Source: Candidatus Uhrbacteria bacterium
Lineage (GTDB): Bacteria > Patescibacteriota > Patescibacteriia > UBA9934
Assembly (NCBI GenBank): GCA_018664485.1
Contig: JABJOE010000009.1
Coordinates: 142,635-192,692 of the forward strand
Length of the DNA stretch: 50,058 nucleotides
Direction of reading: 5' to 3'
Shown here one piece after another: positions 1-50,058 of the stretch (its first letter is position 1; each line of letters opens with the position of its first letter). Both the position numbers and the translations under genes were made by a program. The notes beneath the pieces were generated by a model. That model saw only the letters and a list, made by a program, of their open reading frames with translations. It ran no database searches and was not told where the DNA came from.

Positions 1-828
1 TTTCCCCTTACCTTCTAACTCTTTTAATCTCTGTTTTAACTCGTGTTCGATTGACTTTACAGCTCGCTCCGTAGCATCAGCGTCGACAACATAATGCTTT
101 GCTGGGAAAATCCAAACATCTTTAAGTTCTTCTTTTATTTTTCGTGTAACGGGATCCAACGCAAAAACCTGCGTCAAAGTGTCGCCATCAAAAACGAATC
201 GATACATGAAAGACTTTTCTGAAATCGGCATCATCTCAATCACGTCGCCTCGTGCTCGGAATTTTCCACGCTCTACGTCGGCCGTTGTTCGCTGATAGAA
301 AAGATGAATCAGTCTTCGAAGGAAAGTTTGACGATCAATCTGATCACCAAGTTTAATGTGCCACACTTGGCTCTCATACTGTTTTGACGAACCAAGGTTG
401 TAGATGCATGAAACCGATGCCACGATGATCACGTCGCGGCGTGACAAAATTGCTTGCGTTGCAACGTGACGGAGTCTGTCGATCTCGTCATTTATCTGAG
501 CCTCCTTCTCAATGTAAGTATCAGACCTTGGCATGTACGCCTCTGGCTGATAGTAATCGTAGTACGAAACAAAATATGAAACTGCGCTATCTGGAAAAAA
601 TGATCGGAACTCGTGGCATAGCTGTGCCGCCAATGTCTTGTTATGTGCAATAACTAAAGTAGGTCGCTGCTGCTTTTCAATGATATTTGCGATGGTGAAT
701 GTTTTTCCTGATCCGGTAACACCAAGCAAGGTTTGTTTATCCAAACCTTTTTCTAATCCTTCGTTAAGTTGTTTAATCGCCTCTGGCTGATCACCCGCAG
801 GCTCCCAGTCGGCTTTAAGTTTAAACAT
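1..828 (-). CDS. uvrB: excinuclease ABC subunit B, N-terminal 276 codons (rest lies left of the window)
   Basis: Absent from the ORF track because there is no stop in the window. Hand translation from ATG 826-828 gives MFKLKADWEPAGDQPEAIKQLNEGLEKGLDKQTLLGVTGSGKTFTIANIIEKQQRP, the canonical UvrB N-terminus with Walker A GSGKT. The frame stays open to nt 1. Confidence 0.9.
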   Translation of the reverse strand, partial: MFKLKADWEPAGDQPEAIKQLNEGLEKGLDKQTLLGVTGSGKTFTIANIIEKQQRPTLVIAHNKTLAAQLCHEFRSFFPDSAVSYFVSYYDYYQPEAYMPRSDTYIEKEAQINDEIDRLRHVATQAILSRRDVIIVASVSCIYNLGSSKQYESQVWHIKLGDQIDRQTFLRRLIHLFYQRTTADVERGKFRARGDVIEMMPISEKSFMYRFVFDGDTLTQVFALDPVTRKIKEELKDVWIFPAKHYVVDADATERAVKSIEHELKQRLKELEGKGK

Positions 829-1019
829 GGTTTTGTTTTATATGACTACAACCCACTTTTCCTTAGATGAAGTAATTTCAGAAGATCAAAAACGTCCAGA
901 TTCCTTGCTTACTATGGCCCCTATAGGCCAAGCGAGGGATCCGGATTGTTCGTACGGAGAGGATATCACAACGTCCTTATAAGTAAAGAACGACGAAAGC
1001 CCATCCAGAACAGACGGGC

Positions 1020-1112
1020 TTACGAGAACATGTGGTGACGGATGAGAACGATGATGACCGCTACAAGTGATAGTACGCCGAAAAAGATCAGCTCTTTAGT
1101 TTTTCTGTGCAT
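1020..1112 (-). CDS. hypothetical 30-aa hydrophobic peptide (below the ORF-track size cutoff)
   Basis: ATG 1110-1112 has AAAGGGGG 4 nt upstream. Translation: MHRKTKELIFFGVLSLVAVIIVLIRHHMFS*. It is followed by hairpin GCCCGTC-N7-GATGGGC and a T-rich tail (995-1019). Confidence 0.35.
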   Translation of the reverse strand: MHRKTKELIFFGVLSLVAVIIVLIRHHMFS

Positions 1113-1211
1113 GACACCCCCTTTAATAAGAACACTACCCGTAGCACCAATACTTGTCAAAAGGGTTATAATACGCTATTCTCTCACAACTGCGACGACC
1201 GCAGTTGAGTC

Positions 1212-1242
1212 AAAAGAACCCTGCAAGGGGTTCTTTTATTTT
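1212..1242. terminator. bidirectional-looking intrinsic terminator hairpin
   Basis: aaaaGAACCCtgcaaGGGGTTCttttatttt read directly, with an A-run on one side and a T-run on the other. Confidence 0.6.
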
Positions 1243-1273
1243 ATATAGCTGTAACTTCGAACGGGACGTATTC

Positions 1274-1409
1274 ATTTTAGAATAGTTTCGGTGAGCGGGT
1301 GGCGGGCAAGGAGACGCCAGGCGGAGCCTGGTCCGGCTTCGCCGGATACCATCACCTTAGCCGAGATCAAACAGAGGCTCCATAAGCCGATAATAGTCCG
1401 AGTGAGAGC
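1274..1409 (-). repeat. intergenic imperfect-palindrome element, copy A (begins 8 nt after the NMNAT-like stop)
   Basis: Minus-strand reading shows CGGCTTATGGAGCCTCTGTTT, GC hairpins CCGGCGAAGCCGG and CCAGGCTCCGCCTGG, GCGTCTCC, and the tail GCTCACCGAAACTATTCTAAAATGAA. The same blocks recur at 9.1-9.4, 21.2-21.4, 34.0-34.2, 37.5-37.6 and 38.46-38.50 kb. Confidence 0.75.
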
Positions 1410-1416
1410 ATTTCGA

Positions 1417-1902
1417 CTATTGCTTTCCTTCTTGCATCTTGTCGTATACCACATCCATAGCCCCCGCCGGTACCTTTGTTCGCCAATTCTTATCGTTACC
1501 CGAAATCATTTCGCGAATTTCTTTACCAACAAATCCTGGAACAGGTGAAATCTTTTGTGTTCTTTTCTCTAAACCTTCAAACAATGCACGGACAGCTTCG
1601 TCTCCACTCCAAATCTGTGGATCTTCTGGCCAACCGGCAGCTTCCAAAACCTTGTCTGCCCATTCGGCGTCATCAGTACAGTCAGAAACCTCTGCGATCG
1701 TAGCGTCCATGATCTCCGCTTCGAGCAAAGCTGCCGAAATCATCTCGCGTACCTTTTCTGTAGAAAATATATCGTCGTCGTGATGATCGCCACTACAAAT
1801 CACAATTACAACATTCGGACATGACTTAATCATCCCTTTCGCTACCATCAAATGACCAATGTGAAACGGCTGAAACCGTCCAGGAAAAATACAAGTACTC
1901 AT
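1417..1902 (-). CDS. nicotinamide-nucleotide adenylyltransferase-like cytidylyltransferase (archaeal NadM type)
   Basis: The ORF track translation contains CIFPGRFQPFHIGHLMV, i.e. the (H/T)xGH nucleotidyltransferase motif in a GRFQPFHxGH context. ATG at 1902; the track's TTG at 1914 is an alternative start. Confidence 0.75.
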   Translation of the reverse strand: MSTCIFPGRFQPFHIGHLMVAKGMIKSCPNVVIVICSGDHHDDDIFSTEKVREMISAALLEAEIMDATIAEVSDCTDDAEWADKVLEAAGWPEDPQIWSGDEAVRALFEGLEKRTQKISPVPGFVGKEIREMISGNDKNWRTKVPAGAMDVVYDKMQEGKQ

Positions 1903-1941
1903 AAGTTTCTGCAATCTTAAAATGTATGAATTCTAAAGTTA

Positions 1942-2874
1942 TTATACCAGACTCTCTTCTTCCTCACGCCATGTACGCATATTCGCATCAAATCCTAACG
2001 GTCTATCAAAAGCCCTGGCAGACTGAGACATCACCATCGGTGGAACATTAATTCGACTCATGTTGATAGAGCCAAGGCCTTCCTCATGCGAAAAGTGCAG
2101 ATAACCAATATGTGACGGGTCCAAGCCCATCAAAGTAGCTCCCACAGCGTCCACTGCTAATGCGTCCATTCCGGCAAGAACAATCCCCGATTGTACTGCA
2201 GTACCGCGCACGGGACCATCTCCCTCCATTGCAAGAACTCCGTCAACGATAGCAACGTCACATGGCAACTGCTTATAAAGTTCTGCGATAGATTTGTGAT
2301 GTGCGGTCGATCCTTCTTCGTCCAACCAAGGCCAGCGTGCCCATACTCGACCTGTAGCGCTCACTCGAGAAGGCGTAACCCATGTTCCAACTGTCCAGTT
2401 CTGTATAGAGAGTGATGCACCGGTTACGGCATCGATCTTCATTGGTGTGAGTGAAATTCGAAGGTCAACTTCATGTGCCAGTTTGGATCGTCGAATAGGA
2501 TTACGAGTACCATCGCGTTTTACAGTCCATCCATCGACAACTTCATCGTCATTTAAATTTACAAGTTCTACCTGTTTGTACTCGCGCAACAAATTTTCAT
2601 ACCCGAATCTTTGCCAGGCACTAATAGTTCCGCGATATCCAGCATCTCCAACCAATATCTGCCCTGGCGAATATATCTTCAAAACATCTAGCAAGCCTCG
2701 GACCGCATCAACATGTGTACATGCGAGCTGACGCTCATGGTCAACAAGGTTCACCTTAATTAAAATACGCTGAGCATCGCGTACTAAGCCAAAAAAATCA
2801 TCTCCAAGGGCATCGACGGCCTTGCGCACAAGTTTCCTTCGATCCTGTCCACTTTCGAGAATAACATCAATCAT
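1942..2874 (-). CDS. DUF362-domain protein
   Basis: 310-aa ORF with ILIKVNLVDHERQLACTHVDAVRG and a C-terminal LAMEGDGPVRG...MDALAVDAVGATLMGLDP pattern typical of DUF362 (recognised from memory). Confidence 0.7.
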   Translation of the reverse strand: MIDVILESGQDRRKLVRKAVDALGDDFFGLVRDAQRILIKVNLVDHERQLACTHVDAVRGLLDVLKIYSPGQILVGDAGYRGTISAWQRFGYENLLREYKQVELVNLNDDEVVDGWTVKRDGTRNPIRRSKLAHEVDLRISLTPMKIDAVTGASLSIQNWTVGTWVTPSRVSATGRVWARWPWLDEEGSTAHHKSIAELYKQLPCDVAIVDGVLAMEGDGPVRGTAVQSGIVLAGMDALAVDAVGATLMGLDPSHIGYLHFSHEEGLGSINMSRINVPPMVMSQSARAFDRPLGFDANMRTWREEEESLV

Positions 2875-2928
2875 GGGGTGACTTTAGCACCTTGAGGTAA
2901 GAGTCGCAATTAAGTACCATATACACGT

Positions 2929-3252
2929 ATGAAAAAGACTTTTAAAGAGCAGTGGAACGAAAGACTTGCCGAGGCGCAACAAAAAGAAGATAAGATGAGT
3001 AAGCCTGAAATGCGCGACACCCCCGAAGCCACGAAGCACTATCGAAAGATTGGATTTATGTTATTTGTGCTTGGATGTGCATTTGCCGTAGCCAACTTCG
3101 CTACCCTTATGATGGAAGGACGCATTCTGATCATTTCCTTTTCAGTAATGATCTTCTGTATTCCATTCGGGCTTTGGCTAGTAGCATTTGGTAAACTTCC
3201 AAGATGGTTCACGGAGCTTAATAAGCATTTGAAAAAGGGTTATAAAAAGTAA
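2929..3252 (+). CDS. hypothetical two-TM membrane protein
   Basis: 107-aa ORF with two hydrophobic spans (FMLFVLGCAFAVANFATL, ILIISFSVMIFCIPFGLWLVAF). A hairpin lies immediately downstream. Confidence 0.6.
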   Translation: MKKTFKEQWNERLAEAQQKEDKMSKPEMRDTPEATKHYRKIGFMLFVLGCAFAVANFATLMMEGRILIISFSVMIFCIPFGLWLVAFGKLPRWFTELNKHLKKGYKK

Positions 3253-3254
3253 CA

Positions 3255-3278
3255 GACCCCCTACAAGTGCAGGGGGTC
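3255..3278. terminator. GC hairpin between convergent genes
   Basis: GACCCCCTacaagtgcAGGGGGTC. The T-run is present only on the minus-strand side (tctgttacttttt). Confidence 0.5.
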
Positions 3279-3345
3279 CGAGACGAGGTTCTTACTGTAT
3301 CTGGCCGTATTTTACCACCGCAAAACTCAACCGACACCACTCGTT

Positions 3346-3750
3346 CTATCGACGAAGATCGTGAACGACGTATATGTTGCACAGAGGTCCCGATTGACCA
3401 AATCGACAGTTCATAGTCGAGTCAGTGGCATTGATAAACTGTGCAACCAAAATCAATGCACTGTCAGAGTGGTTCTCCACCACATCATCGATGGTACGCG
3501 AAGTTTGTGGAGATACTCGCATCCACCTATCATCAAAGCCCAGAACAAACGCTACGCAAATCATAACGTGACCGAGAGATCCGTTGGCAGCACCTCCGAT
3601 GAGTGTATGGCCCGAAAGCTCGTCGGTATGCATGATCCTCACATGCGTACCGTTACCAACATTCAAAGACTCAAAGGAATCCGCGACCCCGAATCTTTCT
3701 ACCAGTTTTTTCAAGCCACCCTGTCCTAAGCCTAGTTCTATGGAGCTCAT
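3346..3750 (-). CDS. hypothetical protein (134 aa)
   Basis: ATG 3748-3750 is preceded by GGAGGAAGAG. GC is visibly higher than in the neighbours. No recognisable motif. Confidence 0.6.
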   Translation of the reverse strand: MSSIELGLGQGGLKKLVERFGVADSFESLNVGNGTHVRIMHTDELSGHTLIGGAANGSLGHVMICVAFVLGFDDRWMRVSPQTSRTIDDVVENHSDSALILVAQFINATDSTMNCRFGQSGPLCNIYVVHDLRR

Positions 3751-3847
3751 CTCTTCCTCCTACCGTGAAAATGGATGATGATCTTTTACACAGTACTAAA
3801 AATTACTGATATTTTACCAAAAAGTCAAGCATATAAGTCAAAAGCCG

Positions 3848-3876
3848 TTGACACAGGGGCCATTTTCACGTATATT
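3848..3876 (+). promoter_or_regulatory. sigma70-type promoter for tRNA-Gln
   Basis: TTGACA (3848-3853), a 17-nt spacer, then TATATT (3871-3876), about 65 nt upstream of the tRNA. Confidence 0.65.
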
Positions 3877-3941
3877 CTGACCGCGCATCATTGAGCGATT
3901 CCGGATCGTCCGGTACCGCTAGCTGGTGTAAAAGTTATTAT

Positions 3942-4015
3942 TCCCGGATCGTCTAATGGCAGGACGCCTGGTTTTGGTCCAGGTAATCGGAGTTCGAATC
4001 TCTGTCCGGGAACCA
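3942..4015 (+). tRNA. tRNA-Gln (anticodon TTG), CCA encoded
   Basis: Folded by hand. Acceptor TCCCGGA/TCCGGGA, D-stem GTCT/GGAC, anticodon stem CCTGG/CCAGG with loop TT-TTG-GT, T-arm CGGAG-TTCGAAT-CTCTG, discriminator A, then CCA. Confidence 0.9.
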
Positions 4016-4016
4016 A

Positions 4017-4047
4017 CAAAAGAACCGACAATTGTCGGTTCTTTTGT
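4017..4047 (+). terminator. intrinsic terminator after tRNA-Gln
   Basis: AGAACCGACAatTGTCGGTTCTtttgtt. Confidence 0.7.
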
Positions 4048-4090
4048 TGGTTCAAGGCCGAAGGCCTAAATGATTCTCTATGGTTTTAGC

Positions 4091-4161
4091 AAAAATCATT
4101 TCCGGGCAGAGACTTCCCGAGCGAAGAAAGTTTACTTTCGAGAGCGAGGGTATATATCTGT
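4091..4161 (+). repeat. 71-bp direct repeat, copy 1
   Basis: Identical 71/71 to 4262-4332 (AAAAATCATTTCCGGGCAGAGACTTCCCGAGCGAAGAAAGTTTACTTTCGAGAGCGAGGGTATATATCTGT). Confidence 0.95.
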
Positions 4162-4261
4162 TTGTCGGACATAGATCCTGCCGAACGATCAAGTCGCAGA
4201 CTTGTTTAGAGTGAGGCAATATATCTGTCTGAAGGTTTTCAAACTATTTCCGTGGAATCAT

Positions 4262-4332
4262 AAAAATCATTTCCGGGCAGAGACTTCCCGAGCGAAGAAA
4301 GTTTACTTTCGAGAGCGAGGGTATATATCTGT
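4262..4332 (+). repeat. 71-bp direct repeat, copy 2
   Basis: Identical 71/71 to 4091-4161. It ends 1 nt before the stop of the 4333.. gene. Confidence 0.95.
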
Positions 4333-4692
4333 CTAAAAGAAATTAACCCCGGCCATGAAAACGATCAACATTATTATTGTATTAACAAATAAAAGAACTC
4401 CAGCTATTGATAGGAAATATCCAAATAAATTCAAAAACTTCGTTGCGAGTCTATCTCCCGTCGGCGTTTTTACTATCGCGCCGATCACCCGTCTTTGATA
4501 TGCAAAAGCGAACCCCATCCACAAATCGGTCATTATCGACCGACTTGATGGAACATTTATAAAATCGTCTAACATCTTCTTAAGTGAGCCTATATCTCTA
4601 TGCCATTTTCCAAGCCACAAAACACCAAAGCCCATCGGTATGAAAGCTAGGCTGAATAGCACTTCAAAAATGTTTAGATTCAATATTTCCAT
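4333..4692 (-). CDS. hypothetical multi-TM membrane protein
   Basis: ORF-track 4333..4710. ATG at 4692 (MEILNLNIFEVLFSLAFIPMGFGVLWL...); the TTG at 4710 is an alternative start. Low GC. Confidence 0.6.
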   Translation of the reverse strand: MEILNLNIFEVLFSLAFIPMGFGVLWLGKWHRDIGSLKKMLDDFINVPSSRSIMTDLWMGFAFAYQRRVIGAIVKTPTGDRLATKFLNLFGYFLSIAGVLLFVNTIIMLIVFMAGVNFF

Positions 4693-4808
4693 ATAAAACA
4701 ATTGTAACAAAAAATGTGTTCATATATCGAGCTGCATGTACACAGTCCATATAACAAGAAACCGCCCGCGTGAGCGAGGGGCTCCGGGGCGATGAGATTG
4801 GCGGCGCA

Positions 4809-5165
4809 CTATGGCAGATCGCCGGTATCAACGTGCGGCAGCACGCTAGACGAATAGCTGCAGTTCTCGATGTCTTTACCGTCCATCACGATTTCGTATA
4901 CACAGGCCAGGCAAACGGTAGTATCGACTTCAAGCTCTCCACACTCGGGTGAATGGCAATCATGCCGATTACGCTTTCCGTCATACTCAATGGTAAGTCG
5001 CCAAACATCATCGTCGACAAACTCTGGCAACTCGGCAAGCGTACCCCTCACCTCGAGCCAATAACCACCCTTAACCTCCATACCTCTATTGTCACACCCC
5101 TCCCCAAGATCGGGGCCAAGCAAGAAAACGGCAACTAATGCACTGTGCACAATGTAACGAAACAT
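4809..5165 (-). CDS. hypothetical secreted Cys-rich protein (118 aa)
   Basis: ATG is preceded by TAGGAGGTCATC. N-terminal signal-like MFRYIVHSALVAVFLLG. Higher GC than the backbone. Confidence 0.65.
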   Translation of the reverse strand: MFRYIVHSALVAVFLLGPDLGEGCDNRGMEVKGGYWLEVRGTLAELPEFVDDDVWRLTIEYDGKRNRHDCHSPECGELEVDTTVCLACVYEIVMDGKDIENCSYSSSVLPHVDTGDLP

Positions 5166-5223
5166 GATGACCTCCTATATAAACTATAGCAGATAAGTGG
5201 TCGTTAAGTTTAAAAAGTAATTT

Positions 5224-5362
5224 GGTTGCTAAGTCGTTGAGTTACTAAGTTATTGAGTTGCTTGGCGTTTTTTTGTTTTAAGTTTTGAACATTTGATCTT
5301 TATTATTTGTTTGTTACTTATTTTCTGGATACTTGGTACTTTATGATTCTTGTCTGCCATAA
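5224..5362. repeat. ~130-bp AT-rich direct repeat, copy a (upstream of the 4809..5165 gene)
   Basis: Aligns with 6243-6370 with small indels: AAGTTATTgAGTTGCTTGGCGTTTTTTTgTTTtaAGTTTTGAacATTT...ATTTGTTTG...TGGAtACTTGGT...CTGCCAtaAAC. Confidence 0.8.
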
Positions 5363-5410
5363 AACAAAGCACCCCGTCGAAAGGCCGAAGGGGGCCTGTT
5401 CGCACGGGGC
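5361..5410 (-). terminator. terminator of the 5435..6154 gene
   Basis: Minus strand reads GCCCCGTgcgaacaGGCCcccttcGGCCtttcgACGGGGTGCtttgtttt. It is preceded by the perfect 16-bp palindrome CTGTAGATATCTACAG (5418-5433). Confidence 0.65.
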
Positions 5411-5434
5411 GAGAACGCTGTAGATATCTACAGT

Positions 5435-6154
5435 CTAGCGACTGTCTACGTGCGGGTCGGGTCCGTACCAGGTGAGGATTTTCTCAACTGCCGGACGTTC
5501 CGCCAACGGTACCGTGAGGTATACGTTGGGATCACTCCAGATAGTCAGAGCGCCGTCATCGTCGATCCAGCAGACGAGAGAACTTTTTCCTTGCATGCAC
5601 GGGCGAAGGTTGTCTCCGTGAATCTGCGTCGCCTTGCGGGCGCTATGCATCATAGCCCAGCAGGTGTACCTGGCAGGCTGATCATTGGGCGACTTCCACC
5701 CTGCTTCGGCGGCTTCCCTGCATGTCCGCACGTCCCGATTCGAGCTACTGGGTGCATCGTTGTCGTCAGGTGCGTTGCGCCCGTACCAGGTGATATGAGG
5801 GTCGACCTCGGGGCGATCTGCAACACGAACGAATGTCCAGTCAACATGGCTGCTCCAGATATACAGCCCACCCTTGTGCAGCTCGTTCTTCTCAACCCAG
5901 CATGCATTCGGCAGACCTCCATGTTCGCACGGGTAGAGATCATCTCCAGCAACATGTTTCTGGTTTCGGGCGGTTCGCATCTTGTTCGCACAGACACGCT
6001 CAGCTGGAATCGTGGTCGACAATCCCCAACCATCCTCAACGGCATCTGCACATTTCTGTGCGTCAGCCTTTGCGGTAGCCTCACGCTCCGCGGTCCTGTC
6101 TTTGTCTCCGCAGGCGAACATCATGACCAACAGGCCGGAAAGAAACAACTTCAT
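5435..6154 (-). CDS. hypothetical lipoprotein with an internal tandem duplication (~100 aa x2)
   Basis: SD GAGGGAG lies 5 nt before ATG 6152-6154. MKLFLSGLLVMMFAC is lipobox-like. The two halves share C..A.E.GW...PA...C...M..AR...GD.L.PC..G...CW....IWS....RP.V...TWYG. About 58 G+C per 100 nt by hand count. Confidence 0.75.
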   Translation of the reverse strand: MKLFLSGLLVMMFACGDKDRTAEREATAKADAQKCADAVEDGWGLSTTIPAERVCANKMRTARNQKHVAGDDLYPCEHGGLPNACWVEKNELHKGGLYIWSSHVDWTFVRVADRPEVDPHITWYGRNAPDDNDAPSSSNRDVRTCREAAEAGWKSPNDQPARYTCWAMMHSARKATQIHGDNLRPCMQGKSSLVCWIDDDGALTIWSDPNVYLTVPLAERPAVEKILTWYGPDPHVDSR

Positions 6155-6206
6155 CACTACTCCCTCAGGTCGGCGGAACTGCCATACCCAGTCAAAAGAC
6201 AGCTCA

Positions 6207-6234
6207 AATTATCACAAAAATGCCTTCATGTCAA
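6207..6234 (-). promoter_or_regulatory. promoter of the 5435..6154 gene
   Basis: Minus strand reads TTGACA (6229-6234), a 16-nt spacer ending in TGTG, then ATAATT (6207-6212). Confidence 0.6.
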
Positions 6235-6242
6235 TAGAATGA

Positions 6243-6370
6243 GAGTCGCTGAGTAATTAAGTTATTAAGTCGCTTGGCGTTTTTTTATTTGAAGTTTTGA
6301 GTATTTAATATTTGTTTGGTTCTTGCTTCTTGGACACTTGGTTCTTCGTGCCCCTTACCTGCCACTAACC
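6243..6370. repeat. ~130-bp AT-rich direct repeat, copy b (upstream of the 5435..6154 gene)
   Basis: See 5224-5362. It contains 8-bp-spaced TGAGT/TAAGT units. Confidence 0.8.
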
Positions 6371-6443
6371 ACGGATCCACACCTCATATCACCCAAAACA
6401 AACAAGCGTGCTAAAATATATCCGTAATTTATTATTCTTTTTT

Positions 6444-6923
6444 ATGAAGAAACTCCCATTTTTCCTACTCGCTTTTACTCTCGTACTAACTGGAGCCGGA
6501 TGTTCTGGTGCTACAGACTCAGGTGAAGGCGCTTCATCAGGAGGCGGAGACGGTGTTTCAATCTTCTCAACTGGAGAACTTGTAAACGACAGTCTTTACA
6601 ACGAGTACAACGGAAACACAGACGGATTCATGACATATGAATTCAACGAGGTGGAAGGAACATGTTCTGACAACATGCTCGGATCATTAACATACGAATA
6701 CCAGGATGCAAGTAAGTATCACGTTGGAATGAGCGACATCCAAGAAGACGACGCTCTAGTAGCGCTTGGAACAACGGCTAACACTATGGACTGGTACTTC
6801 TACGGAGTAGATGCAGGAACAGTAAGCTGCAGCTTCGAAATTGACGGAGAAACATTCGACGTAACATGTGACCAAAACAGTGCAGAGCTCTGTTCTGGAA
6901 CATTCACAGGTACAGCACTTTAG
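6444..6923 (+). CDS. hypothetical lipoprotein
   Basis: ATG 6444 gives MKKLPFFLLAFTLVLTGAGCSG (signal peptide plus Cys). The track start at 6408 is unlikely. Confidence 0.7.
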   Translation: MKKLPFFLLAFTLVLTGAGCSGATDSGEGASSGGGDGVSIFSTGELVNDSLYNEYNGNTDGFMTYEFNEVEGTCSDNMLGSLTYEYQDASKYHVGMSDIQEDDALVALGTTANTMDWYFYGVDAGTVSCSFEIDGETFDVTCDQNSAELCSGTFTGTAL

Positions 6924-6940
6924 TTCTCAAACAGACATTA

Positions 6941-6972
6941 AAAACACCCGCCACGGCGCGGGTGTTTTTGTT
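6941..6972. terminator. bidirectional terminator between convergent genes
   Basis: aaaaCACCCGCcacggcGCGGGTGtttttgtttt. Confidence 0.75.
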
Positions 6973-6989
6973 TTGTTCATTTTTATTAT

Positions 6990-9104
6990 CTACAACCTCT
7001 TTAAACGTAGAGAGTTGAGTAACACCGATATCGATGAGAATGCCATCGCTCCGGCTGCAATCATAGGATTTAGAAGCCCTAATGCTGCGAGCGGAATGCC
7101 GAGTGCATTGTATATAAATGCCCAGAACAAATTCTGTTGAATAGTTCCAAACGTTTTTCGAGAAATCAATATCGCCTCAGGGATCTTTGATGCCTCTCCA
7201 CCAATAATCACGATCTGACCAGATTCAATAGCGATGTCCGTTCCAGTCCCCATGGCAATTCCCAGGTCTGCCTGGGTTAGAGCTGGAGCGTCATTAATAC
7301 CGTCACCCACGAACACTACACGCTTCCCTTCCTGCTGTGCCGCTTTTACCAGATTCAACTTATCTTCAGGGAAAATCTCAGCATGTACATCAGTAATTCC
7401 AACAAGTTTTGCAATCGCCTCGGCCGTACGTTTATTATCACCAGTAAGCATTACTGGGTTAATGCCCAGTTTACGCAGTTTACGTATAGCATCATGTGCA
7501 CCGTCTTTGAGAGGATCAGCAACAGCAATAGCTCCGATACAAATCCCACCTTGCGATACATACACTACGGTCTTCGCTTCCCGCTCCAGTCGCTCCACTT
7601 CTTCTGAAGGAACCTCATCAGTCCCTGGCACGAATCCAGACCTCCCAATTTTAATCTCAACGCCACCCACAGACCCGACCATACCCTTCCCGGTTTCTGA
7701 CTGAGCATTGGTCACAGGTGAAAGTTTTGCACCACGCTCTTCCGCTGTACGCACAATAGCAGCAGCTAGAGGATGCTCAGACGAAGCTTCGAGTGAAGCC
7801 GCGAGTGCGAGCAATTCATCTTCCGAAACACCGCTTGTCAGCACATCGGTGACAGCAGGTTTACCCTGTGTAATGGTTCCCGTTTTATCCAACATTACTA
7901 CATCTAGATTCTTTCCACGCTCGAGAGCCTCTCCAGACTTAATAAAAATCCCACTCTTGGCAGCACGTCCGGTACCTACAAGAATAGCCGTTGGAGTTGC
8001 AAGTCCAAGCGCACATGGGCACGCAATGACGAGCACCGCTACAGCCGGGATGAGTGCCGCGTAAATATCACCCGTAACAATCATCCAAACCACAAATGTC
8101 AGCAACGCAATTCCGATTACCACCGGAACAAATATTCCAGAGATACGATCGGCTAACTTTTGCATCGGCGCCTTCTGTGCCTGAGCGTTTTTTACAAGTT
8201 CAATAATTTGTGAGAGTACCGACGTTTCTGACGTTGCAGTAATCCGCACCTTCAATACTCCTGTCTGGTTCACCGTCGCTCCATATACTTCTAAATCAAC
8301 GGCTTTTTTGACCGGAATACTCTCACCCGTAAGCATAGATTCGTCGATAGTTGATGACCCCTCTATCACAACTCCATCAAGTGGAATTTTCTCTCCTGGC
8401 TTTACCAGGACAACATCACCAATTTTAAGCGCGCTTACGTCAACATCGCTCACCGATCCATCTTCTCCGATCAAATGAGCCAACTTCGCACCTAGCTCCA
8501 ACAGCTTTGCAATAGCTTCACCGGCACGTCCTTTGCTCAACGCTTCAAAATACCGACCCATCAAAATCAAAGCCGTTATAATTGCCGCCGTTTCAAAGTA
8601 TACGTCTCCGCCTTGCGTCATCGACCAAATACTGAACAATACAGCGGCAAGTGTACCCATAGAAATTAGGCTATCCATGTTGGCAGACTTCTTTTTAAGC
8701 TGTTTCCAGGCCGTCTTGTGAAATTCCATTCCCGGGCCAAAGACAACTACTAATGTTAGCAGCCCCTCAATGTAAGTACCGTAAGGAATATCGATCTTAA
8801 ACATTGCTATAACAAATACCGGTAATGCCAATAGTCCCGCTATAATAGCTTTTCGTTTTGCCGCGCGGGCGTCTTTTAAATGCTCATGTTTTGCGTCTTC
8901 CTCAGCAATCACTTTGTATCCTTCACTTACAACTACACCATGCAATGCAGACGGATCATCCGAATCACTTTCCACCGTAGCTTGGGCCATCGCGTAATTT
9001 ACTGTGGCGCTTTTAACTTCCGGTAAGTCCGTAAGAGACCCTTCAATCTTTACAGCACAGGAAGCACAATGCATTCCTGAAATTTTAAATGTATGTTTTG
9101 TCAT
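6990..9104 (-). CDS. copA: copper-translocating P1B-type ATPase
   Basis: N-terminal [15 protein letters not shown], the CPC motif ([12 protein letters not shown]), DKTGTIT and [11 protein letters not shown]. Confidence 0.92.
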
Positions 9105-9115
9105 ATTAATTTATT

Positions 9116-9236
9116 GAATGAGTCGAGATATTCGAGTTTAATTTCGGCTAACAGACAGCAGTCGAGGCCTGGTCCGGCTCCGCCGGATACTCTCGCTGTA
9201 AACAGAGGCCCCATAAGCCAAAAGTGGTCCAACTAA
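9116..9236 (-). repeat. intergenic palindrome element, copy B2
   Basis: Minus strand reads GTTGGACCACTTTTGGCTTATGGGGCCTCTGTTTA + TATCCGGCGGAGCCGGACCAGGCC + GCCGAAATTAAACTCGAATATCTCG. The 36-nt block 9200-9235 matches 9361-9396 at 34/36. Confidence 0.8.
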
Positions 9237-9240
9237 CCAG

Positions 9241-9397
9241 AACTTTGATATTCGAGGTTAGTTTAGGTGAACGGGTGGCATAATAGGGATTTAGATAGTT
9301 GAGATCAATTTTGGTGCATGGAGATGTTTTGTCGAGACGTACCTACAGTACGTTGAGGCTAAACAGAGGCTCCATAAGCCGAAAGTGGTCCAACTAG
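9241..9397 (-). repeat. intergenic palindrome element, copy B1 (starts at the stop codon of the upstream gene)
   Basis: Minus strand reads TAGCTAGTTGGACCACTTTCGGCTTATGGAGCCTCTGTTTAGCCTCAACGTACtgtagGTACGTCTCGAC...CTCCATGCACCAAAATTGATCTCAAC. Confidence 0.8.
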
Positions 9398-10744
9398 CTA
9401 GATCCCAGGGGTTACAATCATTGTTCCACGTATCATCCCCATTGAACAACTAAACGTAAACCTCCCAGTCTCTGTAGGAGTGAACTGAACAAGATTTTTA
9501 CCCGTACGTAAATTTTCATTTACACCGAACGCGGGCAAGATCAACGTATCTCCACATCCCATGTAATCATCTCCGTTAATCGTCCAGTCAACCGGAATTC
9601 CCTCCTGTACCGTAAGCGTGCTCGGACTATATCTCCCACGACTCGTCATATCCATTTCAATCTGTTGACGACCATCTACCAGAACTATATCTGCAGCTTC
9701 TTCCTGCGTGACATCTGAAGCAAATACAGTATCTGGACTAATACCGAGTAAAGTCATTCCGTTTGTTACGTTACTGATCCCCAATATAAGAACGATTACT
9801 CCGGCAAACTGAGTTACCTTCTTGAGAGTATCTCCAGACGCATACGATGTAGCGCCACCAATACCAAGAAGTACTGGAGCTGTTCCAATAGCAAATATCG
9901 CCATCACCATCCCAGACTGGATTGGATCTTGAAGTGTAAGCGCAAATAACTGCATAGACTGCGTGAATCCGCACGGTAGAAAGAATGTCATTGCACCGAG
10001 AGCCATCGGAGCTTTCGGGTCCTTAGATTCAGCCAAGTCATGCACTTTATGCGCTAGCCATTTCGGCATACTAATAACATTCGAAGGAAAAACACCCATC
10101 AAATTGACTCCGATTGCAATCATCATCAAAGCAACGATAACAACGAATATTCCGTTTAACGCTGGACTCAATTGAAGTGCTGACCCTGCATAACCAATAA
10201 CGGCACCAAACGCAAAGAACCCAAGGACTCGTCCAAGGTTAAATAGTATATGTGGCTGGAATCTCTCCCTTGGAGTCATGCCCTCCTGATCTTTTGCAAC
10301 GGCACTACTGACAGCCGCGACCAATCCACCGACTACCGCGGTACACGATGACAACGACGCAATCACACCGATTATCAGAATCCCCACAAGGCTTGCAGGA
10401 GCAGCTGATGAAGGACTTAATCGCAATACTCCAAGTCGGTCTAAAATTATATAGAGCGACAATACGAATACCGCAGCCGCACCAACGCGCTGCCAATTTA
10501 TTCTCGGTTTTTTCTTGTTACCTCCTTTATCTTTTTTACCGACATGATAATCATGCTTTTCAAGGAAGGCGGTCAATTCATGATGAGTGTATCTGCGGTC
10601 CCCTGTTGTCTCAAGTTGAATCTGTCTTTTACTGTGAGAAACATCGACCGACACAATATCCGGTTGCCTCTTTAACTCCCGCTCAATAACGACTTCGCAA
10701 CTCTTACAGGTGGTGCCGCGAACGAAAAATTGTTGTCTTGCCAT
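9398..10744 (-). CDS. HMA domain / multi-TM (TauE/DsbD-like) / C-terminal cupredoxin-like fusion protein
   Basis: N-terminal GTTCKSCEVVIE (CxxC), about 6-7 hydrophobic spans including FFLPCGFTQS, and a C-terminal beta-rich region ending FSCSMGMIRGTMIVTPGI. Confidence 0.75.
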   Translation of the reverse strand: MARQQFFVRGTTCKSCEVVIERELKRQPDIVSVDVSHSKRQIQLETTGDRRYTHHELTAFLEKHDYHVGKKDKGGNKKKPRINWQRVGAAAVFVLSLYIILDRLGVLRLSPSSAAPASLVGILIIGVIASLSSCTAVVGGLVAAVSSAVAKDQEGMTPRERFQPHILFNLGRVLGFFAFGAVIGYAGSALQLSPALNGIFVVIVALMMIAIGVNLMGVFPSNVISMPKWLAHKVHDLAESKDPKAPMALGAMTFFLPCGFTQSMQLFALTLQDPIQSGMVMAIFAIGTAPVLLGIGGATSYASGDTLKKVTQFAGVIVLILGISNVTNGMTLLGISPDTVFASDVTQEEAADIVLVDGRQQIEMDMTSRGRYSPSTLTVQEGIPVDWTINGDDYMGCGDTLILPAFGVNENLRTGKNLVQFTPTETGRFTFSCSMGMIRGTMIVTPGI

Positions 10745-10790
10745 AGAAAATAAAAAATTAGGATTTCAAAAACTTGAAGGTCCCAACGGC

Positions 10791-11177
10791 TCATTCTCTC
10801 TTTTGAATTGTGAGATGACGTTTTGAATCTAATAATGGCTGACTGTCTCGTATAGACTCTTCACGCTTTTCAATTATAGCGTGGTAAAACCGCTCATGAT
10901 CAATATCTCCATCAAAGGAAATATCTACTGCCTCAAGCGCTGTAGGTAAAGGGGCATGATCTTTAATAGCTCGCAAACAGTGTTCAACGCAGCTTGATTG
11001 AGGCGACTCCTCACAACTACCATCCATACAGTCCATACCCGGCATCATCTCCGCATCCATCTGCATACCGCCATCAGTAGCATGCACAACATGAAGATTT
11101 GGAACGGCAAAAGAAACTGTAAGTAACAATACTGCTACCCATCTCTTTCGAGTCAAGACTGAAAAACTCTTAAACAT
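10791..11177 (-). CDS. secreted Met/His/Cys-rich protein, possible copper-binding
   Basis: Signal-like N-terminus, then HVVHATDGGMQMDAEMMPGMDCMDGSCEE. It is the first gene of the copper cluster. Confidence 0.6.
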   Translation of the reverse strand: MFKSFSVLTRKRWVAVLLLTVSFAVPNLHVVHATDGGMQMDAEMMPGMDCMDGSCEESPQSSCVEHCLRAIKDHAPLPTALEAVDISFDGDIDHERFYHAIIEKREESIRDSQPLLDSKRHLTIQKRE

Positions 11178-11231
11178 GGCTATATGCTATCAGACTATAG
11201 TAGCTAAGCGCAATATCTATATTACATAAAG

Positions 11232-11392
11232 AAAAACAGGATCTACACCTGTAAATCCTGTAAGCGTGCTCCGTGACGCCACCCCGCAGCCCCGTGAGAT
11301 GGGCAGCCGCTACGGGATGACGTCTGCTCGGGAGCAGGAAGTCGAGCAATGGCCAAGAGGCCAAACGTGACACGGCGAAGGTAGCGAGTGTC
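11232..11392 (-). ncRNA. candidate ~160-nt GC-rich transcript or leader upstream of the copper cluster
   Basis: Bounded by TTGACC-N17-TAAGGT (11399-11427) and the hairpin plus T-run at 11232-11260. No ORF. The body is GC-rich and self-complementary. Confidence 0.3.
11237..11260. promoter_or_regulatory. 24-bp near-palindrome containing a TACAnnTGTA cop-box-like core
   Basis: CAGGATcTACAccTGTAaATCCTG has 20/24 symmetric positions, with core TACACCTGTA at 11244-11253, 60-83 nt upstream of ATG 11177. It could equally be a terminator stem (a T-run follows on the minus strand). Confidence 0.45.
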
Positions 11393-11456
11393 GGTAAGAC
11401 CTTAACAATCATTAAAGGTGTGGTCAAATGATGGATGGTAATATTGTTTAATTTTA

Positions 11457-11490
11457 GCGAAAAACAAAACACCCGCCCCAAGGCGAGTGC
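11457..11490 (-). terminator. terminator of the 11509..12189 gene
   Basis: Minus strand reads CACTCGCCttggGGCGGGTGttttgttttt. Confidence 0.7.
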
Positions 11491-11508
11491 TTTGAAGCTT
11501 CTTTAAAA

Positions 11509-12189
11509 CTACCGTTTATTTGTGAGGTCCTTTGAAAGCTGGTTCAAAATTCGAGAAGCATACTCACGTCCACCGAGTCCAAAGGCTAATCCACCGGCAA
11601 GTGCAATCATTGCAACGAATCCTGTAAACAATACCTGGATCAATTCCTGTGCAATTCCAAGCTGCACCAGTGCCGCCATAAAGCTGAACACAACTATTGC
11701 CCAACGTGACAACCCAGCCAAAAACTGAGAGCTTGTCATCTTAGCGGCATCAAGCGCGCCTTTGACAACGCCCTGTGTGAAGTTAGCGAGAATGATTCCA
11801 ACCAACAATATAATAACCGCTATCAACACGTTTGGAATATATCCAACAACGCTTGTAAGGAAGATGGTAACCTGATCCCAATCGAGAGCGTCAGCTGCAG
11901 CGATCAATGCCACGATAATAACGAACCACTTTACGATCCATCCAAGGAATGCAGCAACGTCCAACTTAACGCCTGCACGTGCAAATAAATTCTTCAGCTC
12001 TACCCTTTCAACCAGCTCATCGATTTTAAAGAGTCTGATAACTCGTACAACCGTTGATCGCAGAAGATTAGCTACTAGAAGTCCCAACAGGAATACAACT
12101 ACTGCGAAAATTAGCTTCGGAAGAAAGACTACTGACTGTGCCCAAAGGTTTACAAACGCGCCCTCTAAAATACCTACGTAATCTGGCAT
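11509..12189 (-). CDS. conserved TM-helix-repeat membrane protein (small mechanosensitive-channel-like)
   Basis: 226-aa ORF with repeated hydrophobic helices separated by short charged linkers. Confidence 0.65.
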   Translation of the reverse strand: MPDYVGILEGAFVNLWAQSVVFLPKLIFAVVVFLLGLLVANLLRSTVVRVIRLFKIDELVERVELKNLFARAGVKLDVAAFLGWIVKWFVIIVALIAAADALDWDQVTIFLTSVVGYIPNVLIAVIILLVGIILANFTQGVVKGALDAAKMTSSQFLAGLSRWAIVVFSFMAALVQLGIAQELIQVLFTGFVAMIALAGGLAFGLGGREYASRILNQLSKDLTNKR

Positions 12190-12254
12190 AATATTATCTT
12201 TATATAAGAAATTAAAATTGTGTTCATTGTAAAATCAGGTGCACACATGCATGA

Positions 12255-12656
12255 TCACGACCGTCCCAGAGCATCTTTGTGTGAAATCGTAATGCGTGGA
12301 CTATGCAAATATTCCGGCACTAATACCGATACAGACTCTCCATCCTCCCCTGCTCTTTTTATCGTTATCGCGTCATCTTCGTCTGGATCCTTCTTTACAG
12401 CATAGAGCGCGGTTCCTTGAACGAAATGAACAGTTTGCAGAATCGACAAGATAGAACGTAATGCCGTAGCCGACCCTGGACCTACAACAGCATAAATAGC
12501 CTCTATATTCTCCCACCTAACGGCAGCATCCTTCAGATACGTATCAATGGACGCCAAGTAACCCTCTGTTTCGGTCTCGATTACATCTACCGCCCCTGAC
12601 TCAACGTCACCGAGTACCAGCCGCCGGATGTCTTGGCCATTTACGTATAACTTCAT
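12255..12656 (-). CDS. short TsaB-like protein (N-terminal half of the t6A accessory protein)
   Basis: AVVGPGSATALRSIL resembles the TsaB GPGSFTGLR motif. It is only 133 aa. Confidence 0.5.
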   Translation of the reverse strand: MKLYVNGQDIRRLVLGDVESGAVDVIETETEGYLASIDTYLKDAAVRWENIEAIYAVVGPGSATALRSILSILQTVHFVQGTALYAVKKDPDEDDAITIKRAGEDGESVSVLVPEYLHSPRITISHKDALGRS

Positions 12657-12662
12657 AACTAC

Positions 12663-13325
12663 CTAAATCAACTTCTCAGATATATTATTTACCATTATAA
12701 CATTATCTGACTCAATCAAGGAGAGAACAAAACGGTCTTTTACTTCTAGCCGATACATGAATTCCTCACGTGGCATAAACGTATAGTTCACCTCACGTGC
12801 AATCTCTTTTTCAAAAGTAGCAATCTCTTTTTCAATAGCATCCTGATCAAACCCTCCTACAACCAGAAGATCAGTTTCTACATCCGAATTATCAACAAAA
12901 CGTCCAGTGAGCAAAAGCAGATCCAACGACCCATGCTTCTCGAGAGCTCGAGCAAATGTTTTGTTCATCAGAACAAGTGCCTTTTTCATGATAGCGCGTA
13001 GCTCTTTGAAAAACGGCCCCTCCTCATTAGCTTTATAAAATTTCTTTCTGTCTTTCTTCTTTTTCTCCTCTTCACTTTTAAAAGTATTTCCGTCTACTTC
13101 CAAAATGATACCTAGCTCAATAAGGTTTTGTAATTCACGACGAACAGAGTTAAGCTGTGCATCTATTTTGCGAGTAATTTCGCGAACATAGAAAGGCCTC
13201 GCTGCATTATCCAAAAACAAACTTAACAACCTAACTCGGGTCTTTGACCCAAAAAGTTGTTCAATGCGGAAGTCCTTTTCCTCCTCCACAATTTCTTCTT
13301 TCTTTTCTATAGCTTTTCGAGGCAT
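12663..13325 (-). CDS. winged-helix (ArsR-like) transcriptional regulator with a C-terminal extension
   Basis: TRVRLLSLFLDNAARPFYVREITRKIDAQLNSVRRELQNLIELGII is wHTH-like. Confidence 0.6.
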   Translation of the reverse strand: MPRKAIEKKEEIVEEEKDFRIEQLFGSKTRVRLLSLFLDNAARPFYVREITRKIDAQLNSVRRELQNLIELGIILEVDGNTFKSEEEKKKKDRKKFYKANEEGPFFKELRAIMKKALVLMNKTFARALEKHGSLDLLLLTGRFVDNSDVETDLLVVGGFDQDAIEKEIATFEKEIAREVNYTFMPREEFMYRLEVKDRFVLSLIESDNVIMVNNISEKLI

Positions 13326-13403
13326 ACATTATGTGTTCATTAATCTTGTGCCTCCTGCCATGATTGTATAATATAGTAGTACACCTGTATAGAACCCTGT
13401 CAT

Positions 13404-15566
13404 ATGATCATCAAATCAGCCAAATTTGCGAGCGATTCCAATAAACAAGAGGGTTTGGTTCGTTCATACCTACTTACCGCCCCAAAAGACCAGGGCACTG
13501 TCTTTGCAGTTATACGATTTTTAGGGAAAGAAGACAACATTCGCACACGTATAGCTGACGCCATTCAGGAACGTATTTCAGGGCTCGAGAAGACACTTAC
13601 AGAATCTGGCAACATTCCACGACGCTTTGAGCAGTTCCTTCAAGCGCTAAATCAAGACATTTCAACTATCTCGAACGAGGAAAAACTTATCCCCTTTTCT
13701 GATATACACGTAATCTTAGGAGTTTTGAAAGATAAGCAGCTTTTCGTAAGTGGCGTTGGAAATCTCCATGCGCTATTCATGAACAGAACGGCAAAGCAAC
13801 GTTTTGTGATTTACGAGCTAGATAAGCAACTACAAGTTCAAGAAGAACAAACATGGGACAAACTATTTTCAACTGTCCTGGACGGAGAACTTCACCCTGG
13901 AGACATTTTTTATATCGCTAATCGAGTTTCCGCTCGAGATATCTCGCTTGCAGAACTTCAAGACATTCTAGTCACGCTACCTCCCTCAGGAGCGCTCCAG
14001 CGGATATCCCAGCACCTAAGTCCAAAATCTGTATACACATCTGTCTGCTTCCAGATCACTGAACCAAGTCGTGGAGGTGCACCGGCAAAAGTTAATCCAA
14101 TGACATCCGTTGAACATCTCGGTAAAACCAAAGAAGAAACGGAGCAGCTTCTTGGAGAACAGGAGCCAGATATCGGACGTACAATTCATCGATTGATGAA
14201 GCCCCTACTACAGGCTCTTTCAGCACCGGGAACAAAAGGCTCTCAAAGTATCATCAAACGACTTCTACACCTTGTAATACGCACACTAATGATCGTATTC
14301 ACATATACGGTTAAAGGAGTCTCGTGGATACTAAAAAGTCTCTGGCACGTCATTACACATATCCCACAAATATATAAACGAGGCAGCGGAATGATTAAAC
14401 AGGAGCCTACGCCAAAGCAACGTATGCAGAATGCTATTGGTAAATTTAACGATCTTTCTCGACCTACGAAGATAGCGAGCTTTGGATTCGTTGGTGTTCT
14501 TGCGATTATTATTGTGAGCGTTCGGGTGCTAAACGGGTATCAAGCACATCAGGCTGAACAAGCATCCCAAACCCTGATAATTACAAGCATTGAAGAGAAG
14601 CAAACAGAAGCTCAAGCGCGGCTAATTTACGATGATGATGACGAAGCGCGCCAACTTATTTCAGAAGCATTTGCCCTACTTGAAACTCTACCAAGCTCAA
14701 CAGACAGTAGCGTGATTGATGGATTGCGTAATGATCTACAGACTGTTCTACTATCAATTCAAGGAATCGAACCTGTTAGTGTGACGACGATTGCAAGCCT
14801 TTCGTCCGATCAACCAGATTCAACACTTGTAGATCTATTTAAGATAGATGAAACTCTCTACGCGCTATCACAAGAACAATCACTCTATGACATCGATGAA
14901 TTGAGCGGTGCTTTTGTACAACTAGAGTTAACCGCAAGCTCAGTCGACTCCATAGTTATTGTAGGGAACGAATCAGACACGTCATTCCTAACAATCGATG
15001 CAAACCAGCAGCTTGGGCGAGGATCTCTTATAGATAACGCCCTCACACCTATTGTGAGCGGTGTAAACGACCTCGCGAGCGTTGAGGACTTACTGACGTA
15101 CAATGAAGCGCTCTACGTTCTAACAGCTGACGGTGATCAGATCATTAAGATGCGAGCACGTGGAGACGGGTATGAGGCTGGAACATCTTGGGTAACATCA
15201 TCAACGTCATCATTAAACGACGCGCGGTCAATTACAATTGACGGAGATGTATACGTACTCACAAGTGAACAAATCTTGAAGTATAGGTCTGGACGAGAGC
15301 AAGGGTTCACACACGAAACGATCGACCCATCACTATCCAATCCTATTGATATTTGGACCGATACTGAATCTTCATACATATATATACTAGATCCGGGTGA
15401 GCAACGGGTTATCGTGATAGACAAAGATGGAGACTTGATCGCGCAGTACCGAGCCGATGAAATAGCCGGTGCTACTTCCATGGTGGTGCAGGAAGATCAA
15501 CATCGTATACTGGTCGCAACAAATACCACACTATTCTCCTTCCCAACTAGCCACCTCCTTCAGTAG
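13404..15566 (+). CDS. large hypothetical protein with a central TM segment and a beta-rich C-terminal domain
   Basis: 720-aa ORF with TM FGFVGVLAIIIVSVRVL. The C-terminus has repeated Y-V-L / D-x-I motifs suggesting a propeller. No catalytic motif recognised. Confidence 0.7.
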   Translation: MIIKSAKFASDSNKQEGLVRSYLLTAPKDQGTVFAVIRFLGKEDNIRTRIADAIQERISGLEKTLTESGNIPRRFEQFLQALNQDISTISNEEKLIPFSDIHVILGVLKDKQLFVSGVGNLHALFMNRTAKQRFVIYELDKQLQVQEEQTWDKLFSTVLDGELHPGDIFYIANRVSARDISLAELQDILVTLPPSGALQRISQHLSPKSVYTSVCFQITEPSRGGAPAKVNPMTSVEHLGKTKEETEQLLGEQEPDIGRTIHRLMKPLLQALSAPGTKGSQSIIKRLLHLVIRTLMIVFTYTVKGVSWILKSLWHVITHIPQIYKRGSGMIKQEPTPKQRMQNAIGKFNDLSRPTKIASFGFVGVLAIIIVSVRVLNGYQAHQAEQASQTLIITSIEEKQTEAQARLIYDDDDEARQLISEAFALLETLPSSTDSSVIDGLRNDLQTVLLSIQGIEPVSVTTIASLSSDQPDSTLVDLFKIDETLYALSQEQSLYDIDELSGAFVQLELTASSVDSIVIVGNESDTSFLTIDANQQLGRGSLIDNALTPIVSGVNDLASVEDLLTYNEALYVLTADGDQIIKMRARGDGYEAGTSWVTSSTSSLNDARSITIDGDVYVLTSEQILKYRSGREQGFTHETIDPSLSNPIDIWTDTESSYIYILDPGEQRVIVIDKDGDLIAQYRADEIAGATSMVVQEDQHRILVATNTTLFSFPTSHLLQ

Positions 15567-15584
15567 ATTGCAATTTATTACAAA

Positions 15585-15616
15585 CAAAAAACCCGCGGAT
15601 TTCCGCGAGTTTTTTG
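15585..15616. terminator. bidirectional terminator
   Basis: aaaaaaCCCGCGGAtttCCGCGAGtttttt. Confidence 0.7.
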
Positions 15617-15622
15617 AACTAA

Positions 15623-15847
15623 CTATTTCTTGCAACTCTTTGAACAACCCTTGAGCATCTCTACAGCTAGCCAAACTCCTGAAAGACCTACCAAGATGTA
15701 GATCAATGCTACGAGCCATGGCCATGTGCCGAAGATAGCTTCTACAAGGTTCCACTCAAAACCACCAACTAGTCCCCAGTTGATACCTCCAAGAGCCAAA
15801 AGCCACTTTGCGACCATCATTAGGCCAGTACACTTTCCATCTTTCAT
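15623..15847 (-). CDS. DUF378-like small membrane protein
   Basis: LALGGINWGLVGGFEWNLVEAIFG matches the DUF378 GG(L/I)NWGLVG pattern (from memory). Confidence 0.65.
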   Translation of the reverse strand: MKDGKCTGLMMVAKWLLALGGINWGLVGGFEWNLVEAIFGTWPWLVALIYILVGLSGVWLAVEMLKGCSKSCKK

Positions 15848-15947
15848 ATTGAACGATGTTATTGAATTAAACGTATTCTGTAATTTACAATATCAATTTT
15901 ATGTGAAGCTCCGTAGGCTCTGTCCACACCCGGCAAGAAAATTCTTA

Positions 15948-16628
15948 CTAAGCGGTTGGAGCTACAGCAACTGGAGCCGGTGTTGAACCTGGCATCAAGT
16001 CAGTCATATCAATACCCTTTAGCATGTGTCGGTATACCATTGCAGTCGCGATAGTAAACAATGGAATAGCTACGATCAAACCAATACCTAAAGCCAATAA
16101 ACCAAGTAATAGAACAGCATATCCCACAGCTATAAATCCAAGTAGGTCCCACTTCATTCCCATTGTCATTCGTGAACTTGCTTTCATAGCCTTAATTGGC
16201 CCCATACCTTTATCGATCACAAGCCAAGGAGCAAAGAAGAACTTTAGCATCCAGATCACTCCCGGGAAAAGCAATAGGAAGAATCCAACGTACACAACAA
16301 CAGCGTAAACGATTGTTACACCGATATACTTAAGTAGAACATTCCAATGCGTTATAAGATCAATAAGCGCACCCTCTTTTCCGTCAGCAATGTCTAGTAC
16401 TATCTTTGTAATACCGATACTAACCACTGCAGATAAGATGTAATAAATTACCTGAGCGATGATACCTCCGACTGCTGTTTCAGTTGAGATGTATGCAATA
16501 AGCACAGATGAAAGACCAAAAAAGATAGCAAGAATGATTCCAACTATGATCAAAAATCCAAGTCGATCCTTTGTTCTCTGCCACGCAGCACGCAAAATTG
16601 CGCTATCACTAAAAGCTCTAGACTCCAT
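15948..16628 (-). CDS. hypothetical multi-TM membrane protein
   Basis: 226-aa ORF with 5-6 hydrophobic spans. Confidence 0.65.
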   Translation of the reverse strand: MESRAFSDSAILRAAWQRTKDRLGFLIIVGIILAIFFGLSSVLIAYISTETAVGGIIAQVIYYILSAVVSIGITKIVLDIADGKEGALIDLITHWNVLLKYIGVTIVYAVVVYVGFFLLLFPGVIWMLKFFFAPWLVIDKGMGPIKAMKASSRMTMGMKWDLLGFIAVGYAVLLLGLLALGIGLIVAIPLFTIATAMVYRHMLKGIDMTDLMPGSTPAPVAVAPTA

Positions 16629-16762
16629 AAAGAAATATAAAATACTTAAATAAACTCATGTTATTTTGCATTATACCGGCAAAACTATCTATCGCCAACT
16701 AAATTGTTAACTTTTATTTCGTCAATCAACAACCCTATAAAAATATACTAACGACAAAACCT

Positions 16763-17350
16763 TTAACGCCTTGAAAAATCTTCAACTAAATCTGCCTGTT
16801 GAGCCTCGCTAAGCGCAAAATTATCCAAAACGGACATTCGCTGTCGTGTAACTTCATATAAAACTACAGCAGCTGACACAGAAACATTCAAACTCTGGAC
16901 CATCCCACGCATCGGAATCATTACATGCCGGGATGCCATCTCCTGTGCAGTCTTGGAAAGCCCTTCACGCTCATTACCAATCAACACGGCAATTTTCTTA
17001 TCACTAAATTCTGTTTCAAAAATAGACGTAGCACCATCATTCAACATAGTAGCAACCAAATCGTACCCCTCACCTTTCAAATATTCTAGACATTCTTTCG
17101 TGGAGTCCCAGACCTTATAGTCTACCCACTTGCGAGCTGTAGACGACGTAGATTTTCCAATCTTATGTGGGTTGAACGGTTTCTCGTTCTCTGCAATAAA
17201 ATGAACAGTCTGAATTCCAAGTGCGTCGCAAGTCCTGACAACCGCCATAGCGTTATGAGGATCCTGCATGTCCTCAATGACAACCGTAAGCCCGGTTTGC
17301 CGATTAGATACAGCTCTTTTAATTTTCTCTATTCGTTCTGGTGTTTTCAT
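16763..17350 (-). CDS. SpoU/TrmH-family RNA 2'-O-methyltransferase
   Basis: Start at ATG 17348-17350 (MKTPERIEK...). Motifs LIGNEREGLS and IPMRGMVQSLNVSVSAAVVLYE. The track's upstream extension overlaps the preceding gene. Confidence 0.8.
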   Translation of the reverse strand: MKTPERIEKIKRAVSNRQTGLTVVIEDMQDPHNAMAVVRTCDALGIQTVHFIAENEKPFNPHKIGKSTSSTARKWVDYKVWDSTKECLEYLKGEGYDLVATMLNDGATSIFETEFSDKKIAVLIGNEREGLSKTAQEMASRHVMIPMRGMVQSLNVSVSAAVVLYEVTRQRMSVLDNFALSEAQQADLVEDFSRR

Positions 17351-17351
17351 A

Positions 17352-17930
17352 TTATATAAACGGATTATCTGATTCAAAAGTAAGAAGTGGCGTCTGATCA
17401 TTGAACGCATTTTCTTCAATGCCATATTTTCTAGCAAACAAAGTAGACACCTGACAAAATACAGCCTCAGAATAGTCAAAACCAATCTTTTCCGTTGCCA
17501 TGCGCACACTCTCCTCACTATCACCTTCTATCTCTACAAACGGCTCTAAATACGGCCACTCATCGATAGCTATCTCTGTACCATCCAAAATCCACAATTC
17601 TCGTTTTGTTTCTTGGTAAGATTTACAACTTGCACCAATAGATTCAAGAAAAACTTTGGTATTAGCATAGTCATCCACGGTAATAGAGAGTTCTTTTTGA
17701 TCTTCTATCTTATCACCATCCACAATTTTTAAACTCATAGTTATCCTATCCCCTTCATCACGTACCCTCAGCCAACCTCCAGATATTTCGTGGCCACTTG
17801 GAAGATGAAAGACACTACGACGCTGAAGGAATTCGGCGCGTACAAGCTTCGCTCCAGCTGATCGAAGCAATTCACGGACTGTATTTTTATCAATATTTGT
17901 AAATGTAGCTTCGTATTCAACCTCCAGCAT
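17352..17930 (-). CDS. CYTH-domain protein (triphosphatase / class IV cyclase fold)
   Basis: N-terminal LEVEYEATF acidic motif and overall CYTH-like length. Confidence 0.55.
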   Translation of the reverse strand: MLEVEYEATFTNIDKNTVRELLRSAGAKLVRAEFLQRRSVFHLPSGHEISGGWLRVRDEGDRITMSLKIVDGDKIEDQKELSITVDDYANTKVFLESIGASCKSYQETKRELWILDGTEIAIDEWPYLEPFVEIEGDSEESVRMATEKIGFDYSEAVFCQVSTLFARKYGIEENAFNDQTPLLTFESDNPFI

Positions 17931-17967
17931 AAATAATACTAAAAACTATTTTTTATCTTTACTTTAC

Positions 17968-18228
17968 TCAGGTCGCTTTCTCCTCACGTAATTTCTTAAT
18001 CTTATTTTCTTCACCACGGTTATACCCTCCAATCTTTCCGTCTGACCTTACCACACGATGGCACGGGATTGCAGGGTCATAGTTTTTATTCAAAATATTC
18101 CCAACGGCTCGAGCTGCACTAGGCCTACCTGCAGCTTGTGCTACCTGTTTATACGTCAAAGTTTCGCCTTTCGGTATACCTCTAACAACGTCATAAACTA
18201 TTTTCGAAAATGGTGTAGGTATGGACAT
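17968..18228 (-). CDS. ogt: methylated-DNA-protein-cysteine methyltransferase, DNA-binding/active-site domain only
   Basis: Start at ATG 18226-18228 ([12 protein letters not shown]...). Active site IPCHRVV. Confidence 0.8.
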
Positions 18229-18278
18229 TGCTCGTATTTTATGGTCCGATAGATACAACGTCAACCTTGGAGGGTCGC

Positions 18279-18602
18279 ATGGCGCAAGTAAAATACCAAC
18301 GCCTCGACACACGAGGTCAGTGGCAATCCTACGAATCTACCGGCCACATTGCCGCACTTCGCTACCTTTCTGTGGCAACACTTACCATAGACGGTGTCGG
18401 CGAGCTGCTGGTTTACTGGGGGCTCAATGAAGAGCCAAATATAGCTACCGGGATTCTATGCCTTGAAGATAGCAATATCCATATTGAACTCCGACAATCA
18501 CGGGTAGGGATTGGCAAGTACGAGTTCATCGGCCGAGAAGCCTTCAATGACAGTCTGGGAAACATCATCCTGAAAGGCTCAATCGATATGTCAGACTCGT
18601 AA
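18279..18602 (+). CDS. hypothetical protein (107 aa)
   Basis: ATG 18279 is preceded by GGAGGG 6 nt upstream. The stop abuts the hairpin at 18602-18628. Confidence 0.6.
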
Positions 18603-18628
18603 GCGCGAGCCCCCGTGGGCCCGCGCTT
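18602..18628. repeat. 27-nt terminator hairpin, copy 1 (left boundary of the 774-bp cassette)
   Basis: AGCGCGAGCCCCCGTGGGCCCGCGCTT is identical 27/27 to 19376-19402. The similar tail TGCATG.TAA.TTT..CAAAAAA follows both copies. Confidence 0.9.
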
Positions 18629-18644
18629 CTGTGCATGTAAATTT

Positions 18645-18697
18645 CAAAAAAAGAAAACCGCCCCGACAAGGATGCCGAGGCAATCCCCTGGGACGGT
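18645..18697 (-). terminator. terminator of the 18701..19021 gene
   Basis: Minus strand reads CCGTCCC...GGGGCGGttttcttttttt. Confidence 0.6.
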
Positions 18698-18700
18698 TAG

Positions 18701-19021
18701 TTACTCCGTCTTTGTGGAAACACTCACTGCCACCTCCAGGTGACGATAAGCTCCACCGTAGTGGATTTTACGACAGAAGGAGGGATGACAGCATACCCTC
18801 TTAACAGTCACATCCACAACCTTGAGTCCTTCTTCCATTTCAATAATGGCGAAGGTACCCTCTTCAGAGTTTCCTTGAATCTCGATTTCCACCCAACGGC
18901 GTTCATCGAGATGAAGCATGACGCTTTTGGCCAGTCTACCAACCGTGGGGAAAGAGCAAATAGCCTCTCCATCAACGGTTTTCAGGATTCCATGAATGTA
19001 AATATCGACGAACTTAGCCAT
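18701..19021 (-). CDS. hypothetical protein (106 aa), cassette cargo
   Basis: ATG 19019-19021 has GGAG 5 nt upstream. It has its own promoter 220 nt upstream. About 51 G+C per 100 nt, versus 44 in nirK (hand counts). Confidence 0.65.
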   Translation of the reverse strand: MAKFVDIYIHGILKTVDGEAICSFPTVGRLAKSVMLHLDERRWVEIEIQGNSEEGTFAIIEMEEGLKVVDVTVKRVCCHPSFCRKIHYGGAYRHLEVAVSVSTKTE

Positions 19022-19242
19022 GAGGGCTCCATGGGGTCGTCGCTGCGAATGATTCCGCTGCGGCGTTGGTTTAACCCCCTACCAAACGCATTCCCGTGAC
19101 CTCTTACCAATGAGACACGGTATAAACGTATAAACTAACTTACTGAGTAATCTGGGATTTCTTTTCGGAAATTCCCGGACTTTCTAGGCCTTGCGACCTT
19201 ACGATGGTTCTTTCTTTCACTAACGTACTAGATGATTCACTG
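19022..19242 (-). promoter_or_regulatory. ~220-nt structured 5' leader
   Basis: Lies between the promoter at 19249-19277 and ATG 19021. It has several hairpins (e.g. CCGTGtctc..gaggTCACGG) and no convincing ORF. Confidence 0.45.
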
Positions 19243-19248
19243 TAAGAG

Positions 19249-19277
19249 AGTATAGCAAAAAATAGCACTTTTGTCAA
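19249..19277 (-). promoter_or_regulatory. strong sigma70-type promoter
   Basis: Minus strand reads TTGACA (19272-19277), spacer AAAGTGCTATTTTTTGC (17 nt), then TATACT (19249-19254). Confidence 0.7.
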
Positions 19278-19361
19278 GCGCCAACGAGCAGTTTTAGTCC
19301 AAAAAGCCCTTATTTTAGGCCATTTTTATACAAAGATTGTTAGGCCACTATCATCCAAAAT

Positions 19362-19402
19362 TTCAAAAAAAGAACAGCGCGAGCCCCCGTGGGCCCGCGC
19401 TT
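19362..19402 (-). terminator. nirK terminator, which is also 27-nt hairpin copy 2 (right boundary of the cassette)
   Basis: Minus strand reads AAGCGCGGGCCCacgGGGGCTCGCGCTgttcttttttt. Hairpin at 19376-19402. Confidence 0.8.
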
Positions 19403-19429
19403 GTTGCATGCTAATTTTTCCTCAAAAAA

Positions 19430-20647
19430 CTATTCGACTGCCGAGTAAATCGAAGGATCATCCTCACCTGTAACTTCCAGGATTGCCCAAGCTCCTTTAT
19501 TCATACGAGCAAGTGCGTGATCAACCAGAATATAATTTCCTGGAACATCAACCGTAAACTCTACAATTGCAGCTCCACCTGGCAAAACTGCCGTTGTCTG
19601 CACATCGTGTAATGGAGCACTACTCAACGCAGCCTCAGGGTACACCGTATCGAAAATCTCACCGATAACGTGGAAAGATGAAATCTGATTAGTACCACCG
19701 TTTCCAACATACATTCGAATCGTGTCACCCACCTCAGCCTGCATACGAGGAGCATCCTCAACGACACCGTTGAAAGTAACGTATGTAGGATTTCCATCAA
19801 GTAAAGCTTCCGAGTCAAAAGTAACTAGTCCGGTTTTTCCAAGACCACCGCTCGTATATAACTCACCTTGCATCACGTAAAACTCTTTATCAACGGGCGT
19901 CATACCTTCCTCAGGTTCAACTAAAATCAATCCATACTGACCATGAGAATTATGAGTACTCACGTTTGCTGTTGCGCAGTGATACACATATAGCCCTGGA
20001 GCCATAGCTTTAAAAGAAAATGTTTTTGTTTCCCCCGGCTCAACTGATGACAATGCCGCTCCACCGCCGGGACCGTTCACCGCGTGCAAATCAATATTGT
20101 GTGCGTGTAAACTAGTTGGATCGTTTGTGATAGTGAGCTCAACCGTATCACCTTCACGAACTCTCATAAACGGACCTGGAACCGCACCATCATAGGTCCA
20201 AAAATTAAACGAAATACCATCAGCTACCTCGCCTATAACCTCTTTTGCCGTCACGCTAAGTTCAACCGTTGTAGGCTTGCCACGAGTTATTGGTGGAGGA
20301 ACCTCGTTTGGATCAGCTCCGATATCCTCTACCCTCTCAAACTGTCCTGACTTTATAAAAAACTCAACCACTTTAAGAAATGGAATTGCCGCCGTCACAC
20401 CCTTTGGAGCAAACGTTTGCATGTGCGGAGGTAGCGCAAAGTGCACCGGGAGAGGTCTTGAAATTCCTCCATGGAATATTAGAAGGGCAAGCGCCACTGC
20501 CAGAATTACTCGTGAAGATGACGGAAATTTCTTCCATCTTTTTTTCAACTTCTTCCATGGAAGGTGACGTACCAATAGCGCACATAGCAACACTACAGCT
20601 ACCACCAAAATCATGATTTCTAATATCATTTGGATCATATGCCACAA
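19430..20647 (-). CDS. nirK: copper-containing nitrite reductase with an N-terminal TM anchor
   Basis: HAHNIDLHAV, LYVYHCATANVSTHNSHGQYGLILVEP and a two-cupredoxin layout. N-terminal hydrophobic helix. Confidence 0.85.
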   Translation of the reverse strand: MWHMIQMILEIMILVVAVVLLCALLVRHLPWKKLKKRWKKFPSSSRVILAVALALLIFHGGISRPLPVHFALPPHMQTFAPKGVTAAIPFLKVVEFFIKSGQFERVEDIGADPNEVPPPITRGKPTTVELSVTAKEVIGEVADGISFNFWTYDGAVPGPFMRVREGDTVELTITNDPTSLHAHNIDLHAVNGPGGGAALSSVEPGETKTFSFKAMAPGLYVYHCATANVSTHNSHGQYGLILVEPEEGMTPVDKEFYVMQGELYTSGGLGKTGLVTFDSEALLDGNPTYVTFNGVVEDAPRMQAEVGDTIRMYVGNGGTNQISSFHVIGEIFDTVYPEAALSSAPLHDVQTTAVLPGGAAIVEFTVDVPGNYILVDHALARMNKGAWAILEVTGEDDPSIYSAVE

Positions 20648-20744
20648 GTATACACCCTTGAAAACAAAAGAACGAGCAAATTGCCCGCTCTTTCGCTATC
20701 CGTATTAGGAAGCTAACTGTCAGCTCCCAAAACTAGGAATGAAG

Positions 20745-21179
20745 TTATTTCAATGTAATAACAGCTCCTGCTTCTTCAAGCTTACCCTTAAGCTCTTCAG
20801 CTTCTTCCTTTGAAGCACCTTCCTTAACAACAGCAGGTACTGCGTCAACGATAGCTTTAGCTTCCTTAAGACCCTGACCTGTGATCTCACGAACAGCCTT
20901 GATCACGCTGATCTTGCTGTCTCCTGTCTCTGTGATCTCAACGTCGAATGAAGACTGCTCTTCTTCCGCAGCGTCTCCTCCACCTGCGCCTGGAGCTGCC
21001 ATCATCATAGCTGGGGCTGCAGCTGATACACCAAACTTATCTTCAAGAACCTTTACGAGCTCTGCCAAATCGATAACAGACATCTTCTCAATGTTCTCAA
21101 CTAACTCTTTGAACTGAGCTGGCACCTCAACAGGAGCCTTCTCCTCTGTAGCCTCAACGGCTGTAGCTTCTTCAGACAT
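20745..21179 (-). CDS. rplL: 50S ribosomal protein L7/L12
   Basis: [24 protein letters not shown]...[21 protein letters not shown]...[11 protein letters not shown]. Confidence 0.95.
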
Positions 21180-21197
21180 AATATTTTTGATAAATAG

Positions 21198-21226
21198 AAT
21201 TTAATTTTGTGTTCATTTTAGATCAA
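21198..21226 (-). promoter_or_regulatory. possible internal promoter for rplL, carried by the element tail
   Basis: Minus strand reads TTGATC (21221-21226), spacer TAAAATGAACACAAAAT (17 nt), then TAAATT (21198-21203). Confidence 0.35.
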
Positions 21227-21279
21227 TACCGACAAACAGAAACTCTGAAGGCGATAATGATGTAAATGAGAAGTCGGAC
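21205..21279 (-). repeat. intergenic palindrome element, partial copy C2
   Basis: Minus strand reads GTCCGACTTCTCATTTACATCATTATCGCCTTCAGAGTTTCTGTTTGTCGGTATTGATCTAAAATGAACAC. It aligns to C1 at an offset of 116 nt. Confidence 0.8.
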
Positions 21280-21398
21280 GCACTCATTTGATATCAGTAT
21301 CGGTGCGTAGAGACGTTTGACTGAGGCGTACTTACAGTACGTTGAAGTTAAACAGAGACTCTACAAGGCGATAATGATGCAAATGAGAAGTCCTACGC
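21280..21398 (-). repeat. intergenic palindrome element, copy C1 (overlaps the rplJ stop codon)
   Basis: Closed by 8-bp arms CTCATTTG (21283-21290) / CAAATGAG (21380-21387). Inner arms GTAGAG (21307-21312) / CTCTAC (21359-21364). Central hairpin CGTACttacaGTACG. Confidence 0.85.
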
Positions 21399-21917
21399 GG
21401 TTTTCTGCTCTTTGATTGCGTCAAGGACAGTAACAAGTCCACGAAGGTTTCCTGCAAGAACGTTGACGAATCCAGAGATTGGCGCGTTAAGCGATCCAAC
21501 CAACTGTGAAAGCAACTGTTCCTTGCTTGGAAGTGATGCCAACTTAGACACCTCCTCTGCTGATAATCCTTTTCCTTCCAGGATTCCTGCAACAAGTTTG
21601 AAAGCTTCGTTCTTCTTTTCGAAGTCTTTCAAGAGCTTTGCCGCAGCAACCTCGTCACCGAATGAAACGGCTGTCAGGATAGATCCTTCGTACGATGCTG
21701 GATCGATGTCTAGTCCTACTTCTTTCGCGGCAGCTGCGATCAACGTCTTTTTGGCGATCATCACCTTAACGTTTTGCTCGGCAGCGGTTACGCGAAGCTC
21801 GTCGGACTGAGCCATCGTATATCCAGAGATCGAACTAAATGCTGCAGCTTTCATGTCACGGAACATTTCCGTAAGATTAGCTACAATCGCTTCTTTCTCT
21901 TTTCGAGATTTTGCCAT
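21393..21917 (-). CDS. rplJ: 50S ribosomal protein L10
   Basis: MAKSRKEKEAIVANLTEMFRDMKAAAFSSISGYTMAQSDELR... L10-like, and located upstream of rplL. Confidence 0.93.
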   Translation of the reverse strand: MAKSRKEKEAIVANLTEMFRDMKAAAFSSISGYTMAQSDELRVTAAEQNVKVMIAKKTLIAAAAKEVGLDIDPASYEGSILTAVSFGDEVAAAKLLKDFEKKNEAFKLVAGILEGKGLSAEEVSKLASLPSKEQLLSQLVGSLNAPISGFVNVLAGNLRGLVTVLDAIKEQKTA

Positions 21918-22083
21918 AGTTTTTATAGAACATTAGGCGTGAATTAGTCCGTCCTGTTGAAACTTCTGAATTTTCAATAAAAAAAGACGGCGTTTCTACG
22001 CCGCAAATATAAGGAATTTCCAATATTTGGCACCTCGACGGGACTTAAGCTCACTTTGAGCACCCGTTGTCTACGGTGTAGAT
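21918..22083 (-). promoter_or_regulatory. rplJ leader with an attenuator-like terminator hairpin
   Basis: ~165-nt leader containing GGCGTagaaACGCCgtcttttttt (21979-22004), consistent with L10-leader-type autoregulation (established for Firmicutes-type leaders). Confidence 0.5.
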
Positions 22084-22089
22084 AGCATA

Positions 22090-22118
22090 ACTATACGGAA
22101 TTCATTACCTTTTGTCAA
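22090..22118 (-). promoter_or_regulatory. rplJ-rplL promoter
   Basis: Minus strand reads TTGACA (22113-22118), a 17-nt spacer, then TATAGT (22090-22095). Confidence 0.7.
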
Positions 22119-22223
22119 GAAACTACCCTCCCAAATCTTATGATCAAAACCTCTTGTTTTAACGCATAAAAGCACAACGAGGCCCAACGCAGAGCGTCAG
22201 ACCTCAAGACGAATCCTGCCAGA

Positions 22224-22619
22224 TCACCGGTCATCTTCAGGATCAGAGCAACCGGAAAGAGCATGACGCATCTGAACCATGCACATAACGGGAGAAAAAC
22301 CGAAGCGAGAAACAAGACCGGGCAGATCAGTGGCCTCAGCTTCAATGAGCAGACCCGCAAGCGCCTCCCTGTCGTCATGAGAAATGGTTCTCATCCCATG
22401 GTCAGAGCGCCACTTGGTAAGTCTACCAAGACCAAGACTTGTGAGCACGTACCCATTATCCGTACGCTCCACTGTGTCTAGATCGCTTTGCTGAAGCAAT
22501 GTGCGAGAGAACTCTGACTGCGTATGTTCCCCACTTACACACACCACTTTGAGATCCCCCGCTGACAGTCCTCCGCTGTTGAAGAGCGCATGAAAAATCC
22601 TAGCCGTCATCGCGTCCAT
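22224..22619 (-). CDS. hypothetical protein (131 aa), higher GC
   Basis: ATG 22617-22619 is preceded by GGAGAT. No motif recognised. Confidence 0.6.
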   Translation of the reverse strand: MDAMTARIFHALFNSGGLSAGDLKVVCVSGEHTQSEFSRTLLQQSDLDTVERTDNGYVLTSLGLGRLTKWRSDHGMRTISHDDREALAGLLIEAEATDLPGLVSRFGFSPVMCMVQMRHALSGCSDPEDDR

Positions 22620-22707
22620 TAGTATCTCCGTAACAGAACCTCCTGCATCGACAGCACCATGCCACCGATCACAAGGGATTCAACCAAAATCGCAAAGCCG
22701 TGTCAAC

Positions 22708-23409
22708 CTAACTTAACACCGTACCCTTAAACTTCTGACCACGGATCAATTTTGAAATATTGGTGAAGTCTTCACCATTTACAATCGCAACATCCATCTT
22801 ATGACGCTGACAAAAACGTGAGGCAACCGGATCAAATGGAGCAGATTTTCCAGGGCTCCACTCATCTCCCACCATCTTTCTATATTCACTCCAACCCAAC
22901 TCCGGCAACGGCTTAGCGTTTTTATCTTTACGCGGGTCAACGTCGTAAACGTAATCAATGTTTGAACAGTTAATCAGATTCGTTACACCCAAACGTTTTC
23001 CAATACGTGCAGATACATAGTCAGTGCTCCACCCCGGCTTCCACCCGGCAGCAACTAAAACGCTCCCCTTCCATTTCTTCGGAGTCTTCGGTGGGTTCTT
23101 TACAACAACCGGATGAGCTATCTCTCGGAACATCGTACGCACTAAATGAGCATTCAATCTAGATGAGTGAATTCCGAGCCAATCCAAATCCTCCGGATCA
23201 ACCTTTTTACGCACCGCGTCAGCTGCGTCGATATAGTCACGAGCCGTTCTTCCACCGCCAGTAACAAGAACAAGCCGGCGCCCGTTTTTAACTTGCGCTA
23301 GCACAAACTTGCGCAGAGATTTTAGAAAGTAAGTGTCTGGTCCGCCGTTAGGCACAATAAGAGAGCCACCAATCGATAGGACTAGTGGCTCGTTCTTTGG
23401 AAAATTCAT
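22708..23409 (-). CDS. pyrH: UMP kinase, archaeal-type
   Basis: LSIGGSLIVP...LVTGGGRTARDYI...AAGWKPGWSTD...NIDYVYDVDPRKD aligns by eye with archaeal UMP kinases. Confidence 0.8.
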   Translation of the reverse strand: MNFPKNEPLVLSIGGSLIVPNGGPDTYFLKSLRKFVLAQVKNGRRLVLVTGGGRTARDYIDAADAVRKKVDPEDLDWLGIHSSRLNAHLVRTMFREIAHPVVVKNPPKTPKKWKGSVLVAAGWKPGWSTDYVSARIGKRLGVTNLINCSNIDYVYDVDPRKDKNAKPLPELGWSEYRKMVGDEWSPGKSAPFDPVASRFCQRHKMDVAIVNGEDFTNISKLIRGQKFKGTVLS

Positions 23410-23759
23410 TTTGATTCTTTAGTGTGTTTGAGAAAGAAATTCGTAATTGTTGCAACAGCCCAGAGTACAATAGCGACTAAAATCGCTGCCCAGAAGTCTG
23501 TCACCTCCACACCCTTAATAAAGGTACTCATAAACCAAATCAGTCCGGCGTTGATCACAAACGTAAACAGGCCAAGTGTAACTATGTTGATCGGCAATGT
23601 AAGGATGATAGCCACTGGTCGAACAATAGCGTTTAGCAAACCTAGCACCAACGCAGCGATGAGTGCATGATAGAAAGTATCGATAGCAAAACCTGGAACA
23701 ACTTGTGTCAGAACCAAGAGCGCCAATGCGTTAATAACCCATCTTAGAAGCGTTTTCAT
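23406..23759 (-). CDS. four-TM membrane protein, phage-holin-4 (YvlD)-like
   Basis: 117 aa. The INALALLVLTQVVPGF...AALVLGLLNAIVRP pattern recalls YvlD-type proteins. Confidence 0.55.
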   Translation of the reverse strand: MKTLLRWVINALALLVLTQVVPGFAIDTFYHALIAALVLGLLNAIVRPVAIILTLPINIVTLGLFTFVINAGLIWFMSTFIKGVEVTDFWAAILVAIVLWAVATITNFFLKHTKESK

Positions 23760-23760
23760 A

Positions 23761-23976
23761 TTATTCGTCCTGTAAATCGTTAAACTTATCTTTGAGCTTT
23801 TCGACTTTGTTTTCTACTTCTGAAAGCTTCTTCTTACAAACTGCCGCCAATTCAAGGCCACGCTCGAATTTCTTCAAACCTTCGTCCAAATCAACATCCT
23901 GAGTTTCAAACCACTGTGTAAGCTCTTCGAGCTCCGAAAAGGCTTTAGCGAAAGTTGGTATTTTCTTGGCAGGCAT
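23761..23976 (-). CDS. xseB: exodeoxyribonuclease VII small subunit
   Basis: FSELEELTQWFETQDVDLDEGLKKFERGLELAAVCKKKL. It sits directly downstream of xseA. Confidence 0.85.
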   Translation of the reverse strand: MPAKKIPTFAKAFSELEELTQWFETQDVDLDEGLKKFERGLELAAVCKKKLSEVENKVEKLKDKFNDLQDE

Positions 23977-23996
23977 ATATATCTTTGTTATTTGGT

Positions 23997-25190
23997 CTAT
24001 TTTACTTCAGCCTGAATCTCTCCGCGGCCGAATTGTACCGTAATATCATTACCCGGAGCAAGTTTCTTAGCATCACGAACAATCTTACCGCTACGGCGCA
24101 CAACACTAAATCCACGCTCCAAAATATTCTTAATATCATAGCTCGCGAGCAGACGTGACAATGTATCTATGTGTTTACGAGTTGCAACCAAACTTAATCT
24201 GAAACGATCAAAAGCATGTGAGAACTGATCAATAACCAAACGCATCTCGTGCATTCCAGTTTCCATAAAATGACGCAATGATCGCATGGCGGATTCTACC
24301 TTTTGATTTTGCCGATCAAGCTTATGGTCCAATCCATCGTTCATACGGGTAAGACTGGTACTGATCTCGCGCCACACTTCGCGACGATCCGGTACTACGA
24401 CCTCAGCAGCATTACTTGGAGTAGACGCACGAACATCAGCCACAAAATCGCACAATGATTCATCCCGTTCATGCCCAACGCCTACAACTACCGGGATTGA
24501 TGACTGAAACACAGCACGCGCAACCTGTTCATCGTTAAAAGCATGAAGGTCCTCAAGTGATCCTCCTCCGCGTGTCAGAACCAACATGTCGGGACGCTCC
24601 GCTTTCGGTAATCGATCAAATGCTGCGAACGCTGCGATGATCTCGCGAACCGCATGCTGACCCTGCACATGAACAGGCGTATGAACAACCTCAACCCCTC
24701 CCCATCTATTATTCAAAATTCTAATAAAGTCACCGTATGCAGCAGCCTCCGTCGACGTAATCAAACCGATACGCTGCGGGAACCTTGGAAGTAGCCGCTT
24801 ACGTTCAACTGCAAACAAACCCTCTTTTTCGAGCTGAGCTTTCAAAAGCATGTACGCCTTGGCGAGTGCACCCTCCCCGACAGGTTCAACTGCCTCAACA
24901 TTCATTGAGAACTTTCCAAACCTCTCATAAACCTTAGGGTAACCGACAACCTGAACTCGCATACCGTCCTCAAGCGGTGTCTTCACTTTAAACGTAGTCG
25001 CAAAACACGAAACCTTCGCTTCGCGTTCTTCATCTTTCAAATCAAAGTTAATCCACTTACCCTGGCTAATTCGACAACCAACGATCTCCCCAACGACAAC
25101 AATTTCCTCGCTTGGAATAAGCGCCATCGCATCGTTGATAAGGTCGATATAGTCACCGACGCTAATTGATTTTCGTCCTTCTTCAAGCAT
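23997..25190 (-). CDS. xseA: exodeoxyribonuclease VII large subunit
   Basis: N-terminal OB region, then LITSTEAAAYGDFIRIL and TRGGGSLEDLHAFNDEQVARAV. Confidence 0.9.
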   Translation of the reverse strand: MLEEGRKSISVGDYIDLINDAMALIPSEEIVVVGEIVGCRISQGKWINFDLKDEEREAKVSCFATTFKVKTPLEDGMRVQVVGYPKVYERFGKFSMNVEAVEPVGEGALAKAYMLLKAQLEKEGLFAVERKRLLPRFPQRIGLITSTEAAAYGDFIRILNNRWGGVEVVHTPVHVQGQHAVREIIAAFAAFDRLPKAERPDMLVLTRGGGSLEDLHAFNDEQVARAVFQSSIPVVVGVGHERDESLCDFVADVRASTPSNAAEVVVPDRREVWREISTSLTRMNDGLDHKLDRQNQKVESAMRSLRHFMETGMHEMRLVIDQFSHAFDRFRLSLVATRKHIDTLSRLLASYDIKNILERGFSVVRRSGKIVRDAKKLAPGNDITVQFGRGEIQAEVK

Positions 25191-25512
25191 ATGTAGTCAA
25201 TGCAAAACAAATTCGTAGGTTTTAACTTTATCTTTTTCCCTGTAATACGCTTCCAAAATACTCAATGTAGCTAAGGCTATATGTCGTACCTTGTAAACGC
25301 ATTACAGCTAAAAATCTTTTGTAAAAATACCCGAATTCACCTTGCACTGACTATGGTCGCATTTTAGCACATAAGTAAGACCCCTAGCCCAGCAAAGCCA
25401 AGTCATCGATAACTATTCTACACTACTTCGCCATTAAATGGCGTACTTGACCTACAGAATAAAATAGTAGAGAATTATTTTAAGCTAATCATGCTAATTA
25501 GAGAAATTATTT

Positions 25513-25923
25513 ATGTCGGAAATAAACCGATCTCATCTCGAACGAGGAATGAGCGACACCCAAAAAGTCCTTGAAAATGCCCACGATGTACCAGATCACC
25601 TCGTGAAAATTGATGAGGACGATCTGGATAGAATTATAAAAACAAAAGCATTTGAGGACCTGACAACTTACGACATGCTAACGCTAGCAACCTTGCATCC
25701 AGAGTACGCAAGTGACCTAGAAGAGCTTGCATACGATCGCGATCGCGAACGAGAGTTTGAAGACGCTGGAGATAACGCACTGAGAGATAATGTTGGAATT
25801 AAGGAGGACGGAAAAGGAACAAACATGTTTGATTTAATTAGACCAGAATACAAAAGCTTGGAAGCATGGGTAACCAAAAGAAGAAAGGACATGCAAGAAG
25901 ATGAAGAGAGTGAGAAAATCTAA
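25513..25923 (+). CDS. hypothetical acidic protein (136 aa)
   Basis: ORF track. It ends at the bidirectional terminator. Confidence 0.55.
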   Translation: MSEINRSHLERGMSDTQKVLENAHDVPDHLVKIDEDDLDRIIKTKAFEDLTTYDMLTLATLHPEYASDLEELAYDRDREREFEDAGDNALRDNVGIKEDGKGTNMFDLIRPEYKSLEAWVTKRRKDMQEDEESEKI

Positions 25924-25960
25924 GATCTCACGTTACAACAACATCGTTCAAAAATAAGAA

Positions 25961-25990
25961 AAAGCTATAGCCTTGTGCTATAGCTTTTTC
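25961..25990. terminator. bidirectional terminator
   Basis: gaaAAAGCTATAGCcttgtGCTATAGCTTTttc. Confidence 0.8.
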
Positions 25991-26318
25991 TTATATATCC
26001 AAAACAATCATGTCGCCTCCCCAAAAGCAAACTCCCACCGGTCCTTAAGACGGCGGGAGCGAGTGAGTGCCAGTGAGACTGGCGAGTTGGCGCCTGATAC
26101 CGGACTCGCCAGGCGGAGCCTGGTCCGGCTTCGCCGGAAACCCTTTGGTGAATAGCCGGCAAGGCAAAAGGCGGACTACTGTCCAGAAGCAGTGGCGAGG
26201 CAACCAACCTCAGTGTCCTTCGAGGGAAGGCGCATGAGCATGATGTAAGCCGCGAAAACCAACGCGGCCGTCAGCCTGATAGTCATTGACACAGTGAACA
26301 AGATTCACCTCCAATTCC
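25991..26318 (-). ncRNA. promoter/terminator-bounded GC-rich transcript (~360 nt including the terminator), function unknown
   Basis: Lies between the promoter at 26325-26353 and the terminator at 25961-25990. The 3' two-thirds is GC-rich, full of hairpins, and contains the 32-nt module shared with copy A. Confidence 0.4.
26176..26301 (-). CDS. possible 41-aa hydrophobic peptide at the 5' end of that transcript
   Basis: GGAGG (26308-26312) lies 6 nt before TTG 26299-26301. Translation: (M)FTVSMTIRLTAALVFAAYIMLMRLPSKDTEVGCLATASGQ*. Confidence 0.3.
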   Translation of the reverse strand: MFTVSMTIRLTAALVFAAYIMLMRLPSKDTEVGCLATASGQ

Positions 26319-26324
26319 GGCGGG

Positions 26325-26353
26325 AGTATAGCGCAGATTTTCGCGCATGTCAA
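26325..26353 (-). promoter_or_regulatory. strong sigma70-type promoter
   Basis: Minus strand reads TTGACA (26348-26353), a 17-nt spacer, then TATACT (26325-26330). Confidence 0.7.
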
Positions 26354-26444
26354 TGCTAAGAGGGCAAGAGAATACGCATATCACTCCGCCTCAAAACAAA
26401 GATACTTTATGAATGTTTAACCCTGACTGTTATACTGTTTACAT

Positions 26445-28079
26445 ATGAAAAAATATCTCTTTCTTTTAGCGTTCATCGCTTTAATACCAATGAACGTACA
26501 AGCAGAAACACTCGAGGCCGGCGACCTTATCACCTGCGTCGAAACTGATGCCGTGTATTACTACGGCGAAGACGGGAATCGCTACGTATTCCAAAACGAA
26601 GCCGCATACTTCTCATGGGAAGACGACTTCGACAACGTTGTAACTATTAGCTGTGACGATCTTGCAGACATCCAACTCGTAGATATTGTTCCCTACCAAG
26701 CTGGGACGCAACTTGTAAAGATTCCAAGTGTACCTACTGTATACGCTGTTGAATCAGACGGAACCTTGCGAGAAATTCCAGACGAAGAAACGGCAAAAGA
26801 ACTTTACGGAGAAGACTGGGCAAACCTAGTTGATGATCTTGATGAATCATTCTTCCCGCAGTATGAGGTTGGGGAACCGCTCGGGGACGATGAAATGCCT
26901 CAGGGAATGATCTTGAAAGATGAAAATGGCGTTTACTACGTAGTTGATGGTGACGGTGCAGCCGTTGAAGCAACTGACATCATCGGAGACGGAACTGACA
27001 GTCAGCTCGATGACTTTGCTGTCATGGTTACAGATTTGATTGATGAAATCCTTGAAGTTATTGAGTACTACATGGACGGAGATGAGGACTTCGAAGAGAA
27101 GCTCGATGACATGATGGCGAAGCATGGTTTCGTAAACGTGGATGATGATGAGAAGCTTGATGACAATGAGCACCCTGACTTCATGCTTTTAACGGATGAA
27201 GAAATTGAAGAACTTCATGAGCTAATGGATGATGAAAAGGACGAAGATTTTGTAGATACTGATGGTGACGGACTTTCAGACGAGGAAGAAGAAAACGTTT
27301 GGGGAACCGACCCTAACAACTTTGACACCGATGGTGATGGTTTCGGAGATGGAGATGAGATCCTGCACGGCTTCGATCCATTGGGCGACGGAATGCTCGA
27401 TGAAGATAATAGCGGTGAAGGAAATGCTGACGATGACGCTACAGGAGACGATGATAAAGACGAGGACCACGAAGGATCTGACGACGCCGATAAAGGTGAC
27501 GATGATACCGATAAATCAGATGATGACACCGGTGAAAATGACGAGCCCGCTGATGACCATATGGACAATCCAGACGACGAAGATTTTGTAGACACGGATG
27601 GTGATGGACTTTCAGACGAAGAGGAAGAAGACGTTTGGGGTACAGATCCTGATAACTTTGACACCGATGGAGATGGTTTCGGAGATGGAGATGAAATCCT
27701 TGCTGGTTTCGATCCACTTACGGATGAATCTACCGGTGAGGCAGTTGAAAATGGTTCAGACGACGACGAAGATGAGGATGACGGAGATAAGAGCGCTGAG
27801 GACCTAGATGATCTCGATGACGCAGATGACGTCGATGACGATACAACTGGGGAAGATCTCCCACCGCTCGATGATGACGATGAGGATATAGACGGAGACG
27901 GTCTAATTGGTACAGATGAAAATGCTATTGGAACAAATCCAAGCAATCCTGACACAGATGGTGACGGTGTAAACGATGGACAAGAGGTACTTGATGGCAC
28001 CGACCCACTTGATAGCAGTGACTTACTTGAAGATATGTCAGGAGATGATCCAACAGGTGGATCTGCAACGGGAGCATAA
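26445..28079 (+). CDS. secreted, extremely acidic protein with thrombospondin-type-3-like Ca-binding repeats
   Basis: Signal MKKYLFLLAFIALIPMNVQA. Repeated DTDGDGLSDEEE..WGTDP.NFDTDGDGFGDGDE units. The DNA repeat 27243-27390 matches 27579-27726 at an offset of 336. Confidence 0.8.
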   Translation: MKKYLFLLAFIALIPMNVQAETLEAGDLITCVETDAVYYYGEDGNRYVFQNEAAYFSWEDDFDNVVTISCDDLADIQLVDIVPYQAGTQLVKIPSVPTVYAVESDGTLREIPDEETAKELYGEDWANLVDDLDESFFPQYEVGEPLGDDEMPQGMILKDENGVYYVVDGDGAAVEATDIIGDGTDSQLDDFAVMVTDLIDEILEVIEYYMDGDEDFEEKLDDMMAKHGFVNVDDDEKLDDNEHPDFMLLTDEEIEELHELMDDEKDEDFVDTDGDGLSDEEEENVWGTDPNNFDTDGDGFGDGDEILHGFDPLGDGMLDEDNSGEGNADDDATGDDDKDEDHEGSDDADKGDDDTDKSDDDTGENDEPADDHMDNPDDEDFVDTDGDGLSDEEEEDVWGTDPDNFDTDGDGFGDGDEILAGFDPLTDESTGEAVENGSDDDEDEDDGDKSAEDLDDLDDADDVDDDTTGEDLPPLDDDDEDIDGDGLIGTDENAIGTNPSNPDTDGDGVNDGQEVLDGTDPLDSSDLLEDMSGDDPTGGSATGA

Positions 28080-28091
28080 GTAGCAAACATA

Positions 28092-28128
28092 AAACCGCCT
28101 TCCCAATTACGGGTCGGCGGTTTTGTGT
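28092..28128 (+). terminator. intrinsic terminator
   Basis: AAACCGCCttcccaattacgggtcGGCGGTTTtgtgtttt. Confidence 0.7.
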
Positions 28129-28142
28129 TTTATACAAAATTA

Positions 28143-28469
28143 CTAATCTGCGTACCTAGCTTTCATTTGCATAATATCGCTTCTAAGAGCTTCTACGTAA
28201 GTCTTTTTTGGTGTTCCGTCATTCTCTTCTGCTGATTTATGGACCGCTTTCAAACTACGTTCCAACGTAACCAAATCCATATCGTCTAGTCTTGGTACCA
28301 AATCCTCGAAAACCTCCATAACCTCAGCCGCATCAACAAAAGCGTTTAATGCACTATCCATCCTTATTTCATGTCGAGCCTTTTGCACACGTTCAAGTGG
28401 AGACAAGAGCCTCTCTGGAGTTGATCCCGCTACTTCAGGTCGTCGTGATTCTGGATGCATAATAAACAT
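28143..28469 (-). CDS. hypothetical protein (108 aa)
   Basis: ORF track only. Confidence 0.5.
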   Translation of the reverse strand: MFIMHPESRRPEVAGSTPERLLSPLERVQKARHEIRMDSALNAFVDAAEVMEVFEDLVPRLDDMDLVTLERSLKAVHKSAEENDGTPKKTYVEALRSDIMQMKARYAD

Positions 28470-28693
28470 TATGATTAATAAATACAGTATACTCCTAAAT
28501 GGATAAAAAGCCTTCTACACTCTAAAAACCATCTAATAGGCTTCTCAAAAAACATGATATTTTCATATACTTCGAGAAGCCACCATCTTTCGATGGAGAC
28601 TGCGGACACTGGAGTACCAACACCGCATACGCGTGACGTTTTGCAGGAGTCACCCTGATCAAGCTGCAGACTTGAATCTCCTCTACTAAAAAA

Positions 28694-28921
28694 CTACCAG
28701 GGAAAAGTCCTCTCTCCATTCTCGTCTACTGGATTATCTCCCAAACCAGCGTCTTCTCCATTCCTTATTCGCGCCAACTGTTCTTGGTACGGGACCTCAG
28801 AATTGGAATCCATCTTCCTGACGAACTCCAAGATCCAAATTACAACAGCAGCGACCAGAAAGACGAACGCAACGCAGATAAAAACTACGATAGCGATCAT
28901 TGTCCAGGGATCCAAACCCAT
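28694..28921 (-). CDS. hypothetical single-TM protein (75 aa)
   Basis: ATG is preceded by CTTGAGAGCTAGGAGGAAGAA. TM IAIVVFICVAFVFLVAAVVIWIL. Confidence 0.6.
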   Translation of the reverse strand: MGLDPWTMIAIVVFICVAFVFLVAAVVIWILEFVRKMDSNSEVPYQEQLARIRNGEDAGLGDNPVDENGERTFPW

Positions 28922-28926
28922 TTCTT

Positions 28927-28942
28927 CCTCCTAGCTCTCAAG
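28927..28942 (-). promoter_or_regulatory. conserved leader/SD block, copy 1
   Basis: Minus strand CTTGAGAGCTAGGAGG is identical 16/16 to 29248-29263. Confidence 0.7.
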
Positions 28943-29036
28943 TCCGTTCAACACCTTATGCATTGCTCGGGCTAATTGAGTCACCGTCCGTGGACGGTGC
29001 GCGGTGCCGGGAGATTGAATCCGGCTACTATACTTC

Positions 29037-29243
29037 TCAGTCTAAGAAATACAAAATCGTATTAGTCCCATGTGAAATCATATAGATGATCAGAGTATCT
29101 TCCGGGGTGAGAGGACTACCGACAACGGCAAGGTAACCGAGGTAGACCACAACACTCGTAAGCACCGCAACTGGAACAGCCAACAAATTGGCAACTGAAC
29201 CACTTAACGCTATCCTGAGCCCCTTTGCAATATGCGCTCTCAT
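29037..29243 (-). CDS. hypothetical two-TM protein (68 aa)
   Basis: ATG is preceded by CTTGAGAGCTAGGAGGGTAG. Hydrophobic core. Confidence 0.55.
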   Translation of the reverse strand: MRAHIAKGLRIALSGSVANLLAVPVAVLTSVVVYLGYLAVVGSPLTPEDTLIIYMISHGTNTILYFLD

Positions 29244-29247
29244 CTAC

Positions 29248-29263
29248 CCTCCTAGCTCTCAAG
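29248..29263 (-). promoter_or_regulatory. conserved leader/SD block, copy 2
   Basis: See 28927-28942. Confidence 0.7.
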
Positions 29264-29409
29264 CGCGATCAGCACAGGGTGTGTCGATCGGGCCAGTTAA
29301 GCCCCGGTCTGCGCATATGCAGACCGAGAGTTCCGTCGTAGTGCATTTAAGCACCCACACATATCAGTGTGACCAAGTTTGTTACTTGGATTTATAGAAT
29401 CTACTTGAA

Positions 29410-29733
29410 TCAAGTCAGCTGAACAACACTTGTCAAATCGGTGACCGTGAAGATCTCACAGAGCTTCGGATCCGCAAAGTCAGGGAACTTACGAAGCACC
29501 ACCGACATATCTCCTTCTTCGAAGCGTCTCTTGAGATCGCCCTTAGCCCCCTCATCGCTGAATGGCATGGCGATCACTGCGCGAGTTCCGTATCCATTCC
29601 AGCGATGCTTCCAGATGAGAAAGCTCACACCGTTCCGCCTGATGAAGCCCCCAGGACACCAGCCGTGGTGCGAGGTCTGTCCGAACATATTCCACACGAA
29701 TTCATTGAGCATGGCGAACTCCTTTGTTGCCAT
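29410..29733 (-). CDS. hypothetical protein (107 aa)
   Basis: ORF track. It has its own promoter 285 nt upstream. Higher GC. Confidence 0.6.
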   Translation of the reverse strand: MATKEFAMLNEFVWNMFGQTSHHGWCPGGFIRRNGVSFLIWKHRWNGYGTRAVIAMPFSDEGAKGDLKRRFEEGDMSVVLRKFPDFADPKLCEIFTVTDLTSVVQLT

Positions 29734-30019
29734 TTTGGGACAGATTATCCCTTATCAAATCACCAATACATGATGCCCTGATAAGGGGTCCGCACACGCC
29801 GTAATAAACGATCTGTGTGCGGAAAGGTTGGGTCTTTCTTCGTCCTTCAGCAGCGACCCTGACGAATTCCAAAGGAATCGATCGTCAGATTTGCTTCCAG
29901 CCAGAAAGACCCATGTTCAAATCCCGCGAGTGATCGTGGGAGAACATGGGTCCTCATGTTTCCGTCTACTTTAAGGCGAGACAGGTGGCCTTTCGAACAT
30001 GAAAGTACTTACCTTTGAT
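29734..30019 (-). promoter_or_regulatory. ~285-nt highly structured 5' leader
   Basis: Long hairpins include GACCCATGTTC...GAACATGGGTC, GACGAtcgattcctttggaatTCGTC and CCGCACAC...GTGTGCGG. Confidence 0.45.
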
Positions 30020-30025
30020 ATATCT

Positions 30026-30054
30026 ATAATAGCACAAAATCGCCCTTTTGTCAA
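30026..30054 (-). promoter_or_regulatory. strong sigma70-type promoter
   Basis: Minus strand reads TTGACA (30049-30054), spacer AAAGGGCGATTTTGTGC (17 nt), then TATTAT (30026-30031). Near-twin of the 19249-19277 promoter. Confidence 0.7.
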
Positions 30055-30096
30055 GGACGATTTTGGATAATCAAAGCGAACATTAGCGAAAATTTG

Positions 30097-31155
30097 CTAC
30101 TCCAACTCTCCTGAAGCACTTACCAAAATCCACTTATACTGACGCAATGGATCTTCATTTGTTGACTCTGGATCTGGAAGCATCGCAGCTACATATACGC
30201 GCAGCGAACCATCCCACATCTCTACAATCTTAGGGTCATTCAAAGAATATACGTCGAACTCCTCAAAGTCCTCATGACTCATCAACTGACCTTCGTAAAC
30301 AAATGTCTCACCGATATCGTAGCTAAAGAACAAATGAATAGTTCCCTGTCTACCATGCGGTGGACGAGCGCCATCAGTTTGATTCATCACAATTAGTGCA
30401 ATCCTTCCGTCTGATAAAGCTATAGCGTTAGGGTCTGCATATAATTCACTTTCAAGAGTGCCATCTAGAATATCCCGATCAGTAACCTCTAAAGTTGATA
30501 GGTCGTCCGATGACGCATACGCTCTATTTACAACTATGTCACCTTCTTCATCCGTTGAATTGAATAGAAGTACTATACCTCCACGATCATCTTCAAAAAA
30601 AGTATACACGCCAAATTCTCTTGCATCAGTTGCATCCTCCGCATATACCTCTAACGCAACATTGTGAGATTCGTAATTAATGTTATCTACAGAGGTTGCA
30701 TACATCACACCTGTTGCGGGTGTGAAAATATACTTGTGGTACATGTCGTCAATAAGCACCCCCGGCGGACGAGTAGAAAGCCCCGTACGATCCTCAACAT
30801 CTTCAAACTCCAACCCGTCGTAAGTAACTACAAGCGGAGCATCTACACCCGGAGCAAATCGCAGCTCTTCTGCACGGTGCTCATATGCCAAAATCAATTT
30901 CTCATCATCTAGATACGTAACCATTGGATTAGACGCATAATCAATTCGCATCCCTTCATCCAATACAAACATTGAACCTGTCTCCTCACCTTCTTCAACA
31001 ACCTCCGCCTCTTCTTCTTCATCCGCCCCCTCTACAACAATTTCCTCTACAGTCTCTGCATCATCTGACTGCATGAAGTAAACAGCGACAACATTGATAA
31101 CGATCGCAAATATGATAACTACAGTTATTAAAACTCCGAATACTTTTTTAGACAT
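30097..31155 (-). CDS. hypothetical membrane-anchored beta-rich (propeller-like) protein
   Basis: 352 aa with an N-terminal TM, an acidic linker (EEEAEVVEEGEE) and a beta-rich body. Confidence 0.7.
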   Translation of the reverse strand: MSKKVFGVLITVVIIFAIVINVVAVYFMQSDDAETVEEIVVEGADEEEEAEVVEEGEETGSMFVLDEGMRIDYASNPMVTYLDDEKLILAYEHRAEELRFAPGVDAPLVVTYDGLEFEDVEDRTGLSTRPPGVLIDDMYHKYIFTPATGVMYATSVDNINYESHNVALEVYAEDATDAREFGVYTFFEDDRGGIVLLFNSTDEEGDIVVNRAYASSDDLSTLEVTDRDILDGTLESELYADPNAIALSDGRIALIVMNQTDGARPPHGRQGTIHLFFSYDIGETFVYEGQLMSHEDFEEFDVYSLNDPKIVEMWDGSLRVYVAAMLPDPESTNEDPLRQYKWILVSASGELE

Positions 31156-31184
31156 AAACTAGATTGTTAGTAAGAAGTTCATAT

Positions 31185-31649
31185 TTAGATTTGATTGAAG
31201 AAAATAGGCTGATAATATTGGATCAACATCCACAATATTGCACCTTCCAACATCAAGCTGATTAATGTTTCAGACCAAATCGTTTTTCCATGCCCTCGTC
31301 CAAAGAACCCCAGTCCGATAATCGGAAGTAAAATGGCGTTCAAGATAGCCCACGACAAAAAGGCGAAAACGAGCATCGATGTAATCGTGTACGGAGAATG
31401 TGTTACAAAAAGCCAATCGTTATTTGCAAAAAGAACATAAAGTCCCCCGTATAATGCAGCAACGACAAAGTGAAATAAAAGTGCCGCGGCGAACACCTCT
31501 CCTTCTGACAACCTACGCTCACCCCACAACTTCACATCAATCAAAAGCGGCAGATTCTTAACCCGCCGTGAAGTCTCCAAAATAATAGCTGGCACCGCAA
31601 GTACAAAACCTATCAATACACCCAGGGCCGTTCCAAGTAAAATATCCAT
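31185..31649 (-). CDS. hypothetical multi-TM membrane protein, apparently leaderless
   Basis: ATG 31647-31649 (MDILLGTALGVLIGF...) lies exactly 6 nt downstream of TATTAT (31656-31661). Confidence 0.6.
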   Translation of the reverse strand: MDILLGTALGVLIGFVLAVPAIILETSRRVKNLPLLIDVKLWGERRLSEGEVFAAALLFHFVVAALYGGLYVLFANNDWLFVTHSPYTITSMLVFAFLSWAILNAILLPIIGLGFFGRGHGKTIWSETLISLMLEGAILWMLIQYYQPIFFNQI

Positions 31650-31726
31650 GTACCTATAATAACACCTACTGTTTTTCCAAGAAAGCACAAAACCCGACCT
31701 CGAGGGGCCGGGAAGATAGTGAAACT

Positions 31727-32026
31727 CTATCTATGACGGAAAAAGCGGATCATGAACGCTACAGAAAAGAGAAATGTTGCACCAAATACGCCCAGAAAAC
31801 CCCCTGAAGCCATTCCAGCTACGAAGATCTCAGACTTCACCGGATCACTTGCGTCCATCATCCGATAGAGTGCCGCCGACGTAGACATGGACATGGCAAA
31901 GCCGATCCCGGACGAGAGTCCAGAGATAAGAGCTACCATGAGCTCACCACCGGCACCAGTACCTTGATTTTCTACCGTTCCTTCACCCGAAGACATACTA
32001 CCCCCAGAACGATTACTTTCAATCAT
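31727..32026 (-). CDS. hypothetical Gly-rich membrane protein (99 aa)
   Basis: ORF track. Two hydrophobic spans. Higher GC. Confidence 0.55.
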   Translation of the reverse strand: MIESNRSGGSMSSGEGTVENQGTGAGGELMVALISGLSSGIGFAMSMSTSAALYRMMDASDPVKSEIFVAGMASGGFLGVFGATFLFSVAFMIRFFRHR

Positions 32027-32256
32027 TCTATATTACTCTCAGAGCCTCGCACACGACATGTGCGCAAAAACTCAGTCGAACCCCCAAGCGTACTTGGGGA
32101 GACGGGCACGTATTGCCCACGATCACACTTCTATTATGATCGTTACGTTATAATCTCACAGGATTAAAGACCCTACCTAATTGTGCAGAACAGTACCCCA
32201 GCAGAAACAGGAGTGACTTTTGTCGACGCAACTTGTTTGCGACATATCCCATTTTT

Positions 32257-32607
32257 TCAGTTGGATGGAATGCGTACGAATGCGCGGTCAGGTGCATTTG
32301 TAGAACACTCCACTTCCGCACCTATTTCAGCTAAAACGAGCGAGAGAAGCTTTTGCAGCCTTTCCTGGCGTCGCTTATGTGCATCCGAGCCAAGCCCCCT
32401 ATGTCGCATAAGAATTACAGCCTCACAAATCAAGCGAGCTCTGTACGCTTCACCCATAAGACTCATACACGCCTCGACCACCCCCTCACCACTTTCATCA
32501 CTTAGATCATCCGATACGACACAGTCATATTCATGATGCCCCCTGAATTCCTCCAGGTCGATATTGGTAACGAGAATGACCAGATTGAGCTTTGTTTCAC
32601 TAGCCAT
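32257..32607 (-). CDS. hypothetical protein (116 aa)
   Basis: Start MASETKLNLV at 32605-32607 after GGAGGGGAAG. It overlaps the upstream small ORF's stop as ATGGCTAG. Confidence 0.55.
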   Translation of the reverse strand: MASETKLNLVILVTNIDLEEFRGHHEYDCVVSDDLSDESGEGVVEACMSLMGEAYRARLICEAVILMRHRGLGSDAHKRRQERLQKLLSLVLAEIGAEVECSTNAPDRAFVRIPSN

Positions 32608-32746
32608 CTTCCCCTCCTTCGGAACCCGTATCGGCCCCCGTGTCTCCAGTGTCATCGATGACTCGTGTGATATCTAGAATCCTCCCCTCACTCTCGCAAG
32701 GGTCGTTACACGCAATCATGAACAGAATCAAGAACATGCGCTTCAT
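32600..32746 (-). CDS. small lipoprotein (48 aa, below the ORF-track cutoff)
   Basis: GAAGGAGATTGA then ATG (32744-32746). Translation: MKRMFLILFMIACNDPCESEGRILDITRVIDDTGDTGADTGSEGGEDG*. Confidence 0.5.
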   Translation of the reverse strand: MKRMFLILFMIACNDPCESEGRILDITRVIDDTGDTGADTGSEGGEDG

Positions 32747-32770
32747 TCAATCTCCTTCGGGGAAAAGAAT

Positions 32771-32817
32771 AACCCCTTGTTCAAACCGTCCAAATTATTG
32801 GGCGGGAACAAGGGGTT
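32771..32817 (-). terminator. 12-bp-stem hairpin plus U-run, either the terminator of the C39-like gene or a leader attenuator
   Basis: Minus strand reads AACCCCTTGTTCccgcccaataatttggacggtttGAACAAGGGGTTattctttt. Confidence 0.55.
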
Positions 32818-32877
32818 GCCTTATTTCTCCTGGATTTATGGCTCAGGAAGTAACCTACTAGAAAAGATCAAGATGTT

Positions 32878-32906
32878 ACATTAGCGAATAATAGCCATAT
32901 TGTCAA
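32878..32906 (-). promoter_or_regulatory. sigma70-type promoter immediately after the C39-like gene stop
   Basis: Minus strand reads TTGACA (32901-32906), a 17-nt spacer, then TAATGT (32878-32883). Confidence 0.5.
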
Positions 32907-32911
32907 TAGGA

Positions 32912-33817
32912 CTATGGAGCCAACAAGATAACGCGCTTTGCCCCATTAGCCGGATCACCATCATTCCAATCTCCCATCGCAGCCATCACTACATCGATGT
33001 CGTACACATAATCCTGACCACGCTTCGTACCCGGATCATTCACTATAAACTGGTCTTCCGTATAACCCTTAATAACAAACATGTGGTACAAAGGTCCGTC
33101 GCCACTAAAATACGGATTACCAAGTTCCTTTCCGGCAGCAGGCACAATCACAGGCCTCCCCGCGGCGATCTCTTTTTTAATCAACTCAACTGAAGGGTCC
33201 TCCTCTACTATTACTGTCATGTTATAAAACAAATCGATGAACTCCCGAGTTTGCTCAGCGGTAGTATCTAAGTAATGCCCGAATAGATCATTTTGAAAAT
33301 CTACTAAGTCCCAGATCGCTTCATCGGCATCACCCGGATCAACAAGCCCTGACGGCTCCCCCTGAAAATACAACCAAACCATGTACGCTGACGCTTCCTC
33401 GCAAGCCTCCTGATAAGGCAGATCCCAGTTTGCATACGGAGCCTGCGACGTAAACGGTACAGCAAGATTGAAAGTAAGTGGCAAAGCATCTTCATCGTCA
33501 GACGCGTCTTCTTGATCAACAATCCCCTCACCCTCACCCTCTCCTTCCCCATCATCAACAATAACCTCCGCTTCGCCAATATCCTCTATTGAATCCCCAG
33601 CCACATCTTCCACGTCGTCTGTCTCTTCCTCTACGATATCTTCAGGCGTATCCTCTGGCGCGTCATCAACAACCTCAAGATCCAATAGATCTGTAACCTC
33701 TTGATAACCGACTTCGTCTACATCTAAACGAATGTCTTCTTCGCTTGAGCCCGTCCACCACCAAAAACCACCAACAACCAAAAGTATAATAAGCAATTTA
33801 ACTATTCCGCGGAGCAT
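32912..33817 (-). CDS. membrane-anchored peptidase C39-like (papain-fold) protein
   Basis: N-terminal TM and an acidic linker. VPFTSQAPYANWDLPYQEACEEAS (candidate Cys) and GPLYHMFVIKGY (candidate His) recall C39_2 / YvpB-type proteins. Confidence 0.6.
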   Translation of the reverse strand: MLRGIVKLLIILLVVGGFWWWTGSSEEDIRLDVDEVGYQEVTDLLDLEVVDDAPEDTPEDIVEEETDDVEDVAGDSIEDIGEAEVIVDDGEGEGEGEGIVDQEDASDDEDALPLTFNLAVPFTSQAPYANWDLPYQEACEEASAYMVWLYFQGEPSGLVDPGDADEAIWDLVDFQNDLFGHYLDTTAEQTREFIDLFYNMTVIVEEDPSVELIKKEIAAGRPVIVPAAGKELGNPYFSGDGPLYHMFVIKGYTEDQFIVNDPGTKRGQDYVYDIDVVMAAMGDWNDGDPANGAKRVILLAP

Positions 33818-34011
33818 ATACCTTGTTCGCTATCCCAGGTTGCGCCTGAGAAAATACAATAAAGTTCTTCGTCTGAAGTTTGATAATATTCACCACCCCG
33901 CATTTTCTGCACAATACCGAGTACAAGAGCTACTAGCAATACTGCCAACACTAAATATATCTTTGATCTTGTCAGTTCAGTTGATTTTGGTTTTCTCTTA
34001 AAGATTCCCAT
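33802..34011 (-). CDS. hypothetical single-TM protein (69 aa)
   Basis: ORF track. TM IYLVLAVLLVALVLGIV. It overlaps the next gene by 16 nt. Confidence 0.5.
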   Translation of the reverse strand: MGIFKRKPKSTELTRSKIYLVLAVLLVALVLGIVQKMRGGEYYQTSDEELYCIFSGATWDSEQGICSAE

Positions 34012-34028
34012 ATATTTATTCGTGAAGG

Positions 34029-34203
34029 CTGTAGTTAGTCTGAGCGAGCGATCGTTCGGGCTGGCTATCTTCTTAGATCATTCGATGCATGCTGTAGACG
34101 AAAATGACAAAGGGTGACGAAACATAGTAGTGCTACGTTGAGGAACCATTGGACATTTGCAGACACAGCAGGCGCGAATGAGGCAAGGATATAGTTAGTC
34201 TGA
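34029..34203 (-). repeat. intergenic palindrome element, copy F, flanked by a duplicated gene end
   Basis: TAGTTAGTCTGA at 34032-34043 and 34192-34203 (offset 160). The interior has CCTCAACGTA, CGTCTAC and GCATCGAATGATCTAAG blocks of the family (minus-strand reading). Confidence 0.7.
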
Positions 34204-35589
34204 ACGATCACCTACCGCCCAATTCCGCAGCAACCACGTAGCACGAACATCGTCCTCGTTATAATCAATCGTATCTTGCAGCGCTTGTTCGTCTTTATTA
34301 TCCAAAAACTCGTGATACCACACAACCGAATTCTGCCCAGAAGCCTCAGGATGACGCCAAGAAAATCCAAGATACTTTGCAACATCTTTAAGCGAATAGA
34401 ATGACAACGGGAAGATCACACTCTCACGCAATCGAGGTAGCACATCTACCATACGTTCTTCGAACTGCTTTGCAATCCGATCTGGCACTCCGTACTTTAC
34501 TCCCATTCGTCTAAATACATCCAACTCATACCAACCATAGTGATACATCCGAGCATCTGGATAATCATCAATGAAGAGCAAGAATTCCTGCCACATCCTA
34601 CCCTCTTCCTCGGGAGTACGTGCCAAAAATGGAATATATTCTTCAACGTCACCGTTAATGCGTAGTACACCGATCAAATAATGTATGTCGCGTAATGGGT
34701 CGCTTTCAATATCAATCACTAGAACTACTCCATTCTCTGGCGGCAAATCAACAGGCCCTACAAAAATAACTTTGTTTTCTTTCAAAGATTCTGCCTGCTT
34801 CTGCAAAAATAGCGCACGGTCTTTTGTAACACCTGGAATCGCTTTGATCTGCTTTTCAGGAGCTTCCGCTAAATCAGTAACCGTATTTATAGACACTGCC
34901 TTAAGCGCATCCATCTCACTTCGCCATATACGATTAATAAGTGAAAGATGATCACATTCCTGAACTTCTTTGTGAAGTTTTTGGAACCACGGAGAATTCT
35001 TTGCAGCTGATGTTAAAAATGGTTCCGGCCGCTCACCGTCAACGATCCTCTCAATGTCATCAAGAGTAAGACGATAGTTCGCGTACACCTCATCGATTAA
35101 ATAACCCTCAACAACTCGATCAGCTCGCATCACATAACCTTGTACAGGTCGCAGTCCCTGAATCTCTTTTAATATATCTGCGTAAAAAGCTCCTTGGAAT
35201 CTATATTCATCCTTAAGATGGCGAGATCGTTTAATGTCGCATGCAACATAATAATAATCTCCCAGTTTAGAATCACCCTCAACACGCTCTAGAATATCTG
35301 GCTGTGCTACATGACGGCCATGCATAAGAACGCCACGATAGATAGTCTCGACCCCTTTCGCCATGAGCTCAAGGGTTTTTACAGAAGCTTCATCCAAATC
35401 AGGCAAATCGACCTCCTCTACTTTTCTATCCGAAAGTAGGATGCGAGCCTGTTCTTTTATCAAGCCCTCGTCTTGAAGCAGTTTAATGAGTGGCACGCGG
35501 ATATCTTCACCCTCCTGTGCTTCGTGATACAACCACGTTGGACACTTCATGTACTGATAAAAGGCGTGCTGGGTAATACGTTTTGACAT
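34195..35589 (-). CDS. RecB-like (PD-(D/E)xK, TM0106-type) nuclease fused to an RNase-H-like exonuclease domain, apparently leaderless
   Basis: Start MSKRITQHAFYQYMKCPTWLYH at 35587-35589. YYYVACDIKRS (nuclease core) and LVIDIESDP (DEDD-like). TATAAT lies 6 nt upstream of the ATG. Confidence 0.75.
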   Translation of the reverse strand: MSKRITQHAFYQYMKCPTWLYHEAQEGEDIRVPLIKLLQDEGLIKEQARILLSDRKVEEVDLPDLDEASVKTLELMAKGVETIYRGVLMHGRHVAQPDILERVEGDSKLGDYYYVACDIKRSRHLKDEYRFQGAFYADILKEIQGLRPVQGYVMRADRVVEGYLIDEVYANYRLTLDDIERIVDGERPEPFLTSAAKNSPWFQKLHKEVQECDHLSLINRIWRSEMDALKAVSINTVTDLAEAPEKQIKAIPGVTKDRALFLQKQAESLKENKVIFVGPVDLPPENGVVLVIDIESDPLRDIHYLIGVLRINGDVEEYIPFLARTPEEEGRMWQEFLLFIDDYPDARMYHYGWYELDVFRRMGVKYGVPDRIAKQFEERMVDVLPRLRESVIFPLSFYSLKDVAKYLGFSWRHPEASGQNSVVWYHEFLDNKDEQALQDTIDYNEDDVRATWLLRNWAVGDRSD

Positions 35590-35639
35590 AGGCACATTAT
35601 AACAGACCAAGCGAAAACACGTGCAAATCTCGCCCACCG

Positions 35640-35696
35640 CCAGCAATACGCAACCCGGTTGCGTATTTATCTGAAAACCAGAAACCGCCCACACCA
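35640..35696. repeat. 57-bp direct repeat, downstream copy (right after the cassette cargo)
   Basis: Aligns gap-free to 36410-36466 at an offset of 770, about 49/57 identical. It contains the hairpin AATACGCAAcccggTTGCGTATT and GAAACCGCCC. Confidence 0.9.
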
Positions 35697-35732
35697 CGAG
35701 GGATGCAGACGGTAACGATGAGCCCAGGCGGG

Positions 35733-36332
35733 CTAGAGAAACAGGTGAACTCGGACGAAGGTCTCGGACGCCGCACCGTCTTCCGCAAAGCGGACGCGCA
35801 CAGTCGTATCGAGGCCAAAGTATCCGGACTCAGACCGCAGAAGGATGTTCGGACCAGCTCCCACGCTGCTCGTCGCAGCAAAGTCGGTCAAGCCGCCATA
35901 GCCCTCGTACTCGGCGCCGATGTGAATATAGTCCGTGAGCTTGCGCTCCCACTGGCCGAAAGCATAGAAAGACCAGCTCTGCGGCTGAACTTCGAAATCG
36001 AACCAGCCGTAGCTGCTCTCGACATTGGGGTACAAGCGCAGTGCCGTGATGACCTCGTTGCTTCCGAAAGCATATCCTACTGTCGGTCGCACGCCCATCC
36101 ACTCAGGGCCAAGGCCCGTAAGCTCGATTACCGCTACTGGCGTGAGTCCGTCACTAGTCTTCGCCAGATTGGGGCTCAGAATCGCATGAGGAGCGAGCCC
36201 AATGTTCTCGGTCAGCGGAACGCTTGAGTGAATCAACAGCCGAAAACCGGCTTCCGGCAACGCATACGCGGGGGCACCCCACATAGCGAAGGCCGCCAAA
36301 ATGAACGCCATCAAACCGTGTACTCGATGCAT
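35733..36332 (-). CDS. secreted beta-strand-rich protein (outer-membrane beta-barrel-like), cassette cargo
   Basis: SD GGGAGGG before ATG 36330-36332. Signal MHRVHGLMAFILAAFAMWGAPAYA. Alternating hydrophobic pattern (YIHIGAEYEGY, TVRVRFAEDG, TFVRVHLFL). 59 G+C in 100 nt by hand count. Confidence 0.75.
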   Translation of the reverse strand: MHRVHGLMAFILAAFAMWGAPAYALPEAGFRLLIHSSVPLTENIGLAPHAILSPNLAKTSDGLTPVAVIELTGLGPEWMGVRPTVGYAFGSNEVITALRLYPNVESSYGWFDFEVQPQSWSFYAFGQWERKLTDYIHIGAEYEGYGGLTDFAATSSVGAGPNILLRSESGYFGLDTTVRVRFAEDGAASETFVRVHLFL

Positions 36333-36366
36333 GATCCCTCCCGGGTGTGAGTTGCAAGGAGAGATG

Positions 36367-36394
36367 AACTTAGCACTTTTCCCCCTTTTGTCAA
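36367..36394 (-). promoter_or_regulatory. cassette promoter
   Basis: Minus strand reads TTGACA (36389-36394), a 16-nt spacer, then TAAGTT (36367-36372). Confidence 0.6.
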
Positions 36395-36409
36395 CCCTAC
36401 AAACCCCTA

Positions 36410-36466
36410 CCAACAATACGCAACCCGGTTGCGTATATACCGCAAAACTAGAAACCGCCCGCGCCA
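36410..36466. repeat. 57-bp direct repeat, upstream copy (3' half of the ppiB terminator plus hairpin)
   Basis: See 35640-35696. Together with 36467-36490 it forms a complete 12-bp-stem terminator plus T-run for ppiB. Confidence 0.9.
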
Positions 36467-36515
36467 TATAGGCACGAGCGGCTTTTCTTTTCTATTTCTT
36501 CTGATTTGCCGGCAA

Positions 36516-37145
36516 CTACTTACCAGCAACGACCTTCTCTTCAATAGCCACTGTAGTCATAACATCACCAACGGCAATAGCGTCAACAACATCCATACCT
36601 TCAGTAACCTCTCCGAAAATTGTGTAAAGATGAGGTAGCGCAACGTCATCCAACATCACGAAAAACTGACTTCCGTTTGTATTTGGACCTGCGTTTGCCA
36701 TAGCAACCGTTCCACGAGTGTACTCACGGTCGTCTCCAAGCTCATCTGCGAACTTGTACCCCGGACCACCTGTACCTGTTCCGTTTGGATCTCCACCTTG
36801 GATTACAAATCCTTCTTCACGACGGTGGAATGTCAAACCATCATAGTACCCTTCACCTGCAAGGTATACGAAGTTAGAAACTGTATTAGGTGCTGTGTCT
36901 GCAAATAATGTAAACACGATGTCTCCCTTATCTGTTGTAAGGCGAATCTGCTTACCTTCGATCTGATCTGCAGCGAGTGTACCTGGAAATTCGTATGTCA
37001 TAGTTTCGTTTTGAGTTGAATCATCTTGTGTATCTTCTTGCGTCCCCTCTACTACCTCAGTGTCTTCCTGTGTTTCGTCAACAGCAGTAGAACACCCTCC
37101 TCCAACGAGCATAAGCCCGACAAATGCGTATGTGAATTTATTCAT
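36516..37145 (-). CDS. ppiB: cyclophilin-type peptidyl-prolyl isomerase, lipoprotein
   Basis: MNKFTYAFVGLMLVGGGCS lipobox. FHRREEGFVIQGGDPNGTGTGGPGYKF...GTVAMANAGPNTNGSQFFV. Confidence 0.9.
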   Translation of the reverse strand: MNKFTYAFVGLMLVGGGCSTAVDETQEDTEVVEGTQEDTQDDSTQNETMTYEFPGTLAADQIEGKQIRLTTDKGDIVFTLFADTAPNTVSNFVYLAGEGYYDGLTFHRREEGFVIQGGDPNGTGTGGPGYKFADELGDDREYTRGTVAMANAGPNTNGSQFFVMLDDVALPHLYTIFGEVTEGMDVVDAIAVGDVMTTVAIEEKVVAGK

Positions 37146-37213
37146 AGAATGGCAGCTTACACTATTTTTAGGAAAAACAAAAATGTGATTTTCACCACAT
37201 TTCCGTCAAATAA

Positions 37214-37510
37214 TTACTTTACTTGTGTCTGCAAATGAGAGATCTCGGCAGCCTGATTATTCAATGCCCACACACTTGTTACAAGGACAGCTGATAGCGA
37301 GAACACTAGAATCAACAGCATACTTACCAACTCAATACTACCTACTGGCAGATGATCGCAGCTTCCACATGATGCCGGCGCTGACGGAACTGGCTCTGGT
37401 GTATCGTTTACCGGAGCAACCGACATTCGCTTCTTTTTACATGCGCGAACATGTGATGATAGGCCTCCAGCGCTCTTGGCCTTGAAAGAACAGTGTGTAC
37501 AATTAGACAT
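37214..37510 (-). CDS. hypothetical zinc-finger-like plus TM protein (98 aa)
   Basis: SD GGGGGA. CTHCSFKAKSAGGLSSHVRAC is C2HC-like. C-terminal TM. Confidence 0.55.
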   Translation of the reverse strand: MSNCTHCSFKAKSAGGLSSHVRACKKKRMSVAPVNDTPEPVPSAPASCGSCDHLPVGSIELVSMLLILVFSLSAVLVTSVWALNNQAAEISHLQTQVK

Positions 37511-37539
37511 AGAAATCCCCCTAATGAACGCTTATATTT

Positions 37540-37640
37540 GGACCATTTTCAGTTTCCAGCTGTGCTCCTCAACAACGTACCAATGGGTACGCTTTTCTAC
37601 GGTGCTCGCTGCGCACCGAAACTGATCTCAAATGTAAACG
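37540..37640 (+). repeat. intergenic palindrome element, copy E (opposite orientation to the other copies)
   Basis: Plus strand reads GGACCATTTT...CCTCAACAACGTACCaatGGGTACGC...GCGCACCGAAACTGATCTCAAATGTAAACG. Confidence 0.7.
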
Positions 37641-37667
37641 TTCTAAATTTATATTAAGATGTTCAAA

Positions 37668-38387
37668 TTATAACACAGGTTCTAAAATGGCCCCTTCACC
37701 ACACCCATACTCATCCACAACCCACTCTCCAACAAAGCGAAATTCGACTAAAGTCTCTACATCATCAACAAGTACACGAACTGAATGATCCAACTCAGAG
37801 CGCTCGTGAACATTACCGTGTCCGATCACACCGCTACAACCTCCAATTTCATCCTTTTGCTTAACACGCAGTACAAATCCGTCATCTCCAACTACACCAA
37901 CGGCTATCTCATACCCAACAGCATTTAACGGAGCCATAGCCAAAAGCTCGTCGTACTTAGATACAAAATCTGGAACTTCTATTTCTGTTTGTGGGAATAA
38001 GCCAAAGCCTCCAAGACGTGTAGTCACCGAGAAAACAATCTCATCGTTCGTTTGAGTGTCCACCTCAACCGGCTCCCACATATCAATATCTGCATTCCAC
38101 CAATATAGTAAATATCCCTGCGCTCCAGCGGAGACGAGATCGAATGTAATCGTGTACGGCTCATCTACATGTGTAAATTCAGGTCCGATACTGTATCGAA
38201 GTGGGTTTGTAGATGTTATAGAAATCGGCTGCTGCTCAAGCCACTCACCCGTCACCGTCACAACACCGTCGGAGCTCACCGCAACAGAATCCTCAGGTTC
38301 AGACACGAAAATAAAACTAATCGAAATAATCGCAATCAAAACAATCGCAACAATAGAAAAAACCTCCTTAAGCTTTACTGAGTTCAT
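37668..38387 (-). CDS. hypothetical membrane-anchored protein, apparently leaderless
   Basis: ATG 38385-38387 (MNSVKLKEVFSIVAIVLIAIISISFIF) lies exactly 6 nt downstream of TATAAT (38394-38399). Confidence 0.65.
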   Translation of the reverse strand: MNSVKLKEVFSIVAIVLIAIISISFIFVSEPEDSVAVSSDGVVTVTGEWLEQQPISITSTNPLRYSIGPEFTHVDEPYTITFDLVSAGAQGYLLYWWNADIDMWEPVEVDTQTNDEIVFSVTTRLGGFGLFPQTEIEVPDFVSKYDELLAMAPLNAVGYEIAVGVVGDDGFVLRVKQKDEIGGCSGVIGHGNVHERSELDHSVRVLVDDVETLVEFRFVGEWVVDEYGCGEGAILEPVL

Positions 38388-38401
38388 ATTGTAATTATAG
38401 C

Positions 38402-38459
38402 AGAAAAGCAAGACACCGGTGCACTCTGCAAACCACGAGGGGTTCAAAGAGCGCACCGG
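38402..38459 (-). terminator. long hairpin terminator downstream of metK
   Basis: Minus strand reads CCGGTGCGCTCT...AGAGTGCACCGGtgtcttgctttt. Confidence 0.6.
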
Positions 38460-38461
38460 CG

Positions 38462-38500
38462 CAGGATTCGGTTGACGCGGCAGGAGACTTCGCTGTGATT
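38462..38500 (-). repeat. partial copy G of the element family
   Basis: Plus strand GGATTCGGTTGACGCGGCAGGAGACTTCGC compares with copy A AGTTTCGGTGAGCGGGTGGCGGGCAAGGAGACGCC. Confidence 0.45.
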
Positions 38501-38672
38501 TCCGTTAGGCTCATTGAGTGCCAGAGGAGGGACATTGCCCAGCGGTCCGCCTTGCGTATGTCTTACCGAAAAGATTGATATGGAGAACATATCTCAGCAA
38601 AAGTCTTCTTCGAATCAGTCCGAAAACTTCTTTTAAGATATACCCTCTAAATGAAAGAACGACGTTATACTA

Positions 38673-39740
38673 TTACGATTCAGAACTGTTGTCAACAGCC
38701 CCTTTCTTCTCTGTACGCTCCCAAGACACCTCATCCCGCCCAAACTGACCATAAGTAGCTAACGCCTGGTATACGGGCTTTTGAAGATCCAACCTCTCAA
38801 CAATTGCTTCTGGCCGAAAATCAAACTCTTCCTTTACAAGTTCGCTCAAATCTTCTCCCTTTCCAGTCTTCACCTCAAGGCAAACAGGCTCCGAACGCCC
38901 GATAGCATAGCTTGCGTGAACAAGAACATTACCGGCAAGACCACGTGCAACAAGCTGCTTTGCAACATGGCGCGACATATACGTCGCAGCACGACTAGGT
39001 CGCAACGGGTCACGCCCAATGAACGCCGCTCCACCATATGGCAATAATCCACCATATGTATCTGACAAAACTTTCCGTCCAGACGCACCCGCACTTGCCA
39101 TGAACCCTCCAGTCTCAAAAGATCCAGATGAGTTAATAAACACCTGCACCCCATCAGTTGCACCCAAGATAGGTTCAATAGCTTGTGATAAAATTGCAGA
39201 CTGGATTTGAGGCTGCTGAATCTCTCTTGTATGTTGAACGAGTAATGTAACGGCAACCACTCGCTCGCCATCCATAGTCAGCTGAATCTTTCCATCAGGT
39301 TTCAAAAAACTAAACATCGGATCATGCTTGCGCAGATCATCTACACGACGCGCCAAGGAACTCGCGTACACCAACGAACGCGGAAGCATCTCTCGCGTTT
39401 CCTTCGTAGCATACCCATATACAACACATGTACCCTGAGCCCCTCCGCTTACAATTCGTCTTGCCAAGTCCTCGCTCGGACGTTCGATATTTATAAAAGG
39501 CTCCAGATCATCCGTGTAACCGATTTCTTTATATACTTTTTTTGCAATTGATGAGGCATCAAAGTCAGCCTTAGAGTCAACAGTTCCAGCGATCATCAAC
39601 ATACCGTGTGAACCGCATGCCTTAAGGCTTACGCGACTCTTGGGATCGCGACGCAAATATTCGTCGAGAAGAGCCTCGACGATCTGATCACACACCTTAT
39701 CTGGATGCCCGGCAAGCGGGACTTCAACTGTCTTTAACAT
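38673..39740 (-). CDS. metK: S-adenosylmethionine synthetase (short form)
   Basis: AGHPDKVCDQIVEALLDEYL plus downstream MetK-like blocks. 355 aa. Confidence 0.85.
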   Translation of the reverse strand: MLKTVEVPLAGHPDKVCDQIVEALLDEYLRRDPKSRVSLKACGSHGMLMIAGTVDSKADFDASSIAKKVYKEIGYTDDLEPFINIERPSEDLARRIVSGGAQGTCVVYGYATKETREMLPRSLVYASSLARRVDDLRKHDPMFSFLKPDGKIQLTMDGERVVAVTLLVQHTREIQQPQIQSAILSQAIEPILGATDGVQVFINSSGSFETGGFMASAGASGRKVLSDTYGGLLPYGGAAFIGRDPLRPSRAATYMSRHVAKQLVARGLAGNVLVHASYAIGRSEPVCLEVKTGKGEDLSELVKEEFDFRPEAIVERLDLQKPVYQALATYGQFGRDEVSWERTEKKGAVDNSSES

Positions 39741-39765
39741 TTTTCAAGATAGTGGTTAGTTCGGA

Positions 39766-39794
39766 AGATTATCATTCCAAACATCTTGGGTCAA
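39766..39794 (-). promoter_or_regulatory. metK promoter
   Basis: Minus strand reads TTGACC (39789-39794), a 17-nt spacer, then TAATCT (39766-39771). The leader is only about 25 nt. Confidence 0.55.
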
Positions 39795-39847
39795 TAAAGG
39801 CTGTAAAAATAAGCTTATAATTTACTTATCCACATCCTTGAGCTTGT

Positions 39848-39862
39848 GTTCGGTTTTTGTTC
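39848..39862 (+). promoter_or_regulatory. GTTC-N7-GTTC direct repeat (candidate LexA box 1)
   Basis: GTTCggtttttGTTC lies in the spacer of a candidate plus-strand promoter whose extended -10 is TGTAGAAT (39864-39871). Confidence 0.4.
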
Positions 39863-39873
39863 GTGTAGAATAA

Positions 39874-39888
39874 GAACAGATGGCGAAC
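39874..39888 (-). promoter_or_regulatory. GTTC-N7-GTTC direct repeat (candidate LexA box 2)
   Basis: Plus strand GAACagatggcGAAC. Part of the 16-mer AACAGATGGCGAACGT, which is repeated at 40037-40052. Confidence 0.4.
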
Positions 39889-40035
39889 GTACTTCCTAAA
39901 TAAAAATGAAAGATATTTATTTCAGATGCTCGAATCATTCTAAAATGATACCGGATGTATCATGAGGAATGGCGAGAGATATATGAGATCAATATAATCA
40001 ATTTTAGGCAGGGATGACGTCCGGCGTCTGTTCTA

Positions 40036-40050
40036 CAACAGATGGCGAAC
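40036..40050 (-). promoter_or_regulatory. degenerate third box (CAAC-N7-GAAC)
   Basis: CAACagatggcGAAC, about 85 nt upstream of the lexA ATG. Confidence 0.3.
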
Positions 40051-40133
40051 GTCGCTAAACGCGGGAATGACGACGAAGTGTCGTGGGGGCCCTGCAAAAA
40101 ACAAGATTGTCCAAATGTATTTGTACTAAGTAT

Positions 40134-40766
40134 ATGTCACAATTACCCCCTCTTACAAAACGGCAACGTGAAATCCTTAATTTCATCGAGGGGTTCATTA
40201 AAGGGCAAGGTTATACTCCATCCTATCGAGAGATAGCAAACGGACTAGGCCTATCTTCCCCGTCGACTGTATGTCAGCACATAAAAGCTTTATGTGAAAA
40301 AGGTGTCATTAACACCTGTGACGACGGAAGTGCGCGCTCGATTGAACTCGTTGACTGTAATGAAGAAGTTTCACCGATGAGCATCATGCTCCCTCTGTCC
40401 GGAATCATCACAGCCGGTGAACCGATTGAAGCAATAGAGGAAAATGAAGCTATAGCTCTTCCAGCTAACTTCGTAGTTGATGCCGAAAATTCCTATGTGC
40501 TAAAAGTGAAAGGTCGGTCCATGATTGAAGATGGAATCTTTGACGGAGATTACGTAGTAATAGAGCGCAATCCATCACCAAAAAATGGAGATGTAGTAGT
40601 TGCCCTTCTAGACAATCAATATGTGACACTAAAACGTTTCTATCGCGAAGCGAAGCACATCAGGCTTCAACCGGCGAACAGCACGATGGATCCAATAATA
40701 GTAAAAGGAAATGTAAATATTCAAGGAGTCGTCCGAGCTGTCATACGACAATTCGGAATGAGATAG
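40134..40766 (+). CDS. lexA: LexA repressor
   Basis: MSQLPPLTKRQREILNFIEGFIKGQGYTPSYREIANGLGL (wHTH) and the S24 domain VKGRSMIEDGIFDGDYVVIER...VTLKRF. Confidence 0.9.
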   Translation: MSQLPPLTKRQREILNFIEGFIKGQGYTPSYREIANGLGLSSPSTVCQHIKALCEKGVINTCDDGSARSIELVDCNEEVSPMSIMLPLSGIITAGEPIEAIEENEAIALPANFVVDAENSYVLKVKGRSMIEDGIFDGDYVVIERNPSPKNGDVVVALLDNQYVTLKRFYREAKHIRLQPANSTMDPIIVKGNVNIQGVVRAVIRQFGMR

Positions 40767-40898
40767 AACAATTTAACGATCCCCAGCGCTCTCACTAGAA
40801 GATAGACGGCATCAATAGATGTAATCCTCGTTTACCTTCTGGGGAGAAGAGCTGTAGGGATCCAGCTCTTCATTACCTCGGATGTAATATAAGAGAAG

Positions 40899-40934
40899 AA
40901 AACACCTGGTCTCCTCCTCCAGGTGTTTTCTTTG
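40899..40934 (+). terminator. lexA terminator
   Basis: ACACCTGGtctcctcctCCAGGTGTtttctttg. Confidence 0.75.
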
Positions 40935-40975
40935 TCAAAAAATAACCAGTCTATAAACATATAACCATCTCTCCT

Positions 40976-41128
40976 ATGTCTGCACTCTCCCTCCGACACT
41001 ACAAGTCCACATACGCGTACCGATCAAACAAGATAGATCGACATCTTAAAGACTTTCATAAAACAATTCGTACACGCCTTTCGCGACGACGTCTCAAAAA
41101 ACAACTACGCTCCCTTCGTACTGATTAA
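40976..41128 (+). CDS. possible small basic protein (50 aa, below the ORF-track cutoff)
   Basis: MSALSLRHYKSTYAYRSNKIDRHLKDFHKTIRTRLSRRRLKKQLRSLRTD*. No clear SD. Confidence 0.25.
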   Translation: MSALSLRHYKSTYAYRSNKIDRHLKDFHKTIRTRLSRRRLKKQLRSLRTD

Positions 41129-41147
41129 TTTACGACTATCTCAGCCT

Positions 41148-41393
41148 ATGCATACGTTCTTAAATGACCCCGTTGACGTAACTGTGGATTTCGCCAACAA
41201 ACGAATACAGCCACTTAGCATACGCTGGGACGGAAAAACGTACGCAATGAAAACCGTAAACCTCGTTCACGGCGCACGTGAAGGGTCAAAAAGAATCTTC
41301 TACTTCTCCGTATCAGACCAAACGAACTTCATGAAACTACGTCTTGATACAGAAACACTAGAATGGCGTCTGATAGAACTTTATACAGATTAA
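41148..41393 (+). CDS. hypothetical protein (81 aa)
   Basis: ORF track. Its 3' end overlaps convergent uppS by 4 nt. Confidence 0.5.
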   Translation: MHTFLNDPVDVTVDFANKRIQPLSIRWDGKTYAMKTVNLVHGAREGSKRIFYFSVSDQTNFMKLRLDTETLEWRLIELYTD

Positions 41394-42091
41394 GAACTCT
41401 TCTTACTATCTCCACCAAACCTACGCTCGCGACTCATATAAGAATCAATCGCCTTGTCCAGCTCCTCCTCATTAAAATCAGGCCAATGACAGTTGGCAAA
41501 ATAATATTCACTATATGCACCAGTCCACAAAAGGTACCCAGACAACCTTTGTTCTCCAGATGTTCTAATAATTAAATCTGGTTTTGACATCCTCTCCGAC
41601 CACAGATAAGAAGAAAACTTTTCTTCATCTAACGTATCTGGGTCAATCCCCTCTCGCAAACAACGTTTAACGCCCTCAATAATCTCTGGACGACCACCGT
41701 AATTAAACAAAATATTCATTACTCCAGACTTTGCATTTAGCGTCTTCTCTTCAGCTAACTCAATACCGGTTCGTAACTTATCAGATAAATCTTCACGGTG
41801 ACCAACTACTACAATACGAACGTCACGTTTTATAAACTCATCAAGTTCGTCAACTATGAGCGTTTCCATGAGACGCATTAAATAGCCGACCTCTTCTTTT
41901 GTACGCTTCCAGTTCTCTGTTGAAAAAGCCCATACACTAACCTCTTTAACGTCACGCCCCACACACCAATCAAAGACATCCCTAAGTCTTGCATAACCTC
42001 TCCTATGACCTTCAAGGGACGGCAGGTTGTGCTCACGCGCCCAACGACGGTTTCCATCCGGAATGATTGCAATGTGGTTAAGCTCAGACAT
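41390..42091 (-). CDS. uppS: isoprenyl transferase (undecaprenyl-diphosphate synthase)
   Basis: HIAIIPDGNRRWARE... and the RTSGEQRLSGYLLW motifs. Confidence 0.92.
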   Translation of the reverse strand: MSELNHIAIIPDGNRRWAREHNLPSLEGHRRGYARLRDVFDWCVGRDVKEVSVWAFSTENWKRTKEEVGYLMRLMETLIVDELDEFIKRDVRIVVVGHREDLSDKLRTGIELAEEKTLNAKSGVMNILFNYGGRPEIIEGVKRCLREGIDPDTLDEEKFSSYLWSERMSKPDLIIRTSGEQRLSGYLLWTGAYSEYYFANCHWPDFNEEELDKAIDSYMSRERRFGGDSKKSS

Positions 42092-42143
42092 AAAACGATT
42101 CTAATAATAAATGGGGCTGCGACGCGGTCCTAAAAACACTACC

Positions 42144-43364
42144 ATGAACAAAATCATCCTGCATCTAGATTTCAATTCCTACTTCGCTTCTGTAGAACAA
42201 CAAGCGAACCCTTTTCTCCGTGGTAAGGCTGTAGCAGTTGGCGGAAAAGGTAGAGGGTCACAACTAGAACGAACTGTTATTACAACGGCCTCACGACAAG
42301 CAAAAGACATAGGCATCAAGACTGCAATGTCTAGCATCGAAGCAAAGCGCCTTGTACCAAATCTTAAAATCGTATCCGGTGACCCCAAGAAGTACAGTGA
42401 AATTACAAAGCGATTCTTATCTATCTTAAAACGTCACTGCGATGTAGTTGAACAGTTCAGCACAGATGAAGCCTTTGGTGAATTGACCTATGCCGCAGGC
42501 GACTATTTTGGCGCAACGATGATTGCACAAATAATACGAGCAGAAATAGCTGAAGAGTGCGGAGAATACTGCACGGTATCAATTGGTATCGCCCCTAACA
42601 AGTTAGTTGCAAAACTAGCTTGTGAGTCACAAAAACCAAATGGTCTTACTGTAATTCCACCAGACAAAGTAAGCGCTTTCGTTGCGACACAACCCCTCTC
42701 TGCCATATGCGGAATCGGTCCACGTATAGAAAGCCGTCTTGCAAACATTGGCGTTACGTCAGTGCTAACTTTGCGAAAAATTTCATTGGAAAATCTTAGG
42801 CATGAATTTAAATCCTACGGCGACTGGCTGTATGCTGCAGCACGCGGCATTGGAGACGACGTAGTAGTTGACGGCAAGGAAGCCCCTAAAACAATCGGCC
42901 ATTCCTACACATTCCCTCACGACCTTGTAAACGATGTTGAAATTCAAACGAATCTTCTAGCTCTATGTGACAAAGTTACTTGGCGAATGCGGCGCGACGG
43001 ATTTATAGCTGGAAAAATAGGTATCTACGTACGCTACCAAGGTTTCTACGGTAGAGGCGCACAAAAGAATCTTTCAGAACCCTTCATGGACGGACTAGAG
43101 CTATTCTCTAATGCTTGGAAACTTCTAAGTACAATACGTAATAAAAATCTTCCAATCAGACTGCTCGGAGTTCGAGCTTCTGGCCTTATTAAAACAAACA
43201 TCCCAGCACACCTCTTCCCTAAACAAAACAAAGTACACAAAACGCTCAAAGCTCTCGACACATTGCAAACACGTTATGGTGCAGGTGTTTGGATGCGAGC
43301 ATCAACTATGAATACAAACTTCTACGAGCGAACAAGCGGCTGGCACTATGATCACGAAATCTAA
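42144..43364 (+). CDS. dinB: DNA polymerase IV (Y-family)
   Basis: Start MNKIILHLDFNSYFASVEQ at 42144. FSTDEAFGEL and later Y-family blocks. Confidence 0.9.
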   Translation: MNKIILHLDFNSYFASVEQQANPFLRGKAVAVGGKGRGSQLERTVITTASRQAKDIGIKTAMSSIEAKRLVPNLKIVSGDPKKYSEITKRFLSILKRHCDVVEQFSTDEAFGELTYAAGDYFGATMIAQIIRAEIAEECGEYCTVSIGIAPNKLVAKLACESQKPNGLTVIPPDKVSAFVATQPLSAICGIGPRIESRLANIGVTSVLTLRKISLENLRHEFKSYGDWLYAAARGIGDDVVVDGKEAPKTIGHSYTFPHDLVNDVEIQTNLLALCDKVTWRMRRDGFIAGKIGIYVRYQGFYGRGAQKNLSEPFMDGLELFSNAWKLLSTIRNKNLPIRLLGVRASGLIKTNIPAHLFPKQNKVHKTLKALDTLQTRYGAGVWMRASTMNTNFYERTSGWHYDHEI

Positions 43365-43366
43365 AA

Positions 43367-43753
43367 CTAACTATTATAATGAGGGTTATCTTTTAGAGAC
43401 TGCTCGCTTCTCTCAACCGCAGCCTTCATATCACCATTATAGTGAGGATTCATCTTCATCTCCTTTACAAGTTCTTTGTTTGTTTTAGGATCTCTATCGC
43501 TATTTACGATCAAGATAATTCCAACTGGGATACCTATGATAATTCCTATTGTAGCTAAAAAACCTATCAGACCGAGTGCAACATTTACTATATTACCAAT
43601 CAAAACAGCAAGCTCTGAACCACCGTTACCCCCACCTGCAACAGAAGAGAATACTAGATTCGATATTGCGTAGAGTGCCAGCGTCAATACGAGTACTGGA
43701 ATAGGTGATGCTGCGAGTCCAATACCAAGCCATTTTTTTGTTTTTGCTTTCAT
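43367..43753 (-). CDS. hypothetical membrane protein (128 aa)
   Basis: ORF track. Three hydrophobic spans. Confidence 0.6.
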   Translation of the reverse strand: MKAKTKKWLGIGLAASPIPVLVLTLALYAISNLVFSSVAGGGNGGSELAVLIGNIVNVALGLIGFLATIGIIIGIPVGIILIVNSDRDPKTNKELVKEMKMNPHYNGDMKAAVERSEQSLKDNPHYNS

Positions 43754-43759
43754 ACTATT

Positions 43760-45031
43760 TTATCGTTTTAGCTCCTCTTCAATCGCAAGCAACCTATTGT
43801 ACTTTGACAGACGCTCTGACCGAGACAATGAACCAGTTTTAATGTACTCCGCGTTCACAGCAACAGCAATGTCTGCGATGGTTGTGTCAGCCGTCTCTCC
43901 TGATCTGTGAGATACAGAAATCTTGTACTTATTTCTCTGTGCAAGAGCAATAGCCGACATAGCCTCAGAAATTGTTCCAATTTGGTTAACTTTGATGAGG
44001 ATTGCGTTAGCAGCCTTCATGTTAATACATTTCTGCAATCGCTCAACATTAGTCACAAGGAAGTCATCTCCAACTAGCGCAACCTTTTTACCTAGTCTTT
44101 TCTCAAGCTCGACCCATCCATCCCAATCATCCTGATCCAGACCATCCTCTAGGGAAACGATAGGATATTTCTTAACCCACTTTTCCCACATTGCAATCAT
44201 TTGTTTTGTGGTGAGCTTTTTGTTCTCTCGCTTCAGCCAGTACTTTTTAGTTTTTGGGTCATAGATTTCTGACACAGCCGGGTCCATCGCAAGCATGACA
44301 TCCTTTCCTGGTTTATAACCAGCTTTCTTAATGGCCTTCACTATCATCTTAAAAGCATCCTCGTTCTTTGCGAACCCAGCAGCATAACCACCCTCGTCCC
44401 CCTTCAAAGTAGAGTGCCCGGCAGCCTTTAGCAATCCTCCTAAAGCGTGGAATACCTCAGAACCGCAGCGAATCTTTTCTTTGAACTTCTTTTGCTGAGG
44501 AACGATCATGAACTCTTGAAAATCAAGGATCCAATCTGCATGAGCTCCACCGTTAAGTACGTTCATCGTTGGTGTTGGAAGACGATACTTTTTAAACGGA
44601 AACTCATACATTTCTCGTAAGTGCTGATACAGAGGAACCTTGCGATGATGTGCTCCGGCATGCGCGCAGGCCATTGATACACCTAAAATAGCGTTAGCAC
44701 CGAGCTTATGTTTATTGACTGTACCATCAAGTAATCGCATAGCGTCATCAACCTTCTGCAGGTGCAAAACATCCATCCCATTGAGCTCTCTTGAGATTTT
44801 TGTGTTTACGTTTTTGATAGCTTTAAGAACACCTTTTCCGCCGTAACGTTTCTTATCCCCGTCACGCAACTCAAGAGCCTCATGAATCCCCGTTGACGCT
44901 CCTGACGGAACAGATGCAGATCCACGCGTTCCATCCCGCAACATTACTGTTACATTGAGCGTTGGATTTCCACGTGAATCTAAAATCTCATGTGCGTGGA
45001 TGACGTCAATTGCTGATTTCATAGAATCCAA
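43760..45031 (-). CDS. eno: enolase
   Basis: AHEILDSRGNPTLNV...SHRSGETADTTIADIAVA. Confidence 0.95.
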   Translation of the reverse strand: MDSMKSAIDVIHAHEILDSRGNPTLNVTVMLRDGTRGSASVPSGASTGIHEALELRDGDKKRYGGKGVLKAIKNVNTKISRELNGMDVLHLQKVDDAMRLLDGTVNKHKLGANAILGVSMACAHAGAHHRKVPLYQHLREMYEFPFKKYRLPTPTMNVLNGGAHADWILDFQEFMIVPQQKKFKEKIRCGSEVFHALGGLLKAAGHSTLKGDEGGYAAGFAKNEDAFKMIVKAIKKAGYKPGKDVMLAMDPAVSEIYDPKTKKYWLKRENKKLTTKQMIAMWEKWVKKYPIVSLEDGLDQDDWDGWVELEKRLGKKVALVGDDFLVTNVERLQKCINMKAANAILIKVNQIGTISEAMSAIALAQRNKYKISVSHRSGETADTTIADIAVAVNAEYIKTGSLSRSERLSKYNRLLAIEEELKR

Positions 45032-45040
45032 TTTAACAAG

Positions 45041-46213
45041 CTACTTTTTTAAAACTTCTAGCCCTGGCATAGAGTCACCTGCCAAAAAAACAAGCATAGC
45101 GCCTCCTCCAGTCGACAAATGAGTAAACCCAGTCGCCAATTTTTTCTTTCGTAAAAAACTTACCGTATCACCCCCACCCAGAATCGTAACGGCCTTCTCC
45201 TGCTCGCTTATAGACCTTGCAATCGCAATAGTTCCAGCCTGCGCAACAGATTCCTCAACGATCCCCATCGTCCCATTCCAAATAACCGTATTTGCTCCAT
45301 CGATATGTTGTGCATACTGGTCCCTCGTTTTTGGTCCTATATCAATTATTGCATCGCCTGGATCTACCTCGTCGGCCCAAAGTACTCGGGTGTCCTCCTC
45401 ATTCCTTACTATCACATCAATTGGTAAAACCATTTTTCCACTAAAAAGTTTCAAAGCATGACGAGCCAATTTCAATTCAGCAGGATCAATTTCTTTACCG
45501 TTAATTTTCAGTGCGCGGCGTTCACGAGCAGCCTCAAGCGTTAGCGCCAAACCTCCACCGGTCAAAATAACATCCGCAGTTGGCGCAAGTCGTTCAAGTA
45601 CCGGCATCTTTGTTGCAAGCTTCATTCCACCCATCACCAATACAAACTTCTTTTTTTGTTTTACAGACAAAGCCTTCACCTCCTCAACAACAAGTCTACC
45701 GGCATAGCTTGGAAGCAACTTTGTGATTGCATGCATTGAAGCGTGCTTACGATGTGAGTTCGCAAATGCATCGTTTATATAAATATCGGCCAAGGAAGCA
45801 AGTTCGCTCGCGAAAGTTTTGTCGTTTTCCCTTTCTCTTGGATCAAATCGAAGATTCTCAAGTATTATGACGTCACCAGACCTCGCATCATCAACAAAAT
45901 CGTTAACTTCAGGACCTGCCACTCCCGGAGCAAGCAGCATCTTCACCTTCCCTATCCGATTAAACCATCGAACTGCAGGTGCCGCAGACAACTCATCAAC
46001 CCGCTTGCCACCAGGCCGACCAAAATGAGCGCACACAATAACAATAGCTCCGCGTTTCGACAAAGCACGGATGTCATCTACAACCTTCTCCAATCTCCAC
46101 GCGCCACCGGCAGGGATACGTCCCTTATGCAACGGAATATTCGCATCAATACGAACAAGGATCCGTTCGCCACGTTTCACCTTCGACAACGGTAAAGTAC
46201 GAAACTTCATCAT
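45041..46213 (-). CDS. pgk: phosphoglycerate kinase
   Basis: ILVRIDANIPL...ILENLRFDPRE...STGGGAMLVFLAG. Confidence 0.93.
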   Translation of the reverse strand: MMKFRTLPLSKVKRGERILVRIDANIPLHKGRIPAGGAWRLEKVVDDIRALSKRGAIVIVCAHFGRPGGKRVDELSAAPAVRWFNRIGKVKMLLAPGVAGPEVNDFVDDARSGDVIILENLRFDPRERENDKTFASELASLADIYINDAFANSHRKHASMHAITKLLPSYAGRLVVEEVKALSVKQKKKFVLVMGGMKLATKMPVLERLAPTADVILTGGGLALTLEAARERRALKINGKEIDPAELKLARHALKLFSGKMVLPIDVIVRNEEDTRVLWADEVDPGDAIIDIGPKTRDQYAQHIDGANTVIWNGTMGIVEESVAQAGTIAIARSISEQEKAVTILGGGDTVSFLRKKKLATGFTHLSTGGGAMLVFLAGDSMPGLEVLKK

Positions 46214-46216
46214 AAC

Positions 46217-46711
46217 CTAACCGAATAGTGCCTTTGACCACCAACTCTGTTTTCTAATTCTCTGTGATGCCATTCCGTCTAATCCGAATACGTGCCCAAC
46301 ACCTCCAGACAAAAATAGAACAAAAATTAACAAGTAAATAATATGGTCATCAATCAGTCCATGTTCTGTATTTTGCTCGAACTGAGAGAAGTAGTACAGG
46401 AACATCATGATTGCTGCAAAGAAAGATGCAGGTCTAACAAGCAGCCCCAGTAGTAGAGCTGACCCGATTAAAATCAATCCCCAAACATTCAAAAAGTCTA
46501 CTAATGGATTCCCGGCTAGTGATACAAACCAATCAGCCAGAGGTCCAGTTGACCCCTGCAGATATCCAGCAGCACTCCAATCACCTAACTTCGATACACC
46601 GGCGACGAGAAAAACTACACCCAGTGCTACTCGCAACACAGTAAGCCCGATCGAAAACCACATCTGATTTACCTGCTTGCAAAATCGATCGTAGACAGTA
46701 TGTTTACGCAT
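46217..46711 (-). CDS. DoxX-family membrane protein
   Basis: LRVALGVVFLVAGVSKL pattern with four TM spans. It is wedged between gap and pgk with 1-3 nt gaps. Confidence 0.65.
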   Translation of the reverse strand: MRKHTVYDRFCKQVNQMWFSIGLTVLRVALGVVFLVAGVSKLGDWSAAGYLQGSTGPLADWFVSLAGNPLVDFLNVWGLILIGSALLLGLLVRPASFFAAIMMFLYYFSQFEQNTEHGLIDDHIIYLLIFVLFLSGGVGHVFGLDGMASQRIRKQSWWSKALFG

Positions 46712-46712
46712 A

Positions 46713-47723
46713 TTAAAAAGCTTTAGCTGTGAATAATGCGAGCTCTGCTAAACGGTTTGCATATCCCCATTCGTTGTCATACCAAGCTACGATCTTTACC
46801 AAATCTCCATCAACAATTCGTGTGAGCCCGAAGTCGACAATAGCTGAATGTGGATTTCCAACAAAGTCAGAAGAAACCAACGGCTCATCAGTCCAGTCCA
46901 CAATACCCTTATAGCGAGGAGTCTTTACAGCTTTCTTCACAGCCTCATGAATCTTCTCAACTGTTGTTTTCTTTTTAAGCAGGAACGTAATATCCGAAAG
47001 TGACATTGTAGGAACCGGTACACGAATAGACAGTCCATCAAATTTATCTTTGAGCTGCGGCAGTGTTTCTGCCGTTGCAATAGCAGCACCAGTCGACGTT
47101 GGAATGATATTCACGGCAGCGGCACGAGCACGTCGCAGATCCTTATGAGGACCGTCAATCAAATTCTGAGTTGAGGTATACCCATGCACTGTTGTCATCA
47201 ACGCCTTCTTCACGCCAAAGGCACTATCCATGATAGCGGTAACCGGAGCCACACAGTTGGTGGTACACGATGCGTTATTTACAACGCCAGCTTTTCCTTT
47301 TAGCTTTTTAAACCCAGCGTTTGCACCAAGTACATACGTTGGCACATGTCCGCCCTTTCCGGGAGCCGAAATAATTACACGCCGGGCACCAGCTTTCAGA
47401 TGCGCACCAGCAGATTCTTCTGTTCTAAAAAATCCGGTTGATTCAATAACAATGTCAACACCCATTTTCTTCCATGGCAATAATGCCGGATCACGTTGGC
47501 TCAAGATAGGAATCTTCTTACCGCCAACTATAAGTGCAGTCTTCGTTGCACGTACAGACACATCCCATGTGCCGTAGTTAGTGTCGTACTTAAGCAAATG
47601 CGCGAGGGTCTTTGCATCCGTTAGGTCATTGATAGCGACGACATTAAATCCCTTCTTTCCCCAAGCCGCCTTAAACGTTGAACGACCTATACGACCGAAA
47701 CCATTGATTGCAATCTTTGCCAT
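46713..47723 (-). CDS. gap: type I glyceraldehyde-3-phosphate dehydrogenase
   Basis: Start MAKIAINGFGRIGR at 47721-47723. Active site SCTTNC. Confidence 0.95.
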   Translation of the reverse strand: MAKIAINGFGRIGRSTFKAAWGKKGFNVVAINDLTDAKTLAHLLKYDTNYGTWDVSVRATKTALIVGGKKIPILSQRDPALLPWKKMGVDIVIESTGFFRTEESAGAHLKAGARRVIISAPGKGGHVPTYVLGANAGFKKLKGKAGVVNNASCTTNCVAPVTAIMDSAFGVKKALMTTVHGYTSTQNLIDGPHKDLRRARAAAVNIIPTSTGAAIATAETLPQLKDKFDGLSIRVPVPTMSLSDITFLLKKKTTVEKIHEAVKKAVKTPRYKGIVDWTDEPLVSSDFVGNPHSAIVDFGLTRIVDGDLVKIVAWYDNEWGYANRLAELALFTAKAF

Positions 47724-47810
47724 AAAATTCAGCACCCTGCCGTAATAGACTGGGTAAAATAGAACAAATTATGACAAAATTATAACATATAGTTTTGAAA
47801 TAGCGTCCAA

Positions 47811-47836
47811 ACAAAAAAACAGCCCCGAAGGGCTGC
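47811..47836 (-). terminator. tsf terminator
   Basis: Minus strand reads CAGCCCttcgGGGCTGtttttttgttt. Confidence 0.8.
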
Positions 47837-47841
47837 TTTCT

Positions 47842-48426
47842 TTATCCAATTTGCAGTCTGGAAAATCCACTAATTCTCATGTTTTCTCCGAGTGAAGCAA
47901 TTTTACTTTCAACTAGTTGCTGGATAGTCATATCTTCATCTTTGATGAACTTCTGTTCCAACAAACACATCTCTTCGTAATACTTCTCCAACTTCCCTGC
48001 CACGATCTTTTCAAGAATATCTGCCGGCTTACCAACATTCTGTTCTTTTACGATCTCAGTTTCTTTTGCAAGAACATTTTCTGGAACATCCTCGCGTGAA
48101 AGGTAGATCGGTGTCATTGCAACGATATGCATTGCAACGTCATTTGCAAACTCGATGAACGCTTCGTTGCGAGCAACAAAGTCAGTTTCGCACAAGATCT
48201 GAACCATAGATCCGATCTTTCCATTTCCATGACTGTAACAGTGAACGCGACCTTCTCCTGTTTCGCGATCAGCCTTCTTTGCGGCACGGGACGATCCTGC
48301 TTTTCGCAAGATGTCAGCTGCTTTCTCGAAATCTCCTTCTGCTTCCGTCAATGCCTTCTTTGCGTGCATCATTCCCACGCCAGTCATTTTTCGAAGCTTG
48401 TTTACGTCTGCGGCTGTAATAGGCAT
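47842..48426 (-). CDS. tsf: elongation factor Ts (short, 194 aa)
   Basis: ITAADVNKLRKMTGVGMMHAKKALTEAEGDFEKAADILRK. It lies downstream of rpsB. Confidence 0.92.
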   Translation of the reverse strand: MPITAADVNKLRKMTGVGMMHAKKALTEAEGDFEKAADILRKAGSSRAAKKADRETGEGRVHCYSHGNGKIGSMVQILCETDFVARNEAFIEFANDVAMHIVAMTPIYLSREDVPENVLAKETEIVKEQNVGKPADILEKIVAGKLEKYYEEMCLLEQKFIKDEDMTIQQLVESKIASLGENMRISGFSRLQIG

Positions 48427-48471
48427 AAATTGAACTAATTGATTTGAGCCAGTTCATCTCGCTCGATTTAT

Positions 48472-49200
48472 TTATTTTGTTTTCGCTGGAGTTTTTGCTG
48501 CGGCTTTAGTTTGCTTTGATCGTGCTACACCAACTTTCACTGCTTCCATAACAAGTTTACCCATGAGAGTAAGTGAGCTCATTGCGTCGTCGTTTCCTGG
48601 GATAACAACGTCCGCCAATGCAGGGCTAACGTTTGTATCACATAATCCGAAAACTTTAAGGCCTGTCTTGCTAGCTTCTGTAACGGCCGTCTTATCGTAT
48701 CGCATATCAAATACGAATACAGCTTCCGGCAATCGTGTAAGAGTTGTAAGTCCACCAATCTTTTCGTCGAGCTCATCAATCTTACGATCAAACTGCAGCT
48801 GCTCAAGTTTTGTGTACTTTTTAAGCTCTCCCTTCTTACGCTTGTCGATAAGGTCGAGGTACTGCTTTACGAGCTTGTGAATTTCTTCGAAGTTCGTAAA
48901 CGTTCCTCCAAGCCAACGTCCGCAAACGTATGGCATTCCACACTCAGTAGCGTACTTCTCAACCATGTCTTGTACCTGTGGCTTGGTACCAATAAGCATG
49001 ATCTTTCCGCCCTTGGCTACGATCTCTTCGATCTCTGCCATAGCCTTCTCGAGCTGAGCACGAGTTTGTTCGATATCGATAACGTGCACGCCATTGCGAA
49101 CGCCAAAGATGTACTGACGCATTGCAGGATGCCAACGCGATGTGCGATGGCCAAAGTGGACACCGGCCTTCAAGAGGTCGGTCAATGTAGGAAGTGGCAT
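48472..49200 (-). CDS. rpsB: 30S ribosomal protein S2
   Basis: Start MPLPTLTDLLKAGVHFGHRTSRWHP at 49198-49200. Confidence 0.93.
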   Translation of the reverse strand: MPLPTLTDLLKAGVHFGHRTSRWHPAMRQYIFGVRNGVHVIDIEQTRAQLEKAMAEIEEIVAKGGKIMLIGTKPQVQDMVEKYATECGMPYVCGRWLGGTFTNFEEIHKLVKQYLDLIDKRKKGELKKYTKLEQLQFDRKIDELDEKIGGLTTLTRLPEAVFVFDMRYDKTAVTEASKTGLKVFGLCDTNVSPALADVVIPGNDDAMSSLTLMGKLVMEAVKVGVARSKQTKAAAKTPAKTK

Positions 49201-49318
49201 AATACTTTTCCTTTTAACTTCGGTTTGAACACATGGGCCCAAATTTCAATGAAATATGGGAGGAGTCACGTGCATCGCGCCAAACCTGATTGATAAAATA
49301 AGTCTTTGCGATGGCGAG

Positions 49319-49347
49319 AATATAGCGAAACTTGCTGATTTTGTCAA
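49319..49347 (-). promoter_or_regulatory. rpsB-tsf promoter
   Basis: Minus strand reads TTGACA (49342-49347), a 17-nt spacer, then TATATT (49319-49324). Leader of about 110 nt. Confidence 0.7.
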
Positions 49348-49380
49348 TAAAGTAATGATATAAAATTAACTAGATGCAAA

Positions 49381-49433
49381 GACACCCTGATCGACCGCGC
49401 CCCTCATTGAGGGGGTTGGCCGATACAGGGGTC
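49381..49433 (-). terminator. long imperfect hairpin after the high-GC gene
   Basis: GACACCCTGATCGACCGCGCCCCTCattgaGGGGGTTGGCCGATACAGGGGTC. Confidence 0.55.
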
Positions 49434-49478
49434 AAGAACGGATCTCAGTCGCTGTAGAGATCAAGTGGTCAGCACGCC

Positions 49479-50058
49479 CTAGGGCGTGGTCACGGTCAAG
49501 GTCATGTTGTGACCACCTTCGTAGTCGAAGTCCGTGACGGGTTCGCCGTTCCAGGTGAACCAGACATCGCTGCAGGTGTTCGTACCGTCGAAGTAGGCCG
49601 AATCACCCTGACTCGTACACAGCGACACCATATCGTCGGTGCTGCCGCTGGAGCCGTTGTCTGCATTGAACTCGACCACGGAAGTCACGGGCGCGTTGTA
49701 GCACGCACAAACCTCCTCCTCATCGGACGCCATCGCGACATAGCTGTCGCTCTGGTTGATCCACTGGGTGAAGTCGTAGCTGCCGGTGTCCCAGGCGTAC
49801 AAGTACCAGGTTCCCGTGCTGCCCGCGATGGGCGTGCCGCACAGGTTGTGGTAGTCATAGTCTGGGTTGACGGTGCTGTCCGCATCGTTGCAGTCGTCGT
49901 AGCCGGCATAGTAGCCGTCGCCGTCGTCGTCGATGAGCTCACAGGTCAGATCGATGTCTGCGTCGTCGTCGTCGCAGTCCTCGTCGTCGCCGTCGAAGTC
50001 GCCGTCGCCGTCGATGTCACAGTCGGTCTCGGAAACGGAGGTCGAAGCCTCGTCTCCG
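49479..50058 (-). CDS. C-terminal part of a high-GC, Asp/Cys-rich secreted-type protein (5' end beyond the window)
   Basis: The frame is open from the window end. Translation: ...DCDIDGDGDFDGDDEDCDDDDADIDLTCELIDDDGDGYYAGYDDCNDADSTVNPDYDYHNLCG...TLTVTTP*. The track shows only 49479..49802 (TTG start). 60 G+C in 100 nt by hand count. Confidence 0.75.
   Translation of the reverse strand, partial: GDEASTSVSETDCDIDGDGDFDGDDEDCDDDDADIDLTCELIDDDGDGYYAGYDDCNDADSTVNPDYDYHNLCGTPIAGSTGTWYLYAWDTGSYDFTQWINQSDSYVAMASDEEEVCACYNAPVTSVVEFNADNGSSGSTDDMVSLCTSQGDSAYFDGTNTCSDVWFTWNGEPVTDFDYEGGHNMTLTVTTP

Follow-up and report, generated by a model that had tools for sequence, protein, structure and literature searches.

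Small repeats of bacteria, of less than 200 bp, give transcripts that form long stem-loops through pairing of their 5′ and 3′ ends (PMC2229807, PMC1590033). Among them, the ERIC/IRU elements (127 bp) are non-coding imperfect palindromes restricted to intergenic, co-transcribed regions, where they lie in either orientation, exhibit long and short variants produced by internal insertion or deletion, and exert effects on mRNA stability that depend on their orientation (PMC2229807, PMC1590033). The dispersed, non-coding hairpin repeats of approximately 130 bases described here, a previously undescribed family in a Candidatus Uhrbacteria-like (CPR) bacterium, resemble ERIC in size, imperfect palindromy, end-to-end stem-loop, intergenic location in either orientation, and the occurrence of long and short variants. 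The likeness, however, would be functional and architectural only, since the host belongs to an unrelated phylum (CPR) and a sequence search found no relatives of the units in plasmids, phages, or viral contigs, which makes membership in ERIC implausible. ERIC, too, is old, and Wilson & Sharp 2006 reportedly found its copies preserved at orthologous positions, as is seen here. For ERIC, TA termini and duplication of the target are given as features (PMC2229807); in the Uhrbacteria units neither could be shown, and a consistent strand asymmetry of folding is documented for the latter.

Correia/NEMIS, RUP, RPE, and other MITE-like repeats are likewise non-coding and shorter than 200 bp, with many dispersed copies and long transcript hairpins, and with both filled and empty sites between relatives (PMC2229807). 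Correia elements occur in forms of 107 and 155 bp that differ by an internal segment (PMC2229807), and the size variants of the Uhrbacteria units are similar. These families hold conserved terminal inverted repeats, usually with TA duplication and AT-richness, and often near-identical copies, whereas in the Uhrbacteria units the terminal 10–12 nt vary, the G+C content (~42–51%) equals the genome average (~45% in the window), and copies are 65–76% identical. Set against the description of MITE-like repeats (PMC2229807), the units are less than 200 bp long, lack coding capacity, occur in multiple dispersed copies, and form a long stem-loop from terminal inverted repeats whose outermost nucleotides are not conserved in sequence between copies; sites both filled and empty are found at rplJ–rplL and lemA–htpX. 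They depart from this description in not being A+T-rich relative to the genome.

The SMR-A and PATE elements of Haloquadratum are also short (~110 bp) palindromic or inverted-repeat elements that lack a target duplication and sit in or beside other repeats (PMC3119063), as unit B1 does beside a half-unit and unit B2. They differ in being archaeal; moreover, PATEs have no terminal inverted repeats but two separate near-terminal palindromes related to IS605-type ends (PMC3119063), while SMR-A copies exceed 95% identity and have other mobile elements as their targets; the Uhrbacteria units show neither property. A PATE-like derivation from IS200/IS605 was judged unlikely because each unit is a single whole-length hairpin, even though the missing target duplication would be compatible with it. 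REP sequences are palindromes of 20–40 bp with a GTAG or CGTC tag at one end (PMC3733652). RAYT-associated REP/BIME was rejected as well, the units being 120–140 nt long and GTAG at the base being confined to copies I and F. Integron attC sites are imperfect palindromes of 57–141 nt located right after the stop codon of a gene, with structure better conserved than sequence and with one strand as the active folded form. The Uhrbacteria units share the position at stop codons, the primacy of structure over sequence, and the favoured folded strand; attC was nevertheless rejected, given the absence of the R-box polarity and consensus, of an integrase in the window and the compared loci of relatives, and of a cassette array, and the syntenic core-gene neighbours (rplJ/rplL).

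The window, that is, the whole 50,058-nt stretch analysed, holds six to nine units in its 50 kb (blastn, nhmmer, covariance model), of 65–150 nt (complete units, ~120–140 nt), which take up approximately 2% of it (Table 1). A sequence-only reading had proposed relatives of the copA-spacer pair at six places and interpreted them as dispersed, structured RNA or DNA elements of MITE/REP-like kind with pairing under selection, an interpretation that the present results bear out. Three of these places (1274–1409, 21205–21398, and 37540–37640, inverted) hold true relatives (blastn/nhmmer E 1e-7 to 1e-27), and covariance model scores for B1, C1, and D range from 108 to 134 bits. At 34029–34203 the similarity in sequence is marginal (12.9 bits, E 0.34 window-wide), but the region folds into a hairpin and occupies a site orthologous to that of a clear member in a related genome, and unit G is therefore taken as a diverged member. 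The remaining two are not members: neither nhmmer nor the covariance model gives a signal at 38462–38500 or at 4091–4332, the latter being a different repeat, an exact 71-nt direct repeat. No unit has a match in Rfam 15, even at E ≤ 1, in line with the earlier statement that this is not a named family; the only Rfam 15 matches in the window are a tRNA-Gln, the L10 leader, and four weak unrelated ones, none on a unit. Copies also occur beyond the source contig, in JGI metagenome contigs as well as a second genome (L10 identity, 77.6%), of which ~58 kb hold 5 units. A scan of genome contigs with a pattern of 15 fixed bases, which was too degenerate, returned chance matches only. The family is probably restricted to one lineage of a Candidatus Uhrbacteria-like (CPR/Patescibacteria) clade.

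Table 1. Units of the hairpin repeat family and features of the copper operon in the window.
Feature	Position	Strand	Basis or remark
A, type II unit	1262..1410	+	nhmmer E 3e-27
Terminator after copA	6938-6974		inverted repeat
copA-type P1B ATPase gene	6990..9104	-	Pfam
B2, type II unit (family arms; centre replaced by GC-rich double hairpin CCTGG..CCGGCnnnGCCGG)	9116..9236	+	nhmmer E 1e-20; 34/36 block in common with B1
Half-unit (5′ arm + GAACGGGTGGC)	9241..9282	+	nhmmer E 0.002; blastn 80% identity to 1274-1303
B1, complete type I hairpin, ~48 pairs	9283..9410	+ (better-folding strand)	covariance model 127.2 bits
B1 3′ outer stem			overlaps the upstream gene's stop codon (9398-9400) and last codons
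HMA + DsbD-like membrane domain + cupredoxin gene, upstream	9398..10744	-	Pfam
C2, short form (arms only, centre deleted)	21200..21276	+	nhmmer E 1e-7
C1, complete type I hairpin	21278..21398	+	covariance model 134.2 bits
E, core only: type II GC-rich double hairpin lacking the family arms	26102..26142	+
G, diverged hairpin unit	34060..34200	+	covariance model 12.9 bits
D, complete type I hairpin, inverted	37518..37653	-	covariance model 108 bits
Unit arm sequence			CATTTGAGATCAGTTTCGGTGC

Full-length copies form an end-to-end hairpin of approximately 38–48 pairs, and these hairpins are among the top structure outliers of the whole window, with folding z-scores of −5 to −8. The base of the stem reads 5′ GTTG...CAAC 3′, with flanking (A)...(T), or CATTTG...CAAATG. 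Conservation of sequence is lowest in the outermost 10–12 nt and highest, within type I units, in the apical stem CGTAC/GTACG, which is absent from copies J, A, B2, and C2 and otherwise invariant except in copy I, where it is changed with compensation to CGACC/GGTCG; the hairpin of copy I has 48 pairs and is nearly perfect (−67.7 kcal/mol, z −8.1). Full-length identity between copies reaches ~76% at best, so that none are near-identical. Units A and B2 are not hairpins as they stand, their centre being replaced by the GC-rich double-hairpin core, and folding of B2 gave no end-to-end hairpin. C2, in tandem with C1, is 88% identical to the C1 3′ arm, and the layout of the half-unit is that of copy A and of the related-genome copies K and Lc (motif comparison).

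Pairing between the arms has been maintained through compensatory changes. In an alignment of nine full-length copies from three related genomes, double compensatory changes occur at 28 of the 38 consensus pairs, against 13.6±2.4 in shuffles and 7–14 when the partners are slid, and 87.8% of cells are paired, against 33–41% with slid partners. The covariation grows as copies are added, from 16/47 pairs (four copies) through 24/48 (five) to 28/38 (nine), always above the shuffled and slid controls. An intrinsic terminator was considered and rejected, because no T-run lies 3′ of the long hairpin on either strand and the 5-bp GGCTTATGGAGCC stem inside the unit has a poor T-tract tail (TCTGTTT).

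The two strands of the element do not fold equally well. In all full-length copies (10 of 10), one and the same strand of the element is more stable than its complement, the difference being 2.5–25 kcal/mol, with copy F nearly equal; in the window, the better and weaker strands give −60.8 (plus) vs. −38.6 (minus) kcal/mol for B1, −47.6 vs. −36.4 for C1, −51.7 vs. −39.4 for D, and −49.9 vs. −36.5 for G (a 141-nt hairpin, z −5.9). The asymmetry persists with DNA parameters (B1, −27.2 plus vs. −16.5 minus), so RNA is not singled out. In seven copies, G-U pairs number 40 against 11 A-C mismatches; one particular strand tolerates G-U (or G-T) pairs, so that the constraint bears on the single-stranded form of that strand. 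A replication- or transcription-linked mutation bias was rejected as the cause of the G-U asymmetry, because C-to-T pressure on the leading/coding (minus) strand predicts G-U pairs on that strand, and they are found on the plus strand in A, B, C, and G and move with the element when it is inverted (D). With respect to the flanking genes, the better-folding strand may be sense or antisense, and it coincides with the C-rich strand, judged by GC skew, in 6 of the 7 window units. Were the hairpin to act in host mRNAs, this strand would be expected to be the sense one, yet 8 of the 11 independent copies (A, B1, B2, C1, C2, G/Lc, I, and K) have it as the antisense strand.

Comparison with relatives indicates that copies were inserted. 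The rplJ–rplL spacer measures 213 nt here, against 20, 50, 25, and 42 nt in the four relatives compared, and beside rplL the ancestral TCTATTYATCA...ATG is still present; similarly, the lemA–htpX spacer is filled in the JGI contigs L141 and L140 and has 39 nt in L142. Both filled contigs break off within the element, as expected of assemblies at repeats. Units entered short intergenic spacers at different times, usually lie immediately at the upstream stop codon without disturbing the downstream start region, and gave rise to three subtypes: the long hairpin, the centre-deleted form, and the form with its centre replaced by a GC-rich double hairpin. C1 directly abuts the rplJ stop codon (21393–21395), with C2 20–30 nt before the rplL start codon; G overlaps the stop codon (34195–34197) of an RNase_H_2-domain gene; A begins 6 nt past the stop codon of a cytidylyltransferase-like gene, before the terminator of that gene (1212–1240); and D fills the spacer upstream of a 98-aa gene (37214–37510), with its better-folding strand as the mRNA strand. 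No target-site duplication or consistent terminal TA was found at any copy, including the comparison of filled and empty rplJ–rplL spacers, and TA adjoins some unit ends (D, F, and I) inconsistently; a target-site duplication may have been lost through the age of the copies. A Pfam search revealed no transposase in the window or the compared loci of relatives, and the copies, none of them near-identical, give no sign of recent mobility. The outermost 10–12 nt, the usual region of transposase recognition, are what varies most between copies.

Two units are found at the same sites and in the same orientation in a related genome (L154). D corresponds to J (L154:429-549, 57.4 bits), and G to Lc (L154:3052-3142, 28.5 bits), both scored with the covariance model. 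Fourfold degenerate sites between the window and L154 are 32.9% identical (n=413), that is, saturated, whereas D and J are 68% identical overall, the 5′ arm reaching 48/57 (84%) and the outer part of that arm 31/33. At least this resident copy has therefore stayed conserved while synonymous sites saturated, and the best reading is that some copies, at least one of them as a 5′-UTR element, have been retained by selection. About 40 kb of the sister genomes L124 and L128 contain no copy, and L128 has an empty G site, so that either losses or repeated insertion at the same site are required.

In the copper operon, two co-oriented copper genes are bounded by terminators (11460–11496 and 6938–6974), and the 293-nt spacer between them (9105–9397) contains the complete hairpin B1, the rearranged unit B2, and a half-unit between both. 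The sequence-only reading had already placed two related units here; the 36-nt block shared by 9200–9235 and 9361–9396 is again 34/36 identical on recomparison, and the inner arms it located, ATGGAG (9318–9323) with CTCCAT (9370–9375) in B1 and GTAGAG (21307–21312) with CTCTAC (21359–21364) in C1, have correct coordinates and do pair. Its limits for B1 (9241–9397) need correction, as the palindrome spans 9283–9410 and runs over the upstream stop codon; 9241–9282 is a half-unit, and the minus strand on which it described the units is the weaker-folding one for these copies. The better-folding strand of the copA-spacer pair is antisense to the operon. At the 5′ end of B1, stops close all reading frames, as read from the sequence, and B2 ends 11 nt before the copA start codon. 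Since unrelated genes also have copies beside them, in both orientations, the alternative once proposed, an RNA element internal to the copper operon and peculiar to it, is unlikely, and the pair is best read as an insertion and its relics rather than as a copper-specific regulator; the understanding of the operon itself is unchanged by the family.

On balance, these features probably reflect an old ERIC/MITE-like hairpin repeat family with pairing of one strand under selection, at least one copy of which is kept as a 5′-UTR element. By analogy with ERIC, Correia, RPE, and other MITE-like repeats, it may have originated as a non-autonomous mobile element. In transcripts shared with its neighbours, the hairpin would act on the RNA, either by determining its stability or processing or by making adjacent cistrons independent of each other, with an effect expected to vary with orientation; in the copper operon mRNA, it would be the weaker B1 fold (~−27 to −39 kcal/mol) that lies between the metallochaperone-like gene and copA. 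It is rather unlikely that the units instead represent, rather than passive relics, a strand-specific functional class peculiar to this CPR clade, under purifying selection at orthologous sites across species as ~130-nt RNA hairpins or folded ssDNA elements. As RNAs, these would come from the better-folding strand and act as antisense regulators of gene junctions or as substrates of a double-strand RNase giving small RNAs; as ssDNA, they would move in an undescribed way, with neither target duplication nor conserved termini. Small structured RNA genes or processed hairpin RNAs of ~130 nt, transcribed from the better-folding strand, with the dispersed copies as paralogous genes or retro-copies of a functional master RNA and the copA-spacer units giving an RNA antisense to the junction of two copper genes, are unlikely. 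They would account for one strand folding better in all full-length copies regardless of neighbour orientation, the excess of G-U pairs, the many compensatory changes, the near-perfect hairpin of copy I, and orthologous copies conserved past synonymous saturation. However, in that orientation there is no conserved promoter or terminator in or beside the units and no T-tract after the hairpin, the units tightly fill spacers between co-oriented genes and overlap stop codons, A, B2, and C2 persist despite loss of the hairpin, and the DNA parameters yield the same asymmetry.

A strand-specific hairpin that tolerates G-T pairs and small bulges, lacks a target duplication, and keeps its structure while its sequence varies, as attC does, would also suit a folded ssDNA substrate of an HUH/Y1-type or tyrosine recombinase, with the hairpin as the recognition structure for movement, on the model of IS200/IS605 ends and their PATE derivatives, REP/RAYT, or integron attC sites. 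Haloarchaeal PATE and SMR elements are likewise without target duplications or coding capacity, but PATEs have separate near-terminal palindromes in place of a single end-to-end hairpin (PMC3119063), and the units show no consistent GTAG/CGTC tag and are 3–5 times the length of a REP (PMC3733652). The stem base is also unlike the attC RYYYAAC...GTTRRRY, and Pfam reveals no gene for such an enzyme in the window or in ~80 kb of a related genome. IS608-type elements use the lagging-strand template. The better-folding strand, being the C-rich one in nearly all window units, is by GC skew not that template, and a movement of this kind is decidedly improbable. Double-stranded binding sites (operators, or nucleoid protein or methyltransferase sites) centred on the ACGTAC-N5-GTACGT apex would fit the low variability of the apical stem in type I units, which holds two GTAC sites as an inverted repeat; nevertheless, they would leave 40 compensated stem pairs and the G-T vs. 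A-C strand bias unexplained, and, with the apex replaced by compensated changes in copy I and missing from four others (J, A, B2, and C2), they are very doubtful. Equally remote is a dedicated cis-regulatory RNA of the copper operon (an attenuator, processing site, or metal-responsive leader). The pair does lie between two co-oriented copper genes bounded by terminators and contains weak promoter-like and terminator-like matches on the mRNA strand, but these consensus matches barely exceed shuffled expectation, the internal stem is small and poorly tailed, the strand present in the mRNA is the weaker-folding one, and the same units lie, in both orientations, beside rplJ/rplL, a cytidylyltransferase-like gene, lemA/htpX, htpX/clpB, and type IV secretion genes.

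CPR/Patescibacteria have small, streamlined genomes whose non-coding content has hardly been explored; a literature search found no paper on MITE- or REP-type repeats in these bacteria. Given its share of the window, its lengthening of spacers inside core operons (rplJ–rplL and the copper genes), its structural covariation, and its retained site, the old hairpin repeat family favoured here offers a marker with which strains and species of this group can be compared and assembly breaks recognised, a candidate post-transcriptional element where bacterial regulation is almost unknown, and a test case for the persistence of palindromic repeats in reduced genomes.

Two minor features accompany the units. 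A possible outward-facing −35-like TTGATC at the end of the unit is followed, 17 nt further on, by a −10-like hexamer in B1 and C2, in counts near shuffled expectation. The core of A is 93% identical over 41 nt to E, for whose arms the covariance model gave no match; E sits in a ~300-nt structured non-coding stretch (26030–26330).

The spacer at 9105-9397 separates a gene with HMA, DsbD-like membrane and cupredoxin parts from a copA-type P1B ATPase gene, both on the minus strand, and contains three pieces of a dispersed repeat family: the units B2 and B1, and a half-unit. The B1 palindrome reaches into the upstream gene, taking in its last codons and its stop codon, and is listed at its full extent in the table. 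The most plausible reading of the spacer is a single complete insertion (B1) with relics (the half-unit and B2) beside it. The 36-nt block that a sequence-only reading had noticed here is identical at 34 of 36 positions, and the hexamers it had located as inner arms (ATGGAG/CTCCAT and GTAGAG/CTCTAC) are positioned exactly.

Family members were sought with short-word blastn, an nhmmer profile built from six copies, and an unfiltered covariance model; the three concur on units A, B2, B1, C2, C1 and D. A proposed member at 34029-34203 has a marginal sequence signal (12.9 bits), but is supported, as unit G, by the stability of its hairpin (z -5.9) and by its orthology to a clear copy. On the other hand, 38462-38500 and 4091-4332, which had also been counted in, are not members. 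At 26102-26142, the GC-rich centre seen in A and B2 is present again without arms (93% identical to A). No unit has a match in Rfam, even at E<=1, in agreement with the earlier view that this is not a named family. When all 50 kb were folded in sliding windows and ranked by excess stability, B1 came second, C1 fourth and D fifth.

Repeat units and copper genes, with folding energies (kcal/mol) of the better element strand, i.e., that with the lower folding energy, and of the other strand
Feature	Position	Orientation	Better strand	Other strand	Setting or support
A	1262-1410				blastn, nhmmer and covariance model agree
copA-type P1B ATPase gene	6990-9104	minus
B2	9116-9236				copper spacer
Half-unit	9241-9282				copper spacer
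B1	9283-9410 (palindrome)		-60.8	-38.6	copper spacer
HMA + DsbD-like membrane + cupredoxin gene	9398-10744	minus
C2 and C1	21200-21398		-47.6 (C1)	-36.4 (C1)	blastn, nhmmer and covariance model agree
G	34060-34200		-49.9	-36.5	141-nt hairpin; orthologous to clear member elsewhere
D	37518-37653	inverted	-51.7	-39.4	blastn, nhmmer and covariance model agree
F	JGI contigs		-57.7	-55.2
H	second genome		-38.2	-31.2	between htpX and clpB
I	second genome		-67.1	-42.1	between prgI-like and traC-like genes
J	second genome		-45.5	-38.8
K	second genome, L154:9755-9893		-64.9	-56.2
Lc	second genome		-43.1	-32.6

Complete (type I) units form a single imperfect end-to-end hairpin of ~42-49 pairs. Above a variable basal stem come the conserved arms (5' CATTTGAGATCAGTTTCGGTGC, 3' AAGCCGAAAATGRTCCAAATG), then an inner stem that again varies and, at the tip, ACGTAC-loop-GTACGT. 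Three derived forms were found. C2 keeps the arms alone, and A and B2 (type II) keep the arms around a centre replaced by two short GC hairpins, so that the long hairpin no longer forms. In the third form, some units, K and Lc of a related genome, carry the inner stem CGGGTGGCAGAC/GTCTGACGGGACCCG, of which the 5' side alone is left in A and in the half-unit.

The pairing between the arms is maintained. Structure analyses drew on 9-10 full-length copies from three genomes. Pairs changed on both sides numbered 16 of 47 in an alignment of four copies (7.6±1.8 after shuffling, 1-5 with partners slid), 24 of 48 with five copies (10.9±2.3 and 4-8), and 28 of 38 with nine (13.6±2.4 and 7-14). In the last alignment, 87.8% of cells are paired, versus 33-41% with slid partners. 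The shuffled control disregards relatedness, whereas the slid control does not, and both give the same answer. The compensatory hexamers singled out by the sequence-only reading are one case among many. Even the apical stem has been altered in copy I: it reads CGACC/GGTCG there, and both changed pairs are compensated.

In every full-length copy, it is the same element strand that folds better, and this ranking is unchanged with DNA folding parameters. In seven copies, the better strand holds 40 G-U pairs versus 11 A-C mismatches (which are G-U on the other strand), at positions that vary from copy to copy. Relative to the flanking genes, the better strand runs antisense in A, B1, B2, C1, C2, G/Lc, I and K, and sense in D/J, F and H. 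A mutation bias linked to replication or transcription predicts the opposite strand for the copies in the window and cannot follow the inverted copy. The asymmetry is therefore a property of the element itself, which argues for a constraint on the single-stranded form, RNA or DNA, of one strand. Of all the features, this is the main one left unexplained by a simple "hairpin in the mRNA" model.

The family is not confined to this contig, as the sequence-only reading had allowed it might be. In a metagenome scan, two JGI contigs turned out to end in the element (copy F): one runs from lemA into it and the other from it into htpX. Through the LemA protein cluster, a second genome (contigs of 249 and 926 kb) was reached, which holds five units, H, I, J, K and Lc, in ~58 kb. 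Its ribosomal protein L10 is 77.6% identical to that of the window. The window itself belongs to a Candidatus Uhrbacteria-like (Patescibacteria/CPR) genome, and the closest named relatives of its L10 are from MAGs of Uhrbacteria and Patescibacteria. No units were found in ~40 kb of the two closest sister genomes (L124, L128) or in 20 kb of the most distant relative (L129). Given the order obtained from protein identities, ((L124, L128), window), L154 (the second genome), L129, the distribution is patchy. At L140 1-64 (reverse strand), on one of the JGI contigs, the htpX stop is followed by GAGAACGTGCGCAAATCAG, GC-rich short hairpins and the contig end; it may be a type II-like unit, at the site that the type I unit H takes in the related genome. 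A ribosomal protein L10 leader (RF00557, 53.9 bits) lies upstream of rplJ at 21971-22094 on the minus strand, and K stands just upstream of the related genome's counterpart of this region.

Comparison of spacers reveals the insertions. The rplJ-rplL spacer measures 213 nt in the window versus 20, 50, 25 and 42 nt in four relatives. The insertion point coincides with the rplJ stop codon, and the ancestral sequence TCTATTYATCA...ATG is preserved before rplL. The lemA-htpX spacer, filled in the JGI contigs, is 39 nt in relative L142. All units lie against the upstream gene's stop codon or overlap it (0-13 nt), a placement that, because the ancestral spacers are so short, is probably what selection permits. 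No target duplication was recognisable at the examined copies, including that of rplJ-rplL.

The most similar known elements are ERIC/IRU and the other small bacterial repeats that form hairpins between genes. These are non-coding, shorter than 200 bp, fold end to end, and lie in transcribed spacers in either orientation, with internal indel variants; ERIC affects how stable the flanking mRNA is, in a manner that depends on orientation (PMC2229807, PMC1590033). From this likeness, the family is read as an old non-autonomous repeat of ERIC/IRU-like kind. Compared with MITEs, it has no demonstrable duplication or TA ends, is not A+T-rich, has variable termini, and includes no near-identical copies. 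REP, PATE, attC and terminator identities were rejected, as the family lacks the defining features of each. Our literature search found no repeat of ERIC/MITE-like kind described for CPR bacteria.

Two sites are common to the window and the second genome. G and Lc each follow an RNase_H_2-domain gene, and D and J lie in the same orientation between a 262/233-aa gene and a 98/101-aa gene, upstream of a cyclophilin gene. Between these genomes, synonymous change is saturated (32.9% identity at fourfold degenerate sites, n=413; 43% at third positions). D and J are identical at 96 of 141 positions, at 48 of 57 in the 5' arm and at 31 of 33 in its outer part, the level of first and second codon positions (80-87%). 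The same subtype could have entered the same spacer twice, but this is less likely, because both copies have private features in common, such as the basal stem GAACGTTTA; purifying selection since the lineages split appears the more likely explanation. In J, the 5' arm sequence is kept while part of the 3' inner arm is missing, so the constraint on this copy is not on pairing alone. An extended -10-like motif, overlapping the stop codon of the upstream gene, is conserved just upstream (TGTTATAAT at window 37667-37675, TGTTATACT at L154 about 411-419), so a transcript may have D/J at its 5' end. The conservation of the D/J copy points to recruitment by the host, whereas the other copies may be either "selfish but tolerated" or recruited.

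As for the copper genes, the group is flanked by terminator-like hairpins (11460-11496 and 6938-6974). The B1 hairpin still has a predicted energy of -27 to -39 kcal/mol on the mRNA strand, and may affect processing or the degree to which copA expression is coupled to that of the upstream gene; nothing was found linking the units in this spacer to copper specifically. The genes sit in a variable region adjoining tRNA-Gln and missing from L128. A mechanosensitive-channel gene and a DUF362 gene enclose, at ~2900-11500, the copper genes, tRNA-Gln and several ORFs lacking family matches; the two enclosing genes are near-adjacent in L128, which suggests a variable island. Within it, a direct repeat of ~90-130 nt (5232-5366/6244-6371, 72-78% identical) brackets a G+C-richer segment with long overlapping ORFs (5435-6157 minus, 5450-6256 plus; no Pfam match); this may be a small module that is mobile or has been duplicated.

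Other structured or repeated stretches were observed in the window. Its strongest structure outlier is a perfect 44-nt palindrome (4010-4053; 22 + 22, no spacer) directly 3' of tRNA-Gln (3942-4015), whose strands are equally stable, unlike those of the hairpin family. Nearby, an exact 71-nt direct repeat (4091-4161/4262-4332, at a distance of 171 nt, plus a third, incomplete copy at 4208-4233) is unrelated to the family. The non-coding stretch at 26030-26330 (~300 nt, ~60% G+C, folding z-scores -2.9 to -3.8, no Rfam match) has inverted ends ACTCCCACCGG / CCGGCGGGAGT, includes the GC double-hairpin core common to A and B2, and stands where relatives have a queuosine-synthesis gene. A 57-nt repeat (35640-35696/36410-36466, 86% identical) with the 22-nt palindrome ATACGCAACCCGGTTGCGTAT marks the 5' ends of the adjacent minus-strand genes 34195-35697 and 35733-36467. 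At the right end, a G+C-rich repeat (49870-50030; 12-nt period, 8 copies, 61-82% identical) probably encodes, on the minus strand, a repetitive acidic stretch of protein.

What the first reader, a model, noticed from the sequence alone, without database searches (positions are those of the whole stretch)
18602..19402. Second promoter+gene cassette (774-bp unit) bracketed by an exactly duplicated 27-nt terminator hairpin between convergent genes
Seen: AGCGCGAGCCCCCGTGGGCCCGCGCTT occurs identically (27/27) at 18602-18628 and 19376-19402. Each copy is followed by a similar TGCATG.TAA.TTT..CAAAAAA tail. ATTTCAAAAAAAGAA also recurs at 18641-18655 and 19359-19373. The right copy is the nirK terminator, and the left copy abuts the stop of the convergent 18279..18602 gene. 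In between are a strong promoter (19249-19277), a 220-nt leader, one 106-aa ORF and its own terminator. Inference: an ancestral shared bidirectional terminator was split and duplicated when a self-contained expression cassette inserted. The architecture and unit length (774 vs 770 bp) match the 35.6-36.5 kb case.
Basis: partly seen in the sequence, partly recalled or inferred. Interest (0 to 1): 0.7.

Follow-up and report, generated by a model that had tools for sequence, protein, structure and literature searches.

The report
Orphan-gene insert bounded by duplicated hairpin
In a tiny-genome (Patescibacteria) bacterium, a 1.2-kb piece of foreign-looking DNA carrying two orphan genes has been wedged between two genes that sit one base apart in the only relative that keeps the same gene order, and an exact 27-base hairpin flanks one of the orphan genes, probably a scar of how it got in.

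Summary
The 27-mer AGCGCGAGCCCCCGTGGGCCCGCGCTT occurs exactly twice in the window (18602-18628, 19376-19402; 0 expected by chance). Between the copies lie an 11/12 sigma-70 promoter, a ~221-nt leader, a 106-aa ORF and its own hairpin+T-run terminator.

The key new result comes from the only syntenic relative found (nirK 88% aa, DNA 69-80%). There the order is L10-L12-nirK-MGMT, with nirK's stop and MGMT's start one base apart (TAA-C-ATG). So all of window 18229-19429 (1201 bp) is lineage-specific: both hairpins, ORF106 and the convergent ORF107.

- Both ORFs are orphans in 5.8 billion proteins, and their GC3 (0.49, 0.53) lies above all 26 core genes (0.30-0.46).
- The hairpin is not a genome-wide repeat.

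The "split shared bidirectional terminator" reading is only partly supported:
- No genome has ORF107 without ORF106.
- Only the right copy is a canonical terminator, and only on the minus strand.
- A second perfect repeat (17 nt, spacing 719) sits in a different register, so the 774-bp unit is not the whole story.

Two more repeat-flanked orphan units lie in the window (35.6 kb, 5.2 kb).

Best reading: moron-like or PeSL-like gene accretion with duplication of a terminator module. The mechanism is unresolved.

The parts
18229..19429 (.). Lineage-specific 1201-bp segment between the nirK stop and the MGMT-like start. It is absent from the syntenic relative.
   Evidence: In L064 nirK's TAA and the MGMT ATG are separated by one C. 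Blastn synteny stops at 19431 and resumes at 18177. GC is 0.477 against 0.398 and 0.449 in the flanks.
19430..20638 (-). nirK (copper nitrite reductase), the gene upstream of the insert.
   Evidence: TIGR02376 scores 314 bits against a cut-off of 296. Pfam finds Cu-oxidase_3 and Cu-oxidase_2. P0004 in the relative is 88% identical.
19403..19429 (.). Spacer GTTGCATGCT plus a degenerate A-run (B': AATTTTTCCTCAAAAAA) between the right hairpin and the nirK stop.
   Evidence: It aligns with 18629-18655 at p about 0.01-0.03. The gapped repeat is 43 nt at 90.7%.
19376..19402 (.). Right copy of the 27-nt hairpin. It acts as the stem of nirK's intrinsic terminator on the minus strand.
   Evidence: Exact match. 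It scores as terminator-like with the tail GTTCTTTTTT. Fold.
19358..19374 (.). Right copy of the perfect 17-mer AAATTTCAAAAAAAGAA. It is the T-run of the nirK terminator on the minus strand.
   Evidence: Only two exact copies exist in the window.
19249..19277 (-). Sigma-70-type promoter of the ORF106 unit.
   Evidence: TTGACA-17-TATACT, 11/12 with TG. The same box TTGACAAAAG precedes the L10 leader, g29410 and the 36-kb cassette gene.
19022..19242 (-). 5' leader of about 221 nt.
   Evidence: Read from the sequence. There is no Rfam match and the fold is not significant (z = -1.2).
18701..19021 (-). ORF106, an orphan protein-coding ORF with a GGAG ribosome-binding site.
   Evidence: It is the best of the six frames by codon score (0.13), and its GC3 is 0.49. 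The word-indexed search of 5.8 billion proteins found only itself; the exhaustive HMMER search of 1.84 billion representatives (of ~15 billion proteins) added only two weak repeat-protein hits. It has no family hits. The AF2 pLDDT of 34 is uninformative.
18652..18689 (-). ORF106's own terminator stem (hp2). Its T-run is the left 17-mer.
   Evidence: 17 pairs followed by TTTTTTGAAA. Fold.
18639..18655 (.). Left copy of the perfect 17-mer.
18602..18628 (.). Left copy of the 27-nt hairpin. It overlaps the ORF107 stop by 1 nt and has no T-run on either strand.
18279..18602 (+). ORF107, a convergent orphan ORF with a GGAGGG ribosome-binding site. Its coding status is weak.
   Evidence: It is an orphan. 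Its codon score is 0.006 (still the best frame) and its GC3 is 0.53. The AF2 pLDDT is 45. It shows no similarity to ORF106.
18236..18264 (-). Promoter-like site inside the insert that would re-start transcription of the MGMT-like gene and the genes downstream.
   Evidence: TTGACG-17-TAAAAT, 10/12. The relative has no promoter-like site here and no strong terminator-like site until after DUF378.
17968..18228 (-). MGMT-like DNA_binding_1 gene, the gene downstream of the insert.
   Evidence: PF01035, E = 1e-28. The ortholog abuts nirK in the relative.
35640..35696 (.). Left copy of the 57-nt repeat of the second case. It contains the perfect palindrome AATACGCAACCCGGTTGCGTAT.
35733..36332 (-). 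Cargo of the second case: a 199-aa ORF with a signal peptide and no match in any of the four family libraries. It has its own promoter (-35 at 36394) and terminator.
   Evidence: Its GC3 is 0.68.
36410..36466 (.). Right copy of the 57-nt repeat. It spans the 3' arm and T-run of the cyclophilin-gene terminator plus the palindrome.
5232..6364 (.). Third repeat-flanked single-gene unit. The repeats are 5232-5360 and 6244-6364 (about 78% identical). The cargo is a lipoprotein-like ORF with no family match at 5435..6157(-).
   Evidence: Its GC3 is 0.63.

Best explanation
**What it is.** Window 18229-19429 is a lineage-specific insertion of foreign-composition DNA into the one-base junction between nirK and the MGMT-like gene. 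Those genes belonged to a formerly continuous L10-L12-nirK-MGMT-... operon. The insert consists of autonomous, 'moron-like' transcription units:
- ORF106, with a strong promoter, a long leader and its own terminator;
- the convergent ORF107;
- a new promoter that restarts the downstream genes.

**What the hairpin pair means.** The two identical hairpins are copies of one terminator module of about 55 nt (A-run / hairpin / 10-nt spacer). The module was duplicated when the ORF106 unit was added. This happened either by duplication of the target or by recombination between a module carried by the incoming unit and the resident one.

**Most economical reconstruction.** The layout is HP-spacer-B-[702 nt]-B-c-HP-spacer-B'. 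This reads as a short tandem array of the module (2.3 units) into which the 702-nt promoter-ORF106-stem segment is set between two perfect 17-nt copies of the A/T-run.

**What each part does today.**
- The right hairpin + T-run terminates nirK.
- hp2 + T-run terminates ORF106.
- The left hairpin is at most an insulator or weak terminator between the convergent ORFs.

**Shown versus inferred.**
- Shown: the repeat, the unit's anatomy, its absence from the relative, orphan status and composition.
- Inferred: the direction of the event (gain), the order of events and the duplication mechanism.
For: **Repeat and anatomy**
- The repeat is exact and non-random.
- The unit has a complete promoter, ORF and terminator.

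**Comparative evidence**
- In the relative L062/L064 synteny is conserved from xseA to MscL, but nirK TAA-C-ATG MGMT are adjacent.
- The relative has one promoter-like site before L10 and no strong terminator-like site until after DUF378.

**Foreign origin**
- ORF106 and ORF107 have no homologues in the word-indexed search of 5.8 billion proteins. For ORF106 an exhaustive search of 1.84 billion representatives (standing for ~15 billion proteins) also found none beyond two weak repeat-protein hits.
- Their GC3 values (0.49, 0.53) lie above the whole range of 26 core genes (0.30-0.46).
- The cassette interior has no homology to its neighbours, so this is not a tandem gene duplication.

**Copy number and repeat structure**
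- The hairpin is not multi-copy. Among the 15 hairpins with stems of at least 10 bp in the window, only HP and HP2 occur in two copies.
- Similarity outside the hairpin is on one side only.
- A second perfect 17-mer sits in a different register.

**Recurrence**
- Two further repeat-flanked units carrying high-GC3 ORFs with no match in any of the four family libraries lie in the same 50 kb. The relative has no such repeats in 21 kb.
Against: - There is only one syntenic relative, and it is distant (69-80% DNA identity). A precise loss of the region in that lineage cannot be excluded. More distant nirK homologues sit in unrelated contexts, so there is no outgroup.
- No intermediate state (ORF107 without ORF106, or a single hairpin) was observed.
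- The flanks differ by about 20% plus indels while the hairpin is 27/27. This needs either selection on the stem, gene conversion, or a crossover inside the hairpin, and the data do not say which.
- A 17-nt target duplication is unusually long.
- Neither ORF is proven to encode a protein. Codon scores are low, especially for ORF107, and AF2 confidence is low.
- The genome-wide copy number of the hairpin could not be counted directly, because the 986-kb source contig was not readable.
Confidence: 0.5

Rival explanations
1. PeSL-like modular shuffling. The ORF106 unit entered, and could leave, as a small circle by homologous (Campbell-type) recombination between a hairpin module it carried and the resident nirK-terminator module. 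The crossover fell inside the 27-nt identical block. The hairpins are therefore attL/attR-like hybrid sites, not a target duplication.
For: - The block is perfect with similarity on one side only. That is what a crossover between two related but non-identical modules leaves.
- 27 nt is about the minimal length for RecA-type exchange (established knowledge).
- The same pattern holds for the 22-nt palindrome at 35.6 kb, where the right copy lies 21 nt upstream of the cassette's -35 box.
- In T4-like phages, ORFans flanked by two promoter + stem-loop motifs are replaced by a single motif in the sister phage, and mini-circles were detected (PMC2839356).
- Contig ends of other assemblies pile up at the left hairpin and near the 36.4-kb junction.
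Against: - Each hairpin exists in only two copies, so there is no family of shared linker sites.
- The extra perfect 17-mer is not explained.
- No empty-site or circle junction was seen. All 30+ contigs recovered are collinear with the window.
- The contig-end pile-ups also occur in ordinary coding DNA, and some assemblies share the same reads.
Confidence: 0.2
2. The region is ancestral and was deleted cleanly in the relative. The two hairpins are old paralogous terminators, kept identical by selection on the stem or by short-patch gene conversion. No recent insertion is involved.
For: - Only one relative is available and intergenic DNA is not alignable at that distance.
- Patescibacteria genomes are streamlined, so loss with operon compaction is plausible.
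- If 22 of the 27 positions are stem positions under purifying selection, identity at the 5-6 free positions has p about 0.25 at 20% divergence (my estimate).
Against: - The deletion would have had to remove exactly 1201 bp and leave TAA-C-ATG.
- Both ORFs have no homologues anywhere and deviant GC3.
- The left hairpin is not a canonical terminator on either strand, so selection on it is not obvious.
- The perfect 17-mer in another register still needs a recent duplication.
Confidence: 0.17
3. A dedicated structure-specific recombination or transposition system moves these cassettes by recognising the hairpins. Candidates are integron attC-like sites, IS200/IS605 (PATE)-like elements or Xer/dif-module-like sites.
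For: - Unit sizes (770-774 bp, one small orphan ORF) are typical of integron cassettes and of IS200.
- The hairpins are in direct orientation, and HP carries an extrahelical-type mismatch.
- The two loci have different hairpin sequences but the same architecture, which would fit recognition by structure.
Against: - The hairpins are 23-27 nt, well short of the 57 nt or more of an attC site. The flanks do not fit the R' (GTTRRRY) or R'' (RYYYAAC) cores: the right copy has GTTGCAT and the left copy has no GTT (read).
- No integrase, Y1 transposase or recombinase turned up among the window proteins scanned or among the database gene calls covering about 10-32 kb.
- The cargo proteins match no transposase family.
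- The arm and centre geometry (11+4+11, 10+3+10) does not fit 11+6+11 dif sites.
- The third case has no hairpin at all.
Confidence: 0.05
4. The hairpin is a dispersed REP-like or terminator repeat, and two copies 774 bp apart are expected by chance.
For: This genome does carry other short intergenic repeat families. Some of its terminators share the motif GGGCGGTTTCT.
Against: - There are exactly two copies in 50 kb.
- The core occurs in only two JGI metagenome contigs, each covering one of the two known copies. Single-copy loci of this organism are recovered in 1-2 JGI contigs each.
- It is absent from IMG/VR and from the relative.
Confidence: 0.03

Closest known systems
Phage 'morons' (moron accretion; Hendrix et al. 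2000, as summarised in PMC2839356 and PMC3594210)
   Same: - It is an independent transcription unit: one small gene with its own sigma-70 promoter and factor-independent terminator.
- It is inserted between two genes that are directly adjacent in a relative.
- Its composition deviates from its surroundings, and its function is unknown.
   Different: - It lies in the core chromosome of a Patescibacterium, next to ribosomal-protein genes, not in a phage or prophage.
- It is flanked by a duplicated terminator or palindrome module. [quoted passage not shown]
PeSL (promoter-early stem-loop) cassettes of T4-like phages RB49/phi1 (Arbiol et al. 2010, PMC2839356)
   Same: - ORFans are bracketed by repeated regulatory stem-loops rich in G-runs and C-runs, next to strong sigma-70 promoters.
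- The unit brings its own promoter and terminator, so neighbouring genes are insulated.
- The 35.6-kb case and the g29410 promoter have the stem-loop right at or near the -35 box.
   Different: - PeSLs form a family of about 50 copies per genome that share about 100 bp. Here each hairpin is a private two-copy sequence.
- The repeated part here is terminator tail + hairpin, not the promoter.
- The sister genome has no single-motif 'empty' site, and mini-circles were not tested.
- The host is cellular. The authors state that no such case was known in cells.
Integron gene cassettes / CALIN (clusters of attC sites lacking an integrase)
   Same: The cassettes are about 0.5-1 kb with one small orphan ORF, bounded by imperfect palindromes in direct orientation. 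Different cassettes have different palindromes.
   Different: - The palindromes are too short and lack the R'/R'' cores and the L boxes.
- The cassettes carry their own promoters.
- They sit as isolated single cassettes between core genes rather than in an array.
- No IntI was found in the window.
Campbell-type integration / attL-attR direct repeats of genomic islands
   Same: The imperfect direct repeats have a perfectly identical core and similarity on one side only. They flank DNA that is absent from a relative.
   Different: - The insert is only 0.7-1.2 kb and encodes no integrase.
- The target is a terminator region, not a tRNA gene.
- Excision was not observed.

Membership tests
Intrinsic (factor-independent) terminator | A G+C-rich stem-loop followed directly by a T/U-run on the transcribed strand | tested here: met
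   This is met by the right copy on the minus strand only: 11 pairs (9 GC) followed by GTTCTTTTTT. The left copy is not called on either strand, and the right copy is not called on the plus strand. 'Bidirectional' is therefore not met.
Phage moron | A single gene with its own promoter and its own terminator | tested here: met
   The promoter scores 11/12, and the terminator is hp2 with 17 pairs plus a T-run. Both are consensus matches only; expression was not measured.
Phage moron | Inserted between genes that are adjacent in related genomes | tested here: met
   In L064 the nirK TAA, one C and the MGMT ATG are contiguous.
Phage moron | Nucleotide composition differs from the surrounding genome | tested here: met
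   GC3 is 0.49 and 0.53, against a core range of 0.30-0.46. The insert's GC is 0.477, against 0.398 and 0.449 in the flanks. The deviation is modest for ORFs this short.
Phage moron | Resides in a phage or prophage genome | tested here: not met
   The neighbours are L10, L12, nirK, SpoU methylase, enolase, PGK and GAPDH. There are no PHROG hits, and the hairpins are absent from IMG/VR.
PeSL cassette (T4-like phages) | A composite motif of sigma-70 promoter plus adjacent stem-loop, repeated on both sides of an ORFan | tested here: inconclusive
   - 18.6-kb case: the right hairpin is 99 nt upstream of the -35 box. The left hairpin is 338 nt from the next promoter.
- 35.6-kb case: the right palindrome is 21 nt upstream of the -35 box.
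PeSL cassette (T4-like phages) | A motif family present in many copies that share about 100 bp and act as linkers | tested here: not met
   HP and HP2 have two copies each in 50 kb and differ from each other.
PeSL cassette (T4-like phages) | The sister genome has a single motif in place of motif-ORFan-motif, and mini-circles are detectable | not testable with these tools
   The only relative lacks the whole region. Reads were not available.
Integron cassette / attC | An attC site of 57-141 nt with R'' (RYYYAAC) and R' (GTTRRRY) cores and L boxes | tested here: not met
   The hairpin is 27 nt. The right flank GTTGCAT fits 6 of 7 positions, and the left flank CTTCTGT has no GTT. No RYYYAAC lies upstream (read).
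Integron cassette / attC | A nearby IntI tyrosine recombinase, or an array of attC sites | tested here: not met
   No recombinase turned up among the window proteins scanned or among the database gene calls covering about 10-32 kb. Not every ORF of the window was scanned, and the rest of the genome was not seen.
REP / REPIN dispersed palindromes | Tens to hundreds of copies per genome, often as inverted pairs | tested here: not met
   There are two direct copies. Only 2 JGI contigs carry the core. The complete genome was not counted.
IS200/IS605-type element (PATE) | Subterminal hairpins at both ends plus a Y1 transposase, in cis or in trans | tested here: inconclusive
   Direct hairpins at both ends and a size of about 0.77 kb fit. 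ORF106 has no Y1_Tnp match. A trans-acting enzyme elsewhere in the genome could not be checked.
Xer/dif module (IMEX, pdif) | A 28-bp site with 11-bp arms around a 6-8-bp centre, and the same site at every module | tested here: not met
   The geometries are 11+4+11 and 10+3+10, and the two loci have unrelated sequences.

The most novel reading that the evidence does not exclude
Patescibacterial chromosomes acquire and shed single orphan genes as pre-packaged promoter-gene-terminator cassettes, by recombination at private palindromes placed just downstream of terminators. This would be a cellular counterpart of phage PeSL mini-circle shuffling, or an integrase-independent, integron-like cassette system. 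On this reading, the pile-up of contig ends at the left hairpin reflects a live presence/absence or rearrangement polymorphism in the natural population.
Probability: 0.12. Interest if true: 0.75.

Novelty: new variant of a known kind. Interest (0 to 1): 0.45.

Why it matters
How ultra-small, streamlined CPR/Patescibacteria genomes gain new genes is poorly understood. They have few classical mobile elements, yet large strain-specific orphan gene sets.

This locus shows base-level anatomy of such a gain. An operon junction one base wide was opened. Two orphan units with their own signals were added. A terminator module was duplicated so that the upstream gene is still terminated, and a new promoter keeps the downstream genes expressed.

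Three repeat-flanked units in 50 kb suggest a recurrent process rather than a one-off accident. If the repeats are recombination scars, the phage concepts of 'moron accretion' and 'PeSL shuffling' would extend to cellular chromosomes. It would also give a simple sequence signature (duplicated terminator or palindrome 0.7-1 kb apart) for finding recent gene gains in metagenome-assembled genomes.

If the repeats are only incidental duplications, the locus is still a clean example of operon splitting by horizontal insertion.

Tried and rejected
- **Tandem gene duplication.** Six-frame and sensitive blastn comparisons of the three cassette interiors against the whole window found nothing beyond the flanking repeats. 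Rejected.
- **Inverted duplication.** ORF106 and ORF107 show no alignment to each other. Rejected.
- **RNA element in the leader.** There is no Rfam hit at gathering or relaxed thresholds, and the fold z-score is -1.2. No support.
- **Function of ORF106/ORF107.**
  - Pfam, PHROGs, PADLOC and NCBIfam gave nothing.
  - The exhaustive HMMER search gave only a junk tandem-repeat translation and a weak multi-hit to PAS repeats.
  - Single-sequence AF2 models had pLDDT 34 and 45, so no fold search was run.
- **Empty site in GTDB genomes.** A search with the CYTH neighbour gave at best 65% aa identity and no synteny. Dead end.
- **Outgroup for polarity.** Five more distant nirK homologues (63-71%) sit in unrelated contexts. 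Dead end.
- **Phage origin.** HP and HP2 are absent from IMG/VR.
- **Extension of the repeat.** Apparent similarity into the 3' end of nirK and into the ORF107 side, seen in a global alignment, was not significant against shuffles on the ORF107 side. I do not rely on it.
- **Contig-end clustering as evidence of heterogeneity.** The clustering is striking at the left hairpin. However, it also occurs in ordinary coding DNA, and some assemblies share the same reads. Left as unexplained.
Full report
**1.

The 27-mer AGCGCGAGCCCCCGTGGGCCCGCGCTT occurs at 18602-18628 and 19376-19402 and nowhere else in the window, even with three mismatches allowed. Shuffles give zero matches.

It folds into an 11-bp stem with one A.C mismatch and a 4-nt loop. 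It is the most G+C-rich of only 15 hairpins with stems of at least 10 bp in the 50 kb.

The interior is as described:
- a promoter at 19277..19249 (TTGACA-17-TATACT, 11/12, with TG);
- a leader of about 221 nt;
- a 106-aa ORF at 18701..19021;
- a 17-bp hairpin + T-run terminator at 18689..18652.

Contigs from other samples that are 99.9-100% identical span both copies (L001, L002, L006). This is therefore not an assembly artefact.

**2. Where this is**

The window is core chromosome of a Patescibacteria (CPR) bacterium.
- Its neighbours include L10 with its leader RNA, L7/L12, SpoU methylase, enolase, PGK, GAPDH and UppS.
- Its best matches among GTDB species representatives are Patescibacteria MAGs such as Uhrbacteria, with at most 65% aa identity in a neighbouring gene.
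- The source is a 986-kb contig.
- The gene to the right of the finding is a bona fide nirK (TIGR02376 above its cut-off).

**3. The comparative result**

One nirK homologue (P0004, 88% aa) lies on contigs L062-L064, which keep the window's gene order from xseA to MscL at 69-80% DNA identity.

In that relative nirK ends ...GTTGAATAA, followed by a single C, and then ATG starts the MGMT-like gene.

In the window, 1201 bp (18229-19429) separate the same stop and start. The whole interval is lineage-specific, and it contains:
- both hairpins;
- ORF106, with its promoter, leader and terminator;
- the convergent ORF107;
- a promoter-like site (18264..18236, 10/12) in front of the MGMT-like gene.

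The relative has one promoter-like site before L10 and no strong terminator-like site until after DUF378. Its genes therefore form one long operon, which the window's insert has split.

**4. Gain is more likely than loss**

- In a word-indexed search of 5.8 billion clustered proteins, ORF106 and ORF107 matched nothing but themselves.
- For ORF106, an exhaustive HMMER pass over 1.84 billion representatives returned only a junk repeat translation and a weak multi-hit to PAS repeats.
- Their GC3 values (0.49, 0.53) lie above all 26 core genes (0.30-0.46, mean 0.395). The insert is also richer in GC than its flanks.
- A loss would have had to excise exactly the interval between a stop and a start codon.

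Still, there is one relative and no outgroup. Five more distant nirK homologues sit in unrelated contexts. The polarity is therefore inferred, not shown.

**5. The hairpin is not a common repeat**

- Its 24-nt core occurs in only two contigs of the JGI metagenome collection. These are the right copy (L026) and the left copy (L027) of this same locus.
- Single-copy genes of this organism are recovered in one or two JGI contigs each. This argues for about two copies per genome.
- It is absent from IMG/VR and from the relative.

**6. Fine structure of the repeat**

On the plus strand the layout is:

HP(18602-18628) - CTGTGCATGT - B(18639-18655) - [702 nt: hp2 stem, ORF106, leader, promoter] - B(19358-19374) - C - HP(19376-19402) - GTTGCATGCT - B'(AATTTTTCCTCAAAAAA) - CTA (nirK stop)

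B is the perfect 17-mer AAATTTCAAAAAAAGAA, which has only these two exact copies.

Outside the hairpin, similarity exists only on the right-hand side (p about 0.01-0.03). There is none on the left (p > 0.2).

So there are two perfect direct repeats in different registers, 774 and 719. A single 'split the hairpin and duplicate it' event explains one of them but not the other.

If the 702 nt and one B are removed, what remains is 2.3 tandem units of a module of about 55 nt [B-c-HP-spacer]. That is the most economical pre-insertion state I can construct.

Read on the minus strand:
- B is the T-run of two terminators, HP(R)+T for nirK and hp2+T for ORF106.
- HP(L) lies 10 nt beyond the ORF106 terminator and has no T-run on either strand.

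'Shared bidirectional terminator' is thus not borne out. Only HP(R), and only on the minus strand, is canonical.

**7. Why the hairpin is perfect while its flank is about 20% diverged**

There are three options, and the data do not separate them:
- Purifying selection on 22 stem positions. The 5-6 free positions would stay identical with p about 0.25 at that divergence (my estimate).
- Short-patch gene conversion.
- The 27-nt block is where a crossover between two related modules took place.

The weak terminator context of HP(L) argues mildly against pure selection.

**8. The pattern recurs**

- **35.6 kb.** A 57-nt repeat (86% identity, spacing 770) contains the perfect palindrome AATACGCAACCCGGTTGCGTAT. 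As at 18.6 kb, similarity extends only towards the terminator side. It brackets a 199-aa ORF with a signal peptide, no match in any of the four family libraries, GC3 0.68, and its own promoter and terminator. The right palindrome is 21 nt upstream of that promoter's -35 box.
- **5.2 kb.** A repeat of about 130 nt at about 78% identity (spacing 1012), with no hairpin, brackets a lipoprotein-like ORF with no family match and GC3 0.63.

None of the three interiors resembles its neighbours. The relative shows no such local repeats in 21 kb.

That 774 and 770 are nearly equal is therefore probably coincidence, but the architecture is shared.

**9. Comparison with known systems**

- **Phage morons.** The unit meets the operational definition: own promoter, own terminator, inserted between genes adjacent in a relative, deviant composition. 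The exception is that it sits in a cellular core chromosome (PMC3594210; PMC2839356).
- **PeSL cassettes.** The bracketing by repeated regulatory stem-loops is closest to these elements of T4-like phages. There, ORFans flanked by two promoter + stem-loop motifs are replaced by one motif in the sister phage, and mini-circles exist. The authors noted that no cellular example was known.
- **Membership in PeSL fails on a defining feature.** PeSLs are a family of about 50 copies that serve as shared linkers. Here each hairpin is a private pair.
- **Other families do not fit.** Integron attC, Xer/dif, REP and IS200/IS605 features were checked against the sequence and are not met, or at best inconclusive (see the membership table). 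No recombinase turned up among the window proteins scanned or among the database gene calls covering about 10-32 kb.

**10. Unexplained**

Among 100%-identical contigs from other samples:
- eight end at 18540-18622;
- five start at 18614-18643, that is, at the left hairpin;
- nine cross the identical right hairpin without a break.

A similar pile-up occurs at 36350-36382 and at 35691/35712. However, one also occurs at 35086-35110 in ordinary coding DNA, and some assemblies share the same reads.

This could be a coverage drop at the hp2 + HP(L) double hairpin, or real heterogeneity at the cassette junction. Only read mapping can tell.

**11. Verdict**

- The repeat is real and non-random.
- It marks the edges of a self-contained orphan-gene unit inside a larger lineage-specific insert that split an operon.
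- It is wrong or unproven in its details: the ancestral ORF107/nirK shared bidirectional terminator, a single event, and a meaningful 774-bp unit.

The finding is a clear, moderately interesting case of moron-like gene accretion in a CPR chromosome. Its recombination-scar signature deserves a genome-wide and population-level follow-up.

Noticed in passing
window 5232-6364: A third single-gene unit flanked by imperfect direct repeats (5232-5360 and 6244-6364, about 78% identical, spacing 1012). The cargo is a 240-aa lipoprotein-like ORF with no family match at 5435..6157(-), GC3 0.63, with its own promoter and terminator. The repeat contains no hairpin.
   Followed up: partly
window 1310-1410, 9151-9241, 9299-9402, 21288-21391, 26102-26142: A family of intergenic elements of about 95 nt, each with two small hairpins, usually placed right after a stop codon. 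One copy fills the L10-L12 spacer, which is 213 nt here but 20 nt in the relative L062. It has no Rfam match. It could be a MITE-like element or an unknown RNA.
   Followed up: partly
window 4091-4161 and 4262-4332: A 71-nt segment duplicated exactly, 171 nt apart, with a partial third copy at 4208-4233. It lies just downstream of tRNA-Gln and its terminator. Short local duplications of intergenic DNA are common in this genome (also 9199/9360, 21248/21365 and 34025/34185).
   Followed up: no
window 18540-18643; 36350-36382; 35691-35712; 35086-35110: Ends of 100%-identical contigs from other metagenome assemblies cluster at the left hairpin but never at the identical right hairpin. They also cluster near the edges of the 36-kb cassette. 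One cluster lies in ordinary coding DNA, and some assemblies share the same reads.
   Followed up: partly
window 17352-17930 versus L062 11465-12552: Between the MGMT-like gene and SpoU the window has a CYTH-domain gene. The relative has an Rce1-like protease gene plus a 141-aa ORF in the same position. This is a gene replacement at a conserved site, next to the insert studied here.
   Followed up: no
window 29410-30064: Another ORF with no family match and high GC3 (107 aa, GC3 0.65) sits behind the same promoter box (TTGACAAAAG at 30054) and a leader of about 300 nt. A 12-bp stem-loop (30036-30064) wraps the -35 box, an arrangement like a PeSL. Nearby small ORFs share a 62-nt repeat (28927 and 29248).
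   Followed up: partly
window 4757-4767, 35680-35690, 36450-36460 (minus strand): Three terminators share the 3' arm and tail GGGCGGTTTCT. They belong to the cyclophilin gene and to two high-GC3 ORFs that have no family match. ORF106's terminator has the similar GGGGCGGTTTTCT.
   Followed up: partly
window 19430-22094; L062 8754-11209: A copper nitrite reductase gene (nirK) lies directly downstream of rplJ-rplL. In the relative it appears to be in the same operon as these ribosomal-protein genes. That is an unusual placement for a respiratory or detoxification enzyme in a Patescibacterium from oxygen-minimum-zone-type samples.
   Followed up: partly
window 22620-22707 and 25191-26444 versus L062 1390-2478 and 4948-8752: The two genomes also differ by other gene-sized indels between conserved genes. 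The relative has four extra ORFs between the amino-acid kinase gene and L10, and a queuosine-synthesis gene before xseA. The window has different small ORFs at those positions.
   Followed up: no

What the first reader, a model, noticed from the sequence alone, without database searches (positions are those of the whole stretch)
35640..36466. 770-bp high-GC single-gene cassette bracketed by 57-bp direct repeats that duplicate a terminator tail plus hairpin
Seen: 35640-35696 and 36410-36466 align without gaps at a constant offset of 770 nt, about 49/57 identical by hand. The repeat includes the hairpin AATACGCAAcccggTTGCGTATT (9-bp stem in the left copy, 8 bp in the right) and GAAACCGCCC. The right copy, together with 36467-36490, forms the complete rho-independent terminator of ppiB. 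The left copy lacks that 5' half. Between the copies lie a host-type promoter (TTGACA-N16-TAAGTT), an SD, one signal-peptide protein gene (35733-36332) and nothing else. Hand GC counts are 59/100 in the cargo and 43/100 in ppiB. Inference: a promoter-plus-gene module was inserted at the terminator/hairpin site, leaving attL/attR-like repeats. 57 bp is far too long for a transposase target duplication, and no recombinase is in the window. The unit is almost the same size as a second case at 18.6-19.4 kb.
Basis: partly seen in the sequence, partly recalled or inferred. Interest (0 to 1): 0.75.

Follow-up and report, generated by a model that had tools for sequence, protein, structure and literature searches.

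The report
Foreign one-gene cassette at a terminator hairpin
A small foreign gene carrying its own strong promoter was inserted between two core genes of a tiny-genome (Patescibacteria) bacterium, so a terminator-plus-hairpin now sits on both sides of it; several similar cassettes exist in the same genome, but how they move is unknown.

Summary
Windows 35640-35696 and 36410-36466 are 57-nt direct repeats (49/57 identical, offset 770). They bracket a GC-rich gene (GC3 0.68, against a host mean of 0.40).

The closest sequenced relative (nuclease 85% identical) has an empty site: PPIase gene, one terminator, one hairpin, nuclease gene. So this is a lineage-specific insertion.

- Both repeat copies belong to complete intrinsic terminators. 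The left copy does have a 5' arm.
- The hairpin is not specific to these junctions. It is a dispersed repeat of this ~1-Mb "Candidatus Uhrbacteria" genome, with at least 6 further loci, 5 of them next to other GC-rich genes.

The window holds four such cassettes. All four share a perfect TTGACA plus TGnTA promoter, which no host gene in the window has. Three of the four have 50-130-nt flanking repeats.

The cargo is a secreted beta-barrel protein of a small family whose only named members are Patescibacteria proteins.

The window contains no recombinase or transposase gene.

Best reading: an incoming cassette recombined at or beside the resident terminator-hairpin module, in an integron- or Campbell-like way. 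This mechanism is inferred, not shown. No presence/absence polymorphism was seen.

The parts
36516..37145 (-). Upstream neighbour: a cyclophilin-type peptidyl-prolyl isomerase gene ('ppiB') with an N-terminal lipoprotein-like signal.
   Evidence: Matches Pfam PF00160 at E = 7.5e-41. It is syntenic with the nuclease gene in 17 relatives.
36452..36484 (-). Intrinsic terminator of the PPIase gene (here called T_up). The scan reports a 14-pair stem; the core arms are GCCGCTCGTGCC / GGCGCGGGCGG, with a TATAT loop and then a T-rich tail.
   Evidence: Terminator scan. RNA fold gives -41.2 kcal/mol, z = -4.8. The 5' arm matches the L031 arm at 10 of 12 positions.
36410..36466 (.). Right copy (PPIase side) of the 57-nt direct repeat. 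It comprises the terminator 3' arm, the U-tract, a spacer and the hairpin.
36415..36437 (.). Right copy of the hairpin HP: a palindrome with a 9-10-bp stem and a 3-nt loop.
   Evidence: The same 21-mer occurs at 6 other loci of this genome.
36367..36394 (-). Cassette promoter: TTGACA, a 16-nt spacer, then TG-c-TAAGTT (perfect -35 box plus extended -10).
   Evidence: Sequence. It is one of only 4 matches to TTGACA-N12-16-TGNTA in the window, and all 4 lie in front of GC3-elevated genes.
35733..36332 (-). Cargo gene: a 199-aa secreted protein predicted to form an all-beta barrel. GC is 0.58 and GC3 is 0.68. A Shine-Dalgarno sequence GGGAGGG lies at 36342-36336.
   Evidence: ORF. No Pfam or NCBIfam hit. 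63 family representatives were found; the only named members are from Patescibacteria MAGs. AlphaFold2 with a 47-sequence alignment gives pLDDT 92.5. The best fold matches are small 12-strand porins (KdgM, TM 0.5-0.6), but the E-values are not significant.
35684..35713 (-). Intrinsic terminator behind the cargo (here called T_down). The 12-bp stem ACCGTCTGCATC / GGTGTGGGCGGT includes 4 G-U pairs, has a CCTCGT loop and is followed by TTCTGGTTTT.
   Evidence: Terminator scan and RNA fold. The loop plus 3' arm matches the L031 terminator at 17 of 18 positions.
35640..35696 (.). Left copy (nuclease side) of the 57-nt direct repeat.
35645..35667 (.). Left copy of the hairpin HP, with a 10-bp stem.
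34195..35589 (-). Downstream neighbour: a RecB-like nuclease gene (PF13482, RNase_H_2). Its TATAAT box is at 35601-35596.
   Evidence: Pfam E = 1.3e-35. Conserved next to the PPIase gene in relatives.
5232..6371 (-). Sister cassette C. Gapped direct repeats of ~130 nt at 5232-5366 and 6244-6371 are about 76% identical. Promoter at 6234-6210. Cargo at 5435-6157 is lipoprotein-like with GC3 0.635. It has its own terminator.
18602..19417 (-). Sister cassette B. Direct repeats of ~43-55 nt at 18602-18644 and 19376-19417 are 91% identical and contain the hairpin GCGCGAGCCCCCGTGGGCCCGCGC. Promoter at 19277-19253. Cargo at 18701-19021 is 106 aa with GC3 0.49.
29410..30054 (-). Sister cassette D, which has no flanking repeat. 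Promoter at 30054-30030, a long leader, and an ORF at 29410-29733 with GC3 0.648.

Best explanation
This is a horizontally acquired, self-contained expression cassette. Its parts are a consensus promoter, a leader, a Shine-Dalgarno sequence, a gene for a secreted beta-barrel protein, an intrinsic terminator and a 21-23-nt palindromic hairpin (HP). It entered the chromosome of a ~1-Mb 'Candidatus Uhrbacteria' bacterium between the PPIase gene's terminator-HP module and the nuclease promoter. This happened after the lineage split from its closest sequenced relative.

The 57-nt direct repeat is the 3' part of a terminator-HP module. The empty site has one such module and the filled site has two, so both the PPIase gene and the cargo end in a complete terminator plus HP.

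Shown:
- the insertion;
- the foreign composition of the cargo;
- the complete terminators on both sides;
- that HP is dispersed in this genome;
- that cassettes of the same design recur.

Inferred:
- The cassette arrived as a small, probably circular DNA that already carried a terminator-HP 3' module of the same dispersed family.
- It recombined within or immediately beside the resident module. This is insertion-duplication or integron-like logic, using either an enzyme encoded elsewhere in the genome or host homologous/illegitimate recombination.
- This left two diverged, partly hybrid modules.

The dispersed modules would thus act as portable attachment or homology sites for promoter-bearing single-gene cassettes.
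For: Insertion and foreign origin:
- Relative L031 has an empty site with exactly one terminator and one HP. Synteny metK-orf262-orf98-PPIase-nuclease-C39 peptidase is conserved in relatives, and none has the cargo there.
- Cargo GC3 z-score is 7.3.
- Homologues of the cargo occur in Patescibacteria. One sits natively in a 60%-GC contig. Others are again GC-rich single genes in lower-GC genomes: L058 0.53 against 0.39, and L054 0.57 against 0.50.

The hairpin as a dispersed element:
- HP occurs at 6 further loci whose genes lie on the same 986-kb contig.
- 5 of those 6 loci adjoin GC-rich patches.

A recurring cassette format:
- L050 carries promoter module, signal-peptide ORF, terminator and HP. 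Its promoter is 90% identical to that of cassette D, and its terminator 5' arm begins TTACCGTC like T_down.
- In L048/L060 two tandem cassettes share a 159-nt 3' module (92.5% identical, starting 13 nt before the stop codon) and a 95-nt promoter/leader (76% identical). Their ORF bodies are unrelated.
- All 4 matches to TTGACA-N12-16-TGNTA in the window are cassette promoters.

Mosaic pattern against L031:
- L031-like states sit on the PPIase-side copy for the 5' flank and 5' arm. They sit on the nuclease-side copy for the loop, 3' arm and tail, at about 10 sites against 1 inside the 57-mer.
- A crossover between a resident and an incoming module predicts this pattern.
Against: - No recombinase, integrase or transposase gene lies in the 50-kb window.
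- No circular form or empty-site allele appears among 17 population contigs; all are identical to the window.
- The inferred crossover point, at the boundary of the 5' arm and the loop, lies outside the 57-nt stretch of sequence similarity. That argues against simple RecA-type recombination.
- Both copies show specific similarity to the single L031 module. This fits a plain local duplication equally well.
- The mosaic rests on one outgroup and about 15 sites, some of which are not independent.
- The repeats of cassettes B and C do not contain HP, and cassette D has no repeat at all, so HP cannot be a universal site.
- The 23 nt of identity at HP is short for homologous recombination.
Confidence: 0.5

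Rival explanations
1. Target duplication made at the moment of insertion. Foreign promoter-plus-gene DNA was inserted through breaks staggered by ~57-75 bp, or by replication template switching (leave after the hairpin, copy foreign DNA, re-enter before the terminator). The local terminator-HP module was therefore copied, and the two copies then diverged.
For: - The empty site has one module and the filled site has two.
- Both copies resemble the L031 module specifically, and both share derived states against L031: the hairpin AAC/GTT and the tail TTTCTRGTTTT.
- Three cassettes in the window have flanking repeats of local-looking sequence with different lengths.
- No similarity extends beyond the repeat on either side.
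Against: - Inside the 57-mer nearly all changes relative to L031 are on one copy (about 10 against 1). Equal ageing of two copies would not produce this.
- In L048 a 123-nt repeat that is 98% identical abuts a hairpin region with 5 differences in the 21-nt hairpin (about 9 over ~30 nt by eye). This is not uniform divergence.
- The module is a member of a dispersed family: the L050 module is almost as similar to either window copy as the two copies are to each other.
- No known bacterial enzyme makes 57-130-bp staggered cuts (from general knowledge).
Confidence: 0.25
2. A two-step origin. The terminator-HP module was first duplicated in tandem, for example by slippage. The promoter-plus-gene DNA later landed between the two copies by illegitimate recombination.
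For: This genome does carry intergenic tandem duplications: 71-nt repeats that are 100% identical and 171 nt apart at 4091-4332, and ~230-nt tandem units each with a hairpin in L041.
Against: - It needs the same coincidence three times in one window (cassettes A, B and C) and again in L048.
- L031 has a single module.
- It does not explain why the cassettes share a promoter type.
Confidence: 0.1
3. Hairpin-directed single-strand transposition. A non-autonomous IS200/IS605-like or REP/RAYT-type element is mobilised in trans by an HUH Y1 transposase that recognises the hairpin.
For: - HP is a dispersed palindromic element, like REP sequences.
- Relative L035 carries two IS200/RAYT-like genes flanked by hairpin-containing repeats.
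- HP copies in direct orientation flank the cargo.
Against: - No Y1 transposase homologue is in the window.
- The empty site already contains HP and the terminator. IS200/IS605 elements carry their hairpins with them and make no target duplication (from general knowledge).
- The repeat extends 34 nt beyond the hairpin.
- Cassettes B, C and D lack HP.
Confidence: 0.08
4. An ancient native gene plus local duplication with no horizontal transfer, or an assembly chimera.
For: All 17 population contigs carry the same structure. The promoter resembles others in the genome.
Against: - GC3 z-score is 7.3.
- The cargo is absent from this site in all 21 relatives, including the closest.
- Independent assemblers and samples give identical junctions.
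Confidence: 0.04

Closest known systems
Integron gene cassettes, attC sites and CALINs (clusters of attC sites lacking an integrase). Properties recalled from general knowledge.
   Same: - The unit is a single gene of about 0.7-1 kb.
- A structured hairpin module lies at the 3' end of each gene.
- The modules share structure more than sequence.
- Two modules in direct orientation bracket the cassette, and one module is present at the empty site.
- In L048 adjacent cassettes share the 3' module, which even overlaps the stop codon.
   Different: - No intI gene or any integrase lies in 50 kb.
- The cassettes carry their own strong promoter, whereas integron cassettes are mostly promoterless.
- They are scattered among core genes rather than arrayed at an attI site.
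- HP is a perfect 9-10-bp palindrome without the R''/L''/L'/R' boxes or extrahelical bases. GTTGCGT misses the GTTRRRY consensus by one base.
Insertion-duplication (Campbell-type single crossover of a circle carrying a homologous segment), and Xer-dependent modules such as IMEX elements and the pdif modules of Acinetobacter plasmids. From general knowledge.
   Same: The insert is flanked by two copies of a segment that is single at the empty site. Small gene modules are bounded by short recombination sites that are dispersed in the replicon. No recombinase lies inside the module.
   Different: - The repeat copies are only 86% identical. The apparent exchange point lies outside the best-matching stretch.
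- HP has a 3-nt centre, not the 6-8-bp spacer of Xer or other tyrosine-recombinase core sites.
- No circle has been observed.
REP/REPIN elements and their RAYT transposases (PMC8049555 abstract, seen; other details from general knowledge).
   Same: A short palindromic hairpin repeated at many intergenic sites of one genome, mostly at the 3' ends of genes. Its sequence is species-specific: L031 has the compensated variant CAC/GTG in place of AAC/GTT.
   Different: - Copy number appears low: 8 or more copies seen in ~1 Mb.
- No RAYT gene was found in the window.
- The copies are associated with foreign genes. REPINs are not known to ferry genes.
Promoter reuse, or 'mobile promoters' (PMC3575422 abstract, seen).
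   Same: Highly similar promoter sequences lie in front of unrelated genes. The promoters of cassettes B and D are 89% identical over 27 nt. The L050 and D promoters are 90% identical over 29 nt.
   Different: Here the promoter travels with a gene and a 3' module as one unit, and it marks compositionally foreign genes.
Terminator-targeting elements, such as bacterial class C group II introns and some IS elements that insert after intrinsic terminators or REP sequences. From general knowledge.
   Same: The insertion lies directly at an intrinsic terminator/hairpin.
   Different: There is no intron RNA structure, reverse transcriptase or transposase. Rfam finds nothing here.

Membership tests
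Integron cassette / attC | A tyrosine integrase gene (intI) with an attI site next to the cassette array. | tested here: not met
   A Pfam scan of about 50 window ORFs found no Phage_integrase or other recombinase domain. The rest of the genome was not searchable.
Integron cassette / attC | An attC site of 57-141 nt with R''-L''/L'-R' boxes, R' = GTTRRRY, and extrahelical bases. | tested here: not met
   HP is a 23-nt perfect palindrome with a 3-nt loop. GTTGCGT has one mismatch to GTTRRRY. There is no second box pair.
Integron cassette / attC | Mostly promoterless cassettes arranged in an array. | tested here: not met
   The cassette has its own TTGACA/TGnTA promoter. It is a single cassette between core genes. 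Only L048 shows two in tandem.
Site-specific integrative element (attL/attR) | One att copy at the empty site and two direct copies flanking the insert. | tested here: met
   L031 has one terminator-HP module, and the window has two flanking the cargo.
Site-specific integrative element (attL/attR) | A recombinase encoded by the element or shown to act on the site. | tested here: not met
   The cargo is the only ORF in the insert, and there is no recombinase in the window. A trans-acting enzyme cannot be excluded.
Site-specific integrative element (attL/attR) | Excised circle and empty-site molecules present in the population. | not testable with these tools
   Only assembled contigs were available, and all 17 carry the filled site. 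Reads could not be mapped.
IS / transposon | A transposase gene, terminal inverted repeats, and a 2-15-bp target duplication. | tested here: not met
   There is no transposase. The only inverted repeat is the hairpin itself. The repeat is 57 nt long and diverged.
IS200/IS605, PATE or REP-RAYT | A Y1 HUH transposase in the genome. Subterminal hairpins carried by the element. No target duplication. | tested here: inconclusive
   tblastn with the IS200/RAYT-like proteins of L035 finds nothing in the window. The hairpin is already present at the empty site, which argues against this family. The whole genome was not searchable.
Dispersed REP-like repeat | The same short palindrome at many intergenic sites of one genome. 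| tested here: met
   There are 2 copies in the window and 6 further loci in the same sample series. Genes on 5 of those loci lie on the same 986,404-bp contig as the window's genes.
Intrinsic (rho-independent) terminator | A G+C-rich stem-loop followed by a U-tract at the 3' end of a gene. | tested here: met
   Both copies qualify: stems of 14 and 12 pairs followed by a T-rich tail, with fold z-scores of -4.8 and -3.8. Termination itself was not measured.
Horizontally transferred gene | Atypical composition, absence from the orthologous site in relatives, and homologues in other lineages. | tested here: met
   GC3 z = 7.3. The site is empty in L031 and the cargo is absent from all 21 relatives. 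There are 63 family representatives, and named ones are Patescibacteria.

The most novel reading that the evidence does not exclude
Patescibacteria may possess a dispersed cassette system that works like an integron without an integron platform. In it, promoter-bearing single-gene cassettes, mostly for secreted proteins, carry a terminator-plus-hairpin 3' module. The modules are scattered behind core genes across the chromosome and serve as attachment sites. Cassettes would then be captured, duplicated and exchanged, within and between lineages of different GC content, by an enzyme encoded elsewhere or by the host recombination machinery acting on the hairpins.
Probability: 0.2. Interest if true: 0.85.

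Novelty: new variant of a known kind. Interest (0 to 1): 0.6.

Why it matters
Patescibacteria (the CPR) have tiny genomes and few recognisable mobile elements, and how they gain genes is poorly understood. This locus shows a clean, recurrent pattern. Small ready-to-express cassettes, mostly for secreted proteins, sit at terminator/hairpin modules between core genes. They share a promoter type and are often bracketed by repeated modules.

If the modules really are recombination sites, this would be a new route of gene capture in a major and mostly uncultured part of the bacterial tree. It would also give a simple sequence signature for finding recent acquisitions in MAGs: a perfect TTGACA/TGnTA promoter, a GC3 outlier, and a terminator-hairpin.

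The cargo family is of separate interest. It is a confidently predicted porin-like beta-barrel with a signal peptide, in bacteria generally thought to lack an outer membrane.

Tried and rejected
- Assembly artefact: rejected. 17 independent contigs are identical to the window.
- Integron: no integrase and no attC architecture.
- Ordinary transposon or IS: no transposase, no terminal inverted repeats, and the repeat is too long.
- IS200/RAYT: no homologue in the window, and the hairpin is present at the empty site.
- DNA-uptake-sequence pair: the 9-mer half-site occurs only inside the two hairpins in 50 kb.
- Phage origin: the hairpin is absent from viral contigs. The cargo alignment was too diverse for a viral scan.
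- Duplication of the nuclease promoter as the source of the cassette promoter: no similarity beyond the 57-mer on either side.
- Presence/absence polymorphism of the young L048 cassette: a protein look-up first suggested it. It was withdrawn because a 14-kb contig carries both cassettes identically, so the difference was in gene calling.
- Empty sites for cassettes B and C: the three closest relatives, anchored on the Cu-ATPase gene, have no conserved synteny there, so this could not be decided.
- Flanking repeats for cassette D: none found.
- Single-sequence AlphaFold model of the cargo: failed, pLDDT 31. The alignment-based model succeeded.
- Rfam: nothing at the locus.
- Literature: no description of such cassettes in CPR/Patescibacteria was found.
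Full report
**1. The observation**

The two 57-nt segments 35640-35696 and 36410-36466 align without gaps at an offset of 770 nt, with 49 of 57 positions identical. Self-blastn gives E = 8e-12. The palindrome AATACGCAAC-ccg-GTTGCGTATT occurs only at these two places in the window, where none is expected by chance. All eight mismatches of the 57-mer lie outside the hairpin.

Between the copies GC is 0.57-0.58, against 0.42-0.46 in the flanks.

The only plausible gene inside is the minus-strand ORF 35733-36332 (199 aa). It has a Sec-type signal peptide and a GGGAGGG ribosome-binding site. Its promoter is TTGACA-N16-TG-c-TAAGTT at 36394-36367. Its GC3 is 0.68, against a host mean of 0.399 (sd 0.039, 39 genes), which is z = 7.3.

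Seventeen contigs from independent assemblies (ENA, JGI, Logan) are 100% identical to the window, and seven of them cross both junctions. The structure is therefore not an assembly artefact.

**2. A correction**

It does not.

Read on the gene strand, the cargo stop codon is followed by ACCGTCTGCATC-CCTCGT-GGTGTGGGCGGT-TTCTGGTTTT. This is a 12-bp stem (four G-U pairs) plus a U-tract. The terminator scan finds it (35713-35684) and the fold supports it.

The PPIase-side copy is the 3' arm of a 14-pair terminator at 36484-36452. So the PPIase gene and the cargo each end in a complete intrinsic terminator followed about 18 nt later by the hairpin (HP). At the sequence level the similarity stops at the ends of the 57-mer on both sides.

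**3. It is an insertion**

A scan of one genome per species with the neighbouring nuclease found 21 relatives, all Patescibacteria or 'Candidatus Uhrbacteria' MAGs. The gene order metK-orf262-orf98-PPIase-nuclease-C39 peptidase is conserved, and none of the relatives has the cargo.

The closest relative, L031 (nuclease 85% identical), has an empty site. It reads: PPIase stop, terminator GCCGCCCGTACC-CTCGT-GGTGCGGGCGG, 14 nt, hairpin AATACGCCAC-cgg-GTGGCGTATT, TATAAT, nuclease start. So there is one terminator-HP module where the window has two.

L031's hairpin differs from the window's by a compensated pair (CAC/GTG against AAC/GTT).

In seven other relatives the same intergenic gap holds unrelated genes: NUDIX, HAD, deaminase, XRE, and an MFS transporter. 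The site is therefore generally variable.

**4. The organism and the wider locus**

The window's genes lie on a 986,404-bp contig. Proteins from that genome are named 'Candidatus Uhrbacteria bacterium' in NCBI.

The window is core chromosome. It encodes ribosomal proteins L10/L12 and S2, EF-Ts, glycolytic enzymes, LexA and a DinB-like polymerase. No integrase, transposase or other recombinase domain is present, and there is no IS200/RAYT homologue.

**5. The hairpin is a dispersed repeat of this genome**

An exact-pattern scan of JGI metagenome contigs found 11 stretches.
- Three are from other organisms. This is about the number expected by chance for 19 fixed bases (my estimate).
- Eight come from the same sample series as the window population and represent six distinct loci. 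None of them overlaps the window.
- Proteins encoded on five of these loci are found on the same 986-kb contig.

HP therefore has at least 8 copies in a ~1-Mb genome.

Five of the six extra loci have a GC-rich patch (0.52-0.61) directly beside HP. In most cases HP lies just past the 3' end of the GC-rich gene, in either orientation. The half-site is not over-represented on its own, so HP is not a DNA-uptake-sequence pair. HP is absent from viral contigs.

However, the dispersed copies are themselves tied to foreign genes.

**6. A family of cassettes**

Self-comparison of the window finds exactly three intergenic direct-repeat pairs at gene-size spacing:

| Cassette | Spacing | Repeat |
|---|---|---|
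| A (this finding) | 770 nt | 57 nt, 86% identical |
| B | 774 nt | 18602-18644 / 19376-19417, 43-55 nt |
| C | 1012 nt | 5232-5366 / 6244-6371, ~130 nt with gaps, ~76% identical |

The pattern TTGACA-N12-16-TGNTA (perfect -35 box plus extended -10) occurs four times in 50 kb, where 0.78 is expected. All four matches are the promoters of A, B, C and a fourth gene, D (29410-29733, GC3 z = 6.4). No host gene has this promoter. D has no flanking repeat.

Elsewhere in the same genome:
- L050 carries the same layout: promoter (90% identical to D's over 29 nt), a 140-aa signal-peptide ORF, terminator, 20 nt, then HP.
- L048/L060 carries two tandem cassettes that share a 159-nt 3' module and a 95-nt promoter/leader. 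The 3' module is 92.5% identical, begins 13 nt before the stop codon so both ORFs end in WHID, and its core 123 nt are 98% identical. The promoter/leader is 76% identical. The ORF bodies are unrelated.
- The inner hairpin copy in L048 is degraded by five G-to-A changes.

Relatives show similar single-gene units bracketed by hairpin-containing repeats. In L028 they flank a deaminase gene, in L037 an MFS transporter gene, and in L035 an IS200-like gene.

**7. The cargo**

A word-based search of 5.8 billion proteins found only the protein itself. An exhaustive HMMER search found 63 representatives of about 190-200 aa. The only named ones are hypothetical proteins of Patescibacteria MAGs. There is no Pfam or NCBIfam family.

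With a 47-sequence alignment AlphaFold2 gives a confident model (pLDDT 92.5) of an 11-12-strand beta-barrel behind the signal helix. The best structural overlaps are small porins (KdgM, TM 0.51-0.61, rmsd 3.5), but no Foldseek E-value is significant.

One homologue sits natively in a 60%-GC contig. Others are again GC-rich relative to their contigs (0.53 against 0.39, and 0.57 against 0.50). Several lie at contig ends. The family appears to move among Patescibacteria of different GC content.

**8. How the two modules arose**

Using L031 as the outgroup, the L031-like states are split between the two window copies:
- The 5' flank and 5' arm (positions 1-9) are L031-like on the PPIase-side copy.
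- The loop, 3' arm and tail (CCCTCGTGGTG..., TTTCAGA) are L031-like on the nuclease-side copy.
- Inside the 57-mer about 10 differences fall on the PPIase-side copy and 1 on the other.
- Both copies share derived states: the hairpin and TTTCTRGTTTT.

This mosaic is what a single exchange between a resident module and a similar incoming module would give. The reconstructed incoming terminator, ACCGTCTGCGCC-TATAT-GGCGCGGGCGGT, would be a good stem (10 Watson-Crick plus 2 G-U pairs, by hand). Its 5' arm begins like the terminator of the L050 cassette.

There are three weaknesses. The apparent exchange point lies outside the stretch of sequence similarity. The sites are few and partly non-independent. 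A plain duplication followed by uneven divergence cannot be excluded.

I therefore rate 'cassette-borne module recombining at or beside the resident module' as the best model (about 0.5). A target duplication made at insertion comes second (0.25). The two-step, HUH-transposition and native/artefact explanations rank lower.

**9. Comparison with known systems**

In logic the closest systems are integron cassettes and insertion-duplication or Xer-type modules. They share:
- a single-gene unit;
- a structured 3' module;
- one site when empty and two when filled;
- no enzyme inside the unit.

Membership in the integron family fails on every defining feature tested: no intI, no attC architecture, own promoter, and no array.

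HP behaves like a REP-type dispersed palindrome, but no RAYT gene was found in the part of the genome I could see. The shared promoters recall 'promoter reuse' (PMC3575422).

I found no description of such cassettes in CPR/Patescibacteria.

**10. Limits**

- Only 50 kb plus about 25 kb of other contigs of the genome could be read.
- The hairpin scan covered only JGI contigs; several short JGI contigs known to carry the hairpin were not returned.
- Only one outgroup carries the hairpin.
- No reads could be mapped, so current mobility is untested.
- Empty sites for B and C could not be found because synteny is not conserved in the nearest relatives.

**Verdict**

This is a real, lineage-specific insertion of a foreign, self-expressed single-gene cassette at a terminator/hairpin module. 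It is one of a recurrent family in this genome. The mechanism is unresolved but constrained. Interest is moderate to high.

Noticed in passing
window 36350-36382 and 35691-35712: Contig ends from independent assemblies cluster here. Five of the 17 contigs end at 36350-36382, just inside the cassette promoter/leader and next to a G5 tract in the promoter spacer. Two end at 35691-35712. In one sample the two contigs overlap by 20 nt. The cause is unknown; local heterogeneity or a coverage dip are possibilities.
   Followed up: partly
window 29410-30054: This is a fourth compositionally foreign gene (GC3 0.648, z = 6.4). It is driven by a promoter very like those of cassettes A and B, and has a ~300-nt leader. 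Downstream lie two small membrane-protein ORFs whose 62-nt upstream leaders are repeats of each other (28927-28988 and 29248-29309, 71% identical).
   Followed up: partly
window 1310-1410, 9151-9241, 9299-9402, 21288-21398, 26102-26142: A dispersed ~100-nt intergenic element occurs in 4-5 copies. It contains GCCTGGTCCGGCTTCGCCGGATAC and AAACAGAGGCTCCATAAGCCGAAAGTGGTCCAAC. There is no Rfam match. It could be a small RNA or another repeat family.
   Followed up: partly
window 4091-4161 and 4262-4332: Two 71-nt repeats are 100% identical and 171 nt apart, just downstream of tRNA-Gln (3942-4015). A third partial copy lies at 4208-4233. The perfect identity suggests a very recent duplication or conversion.
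   Followed up: no
L048 1737-1757; L041 149-169 (copies oriented with the hairpin on the + strand): Two degenerate hairpin copies differ from the consensus by five changes each, and all ten changes are transitions. In L048 all five are G to A. This suggests a deamination-like bias or targeted inactivation of inner copies.
   Followed up: partly
L024 5629-5704, L027 5503-5579, L028 5618-5710, L029 5477-5552: In four relatives a pair of 20-nt palindromes (ATGT-N12-ACAT), always 56 nt apart, sits upstream of a small XRE-type regulator gene placed before the nuclease gene. The inner sequence differs between species while the palindrome is kept. This looks like operator sites co-evolving with their repressor.
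   Followed up: no
L035 1360-2120 and 3537-4271: Two IS200/RAYT-like genes (178 and 222 aa, with the HUH motif NHYHF) are each flanked by near-identical hairpin-containing repeats. One is inserted between the nuclease and C39 peptidase genes of a relative.
   Followed up: partly
window 35733-36332 (cargo protein): The cargo is a confidently predicted porin-like beta-barrel of about 12 strands with a signal peptide. It belongs to a family whose only named members come from Patescibacteria, which are generally thought to lack an outer membrane. Where such a barrel would reside (own envelope or host membrane) is open.
   Followed up: partly
L018 4981-5101, L034 4571-4690; window 5232-5270 and 6244-6280; L041 418-434: Low-complexity (G/T)AGTT-type repeats form long inverted repeats behind the PPIase gene in two relatives and resemble the flanking repeat of cassette C. 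A 17-mer, TTGGACACTTGGTTCTT, is shared between the cassette C flank (6330-6346) and the sequence next to a hairpin in L041.
   Followed up: no
window 49480-50058: A GC-rich stretch (0.60) with 12-nt periodic GTCGTC-type repeats lies at the window edge. On the minus strand it would encode an Asp-rich protein. The ORF runs off the window.
   Followed up: no
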